From Nostoc punctiforme PCC 73102 (lineage in GTDB: Bacteria > Cyanobacteriota > Cyanobacteriia > Cyanobacteriales > Nostocaceae): a stretch of DNA of 32,000 nucleotides. A program made the position numbers and the translations under genes. Shown here piece by piece: positions 1 to 32,000 of the stretch. The stretch is from positions 1-32,000 of the forward strand of contig NC_010630.1 in the NCBI RefSeq assembly GCF_000020025.1, read 5' to 3'. The notes below the pieces were generated by a model, which saw only the letters and a program-made list of their open reading frames with translations, was not told where the DNA came from and did no database searches. The stretch's first letter is position 1, and every line of letters starts with the position of its first letter.

Positions 1-1161
1 AAGATTAAAAGCAATAGTAGCTAATCAAGGACGGGTGATATTAGCGATCGATGGAATGCAGCCAGAAATTGGACATGAAGTATTATGGGTAATTCGAGAT
101 TGCTTATCAGGAGAAATAATACTTGCTAAAACCTTATTATCATCAAGAAATGAAGATTTAGTGGCGTTATTATTAGAAGTAACTAATACTTTGGATGTAC
201 CAATTGATGGAGTTGTTAGTGATGGGCAACAATCAATTCGTAAAGCTGTTAGGTTAGCATTACCTAGAATTGCTCACGGTTTATGTCATTACCATTATCT
301 GAAAGAAGCAATTAAACCCATATATGAGGCAGATCGACATGCAAAAAAGGAATTGAAAAAAAAAGTTAGAGGATTACGAGACATTGAACGTAGTATTACC
401 AATGAAACTCAGGAAATGGCAACTATTATTGAAGATTATTGCTCGGCAGTGCGTAGTTCTATAACCAATGATGGTCATCCACCGTTAGAGGCATCAGGAT
501 TAAAGTTACAAGAAAATTTGACATTGATAGAGCAAAGCTTAGAACGGATGGAAAAAAAAGTGCTTTAACCCCACCCTTAGTCAACCTAAAACACCTGATA
601 GCTAAGGGTTTATCTGCGACTGCATCTTTATTTTCACCCGTGAGGGTTGCATATCAGTGGGTTGATAAAGCTAGTGATATTCTCAATAATAAAATAGGTC
701 TTAATGCTGCTGGGGTCAAACAAAGTTATCAGCAACTGTTAACAGAAATGTCCCAACAAAAGCAGAAAGCTGGTTCACTCAATACCGCAATCGATAACTT
801 TATAAAAACCACTCATAGCTACTGGTCTGGACTTTTTCATTGTTACGAAATTGAAGATTTTCCCAGAACTAATAATGACTTAGAACATGCTTTTGGTATG
901 CTACGTCATCATCAACGTCGTTGTACTGGTCGTAAAGTTGCCCCCTCATCCCTTGTCATTCGTGGCTCTGTCAAACTTGCCTGTGCGATCGCTACTAAGC
1001 TTCATTCTTTTACCGCATCTGATTTAGCGCAAGTTGATATTCATACTTGGCTCGAATTACGCTCGCAATTACAAAAACACCACAAAGCCAGAATTGAACA
1101 GTATCGATTTCGCAGAGACCCCAAGGCTTACTTGGCTAATCTAGAAAGTCGTCTTCTCTAG
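1..1161 (+). pseudogene. IS-type DDE transposase. The 5' end runs off the window. The gene is split into two ORFs (to 568, and 640-1161) by a frame change at an A8 run (552-559).
   Basis: The reading frame is open from nt 2 (RLKAIVANQGRVILAIDGMQPE...). DGQQSIRKA...GLCHYHYLKEA resembles the QxC..H..RN block of MULE/IS256-like enzymes. PRTNNDLEHAFGMLRHHQRRCTGRK resembles the TNNxxE...GRK C-terminal catalytic block of IS66/ISL3/IS256-type enzymes. The -1 frame is open straight through the A8 run into the second ORF. The IS family is uncertain. Confidence 0.55.
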
Positions 1162-1175
1162 TAAGTTTTGCCACG

Positions 1176-1316
1176 CTAGGTAAAATCACTGTCGCTGTAA
1201 AGTGTGCCAATCTCATCTCGCATGGTGAGATAAAGGTTGCCTTTTGGGAAAGCAGCGCGGGCGACACGAACTGTTTCCTCTGGCACAGGACTGATGGGTT
1301 GCGGTTTCAGTGACAT
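1176..1316 (-). pseudogene. N-terminal fragment (about 45 codons) of an IS5/IS1182-type (DUF772 N-terminus) transposase, truncated at the junction with the neighbouring IS
   Basis: My own minus-strand translation from the ATG at 1316 gives MSLKPQPISPVPEETVRVARAAFPKGNLYLTMRDEIGTLYSDSDFT*. This matches the very conserved N-terminus I recall for DUF772-type transposases. It stops abruptly about 15 nt from the end of the upstream transposase ORF. Confidence 0.5.
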
Positions 1317-1406
1317 ATCCCTAACTCTCCTGGCTAAATATAATGCCAATCTTAGGGTGACACTCTACGGAACTCCTGTCTACTTTTGACTTCGCCAACA
1401 GCATCA

Positions 1407-1446
1407 GAGGATGTTTGAAAAGTTATAATAGGGTAAATTTTATACC
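1407..1446. repeat. Copy A of a roughly 40-bp direct repeat (gaggatgtttgaaaagttataatagggtaaattttata); probable IS end remnant
   Basis: About 29 of 38 positions are identical to 1866-1905 in the same orientation, including an exact 12-mer tgtttgaaaagt. It lies just downstream of the IS5-type C-terminal remnant. Confidence 0.5.
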
Positions 1447-1514
1447 AATCGTCTGATCACAATTCGGTTCATGGCAAGGTAAATAAACGTCTCAGCAGTT
1501 TCAGCAAGTAGTTC

Positions 1515-1655
1515 CTAGTCTTTGTTCAATCGCCGACACCAAACAAGCCAACCAAAGGTACGCTCCACGACCCAGCGCTTGGGCAGCAAAACAAACCCCT
1601 TATACTCTTTGGGTCGGATGACTACTTGTATAATCCAACGGCACTCATTCCATCA
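1515..1655 (-). pseudogene. C-terminal remnant of an IS5-family transposase with an in-frame stop
   Basis: Minus-strand translation gives ...[57 protein letters not shown] is the hallmark C-terminal block of IS5-family transposases. Here TAG replaces the Y codon, and the frame is closed by TGA upstream. Confidence 0.6.
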
Positions 1656-1865
1656 CCCACTGCATAAAAAGATCACCGTTAAAGCTACTATCAACCCATA
1701 AAAGTAACGCAAGAATCTGAAAAACCAGCTTTTAAAGCTCCTTCAACTGAACACTTAATTAAGTTTCAGTCTCGCTTGTAAGAATTACGCAGTCTTTGAC
1801 AAAACTTCATAAAGTTTAGGCGAAATTTCCTCATCGTAGTTGAGGTATGGTTTTACTGGACTTTA

Positions 1866-1905
1866 GAGGGTGTTTGAAAAGTAATAAGAGGTCAGATTTT
1901 ATGTC
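1866..1905. repeat. Copy B of the roughly 40-bp direct repeat (gagggtgtttgaaaagtaataagaggtcagattttatg)
   Basis: See copy A. The two copies are direct, not inverted, so they are not the two ends of one intact IS. Confidence 0.5.
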
Positions 1906-1943
1906 AAACGCCTTACTAGTGATCGCTTGAGCAAAATTCACAA

Positions 1944-2141
1944 TCAATCTTCCTGGGAAGCTTCAGCTTGTTCCTTAGCCACAGCCTCAGCAATAACCTG
2001 CCGCAACCACTCGGAACGATTGGGCTTGTTTCGCACGTAGGCATCTAAATCTTCTGGGAGCATCACAGATATAGGTTTTGTATCACATTTAACACCTACT
2101 CCTTTTGATTTAAAGCGAGTTGCAATATCGTTTCTTGCCAT
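1944..2141 (-). CDS. Ribbon-helix-helix (CopG/Arc/MetJ-like) DNA-binding protein, 65 aa
   Basis: PISVMLPEDLDAYVRNKPNRSEWLRQVIAEAV is a typical beta-strand/helix/helix RHH pattern. An AAGGA SD lies about 9 nt upstream of the ATG. Two perfect palindromes sit in its upstream region. Confidence 0.7.
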   Translation of the reverse strand: MARNDIATRFKSKGVGVKCDTKPISVMLPEDLDAYVRNKPNRSEWLRQVIAEAVAKEQAEASQED

Positions 2142-2180
2142 AGTGATTATCCTTTCTCTCTACAACTACAATAGCAAAGC

Positions 2181-2194
2181 CCACATATATGTGG
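2181..2194. promoter_or_regulatory. Operator-like perfect 14-bp palindrome ccacatatatgtgg
   Basis: It is an exact palindrome 40-53 nt upstream of the RHH start codon. It shares its core with the 22-bp palindrome at 2241-2262. A TAATAT -10-like hexamer on the minus strand lies immediately upstream. Confidence 0.6.
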
Positions 2195-2240
2195 CAATAT
2201 ATTAGATATTTTTATCATTAAAAAAGGCTATTATCGTTAT

Positions 2241-2262
2241 TATCCCACATATATGTGGGATA
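2241..2262. promoter_or_regulatory. Operator-like perfect 22-bp palindrome tatcccacatatatgtgggata
   Basis: It is an exact palindrome. Its centre is 64 bp (about six helical turns) from the centre of the first palindrome. It lies between the divergent RHH gene and ardA. Confidence 0.6.
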
Positions 2263-2374
2263 ATAAAAGAGTAAGAAATAGGAACGGAGCGCCAAAAAGA
2301 CTCCCGGTAACGGAACCGAACCGAAGCGTGAAATTTAAGATGTAGCGCCAAGTCCAAAACTCTTACATCAACAA

Positions 2375-2418
2375 CAGAAAAAGCACCCCCGACGACCAAT
2401 CTAAAGGTGCTTTTTCTG
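2375..2418. promoter_or_regulatory. 13-bp perfect stem / 18-nt loop hairpin 29 nt upstream of ardA
   Basis: cagaaaaagcacc (2375-2387) pairs perfectly with ggtgctttttctg (2406-2418). No upstream + strand gene exists that it could terminate. Confidence 0.4.
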
Positions 2419-2446
2419 AGTTCTAATACTAGAAGGATTCTAACAC

Positions 2447-3199
2447 ATGAATTTGTTTTCTAACACTCTAATATTTCACTCAGAAGTAGAAGCACAATTA
2501 GTTGCTGAACAAGTTTACAACTGCCGCCTTGAAGGTAATATTTTAAGCTGTCCTATTAAGGAACAACGGGCAGTAGATTTAGCAATTAGTCTATCAGATG
2601 TTGCCTTACCAATAGTTGAAGGTGCAAGCTGTTTGCTCCCCTTCCCTAAACATGAGCGAGAATGTCAAGATGATGATGCACCACAGGTTTATGTAGCTTG
2701 TTTATCTGCATACAACAATGGCAAATTACACGGAATGTGGATTGACTGTACACAAGATGCAGATGAAATTCAATACGATATTGAATGGATGTTATCATGG
2801 TCGCCCTGTCATAATTATGAAGCCTGTGAAGAGTGGGCAATCCATGATTTTCAAAACTGGTATGGTATTCACATTGATGAATACGAAAGCATAGAAAAAT
2901 TAGCCGAACTTGCTCAAATATTATCAGAGCATGGTGCAGCTTACGCCGCTTATTATGAATATGACAGTAGTGAGGCTAGTGTAGAAGGTTTTCAAGAACA
3001 TTACTGGGGTGAGTACGAAAGTGAAGAGGATTTTGTTTATGACCAACTCGAACAACAGGGATTGATTAAAAACTTAGAAGACATGGGTATTCCTAGCTTC
3101 TACCTTAATTTTGAAGCAATAGCCCGTGATTGGTTTATTGACTCTTATTATTCAGTAGAAGAAGGCTATAAAAAAGTCTACATCTTCAGTCGTTTTTAA
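2447..3199 (+). CDS. ardA: ArdA-type antirestriction protein (DNA mimic) with a roughly 80-aa N-terminal extension
   Basis: QVYVACLSAYNNGKLHGMWIDC...WAIHDFQNWYG matches the conserved ArdA N-terminal core as I remember it (VYV..L..YN.G.L.G.WID...D.E.F/W.G). The C-terminal half is very acidic (EYESEEDFVYDQLEQ). AAGGA lies upstream of the ATG. The true start could instead be the in-frame TTG near 2633. Confidence 0.7.
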   Translation: MNLFSNTLIFHSEVEAQLVAEQVYNCRLEGNILSCPIKEQRAVDLAISLSDVALPIVEGASCLLPFPKHERECQDDDAPQVYVACLSAYNNGKLHGMWIDCTQDADEIQYDIEWMLSWSPCHNYEACEEWAIHDFQNWYGIHIDEYESIEKLAELAQILSEHGAAYAAYYEYDSSEASVEGFQEHYWGEYESEEDFVYDQLEQQGLIKNLEDMGIPSFYLNFEAIARDWFIDSYYSVEEGYKKVYIFSRF

Positions 3200-3212
3200 T
3201 ACATAAAAATTG

Positions 3213-3245
3213 ACCAGAGGGGTAAAAACTCCCTCTGGTTTTCAT
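3213..3245 (+). terminator. Intrinsic terminator after ardA
   Basis: The 9-bp stem accagaggg / ccctctggt has a 9-nt loop and is followed by a T-run. It lies between convergent genes. Confidence 0.65.
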
Positions 3246-3271
3246 ATATTTATTGATAAATCAGAAAGAAA

Positions 3272-3610
3272 CTAATCCAAAATATCAATCTCCTCATCCT
3301 CTTCATCTGGCCAGAGTCGCAGTTGCAAAACTTCAACTAGAAACTGACCAACTTTGACCCAATCAATCTCATTTAGCTCAATTTCTGGAAGCGGATAATT
3401 TTTCATGATGTTGCAAAAGCTAGTCCAATCATCCCAAATACCTTCAGCTAAGTAGTCAAGTTCTTCATTCGTGATGAAGCGAGTATCAATATCAAGTTGA
3501 ACTCTTTCTTTAATTTCTGCCAAAACTCGCGGAGACCACTTATTTTTCTTGATGATATTTTCAAACCAGTTAATAACTTTATCTGTCTGGTTTGTCAGTT
3601 GATTAACCAT
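3272..3610 (-). CDS. Small, strongly acidic hypothetical protein (112 aa)
   Basis: It is the last ORF of the minus-strand operon. It ends in the acidic tail WPDEEDEEIDILD. I recognise no family. Confidence 0.5.
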   Translation of the reverse strand: MVNQLTNQTDKVINWFENIIKKNKWSPRVLAEIKERVQLDIDTRFITNEELDYLAEGIWDDWTSFCNIMKNYPLPEIELNEIDWVKVGQFLVEVLQLRLWPDEEDEEIDILD

Positions 3611-3643
3611 GTGGCTACATGACCAATTCTTAAGGTGTATTGT

Positions 3644-3958
3644 TCAGTTTTTTTGGCGTGTTTGTTGTTGAGGTTTAGGAGGAATAACCAGTGTTGTTTT
3701 ATCCAACCTTAAAAGATAGCAGTAACTTTTGATACTTGAACAAGCAATCACAGACGGATAATTTACCCCAAAGCCAAAACCCAAGAAAACGAAGATGCTA
3801 AACGAAGTCAGATAGAATAGCCAACCTGACCACCCTGAAGTAATCCAGCGTGCAAAGTAAATCAAATTGACTTTGAATTGCTGCGATCGCTGACTACGTA
3901 GTTTCACTTGCTTCTGTTGGGCCTCAATCCATTGCTGAGATTCATTGAGTTTGTTCAA
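3644..3958 (-). CDS. Membrane-anchored segment. It is probably the -1-frame continuation of the upstream 275-aa ORF rather than an independent gene.
   Basis: The ORF track starts it at a TTG, but its frame is open upstream to 4135 and reads as plausible coiled-coil protein (ADFPSIPAAAAFNELAADIGEWVKIRIDEEKHTIEVKAHKIIEEKAKLRATQIALNKL...). It contains a hydrophobic helix, WSGWLFYLTSFSIFVFLGFGFGV. Confidence 0.5.
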   Translation of the reverse strand: MNKLNESQQWIEAQQKQVKLRSQRSQQFKVNLIYFARWITSGWSGWLFYLTSFSIFVFLGFGFGVNYPSVIACSSIKSYCYLLRLDKTTLVIPPKPQQQTRQKN

Positions 3959-4038
3959 AGCTATTTGGGTTGCCCGAAGCTTGGCTTTTTCCTCAATAAT
4001 TTTGTGCGCTTTGACCTCAATAGTATGCTTTTCCTCAT

Positions 4039-4866
4039 CTATTCTGATCTTGACCCATTCTCCAATGTCGGCGGCAAGCTCATTAAAGGCGGCTGCGGCT
4101 GGAATACTGGGGAAATCGGCTTTTTTCCCATGACCTTAGCTCTAAACGCCTCTCGTAGTTGCTGCCATTCCTGTTGAAAAGCAGGTGATTTCATCTCCTC
4201 TAATAAAGACTGCAAATACAACTTGGGCAACCCAGCCATATCACCCTTGGCCTTCTGTCGCACCATTTCTCTAATTAACTCTCGCTCCTCCTCACCCAAT
4301 AAAGCCGTAGTATCTCCAAGCTGTTGCAGAAGTTCATCTGTATCTACATCTGGTGTCGAGTTATTCAGCCCGAAATATTGTGCAACCTCCTCAAAGGATT
4401 TGCGTTGATTTTTGATTAAATCGCAAGCCTCAAAGAAGCGATCGCACTCAGCTTGGTTATATTCATCCTGGTCTTGGAGTCCACAAGCTTGCAAAATTGA
4501 GAGAGATTCACCCAGCGAAATTTTAGTGCCTACTCGTTCTTTAGCCCTACATAACAATGCAGAGATATCTAGAGGTTCAGCAGTAGGTTCATTTTTCTCA
4601 TGTTTAGATTTTTTGACTTTAGGTTTTGGGCTAGTTTCTGGTTGCCCCTTGACTTCTAATTCTTGTTGAAGTAAACCCGTAGCCTGTTGGTAGTCAGAGA
4701 CACGCTCAGAAGTAAAGTATTGACGGATAGTATCAAAACCAGATTGAATCTCTTCATCTGCATATTCATTACAATCGGTAGACAACCCACAGGCGCTGAG
4801 AGTGGCATTCACATCTTCCACAGAGAGCGAATAAAGATTTTGCAGAGCTTCTTTAGTGTATGGCAT
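4039..4866 (-). CDS. Hypothetical protein, 275 aa in the zero frame, with two copies of an L..ACGL...EY...E..F module
   Basis: AGGAG lies 9 nt upstream of the ATG. Internal repeats: SLSVEDVNATLSACGLSTDCNEYADEEIQSGFDTIRQYF versus SLGESLSILQACGLQDQDEYNQAECDRFFEACDL...VAQYF. The zero-frame tail after the A_AAA_AAG site (PISPVFQPQPPLMSLPP...) looks non-protein-like. Confidence 0.6.
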   Translation of the reverse strand: MPYTKEALQNLYSLSVEDVNATLSACGLSTDCNEYADEEIQSGFDTIRQYFTSERVSDYQQATGLLQQELEVKGQPETSPKPKVKKSKHEKNEPTAEPLDISALLCRAKERVGTKISLGESLSILQACGLQDQDEYNQAECDRFFEACDLIKNQRKSFEEVAQYFGLNNSTPDVDTDELLQQLGDTTALLGEEERELIREMVRQKAKGDMAGLPKLYLQSLLEEMKSPAFQQEWQQLREAFRAKVMGKKPISPVFQPQPPLMSLPPTLENGSRSE

Positions 4867-4878
4867 GATTGTTAACTC

Positions 4879-5325
4879 CTACTTGAATGCTTCTTCTAGT
4901 AGCTCGTCATTTTCAAGGCTCATTACTGATGTCAAATTTTGCTCACCATCACTTTTTACGTGAGTGGGCACAGATTTGGATGTATAAACATCGACATTGG
5001 GATCAAGGTCAGTATCAGAATGAGAAGAATTGCCCAGCATCCCTTGATTCCCTAACTCATTTTCCAAACCAAAAGCTTGGGCTAAATAAATAATTTGTTG
5101 TTGCAATTGGTAGATTGCAGTTCTGGCTTTCAGCTTCAAGTCAGCATCACTGAATCCCCCAGACCACTTACAGGCTAAAGGATACCAAAAAGCCACGAGC
5201 GCCCAGGTAATCATATTTTGGCGCGGGAACTCAAGAAACTTATTCTTGGGACTGAGATATTTAATCAGCGTGATATAAGGAGAATTGACACTAATTTGAA
5301 AGCGAAAATCGACTTGTTCAGGCAT
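4879..5325 (-). CDS. Candidate ParR-like centromere-binding adaptor (148 aa)
   Basis: Its start overlaps the parM-like stop by 8 nt (ATGCCTGA). It has an N-terminal beta-strand-like VDFRFQISV followed by helices, and an acidic C-terminal tail ENDELLEEAFK. The assignment is by position and architecture only. Confidence 0.4.
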   Translation of the reverse strand: MPEQVDFRFQISVNSPYITLIKYLSPKNKFLEFPRQNMITWALVAFWYPLACKWSGGFSDADLKLKARTAIYQLQQQIIYLAQAFGLENELGNQGMLGNSSHSDTDLDPNVDVYTSKSVPTHVKSDGEQNLTSVMSLENDELLEEAFK

Positions 5326-6424
5326 GAGTCGTCATCCTTTCAGAAGTTCCACACAGGTAATAGAAGAGTCCGTAATTATCTGTCAGCCGAAATTCCAATC
5401 CATTACGGGACACATCAGCTAAAAAGTTACGGTTAATTTGTGCTTCCAGTTCGTTACACCAGATTTTCTCAGTGTGCGGCAACAGACTATTTAACTCACG
5501 AGATAAATAGTGGGCTGTACCACCAGCAAATATCATCTCGTCCACATCAGAGGGGATGCGACTACGCAACCAACTAAAAAGACTAATCCAGTATTCCTCT
5601 CGTGCAGTTGCTACTGCTGACCTAATTTGAGAAAGTTCTGTATCTCGTAAACCAGGGTCTTGAACCCGGACTAAGTGAGCTAAAGCCTTAGTGCTGATTT
5701 TAGAACCAGCCTTAGAAATAGCCTGAGCCAACTTCAGAGCCTTCTGTCCAGATACCAAACGTTGCACACAGCCAACTAACTTGTTGAATCCTAAATCTTC
5801 GGTAACGCCTTGAGAAATCATACCTCTGTCCATAATCAGCAAAGAGATATTGCGATAACCAATCATCACCACGGCGATTTTGCGTTCTTTGAGACTGGAA
5901 CCGGGAGCGCGTCCCCGTGAAATCAAACCAAAACCTTCTGGACGACAGAGGAAACTTTCCAACTCAAACGAGCGTTCCACACCGCGAAACCGAAAACCAG
6001 CCAGAGCTTCAGTTACTAATTGTTCAAATAATTTGCGGTCTTCGTACTCACCGTAAGGCAACAGCACCCCTAAACGGATACTTGCGCCATTAGAAAGAGA
6101 GTTTTTTTGTGCAAGAGCGCCTACAAGAGCCAAAGTCTTGTAAAGAGCAAGTTCAAACTTTGGTTCAGAAAGTTTTAAATCTGCATAGAATCGGTCTTGG
6201 GCAAGGAAACCAACAGCCCGATATTGTCCTTTGTACTCAACCCAAGCAGAATTTTCAGCAGCCGGACTACCAACACAGCTTGACTCGTAAGCTACAAGAC
6301 TGGCTTTAGGAACTTGGGCAACTTCCGGTTCCATCAGTAGTAGTTCCGGGTGGAAGGATTTGAGAGTATAGAAAATCTTGCTCAGGGATGAACCTGGATC
6401 AAATGCAATTGTTAAATCTGCCAT
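5318..6424 (-). CDS. Actin-like ATPase of the ParM/StbA (Alp) type; plasmid segregation
   Basis: IAFDPGSSLSKIFY matches the phosphate-1 DxGxxxxK motif. VVMIGYRNISLLIMDRG is phosphate-2-like. MIFAGGTAHYL matches the adenosine motif GG(T/A). The size of 368 aa fits. It is preceded by iteron arrays. Confidence 0.6.
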   Translation of the reverse strand: MADLTIAFDPGSSLSKIFYTLKSFHPELLLMEPEVAQVPKASLVAYESSCVGSPAAENSAWVEYKGQYRAVGFLAQDRFYADLKLSEPKFELALYKTLALVGALAQKNSLSNGASIRLGVLLPYGEYEDRKLFEQLVTEALAGFRFRGVERSFELESFLCRPEGFGLISRGRAPGSSLKERKIAVVMIGYRNISLLIMDRGMISQGVTEDLGFNKLVGCVQRLVSGQKALKLAQAISKAGSKISTKALAHLVRVQDPGLRDTELSQIRSAVATAREEYWISLFSWLRSRIPSDVDEMIFAGGTAHYLSRELNSLLPHTEKIWCNELEAQINRNFLADVSRNGLEFRLTDNYGLFYYLCGTSERMTTHA

Positions 6425-6504
6425 CGCTATTTGCTTGGCTGAAACCCTTTAATTATTAAACAACAAACTGCCAAAAAAAAGGCAAAATTAAGGAATTTTA
6501 CAAA

Positions 6505-6570
6505 AAGGTAAATATAAGGAATTTCAATGGTAAATCAATGGCATTTCAATGGCAAATACAAGGAATAATT
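6505..6570. repeat. parC-like iteron array 1: six tandem 11-bp units (consensus A-W-G-G-N-A-W-W-T-N-N)
   Basis: Units start at 6505, 6516, 6527, 6538, 6549 and 6560: aaggtaaatat, aaggaatttca, atggtaaatca, atggcatttca, atggcaaatac, aaggaataatt. One further out-of-register unit lies at 6490. Confidence 0.75.
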
Positions 6571-6629
6571 CCATCCGATTTCCGTAAAAAACAGGAAAAT
6601 TGGAAATTTTCCGCTATTCAGGAAAAAAT

Positions 6630-6695
6630 AAGGTAAATCAATGGCATTACCAAGGTATTTATAAGGTAGTGGTAAGGTAAATATAAGGATTTTGG
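6630..6695. repeat. parC-like iteron array 2: six tandem 11-bp units in the same orientation
   Basis: Units start at 6630, 6641, 6652, 6663, 6674 and 6685: aaggtaaatca, atggcattacc, aaggtatttat, aaggtagtggt, aaggtaaatat, aaggattttgg. Two blocks are shared exactly with array 1: a 17-mer (6632-6648 = 6529-6545) and a 16-mer (6674-6689 = 6505-6520). Confidence 0.75.
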
Positions 6696-6845
6696 CTTTG
6701 AAAACCCAGTTTACCAAAGGGATTTCTCCCTCTGGACTCCCTCCGAAAAATTCTCGCACAGTACGCAAAAAAGTTTTGCCCGAAATTTGAAGTAGATTTA
6801 GAATTGGAGTAGGCGAAGAAAACCTGTATTAAGTAATATTAAAAA

Positions 6846-7292
6846 TTGCATTACTCGATACTACAGAAAGTAACTTCCACGCTTTTAAAAGCAAAAGCGC
6901 ATCAAATGATGTCGATGTGTTTCTGGAGTAATAGCCATTATTGGAGTAGCTGCCCATCTCCAAGAAAAAAATCTTCTCCTGTAGTGATTCGGGTAGCTTA
7001 TTTTAAAAAAGTCAATTGGGTGGGGTTTAACTTTTGTAAATACCATGCAGAGGCGGTGAAAATATTCAGAACCCTACCAGCCAATGACAGATTTTTTTAT
7101 GAGATTAAGTTGAACTGTTATGCTGCATTCAACGTGTGGTGTATTGATGGTAAGCACTTTGAAAAACTAATAAGCGAACTTAACAATTATGTGGATATAG
7201 GGCTTGAATTTATAATTAGCACTCCCGATCAAGTCCCCGAACTGTTTCAAGCACTAAACCTGACATTCTATGAAAGGAGTGTTCAGTGTTAA
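6846..7292 (+). CDS. Hypothetical small protein upstream of, and coupled to, the relaxase; possible relaxosome accessory factor; start uncertain
   Basis: Its stop overlaps the relaxase GTG start (GTGTTAA). The C-terminal roughly 100 aa look protein-like (VVIRVAYFKKVNWVGFNF...DQVPELFQALNLTFYE). The N-terminal third is rich in C, W, H and S, so the real start may be ATG 6906 or GTG about 6984. Confidence 0.4.
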   Translation: MHYSILQKVTSTLLKAKAHQMMSMCFWSNSHYWSSCPSPRKKSSPVVIRVAYFKKVNWVGFNFCKYHAEAVKIFRTLPANDRFFYEIKLNCYAAFNVWCIDGKHFEKLISELNNYVDIGLEFIISTPDQVPELFQALNLTFYERSVQC

Positions 7293-10200
7293 CAGGCAAA
7301 AACTCAGAACCACAGCAAGCAGTACATTACTTCATGGAAGGATATTACCAGGAGGGTACTTCACGCTGGTCTGGGAAAGGTGCGAAAAAATTGGGACTAG
7401 CAGGAGCAGTAGATTGCCAAGAAACTTTTTCTAACATCGTCAATGGGCGATCTCCTGACGGCAGCCAAAACCTGTGTGCTAGAAAGTTAGACTCATCGCA
7501 ACGTCGAGCGGCTACTGACTTTACATTTTCTGCACCGAAAAGTGTCAGCTTGCAAGCGTTAGTAAATGGGGATGAAAGGCTGATTACTGCTCATCAGTTA
7601 GCCGTACAAAAGACTTTAGAACTGATTGAAGAACGTTATAGTTACACCAGAGCCACAACCCAAAATGGGCAGCAACTGATCCGGACTAACAACTTAGTAG
7701 TCGCGGAGTTTGACCATATTGAAACCAGGGAACTAGACCCGCATCTACATACTCATGCCCTGGTCATGAATATGACACAGCTAGACAATGGTAAATGGTA
7801 CAGTCTTTTAAATGATGAGATTTTTAAAAACAAGAAATTTCTGGGTATGGTGTACCAAAACTACCTAGCAGTGGAGGTACAAAAATTAGGGTATGAGGTG
7901 GAAGCTAGGAATCATGGGCAGTTTGAAATCAAAGGATTTCGAGAAGAGGATTTAAAGGAGTTTTCTAAACGAAGGCAACAGATATTAAATTCAGCAGGGG
8001 AAAATGCAACCTGGACAGAGCGTGAAGCGGCTTGGACTGCTACCCGCAACCTAAAGCAGAAAATTAACCCTATTGAGTTAAAAGCCAAGTGGAGAGAAGA
8101 AGCGGCAGCATTGGGGATCAAGTTTGTACAGCCTCTTGAGGCACAGCCGGAACTAAAACCCCGGTTAGTGAGCTATGAAAATTTAGAAGATGCGATCGCT
8201 CACTGTTCGGAAAGAAATGTCGCTTTCACCCAGGAAGATTTAGAAAAATTCATCTTAAACCAAGGGCTTGCGACGGAAGTTAGTCAAATTGAACCGCTAG
8301 TTAAAGCTAACCCGGAATTACTCAGCCTGTCTCAAGAAAACCGCGACTTTACCACCCTGGCAGCAGTTAACCGAGAACTGGCAACCATTAAATTGATGCA
8401 GTCTGGGACGGGTAAAGTTAGCCCACTTGCTCACCCAGAAGTAGTTGAAAGCCACCTGGAGAAAACAGCTTTAAACCCAGATCAACGTCGAGCGGTACTG
8501 ACAGCAGCAACCACAACAGACCAATTTATGGCATGGCAGGGGGTAGCTGGTGCTGGTAAAACTTTCGCCCTCAAGGAATTAAAAGCGATCGCTGCCGCCT
8601 CTGGCTACACCATCAAAGGCTTTGCTCCTAGTTCAATGGCTGCTAAAGTCCTGGGCCAAGAGTTGGATATTCAAGCTGAGACTGTTGCTAGATTATTGGT
8701 CTCTGAACCACCCCAAGAGATTGAACCTAATCAAATTTGGATTGTGGACGAAGCAGGGTTACTCAGTGCTAAAGATGCTCTTGCTCTTTTAGAAAGCGCA
8801 ACCCAAGAACAAGCTAGGGTGCTGTTAGTGGGAGACACAAAACAGTTGTCAGCTGTAGAGGCTGGCAATCCCTTCAAGTCTCTACAACAGGCAGGAATTA
8901 AAACCAGTCATCTCAACGAATCTTTGAGGCAACGTGCGCCAAAACTGAAGCTGGCAGTAGACTTGATTGCTTCTGGTCGTATTGAGGAGGGGTTTTCACG
9001 CCTCGATGAAAACGGTTGTATCCAGAGTGTAAGAGCAGAATCTAAAATTGAGGCGATCGCCTGCGACTATGTAACAGCCACCCCAGAACAACGAGCGCGA
9101 ACCCTGGTACTGGCTGGAACAAATTTTGAGCGTTTGGCAATCACTCAAGCCATTCGGGGGCATTTAAAGGCTGAGGGTAGTTTAGGAACTGCGACCACTA
9201 TCACCCAACTGCAAGCCAAAGACTTAACTTCAGTACAAATGCGCTACACCCATAACTTTGAACTGGGTGATATGGTCATGCCCACCCGCAATTACAAGCG
9301 CCGGGGGCTGTCCAAAGGCAAGCTTTATGAAGTGGTGGATAAGGACAGTGACCAACTAACACTCAAAGCTAGTGATGGTAAGCATTTTCAAGTAGACACG
9401 GGATTTAAAAAAGCGGTTTACCAACGTCAACAGATTGAACTTGCCGAGGGCGATCGCCTACGCTGGACGAAAAACGACCGACAATTAGGACGGCGCAATG
9501 GTCAAGAGTTTGTAGTTAAAGCCATTGCAGGTTACAACGCGCAAATCCAGTATTTAGAAAGTGGTCAAACTGAATTTATTAACCTGCAACAAGCACAACA
9601 CCTAGATTATGCGATCGTCAGCACTACATATAGTAGTCAGGGTAAGACGGCTGACCAAGTATTGATTGCTGCTGACAACACCATTGGACAAGAAAGCTTT
9701 TATGTTGCAGTTAGCCGTGCTAGGTATGAATTGAAACTGTACACGGAAGATAAAGACAATTTACTAGCCCTGGCACAGTCGAGTAGGGCTAAAGAAAATG
9801 CACTGGTGCTACTGCGGCAGAAAGAGTTAGAGAAGCAGCACCAATCAAAACTAGAGAAAGAAATGGTTGTAACTGCTCCGATTGTAGCTAAAACACCCAC
9901 TAAGGAGGCGGAGGAGCAGAGGAGCGGGGGAGCGGAGGAGCAATCTAACAGTAAGCTCTCCCCTCTGCACCCCTATACCCCTGCACCTGTAACCAGTTCT
10001 TCCCCTCTGCCTCTCGTTTTTAAAACTCTACCGCCGGAAGCACTGAAAACTGTTGTTCCTACTCCTAAACCATTTATTAGAAAACCAGTTCCAAAAACAG
10101 CACAAAGCGAGGTAGCATTTTGGACTCCTGGTAATATTGGTGAAGCCCCAGAAAAACTTGATTCTAAACATTGGCAAGAATTAATACAAGGTAGTGGCAT

Positions 10201-11704
10201 CCACCCCGAAATTGCCAGCCTTAATTTCACTAGCCTGCATCAAACTCTTGATTGGGAGCATGAAGCTTGGGAATACCTGATGTACAGTGATAAACTGCCA
10301 CGCACTAACACAGGTAGGCTATCTTCAGGGATCATGAGTAAATATGCTCATATTGAATCAGGCGGCTGGTGGTGTGATGCTGGTGTTAATCCCAAGTGCT
10401 TCGCCAATCTCCAATCAGGGGATAAACCTGATAGAAAGATATGGGGATGCTACAAACCCAATAACCCCAGAGAAAAAGCTGATAAACCCGGCAAATTCAT
10501 CAAATATGAACATCCACCACAAACTGAACTCAGTATTTTCTTGCTCGATGTACCTGATGATATTGCTGGGCGGATCTATGAAAAAGCTGGGGTAAAACCA
10601 ACCGATTGCGATCGCCAAAGTGGATTTTGGTATTGCATTTGGAAACATAACCTGCCAGTCACGATTACTGAGGGAGCAAAGAAAGCAGCCAGTTTGTTAA
10701 GCCAGGGTCATGCAGCGATCGGGCTACCGGGAATCTATGCTGGTTATCGCAGTAAAGATGAGTTTGGGGAGCAGACCAAAGCTCGGCTGATGGATGAATT
10801 AGCTGTTTTCGCCACTCCAGAACGGCAGATAACTTTCTGCTTTGATTACGAGACACGCTTGGACACTCAGCGAAATATAGAAATTGCTATCTCACGCACT
10901 GGTAGATTACTGGAGGAAAGCGGAGCATCTGTCAGTGTGGTGACATTGCCTGGGCCAGATAAAGGCGTTGATGATCTGATTGTGGCTCAGGGGCCACTAG
11001 CATACGAAAAGGCGTTTTACGAAGCATCAACCCTCAAAGCATGGCGGGATAACAATAATAAACAACGACACTCACCGCCAGCACCACCTAAAAAGTTGAG
11101 TGATATTGAGCGCAAACAACGGCTTCAACAACGTTTTTCTGGTCAAATCTCTCAATTGGCATTTAAGAAGGCGATCAATGCACTGACTGACCGAGAACTA
11201 TTGTACTTAGAACAAGCGGTCAAGGAATATTTTGCCCAGCCAGTTGCTCAAGTACCAGCACCTGTTGATAAACAGGCTATTGAAAACGAAATTACTCAGC
11301 TTAGGCCACAAATTGATAGTTTGTGGTTAGAACACGCTATCCAAGAGAAAACTATCAGAGCAATGGAGCATTTTCCGCTTCATAAGTTGAGTAATAAGTA
11401 TAACTTTACACTAAAGCAGCAATTACAAACTATTGGAACTATCAAAGAATTAGTCACGTATCAGCAGCAGCTTCAGTCCAAACTTCAGGAATACGAAGCC
11501 CAGGTAGAAAATCATCACTCCTGGAAGAACCAACAGCAGACTATTGAAATGAAGACTATGGCTGAAATACTAAACTCTCCTCAATTACAGTCACGACTAA
11601 CGAGTATTTTGGATGAGATAGAACTTAAACAACAGCAAAGTCAAGCTAAGTTATCTATTTCTCAGCAGCCATCACCACAACCGCGTCGAGGTTTGAGAAG
11701 GTGA
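7286..11704 (+). CDS. Multidomain conjugative relaxase: MOBF (TrwC/TraI-type) relaxase, RecD/TraA-type helicase, P/S/T-rich linker, DUF3854/Toprim-like module, Q-rich coiled coil
   Basis: The GTG start has AAGGAG 7 nt upstream. The N-terminus HYFMEGYYQEG carries the catalytic Tyr pair. The His triad is FDHIETRELDPHLHTHALVMN. Helicase motifs are GVAGAGKTFALKEL, IWIVDEAGLLS, LLVGDTKQLSAVEAGNPF, TTYSSQGKTADQVLI and YVAVSRARYELKLYT. The Toprim-like acidic motifs are VTITEGAKKAA and DKGVDDLIV. Confidence 0.9.
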   Translation: MLTGKNSEPQQAVHYFMEGYYQEGTSRWSGKGAKKLGLAGAVDCQETFSNIVNGRSPDGSQNLCARKLDSSQRRAATDFTFSAPKSVSLQALVNGDERLITAHQLAVQKTLELIEERYSYTRATTQNGQQLIRTNNLVVAEFDHIETRELDPHLHTHALVMNMTQLDNGKWYSLLNDEIFKNKKFLGMVYQNYLAVEVQKLGYEVEARNHGQFEIKGFREEDLKEFSKRRQQILNSAGENATWTEREAAWTATRNLKQKINPIELKAKWREEAAALGIKFVQPLEAQPELKPRLVSYENLEDAIAHCSERNVAFTQEDLEKFILNQGLATEVSQIEPLVKANPELLSLSQENRDFTTLAAVNRELATIKLMQSGTGKVSPLAHPEVVESHLEKTALNPDQRRAVLTAATTTDQFMAWQGVAGAGKTFALKELKAIAAASGYTIKGFAPSSMAAKVLGQELDIQAETVARLLVSEPPQEIEPNQIWIVDEAGLLSAKDALALLESATQEQARVLLVGDTKQLSAVEAGNPFKSLQQAGIKTSHLNESLRQRAPKLKLAVDLIASGRIEEGFSRLDENGCIQSVRAESKIEAIACDYVTATPEQRARTLVLAGTNFERLAITQAIRGHLKAEGSLGTATTITQLQAKDLTSVQMRYTHNFELGDMVMPTRNYKRRGLSKGKLYEVVDKDSDQLTLKASDGKHFQVDTGFKKAVYQRQQIELAEGDRLRWTKNDRQLGRRNGQEFVVKAIAGYNAQIQYLESGQTEFINLQQAQHLDYAIVSTTYSSQGKTADQVLIAADNTIGQESFYVAVSRARYELKLYTEDKDNLLALAQSSRAKENALVLLRQKELEKQHQSKLEKEMVVTAPIVAKTPTKEAEEQRSGGAEEQSNSKLSPLHPYTPAPVTSSSPLPLVFKTLPPEALKTVVPTPKPFIRKPVPKTAQSEVAFWTPGNIGEAPEKLDSKHWQELIQGSGIHPEIASLNFTSLHQTLDWEHEAWEYLMYSDKLPRTNTGRLSSGIMSKYAHIESGGWWCDAGVNPKCFANLQSGDKPDRKIWGCYKPNNPREKADKPGKFIKYEHPPQTELSIFLLDVPDDIAGRIYEKAGVKPTDCDRQSGFWYCIWKHNLPVTITEGAKKAASLLSQGHAAIGLPGIYAGYRSKDEFGEQTKARLMDELAVFATPERQITFCFDYETRLDTQRNIEIAISRTGRLLEESGASVSVVTLPGPDKGVDDLIVAQGPLAYEKAFYEASTLKAWRDNNNKQRHSPPAPPKKLSDIERKQRLQQRFSGQISQLAFKKAINALTDRELLYLEQAVKEYFAQPVAQVPAPVDKQAIENEITQLRPQIDSLWLEHAIQEKTIRAMEHFPLHKLSNKYNFTLKQQLQTIGTIKELVTYQQQLQSKLQEYEAQVENHHSWKNQQQTIEMKTMAEILNSPQLQSRLTSILDEIELKQQQSQAKLSISQQPSPQPRRGLRR

Positions 11705-11858
11705 ATTATGTGCAACCTGAGTTACCCTTAAATCAATGGGGACAAATGATCGTGAAACTAATCAAACACAGGCGGTTAAACTATATCGAAAAGCATTGCT
11801 TTCATCAAAATGGTTAACCGTTTACTGATACAACAAGGAATTGACCCAAATTTACTAT

Positions 11859-11901
11859 GAACTACCCCTGGCTCAAACTTTTGCACAGCCAGAGGTAGTT
11901 C
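11859..11901. terminator. Bidirectional hairpin between the convergent relaxase and T4SS operons
   Basis: gaactacccctggct pairs with agccagaggtagttc (14 of 15 bp) around a 13-nt loop. It lies between the stop codons at 11704 (+) and 11943 (-). Confidence 0.55.
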
Positions 11902-11942
11902 ATTATCTGAGTTTTATACCTGCACAAGTCAGATAAAACCTA

Positions 11943-13316
11943 TTACCTTCTCAATTTTGTTGACTGTGATTGGGTGTTAGTGTGCTTTAAATAATCAGAA
12001 ACTACCTCTCCCACTTCTTCTAAAGATTCAACATCATTCTCTGTAGCATTAGCAGTCAAATCACCGTCAACCATCACAGCCCGACCATCTTTAGCTGTAA
12101 CAGTAATACTATCCCCATTTTGGTAAAAGTTGTAATTCTTACTCTCATAACTGCGTGAACCATCAGAATGCTGATCACCAAAAAGACGCAGCATGGAATC
12201 TACACCCTTGGCAAGAGCCTTGCCTTTAATATCCATCACGCTGTTAGTAACTTTTTCGATATTCTGCTTCACAGTATGATTAGTTGCTGAGTGAATATCA
12301 CCAACAGCTTGAGTTATCTGTTTATGGACTGTATTAACTTCCTCTGAAATCTTATTATGAATAGCACCCATAGCAGCTTGATGACGCTCCATGCCATGCT
12401 GAATCTCATCACTGACTAACTGCTTGACTTCACCAATACCATCGTTAACTACACCCAACTGTGATTCAAATTCATTTTTAACAGCTGCAACTTGTGACTT
12501 CATCTCAGTTTTAAGAGACTCCATCTGTTGATTCATCTGCTCTTTTAAGGTGGTAATTTGAGTCTCTAATTGGGCTTTGACTTTATCAACTTTGGGAGTG
12601 AGGGCAGTTTTTACCTGTTCATAGAGATTTTTGGCAGTGTTCTTAGCCTTAGTCTCAATCGAGTTTATCCAATCATGCAAGGTTGCATTCTTGACCGCAG
12701 GGTTATTTTGATTATTTATAGCTTCCAGTCCCTTCTGCAATTGCTCAATAGTTTTTTGTTGAGCATCAAAAGCTTGTTTCAGACTAATCAAATCAGTCGA
12801 TAACTGTTTGGTAACTTCAACGTTTGATTGCTTTTGATTGGCAAAATGATCAATCAAACTTTGCTGGTCTTGAAGCTTTTGCTGTAAAGCCTCTACCTGC
12901 TTTTGTAAATCCTCAATGGTGGAAGATTGTTGTACTGGTTTGGCTGGTTGTTGAGACTGGGATTGATTCTGGCTAATCTGGCTACTTAAACCCAGTTTAT
13001 CACTTAAAACCTCTCCATCCTTAACATGATAGACCTTATCCTTACCAATCATGATGCGGACAGAACCTTTCAAGTTTTGCGGGTCATTGATAGCCGTCTT
13101 GATTTTATCTACCAGTTCTGGAGTCATCAAATTTACGGAGACTTCGCCATCAGGATGACCTTTATACTTGGGTTGGTTGCCAACGTAAATTGATAAGTCT
13201 TTAGTAGTGTCTAACTCTTGAAACTTGCCCTTCTCTAACAGCTTATGCAGAATGTCGTTGAGGATTTCTAAATAATCATGTTGCACAACTTTCGCCTCCG
13301 ATTTTATTTCATCCAT
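11943..13316 (-). CDS. Hypothetical 457-aa protein: two small beta-rich end domains flanking a roughly 250-aa Q/K/E-rich helical repeat region
   Basis: It is the last gene of the T4SS operon, with an 8-nt overlap (ATGGATGA) with the upstream ORF. The central region (VKTALTPKVDKVKAQLETQITTLKEQMNQQMESLKTEMKSQVAAVKNEFESQL) is apolipoprotein- or coiled-coil-like. I recognise no family. Confidence 0.6.
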   Translation of the reverse strand: MDEIKSEAKVVQHDYLEILNDILHKLLEKGKFQELDTTKDLSIYVGNQPKYKGHPDGEVSVNLMTPELVDKIKTAINDPQNLKGSVRIMIGKDKVYHVKDGEVLSDKLGLSSQISQNQSQSQQPAKPVQQSSTIEDLQKQVEALQQKLQDQQSLIDHFANQKQSNVEVTKQLSTDLISLKQAFDAQQKTIEQLQKGLEAINNQNNPAVKNATLHDWINSIETKAKNTAKNLYEQVKTALTPKVDKVKAQLETQITTLKEQMNQQMESLKTEMKSQVAAVKNEFESQLGVVNDGIGEVKQLVSDEIQHGMERHQAAMGAIHNKISEEVNTVHKQITQAVGDIHSATNHTVKQNIEKVTNSVMDIKGKALAKGVDSMLRLFGDQHSDGSRSYESKNYNFYQNGDSITVTAKDGRAVMVDGDLTANATENDVESLEEVGEVVSDYLKHTNTQSQSTKLRR

Positions 13317-13731
13317 GATTTGTGACTCCTACTAAGGAATTAATGAGAGTCGATGGACTGACTAAGACATCTGGTAAAACTACACCTCCTAAACGATTAA
13401 GAATTACATCTCCTTCAATTTGGATATAAGCCCATTGGTCATCAATTAGAACTGAAATTGACTTTGTGTTATCAGGTAAGTTGGTCACGTTATAATCTTT
13501 TAGCTCTCCATTTACTATGAAAATATGAGGAGTTTCTGCATCGCCATAGTAAATTTCAATGAATTCTGGGACATGATTTTCAGGGAACGGTGGTTCATCC
13601 CAAAACTCTGCTGCATTGAAGATATCAGTCCGATAAGTGTTAACTAACGAGGCAATATCAAGCGGCAGTTTGCTTAACAATTGCAACTCGTATTCAGATA
13701 AATTAGTCATGTTGCTTTGCTCCAAATTCAA
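13309..13731 (-). CDS. Hypothetical 140-aa protein (alternative ATG start at 13710)
   Basis: It is co-directional with and coupled to the downstream ORF. No motif is recognised. Confidence 0.5.
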   Translation of the reverse strand: MNLEQSNMTNLSEYELQLLSKLPLDIASLVNTYRTDIFNAAEFWDEPPFPENHVPEFIEIYYGDAETPHIFIVNGELKDYNVTNLPDNTKSISVLIDDQWAYIQIEGDVILNRLGGVVLPDVLVSPSTLINSLVGVTNHG

Positions 13732-13864
13732 TAATTCAAAAATAAATAATTTTAGGGCTTTGGAACCCTTTCATCGGAGGGAAAATAAATTTTTCTCTTC
13801 TGCCTACACTACGGGAATACTTACACGAACTACCCTCTGCCTTTCTTCGGTCATAAATTACCTC

Positions 13865-15724
13865 CTAAAGATTTTTCAATCTGTTATTTGCCTCTGCTTT
13901 TTTATCAACTAAAGGCAATAACATCTCTGCCTCTAAATGCCGGATTTCTAACTCTTCCCCAGATGGTTCACGCAAAGTAGATTGTGAGATAAACTGTTGC
14001 TGGAGTTCATACCACTTTTCAATACTTTTCGCCTCCAAGTTAATATCAGATTGTGGAATACGAATTTGCTCTAATAGCGGAATACTTACATCTCTACCAG
14101 AGCGAAACCCAGGACTAACAATTACGGCTCTGCCTTCCGGTAAGGTATTAAATTGGTTAACCTCAAATAAATTGCGGGTAATATTTTGCTCAGAAATTGA
14201 GGTACTTGCACCACCTTTACCGCCTGAACTGCGTGAACGCTCTCTGTGCTTGATTTGCTCATCACCTAAGAAGTTACTAAAACGTTCCGCCGCCACATCA
14301 TCTTGGGGATTAAAGAAAGCTTTTGTAGCGCAACCGCCAAATATAGCATTGGTAGTTTCTTTGGAATAAGCCTTCTCAAGCTGTGATAGGTTTTGCAATC
14401 CCAGTAAACAAATTAAGCCATCTTCACGATTTTGGTTGAGCCAATCAACTAAGGCTGGTAGATACAAAGTTGGTAATTCATCCAGTGCCAAAACTAATGG
14501 TTCTGTGCGTTTGCCAGCCAAATTACGAGAACATAAAAGGTGCAAAATAGAAACTAACAAAGGAGCAATTACATCTCGTTTCTCCTTGTCCATACCGAAA
14601 ACCACCATCTTCCTCCCCTTCAAATCCAAAGGGATATTTGTTTGACCACAGAAGCCAGAAAGGGTGGATGGGGTCATAAAGCGAGTAAATAATCCGCTTG
14701 TTGTACCGACAATACTAGCGGCGGTTTCTGGAGAACCAGCTACAGATAGGAATTGGTCAAAGGCAACTTTTACCCAAGGATTTAAAGAAGCTTGTTGAAT
14801 GCGGTCAATTAATTTAGGCAAACTGAGAATGGCATGGCACATCATAATGTCAGGAAAACAAGTACCCCGCGCCAGCATAAAGATTGCTTGTGCCAGCTGA
14901 TCCCCTGCATTAGCAAAAAATCCACTATCTAAAGCATCACCACTTGTCAACTTAAAATTACGATTGAGGACGATCGCTAACTGACGCGCCATCTCTGCAT
15001 CACTTTCACTCCGCAAAAAATCTAGGGGATTAGCTACGCAGGATTCAGGAAAACCAGGGGAGAGGATAGAAACCTCATACCCACGCATAGCGGCGTATCC
15101 TGCTAGTTTGGGTGCTTGCCCTTTAGCGTCAGCTGTAGCCGATTCTTGGTGACTATATTTAAAATCGTAAAGGATAATTGGTAGTCCCTGATCGATAGCG
15201 GAACGTACCATAGGGTTAATCATGGAGAAGGTTTTACCAGAACCAGCCCCGCCACAAACTAAAATTCCACGTTGTACATCTGGCAGATAGAGCCTGCTTT
15301 TATCTTCTGGAATATTGATAATGCGTTTGTTGTCAACAACCTGAAAAGTAGTACCTTTAGGTGTACCAATGTATAAAGCTACCCTGTTATGTTTGCGTTC
15401 AATAAGTTGTTTGCAGGCCAGCTTACGAGCTGCTGTTTTCTCCCTACCTCCTGCCCATCGCGCCCGTGCTAGTTTGTTTGTTGCCCCTCGCCCCTCCATT
15501 GCTTTCGCTAACATTAATGCGCCCACACTTACAAGTAATCCCAAACCCATTGGGGAAAAAAAGGCATCCTTAAAATTCTCAGGAACAAGGTTATAAGCTG
15601 AGGGGGCAGGGGTCGCTGGGGAGGAAAAAGAACTATTTCTCAATGAATCTTTCTCCCCCTGCTGCACACCTCCCCCTGCTCTCTTTACTTGTTGGGTAGT
15701 TTTGGATATTTCAGCCATTTTCAC
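13865..15724 (-). CDS. virD4: Type IV coupling protein (VirD4/TraG/TraD family)
   Basis: An N-terminal TM helix (MGLGLLVSVGALMLAKAM), Walker A VCGGAGSGKTFSMINP and Walker B LVLALDELPTL are present. It is 619 aa and lies in the T4SS operon. Its start overlaps the stop of the upstream gene by 4 nt. Confidence 0.85.
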   Translation of the reverse strand: MKMAEISKTTQQVKRAGGGVQQGEKDSLRNSSFSSPATPAPSAYNLVPENFKDAFFSPMGLGLLVSVGALMLAKAMEGRGATNKLARARWAGGREKTAARKLACKQLIERKHNRVALYIGTPKGTTFQVVDNKRIINIPEDKSRLYLPDVQRGILVCGGAGSGKTFSMINPMVRSAIDQGLPIILYDFKYSHQESATADAKGQAPKLAGYAAMRGYEVSILSPGFPESCVANPLDFLRSESDAEMARQLAIVLNRNFKLTSGDALDSGFFANAGDQLAQAIFMLARGTCFPDIMMCHAILSLPKLIDRIQQASLNPWVKVAFDQFLSVAGSPETAASIVGTTSGLFTRFMTPSTLSGFCGQTNIPLDLKGRKMVVFGMDKEKRDVIAPLLVSILHLLCSRNLAGKRTEPLVLALDELPTLYLPALVDWLNQNREDGLICLLGLQNLSQLEKAYSKETTNAIFGGCATKAFFNPQDDVAAERFSNFLGDEQIKHRERSRSSGGKGGASTSISEQNITRNLFEVNQFNTLPEGRAVIVSPGFRSGRDVSIPLLEQIRIPQSDINLEAKSIEKWYELQQQFISQSTLREPSGEELEIRHLEAEMLLPLVDKKAEANNRLKNL

Positions 15725-17010
15725 CCCCTCCCTAGAATGACTAAATCATTCTCTTGAGTGGGAATCCAAGGTACAGGGCCAATAAAGTAGGGAGTGCAAG
15801 ATTTACCACCCCAGAGAAAGCTAATGCAAAAACGAAAAAATAGCCCAAAGTTGGCTGTACCAGTGGACTCATTTACACCAGTTAGCACAACTTTGAAACC
15901 AGAACCGTAGACAAGCCTACCTGTTGGTTCTTTACCACCGTTAACACGTTGTAAGATCCCAAAACCACCGTCTACTTTCTGAGCAGAACCAGAAGCCCAT
16001 CGCTTACCGTAAAGGTTGCCAGCTTGCCCTGCGACATCACCTAGTTCTAGGAATGGACACTCTTTACCCACATTACAGGCGACAACAACATTTTTGTTGG
16101 AACGATTTACCCTACCAGAAACAAAGTAATTCTCTCTTGCCCTAGAATCACCACGTTCCGAATTACCTAAAACCACAGAAGCTATACCCACCACATCCAA
16201 ACCCGAATTAATCGGCTGTGGCATCTTGTCAAAAGGTACTTGATTTAGCCCCGGCACTTGATTAATGTAGCTTTGCTGCCAGCCTGGAAATCTTGATAGT
16301 TGCGTCTGATTAAGTCTAGGAATTGAGTTGATAGGATATCGATCTAGATCCAGTTTTTTACCCAAAGGGGTATTAGCAGCTTGTGGATTAGATTTTAAAA
16401 TAGTTGAAATCTTACCGTTCAGTCCAATTTTAAGCGAATTTTTGTCAGGTCTGTTTGACTTTGGAGTAGCTGCGGCTATTGAATTAGAAGTTATGCTACT
16501 GTAACGAGATTGCGCGAATAAATCATAAATAGGTGGAACTTGATTAATATCAAGGTTGCCCAAGCTGGGAATAGCTTTGACTAGGGTGTTGGGAGTTTGC
16601 CACTGCATTAATCCCAAGTCTTTGAGTGTAAGCTTGGGGCCCAGAGGTACGATGACAGAGATAGTTTTCAGGCTGAAGGCAGACATTTGAAAAGCATCAT
16701 CTACGTCCCCCAACATAATTACAGAATCAATACTCTGTCCGGCTGTCCAAGAACGGGAGGGATTATAGCCAATTTTTGCGACTATATCTGGGGAAATATC
16801 AAGATATCCGGGCTGTTGTAATGGATCTAAGCTGCTCCAATTGATTTTTGCCCAGTCTGGAGACTTTAATTGATATTTACCGGAATTATAAGTAACTGTT
16901 GGAATTTCTGCATTGGCGACACTGGGTAATTCTAAAAGTGATGTCGCAACCATTGAGGCAGAAACTATTGATAATAAAGCTCTATTGTTAATCACTGAGT
17001 TTGCCCCCAT
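15721..17010 (-). CDS. Secreted hypothetical protein (429 aa) of the T4SS operon
   Basis: It has an N-terminal signal-like segment ending [11 protein letters not shown] and a Gly-rich C-terminal half. I recognise no family. Confidence 0.6.
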
Positions 17011-17828
17011 TGCATCAGTTTATTGAACATTTCTTGGGGAATACCTGATAATCTAATAGCCTCTGTCCTACTTTTACCTCTCCTCAATAAACGGATGGTA
17101 TCTTGCGTTTGTCGCCATACTATAGACTTAGGTTTAATTGCGCCATTACCCACCGCTACCGCTAAACCGTAAGCTACGGCATTAGCATCATTTCTTTGTG
17201 AAACAGTGCTGGTTTGTGAAGTATTGACTGTTAAACGTGGTTTTTTCTCAAGATTCGGAGGTGCGGTATTACTGGTGATATTATTGGTATTGTTTAACCT
17301 ATTTTGATTAACTAACGGTTTCTCAGCTATTAATAACGGCTGTGGTTTATCCGAATCTGGCTTAATAATTAAACTGGTATATTCTGGTTTACCTCTAGCC
17401 GGAATCAACTGAAATTGATATTGTTTTTGACTGTCAGCACTAGCAGTAATCACGGTAATCACGGTACTACCATCTTGACTGGAAGTTAAAACCGGAAAAC
17501 TAATTGGTTTAATTTGTCTGAGAAATAGAATTGTAGCTCCTCCACTACCACAATTTTCATCTGATGCACCACGCTGACATAAGTTGCCATTGGAAGTTAA
17601 AGCAAAGCGGGAAGGGTCTCCTAACCACACTTGCTTGATAGTTTCACCTGTGGGAATGAAATTGATAGTTAAACCATAACCAGCCCAAATCTTTAAGTCA
17701 ATTCCATGAGAATTACTACCTTGAGCATCTTGTGAATAAACATTTCTCGCGGCTGGTAGCGCTAAAGCTGTGCCTGTATTAGCGTTGATAACTAACGTAG
17801 TTAGCAGTAAAAACCCTAAACGTTTCAT
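16992..17828 (-). CDS. VirB9/TrbG/CagX-like outer-membrane core component candidate
   Basis: The signal peptide is [51 protein letters not shown]...ILFLRQIKP...QYQFQLIP follows the VirB9 N-domain pattern (F.pGE.I..v..GD...W...lfvKP...Y.f.L) as I recall it. Confidence 0.5.
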
Positions 17829-17913
17829 ATCACAACAGATTTATCTGCAAGAAATTGTGTAATAGTTATAAATTCAGAATTTATCCTTTTAACTCATTAC
17901 TCATTGCCTAATT

Positions 17914-19431
17914 TCATATCGAAATTGATTGATTGACAAAGATTTGCACTGGTTTACCTGTTTCAATTACGAAAACTTGCTGTTGCTGTTGTACTTGTTG
18001 TAATTGCTGCTCATTGGAATTTTTCATCCTACTGAGAATTTGATTAATACTGCCTTCAGTAAAACCAGCCAGTAAATTCTTATCACTGTTACTTGTTGTA
18101 GTGGTTGTTGTACCCAAAGAGCTAATTGTTGTCTCTGAATTAGCTCTATTTTGAATCTCAGCCACCTTAGATAAACCAGACAGCATAGATGCCATGAGCG
18201 AATTGCCTAAATTACTGCCACCTTGACGAGATTCAGCTTTAAGTAAATTGCCATTTTTACCCAATATCAAAATCGAATTCTGAGGCAGTGGCTTTTCCTC
18301 TGTTTTACCGTTGATGTTCACTAATACAGAAACAGCCGTCATTTGCACTATTTCTGAGTTAGTGGGATTGATCATAGCCACAACATAAGCATTTTTGGGT
18401 AAAACTTCAGACCCATCAAATGCTTTCAGAGGTTGAGTTAAACGAATCAGGCTATTTTGTTGCTGCTGATTACTTACACCACTACCCACCCAGGCTACAG
18501 GAGTTTCTATCATACCCGCCGCACGAGTTCCGACTAAAACCCGCTTGCCATCGTAGTTAGTCGGTGGTGACTGTGGTGAAGAATTGCGATCACTCCGAGG
18601 TAGGCTATCTGGTTTTACCCCTATACCCCCATTCACTTGAACATTACCCAATTCTGCCTCTTCCTGGTTTAAATCTGCATTGCCAGTGTCAGTAGAGGAG
18701 TAATTACCGACATTAGCAGCTGCTAACCACTCCTGCATAGGGTCTTTGGGAGTAGTACGACTGGGTAATGGATTGGAAACAACTTGAGATTTTATGGGTT
18801 TTGATACAGGAGCAGGCGCAGATTGTCTAACTACTGGTTGAGCAGCCACGCGATTGCTTCTACTAGGTCTAGTAACAGTAGGTAGCGGTGGTGCTTGATG
18901 AATAGTTAATGGTCGCGTTGGTGTAGGCTGAGTTTTGACGGTAGGTGTAGGAGTGACTGTAGCTGTAGGGGTAATTGTTGGCGTTGGTGGTGCAGTTTCA
19001 GCGTTTTTTTTAGTAACAGCTTGTAACTCCCCTTTTTGAGAGGTGAGAGCGATCGCTGTTTTAAGCTCTCCTTCCTCATTTTCATCATCTGATTTAATAT
19101 CTGTCTGAATACTTTTTGCATTTTGCTGGGCTGGCTTATCACCGGGAGAATTCAAAGCCCCTGTAATTGAGCTAATCATCGTTCCAAACATGACAACTAT
19201 TAACAGCACCCCACCAGAGACTGTTAACCCTTTTAGTAATGGGTGATTAGCTACAGGGCGAGTAGTGACAATTTCTTCTGGTTCAGTTTTTTGTTCATCC
19301 ACAGGTGATGATGTTTCTGAAACATTGGAAATTTCTACCCCATTCATCCGAGCAAATTCTTGGCTTCTATGGGAAGTATCACCAGTAGTAGCTTCAGAAT
19401 TCGTATTTACAACTTGACTTTGATTTGACAT
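17914..19431 (-). CDS. VirB10/TrbI-like core component candidate
   Basis: The canonical architecture is present. It has a cytoplasmic N-terminus, one TM helix (VSGGVLLIVVMFGTMISSITGAL) and a Pro/Thr-rich linker (PPTPTITPTATVTPTPTVKTQPTPTRP). It also has a C-terminal beta-domain ending VFVIETGKPVQIFVNQSISI. Confidence 0.55.
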   Translation of the reverse strand: MSNQSQVVNTNSEATTGDTSHRSQEFARMNGVEISNVSETSSPVDEQKTEPEEIVTTRPVANHPLLKGLTVSGGVLLIVVMFGTMISSITGALNSPGDKPAQQNAKSIQTDIKSDDENEEGELKTAIALTSQKGELQAVTKKNAETAPPTPTITPTATVTPTPTVKTQPTPTRPLTIHQAPPLPTVTRPSRSNRVAAQPVVRQSAPAPVSKPIKSQVVSNPLPSRTTPKDPMQEWLAAANVGNYSSTDTGNADLNQEEAELGNVQVNGGIGVKPDSLPRSDRNSSPQSPPTNYDGKRVLVGTRAAGMIETPVAWVGSGVSNQQQQNSLIRLTQPLKAFDGSEVLPKNAYVVAMINPTNSEIVQMTAVSVLVNINGKTEEKPLPQNSILILGKNGNLLKAESRQGGSNLGNSLMASMLSGLSKVAEIQNRANSETTISSLGTTTTTTSNSDKNLLAGFTEGSINQILSRMKNSNEQQLQQVQQQQQVFVIETGKPVQIFVNQSISI

Positions 19432-19435
19432 AAAG

Positions 19436-20152
19436 CTACTTTCCTAAATCTAAATCTTGGATGCGGTAAATTTCCATTCCCGCTTTTCTAGCTCTATAAG
19501 CCTCTATCTGTGGTACAGAAGGATTATTCGGTAAAGGTGGTGTATCTACTGCTCTCACAAATACAGTTTTATTAAAAGAAATAGCCTTACCTAATTGGTC
19601 TTGACCTTTAAAAACTACTAAGTTGGCAACCATTTCTAATCGCCATTTACCTTCTTCTATTTTCTGAGGAGGCGAAAGATGGCGTACAAGTAAAGCTGAT
19701 TGAGTATCACCATTAAACACGTCAGGCGGTGTTAAAGCTGCGATTTCTCGCAGAAAACTAGCGCGAAAATCTTCTGATAATGCAAATCCTGCACTCCAAG
19801 TATTTGTAGTGAGTTTTTTATCAGATACTTGTACACCGGGGTCAAGTTTTAGTTTGGTTGGATCTAAGTTACTATCAGACGACTTGGGAACGGCATTCCA
19901 ACTCATCAAATTCATCATTGTCCGCCCTGCAAAGTCCATAATCGCTTGGTCAGTACGGTCTTTTTCTCCTACAGCAATTGCTCTAATGGAAGTACCGTCT
20001 TGAAGTTCTACTAAGGTAGGTTTCTGGTTAGATATTTTACTTAATTTACTGGAATTAGTTAGATTTATCAGTAACAAGAAGAGTAAGATAACAGCTTGCC
20101 CTATTGATACTAAGGGAGTAAAGTTTATCTCTTTCTTATCAAGTAATCTCAT
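19436..20152 (-). CDS. VirB8-like bitopic inner-membrane component candidate
   Basis: It is 238 aa with a single N-terminal TM helix (VSIGQAVILLFLLLINL) followed by a roughly 190-aa periplasmic domain. Its position between the VirB6-like and VirB10-like genes fits. The assignment is by architecture only. Confidence 0.45.
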   Translation of the reverse strand: MRLLDKKEINFTPLVSIGQAVILLFLLLINLTNSSKLSKISNQKPTLVELQDGTSIRAIAVGEKDRTDQAIMDFAGRTMMNLMSWNAVPKSSDSNLDPTKLKLDPGVQVSDKKLTTNTWSAGFALSEDFRASFLREIAALTPPDVFNGDTQSALLVRHLSPPQKIEEGKWRLEMVANLVVFKGQDQLGKAISFNKTVFVRAVDTPPLPNNPSVPQIEAYRARKAGMEIYRIQDLDLGK

Positions 20153-21240
20153 CTGAATACCCTCCCTGAGATTAACCTCCCACTGCTAGAGAAACATGAG
20201 AAAGCTGCCATCCCTCCACCAGACCCCATTGCTAACGCCAGTATTGGAGACAAAATTGCTTGTACTAGCTGTAAGAACAAGGGATTATTGTTACTAGCAT
20301 TCACTATTGCACTAGCAGCCATTCCACAAACAATTGAGTATGACATGAGTACCAAAGTCAGTGCTAACCATCCTGCAACCCAAGCATAGATGGGTTTAGC
20401 TCCAAAAGGAAAAAGTGAAAGCACTAAAAAAATAGGGGCGATATAGGCATTTAGTAAGAATGCTACTTGCACAACATATTGAAAGGCTGCTTGTAAGCCA
20501 CTGAATATAATCCATGACAGGGCTTGCACCATTGAATTAATAGTTTGCCCAGCTATATCTAATGGATTCCAGCTATTTGAATAGGAAGATAAACCGTGCT
20601 TTTCTTTATACTTTTGAGCGTTATTTTTAGCTTGATTTATTTTTTCATCTCTACATATTTCTCTGGGATTAATTTTTTGTCCTTGGTCATCTACGCCATT
20701 CTCAGGCTCTTTTTCACATTCTTGTAGTTGTGTTTGAACTGAAATAGCAAAAGCCTGATCCATATTGGCAGTACGAATAGCATCTCTCAAAGTAATGCCA
20801 TTTCGCGTAATACTTAATACTTTGTCATTCAAATTTACCGCTACATTACGAAACATCAAAGATGTGGTAGCAAGTAACTGCCCATTATTAACAGTCAACA
20901 TTAAACAGACTAATAATGGATAGACCATCTCATTCAAAATTTCATGACTAAATCCTTCCTGAATTAACCTAGAATACCAACTGATAGACCAGAAAGAAAC
21001 AAAAACCACTCCACATAAAGCAGAAACAGCAACTACTGCTTTAAAAACTTCACTGTTACCGTTAGCTAAATCTTGCCAGTCTTGGTTAAATGAAGATACA
21101 ACCATGCGAGAGCCATTAATCGCACCGTCAACTATATCTTCCGCGTTTGTATCTCCAGTAACTGCTAGTAAATACCAGAAGTTAGTTAAATTATTTAGCA
21201 TTGCTTTGCTCCCAAAAAGCATCAGCAAAAGCAGCCGCAC
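20149..21240 (-). CDS. VirB6/TrbL-like polytopic membrane protein candidate (likely start ATG 21201)
   Basis: It has multiple hydrophobic helices and a central hydrophilic loop, and it sits in the expected operon position. The assignment is by architecture only. Confidence 0.45.
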   Translation of the reverse strand: MRLLLLMLFGSKAMLNNLTNFWYLLAVTGDTNAEDIVDGAINGSRMVVSSFNQDWQDLANGNSEVFKAVVAVSALCGVVFVSFWSISWYSRLIQEGFSHEILNEMVYPLLVCLMLTVNNGQLLATTSLMFRNVAVNLNDKVLSITRNGITLRDAIRTANMDQAFAISVQTQLQECEKEPENGVDDQGQKINPREICRDEKINQAKNNAQKYKEKHGLSSYSNSWNPLDIAGQTINSMVQALSWIIFSGLQAAFQYVVQVAFLLNAYIAPIFLVLSLFPFGAKPIYAWVAGWLALTLVLMSYSIVCGMAASAIVNASNNNPLFLQLVQAILSPILALAMGSGGGMAAFSCFSSSGRLISGRVFR

Positions 21241-21961
21241 CTATAATTTGTCTTGCACTGGAATTATTATTAGCTTGCTCTTTTCTTGCTTGTTCATCCA
21301 ACCTACTGGAAATGTCACTCAAATTGATATTGGCTGCTGATAAAGCTCTAGTTTGTTTTTGTGCTTCACTGTGAATTGATTTAGTAATAACTGTTGTTTG
21401 TAGATTCTGCACTGCCATCTTTTTCAAGATGTCTTGAGTGATGACATCATTTTGTACTTCATCAGCAGTATTAGATGAATTTTCTACAGCATAATTAGAG
21501 ATTTCTGCTTCTTGCGCTTGAGTTTTTTGCCCTTCTCTGCCTAAAACAGATCCAGATAGTCCATAAGTATAAGCTTGATGCCATTGTCTCTGAGCATTTT
21601 CACCTTGGGCTTGAGAATCAGTTTCTACTAAATCAGTATCTTGCTGTTGAATAATCACCTTGATATTTTTACCTGCTTTTAATGGGTCAGGTATACCCAT
21701 AACTCCATTTGTAGAAGTGATGGCTATATCTAGGTCTTTATCTTCATCTTTGTTAGCGTCTTTCGATAGCTGGCTAAATTCTTGGCTATACAGCTTAATG
21801 TATGACTGCAAGCTTGTCATGACTTGCTGAAATTGTTCTAGAAATGAAGATTTGGCTGTGGCCGGTAAAACTGAACAAAAAATGAATACAACTATTAAAC
21901 TACTAAAAACTGCTAAATGGCGGTAGATATGGGCTAATGTCAATCGGCTGAGTGATTTCAT
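21191..21961 (-). CDS. Secreted helical protein (256 aa); possible VirB5-like minor pilus or adhesin component
   Basis: It has a signal or anchor segment LAVFSSLIVVFIFCSVLPATA/KSS and a GGAG SD upstream of the ATG. Its position before the VirB6-like gene fits. The functional assignment is weak. Confidence 0.35.
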   Translation of the reverse strand: MKSLSRLTLAHIYRHLAVFSSLIVVFIFCSVLPATAKSSFLEQFQQVMTSLQSYIKLYSQEFSQLSKDANKDEDKDLDIAITSTNGVMGIPDPLKAGKNIKVIIQQQDTDLVETDSQAQGENAQRQWHQAYTYGLSGSVLGREGQKTQAQEAEISNYAVENSSNTADEVQNDVITQDILKKMAVQNLQTTVITKSIHSEAQKQTRALSAANINLSDISSRLDEQARKEQANNNSSARQIIGAAAFADAFWEQSNAK

Positions 21962-22460
21962 ATAAATTCTCCAAGGAGACTGTAAAAGATTTGGGAGCGC
22001 AAGCAGATATTACTTCTGCTTTATTTCCTAAAAGTTTCTTACCAGTTACTATTAGTGGTTCTGGTGGATATTTATCTGGTTGCCTAGATAATCTTTCAAA
22101 TAAATTACCTTCATATCTAGGATTAACAGGGATTAAAGATACTGGCTTATCATACATCAGTATGTATTGTTGCTCTGGTTTAAAATCAGTATTTATCCCA
22201 GGTTTATTTAATTTAATTTGAAGTTTATCTTGAGTTTTACTTGCATAATATGCCGCTTTGAGAAATCGGTCACTTTGTACATATCGGTTAGCAGAATTTA
22301 AACGTTGTTGACAAGCTTGCTGTTTCTGGGCAATATACTTCTCATGCTGTTGCTGATGCCACTTCCACACTTCAAATGATGCCCATGATGATAAAACTCC
22401 TAAAATAGCCAACAAGACTTTATATTGTGCAAATACCGTAGCAATTTCTAACTTTTTCAT
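21903..22460 (-). CDS. Hypothetical bitopic membrane protein (185 aa)
   Basis: It has an N-terminal TM helix VLLAILGVLSSWASF. Its start overlaps the virB4 stop by 4 nt. Confidence 0.5.
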   Translation of the reverse strand: MKKLEIATVFAQYKVLLAILGVLSSWASFEVWKWHQQQHEKYIAQKQQACQQRLNSANRYVQSDRFLKAAYYASKTQDKLQIKLNKPGINTDFKPEQQYILMYDKPVSLIPVNPRYEGNLFERLSRQPDKYPPEPLIVTGKKLLGNKAEVISACAPKSFTVSLENLYEITQPIDISPYLPPFSSF

Positions 22461-25400
22461 AAAGGCTTTCCCTGCTTAATGCAACCAACATAGTATTTAG
22501 CAAATTCAGACACCCATTGAAACTTATCTGAGTACATTGCTTTAAACCTATCGCGTGCTGCTTGCTCTTCTCTGCTATTAGCAACTAACGCCAACATTGG
22601 GTAGGAAGGATAGTAACGACAGCGTATATATTTGTTGTTGTAATCCAATAGCCACAGCGTATATAGCTGTTTTACATTGGGACGAAAACTTTCATTTTTA
22701 TCAATAATTTGCTTTGGTATGCCTAAATGCTCTGAAAAACTTTTTGCAGCCCCTGGTACTATCCGCCCTATTAACCGACAGGGCATATTTTGTAAAATTT
22801 GTTCACCAGCTTCTGAGTTAGCGATCGACAGAATATCTTGACCCGCAAGTATGACCCGACAGCCAGATTTTCGAGCAGTCGCGCATTTACGACCCACTAA
22901 CCGCGATAAAGCAGCAAACCGCAACAATACACTGGATTCATCCATGAAGAAAACGCTATTGGGTGCTGATAGGGATTGTCTAGAAGCGGCAATATAAGCA
23001 GACATCCCGAAAACTTCAGCGTCTTTACTTGATTGCAGGTTGGTGAGGGCAAAGGTAATCAGCTTGGCATCAGTATCAAAGGTGGAGGGACGACAGATGG
23101 CATTGCCAATACTGCTGTTTCTCCAATATTGAAAGCGTAGGCGGATATAGTTCAATGCCCTATCTACGTTTTCATCTTCATAACCCAAGTTTATGTGGTC
23201 TGTTGAGAAAAAATGCTCCATATCTGCAAGGGTTGGGGTATTCTCCCAAGCCGCAGAACCTAATCCTCCTTTCTTGGCAAGAGCAAAGCGTTGTTGAATG
23301 TCGGGGTCATCGTAAAAGGCTTTTGTCCCTAGTGGGATAAGGGATTCGATTGTTTGGGACAAGAAACCATCAAATGATTGCGAACCCAAGACTAACTGAA
23401 GAACAATCAAGTTGACATCGTTTCTGTGGGCTTTAGCTCGTTCCTCCCGTTGTTCTTCTGGAATTTTTGATAAGTCTAACGGCTGCACCAAATTGTTAGA
23501 CTCTTTGGAAATATCAAAGTAAAAACCGTTGTGATAGGGTGTGTAGTCCCCAAATGTCCCTGTGCCGTCATCATTGGGCAGGTCTATCATTAAAATGCTC
23601 ATGTCCTGAGCTTGGCACTCGGCGATGATGGAAGCTACCAAAACTGATTTACCTGAGCCGGTTGTACCCAGAACTAAAATATTCTTGGTTTTTGATAAGT
23701 CAATTTTGACGGGTGAATCACTCTCATCTGCGATTAACTCAAACCCTTGATGATCTGCGGGACTATTCTGCACTATATTAGTTAATCCCAAAACTTCACT
23801 TGCAAAGAAAGTTTGCCGACGATTATATGGGCGCATCAAAATCGGTTCTTGCCTGATGAGCAATGTTTGCAGCCAGATTAACCAAGCATATTCATATTCA
23901 CGGGTTAGTTCTGTGGGTTGGTTAATATAGCCAGCTATCAACCTACAGGCATCGTCTACTTGCTCTGCTGTATCTCGGTAAACCAGCACTACCAAGCTTA
24001 AATTTAGTGGTACATCTCCTGTATATAGTTGCCTTTGTGCTTCCACTGAGCGTTCCACATTGATTTGGGCAGAGACATCTATTGATTTTTTCTGCTGAAC
24101 ATTCAAATCTAATGCCCTAGAACGTTTGGTAATCATCTGCTGGGCTGCACGGTTTATCCCTCGGTCAGCCGGCGAGAATTCTGTGATGATTTCTACATCA
24201 AAAATGTTGTTGCGTGAGAATAAATCCCACAAGAAACGAATTTGATGTTTAGTAGAGGCAAAGATTTCTGGTTTCCGGGTTAGTACCATTACTCCGACAT
24301 ACTTTTTCTCATCACCGTTGGGTAAGCAAATCCATCGTTTATCGGCGAAAGGTACACCATTATTGAGAATAATTGAGGTGAGATGCGGTTGACTGATGAT
24401 TTCCAGTGGTTTATCCAATGCAGCCTTTTCATCAATTTCTTCTCTTAATCCCTCTTCATCAAATATTAGAGTATGCGGAATGATTACTTCTTTTGCTCCA
24501 ATATTTTTACAAAGCTCTCTCCATAGGTCTCTATCGGTTTTAGGTTGAGGATTCAAGCCCATTTCTGAAAGAATTTGTTGGTATCTCAATGAGGCTTCTA
24601 AGGCTTTTGTTAAAATCTGTGTAAATCGCTTTTTGGTGATTTGACTAATTCCTGAATCTGTGAATCTTCTTTGGAGGAAGTTAGTTAGTTTTGCCAAAAA
24701 CTTATCTACTGGGTCTGAAGTATCTAGCGATTCTGAGGTGACTGTAAATGACCAATAAATATTTAATTTGATATCTTTACGAGCTTTCTCCTTTGTCAGT
24801 TTTTGAGTTCTTGCTAACCTCCCCCAGTCTAAAAACTCACTTTCTAGAGACGTTGGATTATTCAAACGTTGCATTAAATAATCTGTACTATCACTATCAT
24901 CGCAGAATGAACTCCAGCGACAAGTGATTTTTTCGCCTTGGGGAATTTCTTTACAGCCGTTTTCAAAGGCTTGAGCCACCGCTTCTATTTCTTGTTCTGA
25001 ATGGAATAAAGGATGAATTCCAGTACAAGCAAAACCAAATATTAATTGCAGAGTGTTACTACTTTCTGTCAGATTCTTTTTACTTAGTAGATAAGCTCCA
25101 ACGACATAAGAATCTTTTTTTAGTCTGACTATAGTAGTCAAATCTAACCAATCTTCAAATGGATTGAGGGTTTTAGGTTTAGATGAACGAGTTAGCTTGA
25201 CTTTTCTAGTACCGACTTTTTTTTTATGCTGTGGTGATGTGTAATTAGCATATCCTCTTGTCCATCTGGGAAGAATTGGATAAACCTTTGACCAGTACAG
25301 GTAAGGTTTATCTCCTGATAAAAAAGCTACTGATAAACTAGCCCAAAATGCCAAGCCTAAACCCCAAAATATATCTAATCCGAGAATTAAGCAAAGCAGT

Positions 25401-25513
25401 CCAAAAACTACGCAGAATACCCCAGCGAAAATTACGAACTGTCTGCCTGTAAATGGGCCAAACTTTGGGCTTTCACCTAAGCTCTGATTGACTTTGATTA
25501 TCTCTTGTTTCAT
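22457..25513 (-). CDS. virB4: VirB4/TrbE/CagE-family T4SS ATPase with a fused N-terminal VirB3-like two-helix membrane domain
   Basis: It is 1018 aa. The N-terminal hydrophobic hairpin is FVIFAGVFCVVFGLLCLILGLDIFWGLGLAFWASLSVAFL. Walker A is LVLGTTGSGKSVLVASI, Walker B is SVFFMDESSVLL, and RVILAGQDILSI follows. Confidence 0.85.
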   Translation of the reverse strand: MKQEIIKVNQSLGESPKFGPFTGRQFVIFAGVFCVVFGLLCLILGLDIFWGLGLAFWASLSVAFLSGDKPYLYWSKVYPILPRWTRGYANYTSPQHKKKVGTRKVKLTRSSKPKTLNPFEDWLDLTTIVRLKKDSYVVGAYLLSKKNLTESSNTLQLIFGFACTGIHPLFHSEQEIEAVAQAFENGCKEIPQGEKITCRWSSFCDDSDSTDYLMQRLNNPTSLESEFLDWGRLARTQKLTKEKARKDIKLNIYWSFTVTSESLDTSDPVDKFLAKLTNFLQRRFTDSGISQITKKRFTQILTKALEASLRYQQILSEMGLNPQPKTDRDLWRELCKNIGAKEVIIPHTLIFDEEGLREEIDEKAALDKPLEIISQPHLTSIILNNGVPFADKRWICLPNGDEKKYVGVMVLTRKPEIFASTKHQIRFLWDLFSRNNIFDVEIITEFSPADRGINRAAQQMITKRSRALDLNVQQKKSIDVSAQINVERSVEAQRQLYTGDVPLNLSLVVLVYRDTAEQVDDACRLIAGYINQPTELTREYEYAWLIWLQTLLIRQEPILMRPYNRRQTFFASEVLGLTNIVQNSPADHQGFELIADESDSPVKIDLSKTKNILVLGTTGSGKSVLVASIIAECQAQDMSILMIDLPNDDGTGTFGDYTPYHNGFYFDISKESNNLVQPLDLSKIPEEQREERAKAHRNDVNLIVLQLVLGSQSFDGFLSQTIESLIPLGTKAFYDDPDIQQRFALAKKGGLGSAAWENTPTLADMEHFFSTDHINLGYEDENVDRALNYIRLRFQYWRNSSIGNAICRPSTFDTDAKLITFALTNLQSSKDAEVFGMSAYIAASRQSLSAPNSVFFMDESSVLLRFAALSRLVGRKCATARKSGCRVILAGQDILSIANSEAGEQILQNMPCRLIGRIVPGAAKSFSEHLGIPKQIIDKNESFRPNVKQLYTLWLLDYNNKYIRCRYYPSYPMLALVANSREEQAARDRFKAMYSDKFQWVSEFAKYYVGCIKQGKPL

Positions 25514-25713
25514 GAGCTTTTAAAAATTGCCATTAAATCAGAAATCAGAAGCCAGAATTCAAAATAAGTACAGGTATTATCAGCATCAATAAGGCGGTGC
25601 ATCCTCGTAATTTTTTGATTGGTAGCAACTGCCGTTAAATGCTGTTTAGGAGTCAGTATGGATTCTGATTTCTGAATTATTCGGTCATTAGTTACAAGCT
25701 GTGTTATTGCCAA
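25510..25713 (-). CDS. Doubtful small ORF (67 aa, TTG start) between the pilin candidate and virB4
   Basis: The only support is the ATGA overlap with the virB4 start. It uses a TTG start, overlaps the pilin ORF by 26 nt, and has no motif. Confidence 0.2.
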   Translation of the reverse strand: MAITQLVTNDRIIQKSESILTPKQHLTAVATNQKITRMHRLIDADNTCTYFEFWLLISDLMAIFKSS

Positions 25714-26257
25714 AAAGCAGTGATTGGAATACTACAATCAATATCACAGATATGAAGGTAAAAATTGGCTGCTGAATGACATTACTAACTTCTTCACCAC
25801 GTCCATACGCCGCAACCCCTTGATAAATAGAGAAGCAGAAATAACCGAATAAAACTATTGTCAAGGCGGTAAATAAAATCATTGGCAGACTAGTTAAGAC
25901 TGCATTAGTAATCGCTCCACCTGCTGAGGCACTAGTAATTATACATTCCATTGCTTTTTGTGCATTAGAAAATATGGAATCTGCTCTAGCTGCCCTCGAT
26001 TGTAAACCAATTAAAAGCGTTGTAGTGACTGAAACAAGCTGCCAACGTACCTGAAAAAATATCTCCAATAAGCTTTTTGAACCTTTATTTTTTGTTGCTC
26101 TACTATCAGCACGTTCATCTGCTGATATAGATGCTTTGAGCCGAGCCAAAGTCAAAGGTAAGTGTTTTCTCTGCATAACAAAGACTAGGAAACTGCTTAA
26201 CTGTCCTAGAGCATCCACTTTTGGAAGAAAAATAATTATTTCGTACCATAAACCCAC
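25688..26257 (-). CDS. VirB2/TrbC-like pilin precursor candidate (more likely start ATG 26176, MQRKHL...)
   Basis: It is the first gene of the T4SS operon. A long basic leader ends in an A-x-A-like site (QSRAARA/DS). The mature part is about 95 aa with two hydrophobic helices (GGAITNAVLTSLPMILFTALTIVLFGYFCFSIY and IFTFISVILIVVFQSLLFG). These are separated by a short charged loop (GRGEE). Confidence 0.45.
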   Translation of the reverse strand: MGLWYEIIIFLPKVDALGQLSSFLVFVMQRKHLPLTLARLKASISADERADSRATKNKGSKSLLEIFFQVRWQLVSVTTTLLIGLQSRAARADSIFSNAQKAMECIITSASAGGAITNAVLTSLPMILFTALTIVLFGYFCFSIYQGVAAYGRGEEVSNVIQQPIFTFISVILIVVFQSLLFGNNTACN

Positions 26258-26470
26258 TATATGGGTTGTCTAAAAAAGTCTATCTGCCAAAACTGAATGC
26301 TCACAACTGTCCTTTGCCAAAAAGACACACTTTAATTACTAGGAATAAATCTGATTTCCTGTCAAAATCAATTATTTTGCAAAGGAACAATAAAAAAACT
26401 CTAGTACAACTAACTAGAACCAAACCAGTTTTGTAAATTTAATTCAAATTTCTATATACTTTTTTACTAT

Positions 26471-26475
26471 TAAAC
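26471..26475. repeat. Left copy of the 5-bp target-site duplication TAAAC
   Basis: It is identical to 31300-31304 and immediately abuts the terminal inverted repeat. Confidence 0.8.
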
Positions 26476-26524
26476 GGGGTAAATATAGCGAAGCTGTCAC
26501 CAGGGGCAAGATAGGCTGAAAGTA
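26476..26524. repeat. Left terminal inverted repeat (IRL) of the Tn3-family element
   Basis: ggggtaaatatagcgaagctgtcaccaggggcaagataggctgaaagta is the exact reverse complement of 31251-31299. Confidence 0.9.
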
Positions 26525-26556
26525 TTGTGGAGTCTGGGTTTGAGAAAAAGAGTTGA

Positions 26557-27024
26557 TTATTGGATTTTAGCGGTTTTGACAGGCGTTTTATAAGCACAGC
26601 CACAAATTGGACAAAATCGGTGTCTCAAAGACAACACCAACTCACCGCAATTCGCACAGTTAGCTCGAATCGGTGTACCGCAGAGATAACAAAACTTGGC
26701 TTTGATATGACTCCACATAGGGTCAACCGCCGCGCCAGGATTCCAACATTGGGGACAAAACTTAACCCCTCTAACCTGAGATACTTCCTCACCCTTGATC
26801 ACAGCATCAAAATATTCTTGAGGTACGCCAAGTGCGATCGCTAACCCTTGAAGTGTCCTACGATTAATTTTAAGCGTAAGTCCTCGCTCGATTTTCCCGA
26901 CAGAGCGTCCATGTATACCAGCAGCATCCGCCAACTCAGACTGAGTTAAATTGAGTTTCTTCCTGACCCGTGACACGTAACTAGCAAGGGATTCATCGCT
27001 ATTGGGAGTTTTAAAAGTATCCAT
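26557..27024 (-). CDS. XRE-family HTH protein fused to a C-terminal double zinc ribbon (four CxxC pairs); transposon passenger or regulator
   Basis: The HTH_3 pattern is LNLTQSELADAAGIHGRSVGKIERG. The C-terminus carries CPQC...CYLC...CANC...CPIC. Confidence 0.75.
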   Translation of the reverse strand: MDTFKTPNSDESLASYVSRVRKKLNLTQSELADAAGIHGRSVGKIERGLTLKINRRTLQGLAIALGVPQEYFDAVIKGEEVSQVRGVKFCPQCWNPGAAVDPMWSHIKAKFCYLCGTPIRANCANCGELVLSLRHRFCPICGCAYKTPVKTAKIQ

Positions 27025-27101
27025 AAAAAGCTCAGGGCTAACTCATAAAAAGATATATAATTTATCAATAAAAAACCAAGCGAGAGAATACAGAAACAAC
27101 C

Positions 27102-28016
27102 GTGAAATCGGCTGTAACTTTAGCCACTGTCACGACCGAATTTCTAGAGCGTCCTGGTCTAGCACCAAGTACTAGAGAAACCTATGAACTGACCCTCGGA
27201 CTTTTACTGCAAAAGTATGGAAGTTGGTCAATAGAAATTATCAGTAAGCAAACATTAGTTGAGTATCTAAATAATCTCAGTCATTTAAAATACACAACAC
27301 ACCACAAGCATCAAGCAATATTACAAAGTTTGCTTAACTTTGCAGTAGAACAAGGGTATATAAAATCCAACCCTATCCGGGGACTAAAACAACGTCTACC
27401 TGAAAGAGAGAAAGGCGAACATAAAAGCGACGAGACAATAAGATATCTAACACAATCACAACTAAATATACTATATTCTGCCGTAAAAGATGACTTACGT
27501 CTAAGTACGATAGTTCATTTACTGCATCGCACAGGATGCAGAATAGGAGAGCTTTTAGCCCTAAACATAGATTCTGTAGATATCAAGAACCAGAAATTTC
27601 AAGTATTAGGTAAAGGCAACAAACAACGCTGGTGTTTTTACAGTGATGACGCAGCCTCAATGCTTGCTAAATACTTGAAATACTCACGGCATCAAAATAC
27701 GAATGCCTTGTTTACAGCACAACATCCAGTTACCCGAAAAGTAAGTAGAATCAGCTACCATACATTGCATGATTATTGGCGGGAGACAACCAATAAGTAT
27801 CCACACCTTCAAGGAGTTCGCATTCACGATTTACGACATACATTTGCTACAGAACGAGTGGGGTTAATCAGTATTGAGGAATTATGCTCATTAATGGGAC
27901 ATGAAAGCATTCAAACAACTTTACGTTACGCTAAAGTCACCTCACAGAAATCAGAATCAGCTGCACGTCATGCCTTGAATATACTGATTAATTCCGACCA
28001 AAAAGCTGACCTTTAG
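27102..28016 (+). CDS. Tyrosine site-specific recombinase, probably the transposon cointegrate resolvase (TnpI-like)
   Basis: HRTGCRIGELLAL carries Arg I, HDLRHTFAT is the HxxR box, and GHESIQTTLRYAKV carries the catalytic Tyr. It uses a GTG start. It lies immediately upstream of and co-directional with tnpA, as in Tn4430/Tn5401. Confidence 0.8.
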   Translation: MKSAVTLATVTTEFLERPGLAPSTRETYELTLGLLLQKYGSWSIEIISKQTLVEYLNNLSHLKYTTHHKHQAILQSLLNFAVEQGYIKSNPIRGLKQRLPEREKGEHKSDETIRYLTQSQLNILYSAVKDDLRLSTIVHLLHRTGCRIGELLALNIDSVDIKNQKFQVLGKGNKQRWCFYSDDAASMLAKYLKYSRHQNTNALFTAQHPVTRKVSRISYHTLHDYWRETTNKYPHLQGVRIHDLRHTFATERVGLISIEELCSLMGHESIQTTLRYAKVTSQKSESAARHALNILINSDQKADL

Positions 28017-28137
28017 GGCAATTATATAGAATCACTCAGTTCCAGTATGTTTTTCATCGAGAAACAGCATTTTATCTCAGTTAAAGATTGTTACCCCAAA
28101 GAAGATAGAATACTGTTTGGTTGAAGAGTGAGACTTA

Positions 28138-31100
28138 ATGAAAAAAACCTGGCAGCCAGAAGAATTAGTAGAGTATTGGACGCTACTCCCTCTTGAATTA
28201 GCACTACTGAATCAGAAAAACGACGAAAATCGGTTAGGTTTTGCTATATTGCTCAAGTTTTTTGAGATTTATGCCAGATTTCCTGAGAATAATCAAGAAA
28301 TCTCCCAAAATGTTGTTGATTATGTTGCCAAACTTTTAGATATTTCCCCCCAAAAGTACTCTTACTACGATTGGCAAGGACGCTCCATAAAATATCATCG
28401 CGCTCAAATTAGAGAATTCTTTGGATTTCAAGAAACCAAAGTTAGTGATGCTTTTGAGTTAACTAATTGGTTAGCAGAACAAGCACTAATTTATGAGTTA
28501 AAATTTGAACAGCTAAAACTTGCAGCAGTAGCGAGACTACGGAATTTAAAACTTGAACCACCGACAGATTCCAGATTAGAACGTATCATTCGCTCTGCTA
28601 TCAGAAATTTTGAATCTAAATTTTTTCGGGACATAACTTCCCAACTATCTAACCAATCTAAAAAGTGGATAAATGATTTTTTGAAAGAGAAAGCTTCCGA
28701 TCAGGAATTAGATGATACCACACAAACAAATCATGATAAACAACTGAATAATCCAGGAGATATCCAATTATCTCAACAGTTAGATGACACGAATAACTCA
28801 GAAATAAACACTGAAGTGACTAGATTAACATGGGCTGAATTAAAAAAAGACCCAGGGAGAATTGGTGTAGAGAAGTTTTCAAAAGGAAGTTGCTAAATTA
28901 GAGATTTTTGAGCAATTAGAATTACCAACAGACTTATTTAAAAACATCTCTACCAAAGTTCTCCAAGTCTATAAAAGTCGGGTAATTGTTGAACATCCTC
29001 GTGACTTACGCCGTCACCCAGAACATATTCGCTACACACTATTTACAGCTTTTTGTTGGCTCAGAAGTCAAGAAGTTATAGATAATTTAGTAGAGTTACT
29101 CATTCAGATTGTCCATCGCATAGGTGTGAATGCAGAAAAACGTGTAGATAAAGAGCTTATTCAGGATTTTAAACGGGTTCATGGGAAGAATAATCTACTA
29201 TACCAAATGGCAGAAGCTTCCTTGAAAACACCTGATGGCACAGTCAAGGATGTGATTTTTCCTGTAGTAAGTGAAGTGACTCTCAAGAATTTAGTGAAAG
29301 AGTATAAATCTACAGGGAATGCTTACCGTGAGAAAGTTTATACGGTGATGCGCTCTTCTTATGGTGGATATTATCGGCGAATTTTACCGTTAATTTTAAA
29401 CAAGCTCGAATTTCGTTCAAATAATGAAGTTCATCGTCCAGTTATTCAAGCGATATCTTTACTAAAAAAGTATGCTGATAGTAAACAGCGTTATTATGAT
29501 GCTGGAGAAGATATACCCATTGAGGGGGTATTACGTAGTGGTTGGCAAGAAATTATATTAGAGACGGGAGCAGACGATGAAATCAAAGTTAATCGCATTA
29601 ATTATGAGTTGAGCGTGCTGCAAGCATTGAGAGAAAAGCTGAGATGCAAGGAAATATGGGTTGTAGGAGCTAATCGTTACAGAAACCCTGAAGAAGATTT
29701 ACCTGCTGATTTTGAGGCGCAAAGATTAGAATATTTCCAAGCTTTGAAACAACCATCCGATGTAGAAGTCTTTATTGCTAATTTACAGCAATCTTTGGAG
29801 CAATCATTAACTTTACTGGATAAAGGAATACCTAAAAATAGTTTAGTCACACTTAAAACGACAGGCAAAAGTCGAATTTGTGTTTCTCCTCTGAATCCTC
29901 AAAATGAACCGACTAATTTGACTAGGTTGAAAACTGAAATTACTAGGCGTTGGCGCATGACTAGCCTCTTAGATATTCTGAAAGAGACTGATTTGCGAGT
30001 TAAGTTTAGCCAACACTTTCAGAGTGTATCAACACGAGAGGTTTTAGGCGAATATACTTTACAAAAACGCTTGCTACTTTGTTTATATGGTTTAGGAACG
30101 AATACTGGATTAAAGCGTTTAAGTGATGAGATTAAAGGCGACAATTATCAAGATTTACTCCATGTTAAGCGTCATTTTATTCAGAAAGAACAATTACGTA
30201 ATGCTATTGCCTGTATTGCAAATGCAATTTTTACTGCCAGAATTTCTACTATTTGGGGAGAGGGTACAACCGCCTGTGCTTCTGACTCGAAAAAGTTTGG
30301 TGCTTGGGATCAAAACTTAATGACTGAGTGGCACATCCGTTATGGTGGAAGAGGTGTGATGATTTATTGGCACGTTGAGAAGAATTCTGTTTGTATTTAT
30401 TCACAGTTAAAAACTTGTTCTTCTTCTGAAGTGGCAGCCATGATTGAAGGATTATTACGCCACTGTACTGAGATGAAAGTGGAGACAAATTATGTGGATA
30501 GTCACGGTCAAAATGAAGTGGCTTTTGCTTTCTGTCATTTACTGGGTTTTCAGTTAATGCCGCGTCTTAAACGTATCAATGTTCAGAAATTATACCGTCC
30601 TTCAACTGGAAATAATGATGCTTATCCAAACTTGCAACCTATTTTAACTCGCGCTATTAATTGGGATTTAATTCGCCAACAATACGACCAAATGGTGAAG
30701 TATGCTACTGCTTTGCGTTTGGGTATGGCAGAAACTGAAGCCATCTTAAAGCGTTTTACTAGGGGTAATTTATTACACCCTACTTATCAAGCCTTGGCGG
30801 AATTGGGCAAGGCTGTAAAAACTATATTTTTATGTAAATACCTGCATTCGGTTGAACTGCGACAAGAGATAAATGCTGGACTCAACGTGGTGGAGAACTG
30901 GAATAGTGCTAACAGTTTTATTTTTTACGGCAAGGGTGGGGAGATTGCTACTAATCGTTTGTCTGACCAAGAATTAGCTGTGTTATCTCTGCATTTACTC
31001 CAGATATCTTTGGTATATATAAATACGTTGATGATTCAGGAGGTTTTGTCCCAACCACAATGGATGAAGTTGATGAAGTTGGAGGATTTGCGGGCGCTTT

Positions 31101-31183
31101 CGCCTTTAATTTGGGGTCACGTTAATCCCTATGGTACTTTTCGTTTGGATCTTAATGTCAGGTTGCCAATTGAGACGGGGTAA
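28138..31183 (+). pseudogene. tnpA: Tn3-family transposase TnpA interrupted by a single +1 frame change between 28871 and 28893 (ORFs 28138-28896 and 28871/29126-31183)
   Basis: The N-terminus W..EEL..YWTL...NRLGFAILLKFFEIYARFP is DUF4158-like. The second frame opens at 28871 and reads [24 protein letters not shown]..., continuous with ORF 29126-31183. The DDE core blocks are [40 protein letters not shown] and [21 protein letters not shown]. Confidence 0.85.
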
Positions 31184-31250
31184 ATGTGTCTAAAAATACG
31201 CTTTGTTCGTATGTCTCTTAATCTTATAGTCTGAAAGTCATCCACCGCAG

Positions 31251-31299
31251 TACTTTCAGCCTATCTTGCCCCTGGTGACAGCTTCGCTATATTTACCCC
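31251..31299. repeat. Right terminal inverted repeat (IRR) of the Tn3-family element
   Basis: It is the exact reverse complement of 26476-26524. Confidence 0.9.
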
Positions 31300-31304
31300 T
31301 AAAC
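31300..31304. repeat. Right copy of the 5-bp target-site duplication TAAAC
   Basis: It is identical to 26471-26475. Confidence 0.8.
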
Positions 31305-31492
31305 CCGATTTTAGCAAGATTTTTATTACTATGAATAGTTGACAAAATATTTTACTTATGCGTAATTATTCAAAATTCCTTATTTCTTGTTATTTTTACA
31401 AACATAAATTTTCTTACAACTTTCTTTATCTATTTTTATAAAACCTCATTCAATGAGGATAAATATTGTTTTTTTGAGTGTTGAATATCTAT

Positions 31493-31527
31493 TTATGGCA
31501 TCAAAATAACTGGTTTTGATGCCATAA
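31493..31527. other. 14-bp perfect hairpin in the ORF-free AT-rich region
   Basis: ttatggcatcaaaa pairs with ttttgatgccataa around the 7-nt loop taactgg. Confidence 0.6.
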
Positions 31528-31848
31528 TGCCCATTTTTGGGACATAATTATCTTTTTTGGGACTAAAATGCGATAAAAGCTGGAATTAGTCACAACAACG
31601 CACCTATGGTTGCATTGTTAGACATCTTTAACCGCTTTTATGCTCTTGTTTATTCAGAATGGGACAATTTCTTTTTGTTAATTTTTTATAAAAATGGTTC
31701 ATAAATACAAAAATTTAAAGGCTTTATCTTAATGCCGATTGAGTAACATTTTCCGTAATACTACGTTTAGAGAAAAAAAACACCGCAAAAAACTTGCTTT
31801 GTATCTCCGTATATAGTACATTTGTTCTAAATATCCAGGTTCTAATTT

Positions 31849-31871
31849 CCCCACTTAATTGTGGGGTTTTT
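31849..31871 (+). terminator. Canonical intrinsic terminator with no upstream ORF (orphan; possible sRNA 3' end)
   Basis: The GC stem ccccac / gtgggg has the 6-nt loop ttaatt and is followed by TTTTT. Confidence 0.6.
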
Positions 31872-32000
31872 ATTGAGTTTTTGCAGTTAAGTCAATCATT
31901 TTTAATCAAAAGCCTGCACGATCGCAAATTCTATAGCCTGTAGTCATGTCTGCTTTGTTTTAAACGCTCTGCCATCTCTAGGGCAGAGGGGTTACTTGCC

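Follow-up and report, generated by a model that had tools for sequence, protein, structure and literature searches.

Organization of the gene cluster

The window, a 32,000-nucleotide stretch of Nostoc punctiforme PCC 73102 DNA, contains 12 tightly packed minus-strand ORFs at 11943-26257, next to a convergent relaxase gene. In coordinate order the ORFs encode 457, 140, 619, 429, 278, 505, 238, 363, 256, 185, 1018 and 189 aa. The features of the region, with the evidence used for each, are as follows.

6846-7292, plus strand: 148-aa ORF, its end overlapping the start of the relaxase gene (ORF list)
7286-11704, plus strand: MOBF relaxase-helicase, 1472 aa, convergent with the T4SS genes (Pfam)
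11857-11903, no strand: inverted repeat of 17 nt (arms 94% complementary, loop of 13 nt) in the spacer that separates the 457-aa gene from the convergent relaxase gene (repeat search)
11943-13316, minus strand: 457-aa cytoplasmic protein, mostly coiled coil, last cluster gene (gamma-subclade-specific)
13309-13731, minus strand: acidic cytoplasmic protein of 133-140 aa, pI 4.1, directly after VirD4 (gamma-subclade-specific)
13865-15724, minus strand: VirD4-type coupling protein, 617-619 aa (Pfam, pCC7120alpha homology, PDB TrwB)
15721-17010, minus strand: 429-aa secreted orphan, alr7212 family (pCC7120alpha homology, AlphaFold2 model)
16992-17828, minus strand: VirB9/CagX-like secreted protein, 278 aa (NCBIfam, Pfam, hhalign)
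17914-19431, minus strand: VirB10/TrbI-like protein, 505 aa (Pfam TrbI, orthologue names)
19436-20152, minus strand: bitopic VirB8-position protein, alr7209 family, 238 aa (position, topology, MPF_C family)
20149-21201, minus strand: VirB6/TrbL-like inner-membrane protein, polytopic, 350 aa when counted from the start seen in homologues (Pfam, topology, homology)
21191-21961, minus strand: 256-aa secreted all-helical protein, alr7207 family (VirB5 position, homology)
21903-22460, minus strand: 185-aa bitopic protein (gamma-plasmid subclade only)
22457-25513, minus strand: VirB3-VirB4 fusion ATPase, 1018 aa (alr7206 homology, Walker motifs, Pfam)
25688-26176, minus strand: pilin-like protein, alr7204 family, 162 aa when counted from the start seen in homologues (iterative HMM, topology, position)

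Homologues favour shorter starts for three genes: the 189-aa ORF becomes the 162-aa pilin-like gene, the 363-aa ORF the 350-aa VirB6-like gene, and the 140-aa ORF a 133-aa gene at 13309-13710. A sequence-only reading of this DNA had counted 12 to 13 co-directional ORFs and quoted four overlaps between them. The 4-nt overlaps at 20149-20152 and 22457-22460 hold, as does that at 15721-15724 provided that VirD4 starts at a GTG; RefSeq and the gene callers place its start at an ATG two codons downstream, giving 617 aa. The fourth, at 25510-25513, belongs to the possible thirteenth gene, a 67-aa TTG ORF (25510-25713), which is probably not a gene because the spacer in which it lies fails to align with close relatives. 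Longer overlaps, of 8 nt and 19 nt, lie at 13309-13316 and 16992-17010 respectively. The inverted repeat at 11857-11903 is probably a bidirectional terminator. The HIP1 element, GCGATCGC, from which a cyanobacterial host had been read earlier, is present 10 times, whereas shuffled sequence would be expected to give 0.11.

Relaxase and plasmid context

The relaxase matches, well above threshold, the Pfam families TrwC (8e-86) and AAA_30 (1.3e-57), followed by a fused C-terminal DUF3854 (1.9e-43). Its identity to TrwC of R388 is 32% across 924 aa (E 1.6e-129), and its identity to MobF of pCC7120gamma is 79%. The relaxase whose linkage was previously noted is of the MOBF type. The 148-aa ORF ahead of it is conserved in plasmid pNe_2 and has no family match; judged by its position, it may encode a relaxosome accessory protein. 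The plasmid backbone carries ParM-type partition and ArdA antirestriction genes. Searches for an oriT, VirB11, a VirB1-type hydrolase and a VirB7 lipoprotein found none, and the window showed no peptidoglycan hydrolase domain. A 4.8-kb Tn3-family transposon, which has duplicated 5 bp of its target (TAAAC), sits about 220-300 nt upstream of the pilin-like gene; pNe_2, pCC7120gamma and two contigs with 99% identical VirB4 lack it.

ATPases and core complex

The motifs by which the two ATPases had been recognised are readable directly in the translations: LGTTGSGKS (Walker A) and FFMDES (Walker B) in VirB4, and CGGAGSGKT (Walker A GGAGSGKT) and ALDELP in VirD4. Over residues 92-1013 VirB4 shares 36% identity with alr7206 (E 1e-175; aligned span 942 aa), and the protein passes the cut-off of Pfam P-loop_TraG (27.5 bits against 25.8) and also matches DUF87. 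Its residues 8-91, with a membrane hairpin at aa 26-66, match an ORF of 99 aa that stands on its own upstream in pCC7120alpha (E 3e-3); VirB3 and VirB4 are fused in some gamma-type relatives and split in others. Our own profile comparisons gave no support for VirB3, and this part of the fusion is assigned provisionally by position, topology and MPF_C family membership. A tblastn search of plasmids with VirB4 returned only cyanobacterial matches except for two weak Bacteroidota TraG matches. The coupling-protein role predicted for VirD4, which has an N-terminal membrane anchor, is supported, well above threshold, by the Pfam profiles TraG-D_C (1.4e-24), TrwB_AAD_bind (3.5e-24) and T4SS-DNA_transf (6e-17); the protein is 45% identical to pCC7120alpha VirD4 and matches TrwB in the PDB (E 2.6e-4).

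Contrary to the earlier view that only the two ATPases are recognisable, profiles also support the predicted VirB6, VirB9 and VirB10 roles, as had been proposed from architecture. The VirB10-like protein, with a transmembrane helix at about aa 75-93 and a Pro/Thr-rich linker, matches Pfam TrbI over its C-terminal domain (residues 317-503; E 1e-7, 32.4 bits, below the cut-off of 35). Its RefSeq orthologues are named 'TrbI/VirB10 family protein', and PF03743 is precomputed on the identical gene in other assemblies. The VirB6-like protein, with four or more transmembrane segments and one large loop, matches Pfam TrbL just below the cut-off (E 2.1e-5, 24.8 against 25.9 bits) and is 25% identical to a 383-aa pCC7120alpha protein (E 4e-33); PGAP names its pCC7120gamma orthologue 'type IV secretion system protein'. 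The VirB9-like protein, which has an invariant Cys pair, matches NCBIfam VirB9 TIGR02781 (E 1.8e-3), and five of 25 family members match Pfam CagX (best E 1.4e-5). Compared with VirB9 by hhalign, it gave a probability of 91.5% (E 9e-7), or 43.8% after removal of signal peptides.

The earlier VirB8 call stands in part. The 238-aa protein has a single N-terminal transmembrane helix and is 37% identical to a 264-aa pCC7120alpha protein (E 1e-48), and a VirB8/TraE homologue is listed among the class profiles in the MPF_C paper. No Pfam match was found among 34 family members and no sequence match in the PDB, and hhalign against VirB8 gave just 0.3-0.4%. Thus position, topology and the published MPF_C comparisons suggest the assignment, which no profile test here confirmed.

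Pilin-like, VirB5-position and subclade-specific proteins

The pilin-like gene lies directly upstream of VirB3-VirB4. Its product has a signal peptide ending ARA|DS and a mature part of about 97 aa with two hydrophobic helices, seen as two transmembrane segments by Kyte-Doolittle, around a charged loop, YGRGEEV. By iterative HMM it is related to the 201-aa protein at the alr7204 position in pCC7120alpha and to proteins at the equivalent position in 79 of 84 loci. In the family alignment an AxA cleavage motif is conserved, a Pro is invariant, and two transmembrane helices are visible. The gene evolves with dN/dS 0.13-0.22. The protein showed no homology to VirB2 or TrbC in sequence, and no profile test confirmed VirB2; what remains of the earlier pilin call is a putative role that position, topology and membership of the alr7204-like MPF_C family point to.

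The five ORFs to which no family had been given fall into two groups: the 256-aa and 429-aa proteins belong to MPF_C-specific families (alr7207-like and alr7212-like), and the 185-, 140- and 457-aa proteins remain without one. The 256-aa family is present in 80 of the 84 loci, and the protein is 30% identical to a 238-aa pCC7120alpha protein at the same position (E 4e-10). It has no Pfam, NCBIfam or PDB sequence support, and its AlphaFold2 model was unusable (pLDDT 47). The hhalign comparison with a VirB5 alignment gave a probability of 88% (E 3e-6), falling to 18.7% (E 1.3e-3) without signal peptides, which was still the only notable cell of the matrix; one homologue is named TrbJ in UniRef. 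Our best guess, weakly supported, is a VirB5/TrbJ-like protein.

The 429-aa protein is 32% identical to a 398-aa pCC7120alpha protein (E 2e-59), and 675 homologues were found. It combines an N-terminal domain of short helices with a beta-rich C-terminal domain containing four invariant Cys. The AlphaFold2 model is confident (pLDDT 85.8, pTM 0.81), but has no Foldseek match at E <= 1e-3 in the PDB or BFVD; the protein likewise has no partner in PDB sequences, Pfam, MPF_T or F. Relatives of about 600 aa carry a C-terminal NlpC/P60/CHAP-like extension, with weak scores. We propose that it is a periplasmic accessory of the cell-wall layer.

The remaining three are specific to the gamma subclade. 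The 185-aa protein has a transmembrane helix at its N terminus and two Cys, C50 and C154, that are invariant in the family alignment. It was found in 26 loci, each time adjoining VirB4 or the 256-aa gene, and has no partner in pCC7120alpha, MPF_T or F (dN/dS 0.18-0.20). The 140-aa protein has no Pfam or NCBIfam match and follows VirD4 in each of its 18 loci (dN/dS 0.08-0.15). The 457-aa protein, also in 18 loci, gave only weak coiled-coil-type matches (Apolipoprotein, SMC; dN/dS 0.09-0.16).

Class membership and intactness

The sequence is not new, near-identical plasmids being already in GenBank: the cluster shares 96% DNA identity with pNe_2 of Nostoc edaphicum and about 80% identity with pCC7120gamma, to which it is collinear throughout. 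Eight of the 12 proteins match alr7204-alr7213 of pCC7120alpha with order kept. MPF_C, a class confined to cyanobacteria, was defined on pCC7120alpha, with VirB3, B6, B8, B9 and B10 homologues (Guglielmini et al. 2013, 2014), and the present cluster is thus the divergent cyanobacterial T4SS operon that had been suspected. The core order pilin-like, B3, B4, 256-aa, B6, B8, B10, B9 recurs in 68-80 of the 84 cyanobacterial loci. Against two orthologous plasmids, dN/dS is 0.04-0.26 for all twelve genes and the relaxase; purifying selection acts on every gene, so the system has not decayed, as its apparent intactness had implied. Protein lengths agree with those of orthologues, and membrane topology is consistent with each assigned role. 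The class is as poorly characterised as the earlier reading held: a 2025 review calls MPF_C systems still 'hypothetical' and cites 'a lack of functional studies', and no member has been demonstrated to transfer DNA through these genes.

Proposed function and alternatives

We think it probable that the cluster serves mating-pair formation and coupling for a conjugative plasmid of Nostoc, as an MPF_C T4SS of the pCC7120gamma subclade with a TrwC-type (MOBF) relaxase. The relaxase would nick an oriT and remain bound to the transferred strand, and a membrane-anchored VirD4 hexamer would take up this complex. The inner-membrane platform would consist of the VirB3-VirB4 ATPase and two further membrane proteins, the VirB6-like one (polytopic) and the one at the VirB8 position (bitopic), with the VirB10-like protein spanning the periplasm via its linker to a VirB9/VirB10 outer-membrane core. 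The 162-aa precursor may be cleaved after ARA to yield a two-helix pilin, the 256-aa helical protein may serve as a VirB5-like pilus-associated factor, and the 429-aa protein may act in the periplasm at the peptidoglycan layer. Since VirB11 is missing, VirB4 and VirD4 would be the only ATPases, as they are in F-type systems.

An intact but non-functional system on this plasmid is unlikely. The transposon, unique to this plasmid, could affect expression and may uncouple the system from its promoter or from an upstream 726-aa gene, and a hydrolase or oriT might be missing, the window having no peptidoglycan hydrolase domain though some relatives of the 429-aa protein have one. Yet 220-300 nt of native upstream sequence is kept before the pilin-like gene, every ORF is full length and under purifying selection, and the pCC7120gamma and pNe_2 operons likewise have no recognisable hydrolase. 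Somewhat less probable still is a non-conjugative purpose, such as protein or toxin delivery to neighbours, DNA release or uptake, or plasmid spread within one filament. MPF_C-type core clusters (VirB4 about 40% identical) do occur on very long contigs or chromosomes, with neither VirD4 nor the 429-aa gene within 10 kb downstream, so the machinery is found in non-plasmid contexts, and the three subclade-specific proteins have no known role. Here, however, a full relaxase-helicase adjoins a system that includes its coupling protein, the ParM-type partition and ArdA genes are a standard signature of self-transmissible plasmids, and the operon showed no effector-like genes.

That the cluster is of the proteobacterial VirB/D4 class (MPF_T) is very improbable. 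PLSDB/MOB-suite gives this label to pNe_2, pCC7120gamma and even pCC7120alpha; with the MPF_C model plasmid itself so labelled, the label cannot separate the two classes. MOB-suite is not known to have an MPF_C category. VirB4 aligns with four MPF_T and MPF_F VirB4s over just 20-24 residues around Walker A (E > 0.1), against 36% identity over 942 aa with alr7206, and VirB11, VirB1 and VirB7 are missing.

Comparison with known systems

The conjugative MPF_C module favoured here shares with pCC7120alpha the order pilin-like, VirB3, VirB4, alr7207-like, VirB6-like, VirB8-like, VirB10, VirB9, alr7212-like, VirD4, each member being detectably homologous, the pilin-like protein via iterative HMM. 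Pairwise identities are 24-45%, and both have a cyanobacterial host and no VirB11. The present cluster differs in the fusion of VirB3 to VirB4, in a 185-aa gene added after VirB4 and 140-aa and 457-aa genes added after VirD4, and in a conserved Cys pair in the pilin-like protein that alpha-type pilins do not have. Its relaxase is MOBF with fused DUF3854, whereas pCC7120alpha has MOBV and a separate DUF3854 protein.

pCC7120gamma and pNe_2 carry all twelve genes and the relaxase in unchanged order, with proteins 60-88% identical to those of pCC7120gamma; only here does the transposon lie upstream of the pilin-like gene, and the spacer between that gene and VirB4 is shorter. The likeness to the R388 Trw/VirB-D4 system (MPF_T) is more distant: the relaxase is related to TrwC, as noted above, VirD4 resembles TrwB, and profiles detect VirB9 and, less strongly, VirB5, VirB6 and VirB10. 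The operon logic B2-B3-B4-B5-B6-B8 is also common to both. In contrast to R388, VirB4 here is unalignable past Walker A, VirB1, VirB7 and VirB11 are absent, VirB10 precedes VirB9, and four extra proteins have no counterpart.

Gene organization and integrity of the cluster

The T4SS genes form a run of twelve tightly packed, co-directional minus-strand ORFs between 11943 and 26257, as the sequence-only reading had described. In transcription order their products are 189, 1018, 185, 256, 363, 238, 505, 278, 429, 619, 140 and 457 aa long. Neighboring ORFs overlap by 4 nt at 15721-15724, 20149-20152 and 22457-22460, by 8 nt at 13309-13316 and by 19 nt at 16992-17010. The overlap previously listed at 25510-25513 exists, but it belongs to a 67-aa ORF with a TTG start (25510..25713). 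This ORF was rejected as a thirteenth gene; its spacer is not conserved and cannot be aligned even with relatives whose identity in the rest of the cluster is 96-98%. The interval separating the pilin-like gene from the VirB4 gene is variable (window 25565-25661 versus 22711-23146 in the Nostoc edaphicum plasmid pNe_2), with a length of 174 nt here against 508 nt in pNe_2; its center is unalignable between close relatives.

ORF lengths agree with those of the orthologs, and dN/dS (Nei-Gojobori; comparison with pCC7120gamma of Nostoc sp. PCC 7120 and a Calothrix NIES-22 plasmid) lies between 0.04 and 0.26 for all twelve genes and the relaxase gene, orphans included. No signs of decay were seen in these comparisons, in agreement with the view that the system is intact. 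The Walker motifs quoted for both ATPases are legible directly in the translations, and HIP1 (GCGATCGC), whose content had been noted earlier, has 10 occurrences against 0.11 expected. A scan for promoters and terminators was uninformative, giving fewer sites than shuffled sequence.

Relatives and flanking regions

When the 14.3-kb region was compared with plasmids by megablast, twelve records were found, all from Nostocales. The closest are pNe_2 (96% identical, with 99% of the region covered), a plasmid of Nostoc sp. TCL26-01 (91%) and pCC7120gamma (about 80%). The last of these has full-length partners in the same order for all twelve ORFs and the relaxase, at 60-88% protein identity. In addition, VirB4 is 99% identical in two Nostoc contigs, and public assemblies contain the exact 429-aa protein in at least 55 blocks. 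The databases thus already include this sequence, with the cluster genes mostly labeled 'hypothetical protein'.

The cluster is linked to a relaxase gene, as claimed earlier, and this gene is convergent with it; the spacer separating the two contains a 17-nt inverted repeat. The features around the cluster are as follows.

35-568, MULE/Mutator transposase fragment, upstream of the relaxase gene
2447-3199, ArdA antirestriction gene (Pfam, 7e-41), upstream of the relaxase gene
5318-6424, ParM/actin-like partition gene, upstream of the relaxase gene
7286-11704, plus strand, MOBF relaxase gene
26476-31299, Tn3-family transposon of 4,824 bp, directly upstream of the pilin-like gene
26557-27024, minus strand, regulator with HTH and double zinc ribbon, inside the transposon
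27102-28016, tyrosine recombinase, inside the transposon
28138-28896, DUF4158 part of the split Tn3 transposase
29126-31183, DDE_Tnp_Tn3 part of the split Tn3 transposase
31886-32000 and beyond, conserved gene for a 726-aa protein, running past the window end

The transposon is bounded by 70-nt terminal inverted repeats starting GGGG and by TAAAC, a target duplication of 5 bp located at 26471-26475 and 31300-31304. Its transposase may be a pseudogene, because it is split into two ORFs. The transposon is absent at the equivalent site in pNe_2, pCC7120gamma, Nostoc UHCC 0252 and Nostoc DedSLP03; the contigs with 99%-identical VirB4 lack it. In pNe_2 (24435-26615) and pCC7120gamma, the 726-aa gene precedes the pilin-like gene on the same strand, and in the window the transposon intervenes. 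The 726-aa protein has no Pfam match and could belong to the transfer system as an additional component.

Assignment to MPF_C

The class MPF_C was defined from the VirB4 phylogeny together with eight class-specific profiles, with pCC7120alpha (alr7204-alr7213) as the model locus; five of the profiles were reported to be homologous to VirB3, VirB6, VirB8, VirB9 and VirB10 in published HHsearch profile comparisons, and the 2014 paper found no VirB2 homolog in the class. The window VirB4 and alr7206 from the model plasmid share 36% identity across 942 aa, and each alpha gene flanking VirB4 has a counterpart in the same order in the window, detected by BLASTP or by iterative HMM. The alpha genes were matched to the profiles by position, and we take the eight profiles to correspond to alr7204, 7205 and 7207-7212. 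In a tblastn search with VirB4, 132 of 134 matching plasmid records were cyanobacterial, the other two being weak Bacteroidota TraG matches. The 80 loci from species-representative genomes were likewise all cyanobacterial, apart from a single short contig whose binning as Acetobacteraceae is probably wrong. This VirB4 thus appears to belong to the cyanobacteria-specific VirB4 clade, and the locus is compact, with genes assignable to MPF_C-specific accessory families.

Membership of MPF_T was considered as an alternative, since MOB-suite labels the related plasmids MPF_T. The label does not separate the classes, because the MPF_C model plasmid pCC7120alpha receives it as well. The VirB4 comparisons point away from MPF_T: with the MPF_T VirB4s of pTet and IncX4 and with F TraC (MPF_F), only 20-24 residues around the Walker A motif align, at E > 0.1; no alignment was returned with R388 TrwK; and phmmer against PDB sequences gave only P-loop matches to FtsK-like proteins. 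The ORFs scanned, all but four embedded ones on the opposite strand and one of 89 aa at 3908-4177, gave no match to VirB11/T2SSE, an SLT (VirB1) or a lipoprotein (VirB7). MPF_T membership was rejected on the Walker A-limited VirB4 alignments and the failure to find these three proteins among the scanned ORFs. From the sequence comparisons, we conclude that the cluster represents an MPF_C system and belongs to a distinct subclade, of which pCC7120gamma is the typical member. The sequence-only reading of a divergent, cyanobacterial-type T4SS was thus essentially right.

A second MPF_C lineage was also seen (loci L035-L084, for example L035 15553-17132), whose VirB4 is about 40% identical to that of the window. 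Many of its loci are on very long contigs or chromosomes. The lineage has two tandem paralogs of the gene in the VirB8 position, and the 429-aa and VirD4 genes are absent within 10 kb downstream of VirB9. Such loci may represent integrated elements, or else systems that have been adapted to a different use.

Roles of the conserved components

The assignments of VirD4, VirB4 and the relaxase are strongly supported. VirD4 matches three Pfam domains, with E between 1e-17 and 1e-24, as well as TrwB in the PDB (2.6e-4); VirB4 matches P-loop_TraG above the cut-off, in addition to alr7206. Both ATPases had been called unambiguous from sequence alone, and rightly so. They are not the only recognizable components, as had been thought: profiles also match VirB9 (TIGR02781, CagX) and VirB10 (TrbI).

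The 278-aa protein (16992-17828), earlier proposed as VirB9-like, matches NCBIfam TIGR02781 at E 1.8e-3, and 5 of the 25 members of its family match CagX, the best at 1.4e-5. With a VirB9 alignment built from nine plasmids, hhalign gave 91.5%, or 43.8% with the signal peptides removed. These matches support its placement, at the level of sequence, in the VirB9/CagX/TrbG family. The VirB10 proposal for the 505-aa protein (17914-19431) is likewise upheld: Pfam TrbI matches across the whole domain at E 1e-7 (32.4 bits against a 35-bit cut-off), a transmembrane helix spans residues 75-93, a Pro/Thr-rich stretch is visible in the translation, and orthologs are named TrbI/VirB10 in RefSeq. Membership of the VirB10/TrbI family is therefore supported. 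Support for the VirB6 proposal (20149-21240) is weaker. The protein is polytopic, with at least four transmembrane segments by hydropathy, and matches Pfam TrbL at E 2.1e-5, about one bit below the cut-off (24.8 against 25.9 bits); hhalign gave 7.9%, the top value of its row.

The 256-aa protein is encoded in the virB5 position and is secreted and predicted to be all-helical. With VirB5, hhalign gave 88% (E 3e-6), and 18.7% (E 1.3e-3) without signal peptides; this was the sole notable cell in its row and column whether signal peptides were kept or removed. Nothing relevant to the family was found in Pfam or NCBIfam, scanned member by member, or in a search of PDB sequences. An AlphaFold2 model is also all-helical, but has a pLDDT of 47. 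Taken together, the comparisons are suggestive of a VirB5-like protein.

For three further positions, the proposed roles fit by arrangement and not by sequence. The 238-aa protein (19436-20152) has the bitopic topology and gene position of VirB8, but none of 34 family members has a Pfam match, no PDB sequence match was found, and the hhalign scores were 0.3-0.4% for VirB8 and below 1% for F TraE. The N-terminal hairpin fused to VirB4 is VirB3-like in position and topology and matches a 99-aa ORF of alpha, but reaches only 0.8% against VirB3 in hhalign. In the pilin-like protein (25688-26257; 162-189 aa), the architecture is that of VirB2, with a long signal peptide, a small mature protein and two hydrophobic helices (pilin-like alignment and hydropathy), and the gene lies directly upstream of virB3-virB4, a synteny seen in 79 loci; no TrbC Pfam match was found in 23 family members, and the mature region gave 0.5% against VirB2. 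A 13% hhalign match between the full-length proteins was rejected as a sign of homology, as it spans only the signal-peptide cleavage region. The VirB8, VirB3 and VirB2 roles, which are not confirmed, rest on position, topology and MPF_C family membership, and for VirB3 and VirB8 also on the published profiles. Profile searches of PDB sequences with the pilin-like, 256-aa, 429-aa, VirB8-like and VirB9-like families gave chance matches only, and nothing exceeded 10% when every cyanobacterial family was aligned by hhalign with 22 F-plasmid Tra proteins.

All 13 gamma-subclade pilin-like proteins in the alignment (window 25691-26176) have one Cys near the mature start (..AMECII..) and another at the extreme C-terminus (..ACN); alpha-type homologs and those of the second lineage have neither. 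The P-type pilins VirB2 and TrbC are cyclized head to tail. Speculatively, an end-to-end disulfide in the gamma-type protein would mimic this cyclization.

Orphan and subclade-specific proteins

Five ORFs had been listed as having no nameable family. Two of these, of 256 and 429 aa, do have homologs at the alpha locus (30% and 32% identity). The 429-aa protein, of the alr7212 family, has 675 detectable homologs, a signal peptide and four invariant cysteines. Its AlphaFold2 model (pLDDT 85.8, pTM 0.81) consists of a short-helix domain followed by a beta-rich domain, for which Foldseek found no match at E <= 1e-3 in PDB or BFVD, query-normalized TM-scores being below 0.1. Three relatives of about 600 aa (P0118-P0120) carry a C-terminal extension with a Cys motif, NACxWAVN, and a His motif, GDIxL...HIGxC. 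What this extension matches best, consistently though at weak scores (E 0.03-1), are CHAP and NlpC/P60 cell-wall peptidases; the window protein lacks it. Because of these fusions, we propose that the 429-aa family may act at the peptidoglycan layer.

The 185-, 140- and 457-aa proteins are found only in the gamma-type subclade, at 26, 18 and 18 loci, respectively, and no partners were found in pCC7120alpha, MPF_T or F. The first is bitopic with an invariant Cys pair, the second acidic and cytoplasmic, and the third largely coiled coil.

Relaxase and predicted mode of action

The relaxase is of the MOBF (TrwC/TraI) type, with an N-terminal TrwC domain (Pfam, 8e-86) followed by a RecD-like helicase (AAA_30, 1.3e-57), and is 32% identical to R388 TrwC over 924 aa. 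A DUF3854 domain is fused to it at about residues 1114-1237 (gene at 7286-11704), and along 358 aa the relaxase shares 50% identity with a portion of a 1227-aa DUF3854 protein downstream of the pCC7120alpha T4SS. The domain, present in both the MOBF relaxase and the separate alpha protein, thus travels with MPF_C systems whichever relaxase family they use.

Relaxase, VirD4 coupling protein (domains down to 1e-24) and VirB4 are encoded together within 19 kb. Most likely, the cluster is a self-transmissible plasmid module that would work like other Gram-negative conjugative T4SSs. The TrwC-type relaxase would process the DNA and VirD4 would couple; VirB3-4, VirB6 and the VirB8-like protein would make up the inner-membrane platform and VirB9/VirB10 the envelope-spanning core, with a two-helix pilin and possibly a VirB5-like partner. 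A rather unlikely alternative is that the pCC7120gamma type is a distinct MPF_C subtype whose envelope-spanning part works unlike that of every studied T4SS. Its marks would be a pilin with disulfide-joined ends and a periplasmic 429-aa protein with a fold unlike solved structures and, in some lineages, its own NlpC/P60 hydrolase; the 185-, 140- and 457-aa proteins would substitute for VirB7, VirB11 or accessory functions, which are missing here.

Nostoc and its relatives count among the principal cyanobacteria that fix nitrogen and form symbioses, and their numerous large plasmids bear genes for natural products and adaptation. On how such plasmids pass from cell to cell, functional studies of MPF_C are lacking: a 2025 review calls the systems 'hypothetical' and cites only a 1994 report of marker transfer involving an Anabaena megaplasmid. 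We likewise found no functional study of any MPF_C system in the literature consulted, DNA transfer included, in keeping with the earlier statement that the class is experimentally uncharacterized. The interest of the cluster lies in this and not in any unusual feature of the locus. The kind of system was already known, and the gain is a refined parts list in which supported roles are separated from guesses. The compact 19-kb module of T4SS, coupling protein and relaxase can be found in strains in culture, the model strain PCC 7120 among them; it offers a practical entry point for the first mating and deletion experiments and could underpin native gene-transfer tools for cyanobacteria.

Comparison with the pCC7120alpha model locus

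The alpha locus was fetched and compared with the window protein by protein; all partners are in the same order.

Table. Window proteins and their pCC7120alpha partners
Window protein	pCC7120alpha partner	Identity	E
1018 aa, residues 92-1013	alr7206 (VirB4)	36%	1e-175
1018 aa, residues 8-91	separate 99-aa upstream ORF	32%	3e-3
256 aa	238 aa	30%	4e-10
363 aa	383 aa	25%	4e-33
238 aa	264 aa	37%	1e-48
505 aa	513 aa	24%	1e-12
278 aa	246 aa	26%	6e-29
429 aa	398 aa	32%	2e-59
619 aa (VirD4)	589 aa	45%	4e-169

The 189-aa ORF was joined to a 201-aa alpha gene in the same position by iterative HMM over 84 loci. After VirD4, alpha has a 163-aa ORF (22432-22923) with a partial match to the MobA/VirD2 relaxase domain (E 4e-9); no similarity was found between it and the 140-aa ORF in the equivalent position of the window. 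The two loci differ in several respects. VirB3 and VirB4 are fused in the window and separate in alpha, although fusion varies even inside the gamma subclade. The window cluster has three extra genes (185, 140 and 457 aa), and its relaxase is a MOBF protein fused to DUF3854, whereas that of alpha is MOBV. Finally, the pilin-like protein of the window differs from that of alpha in having the conserved Cys pair.
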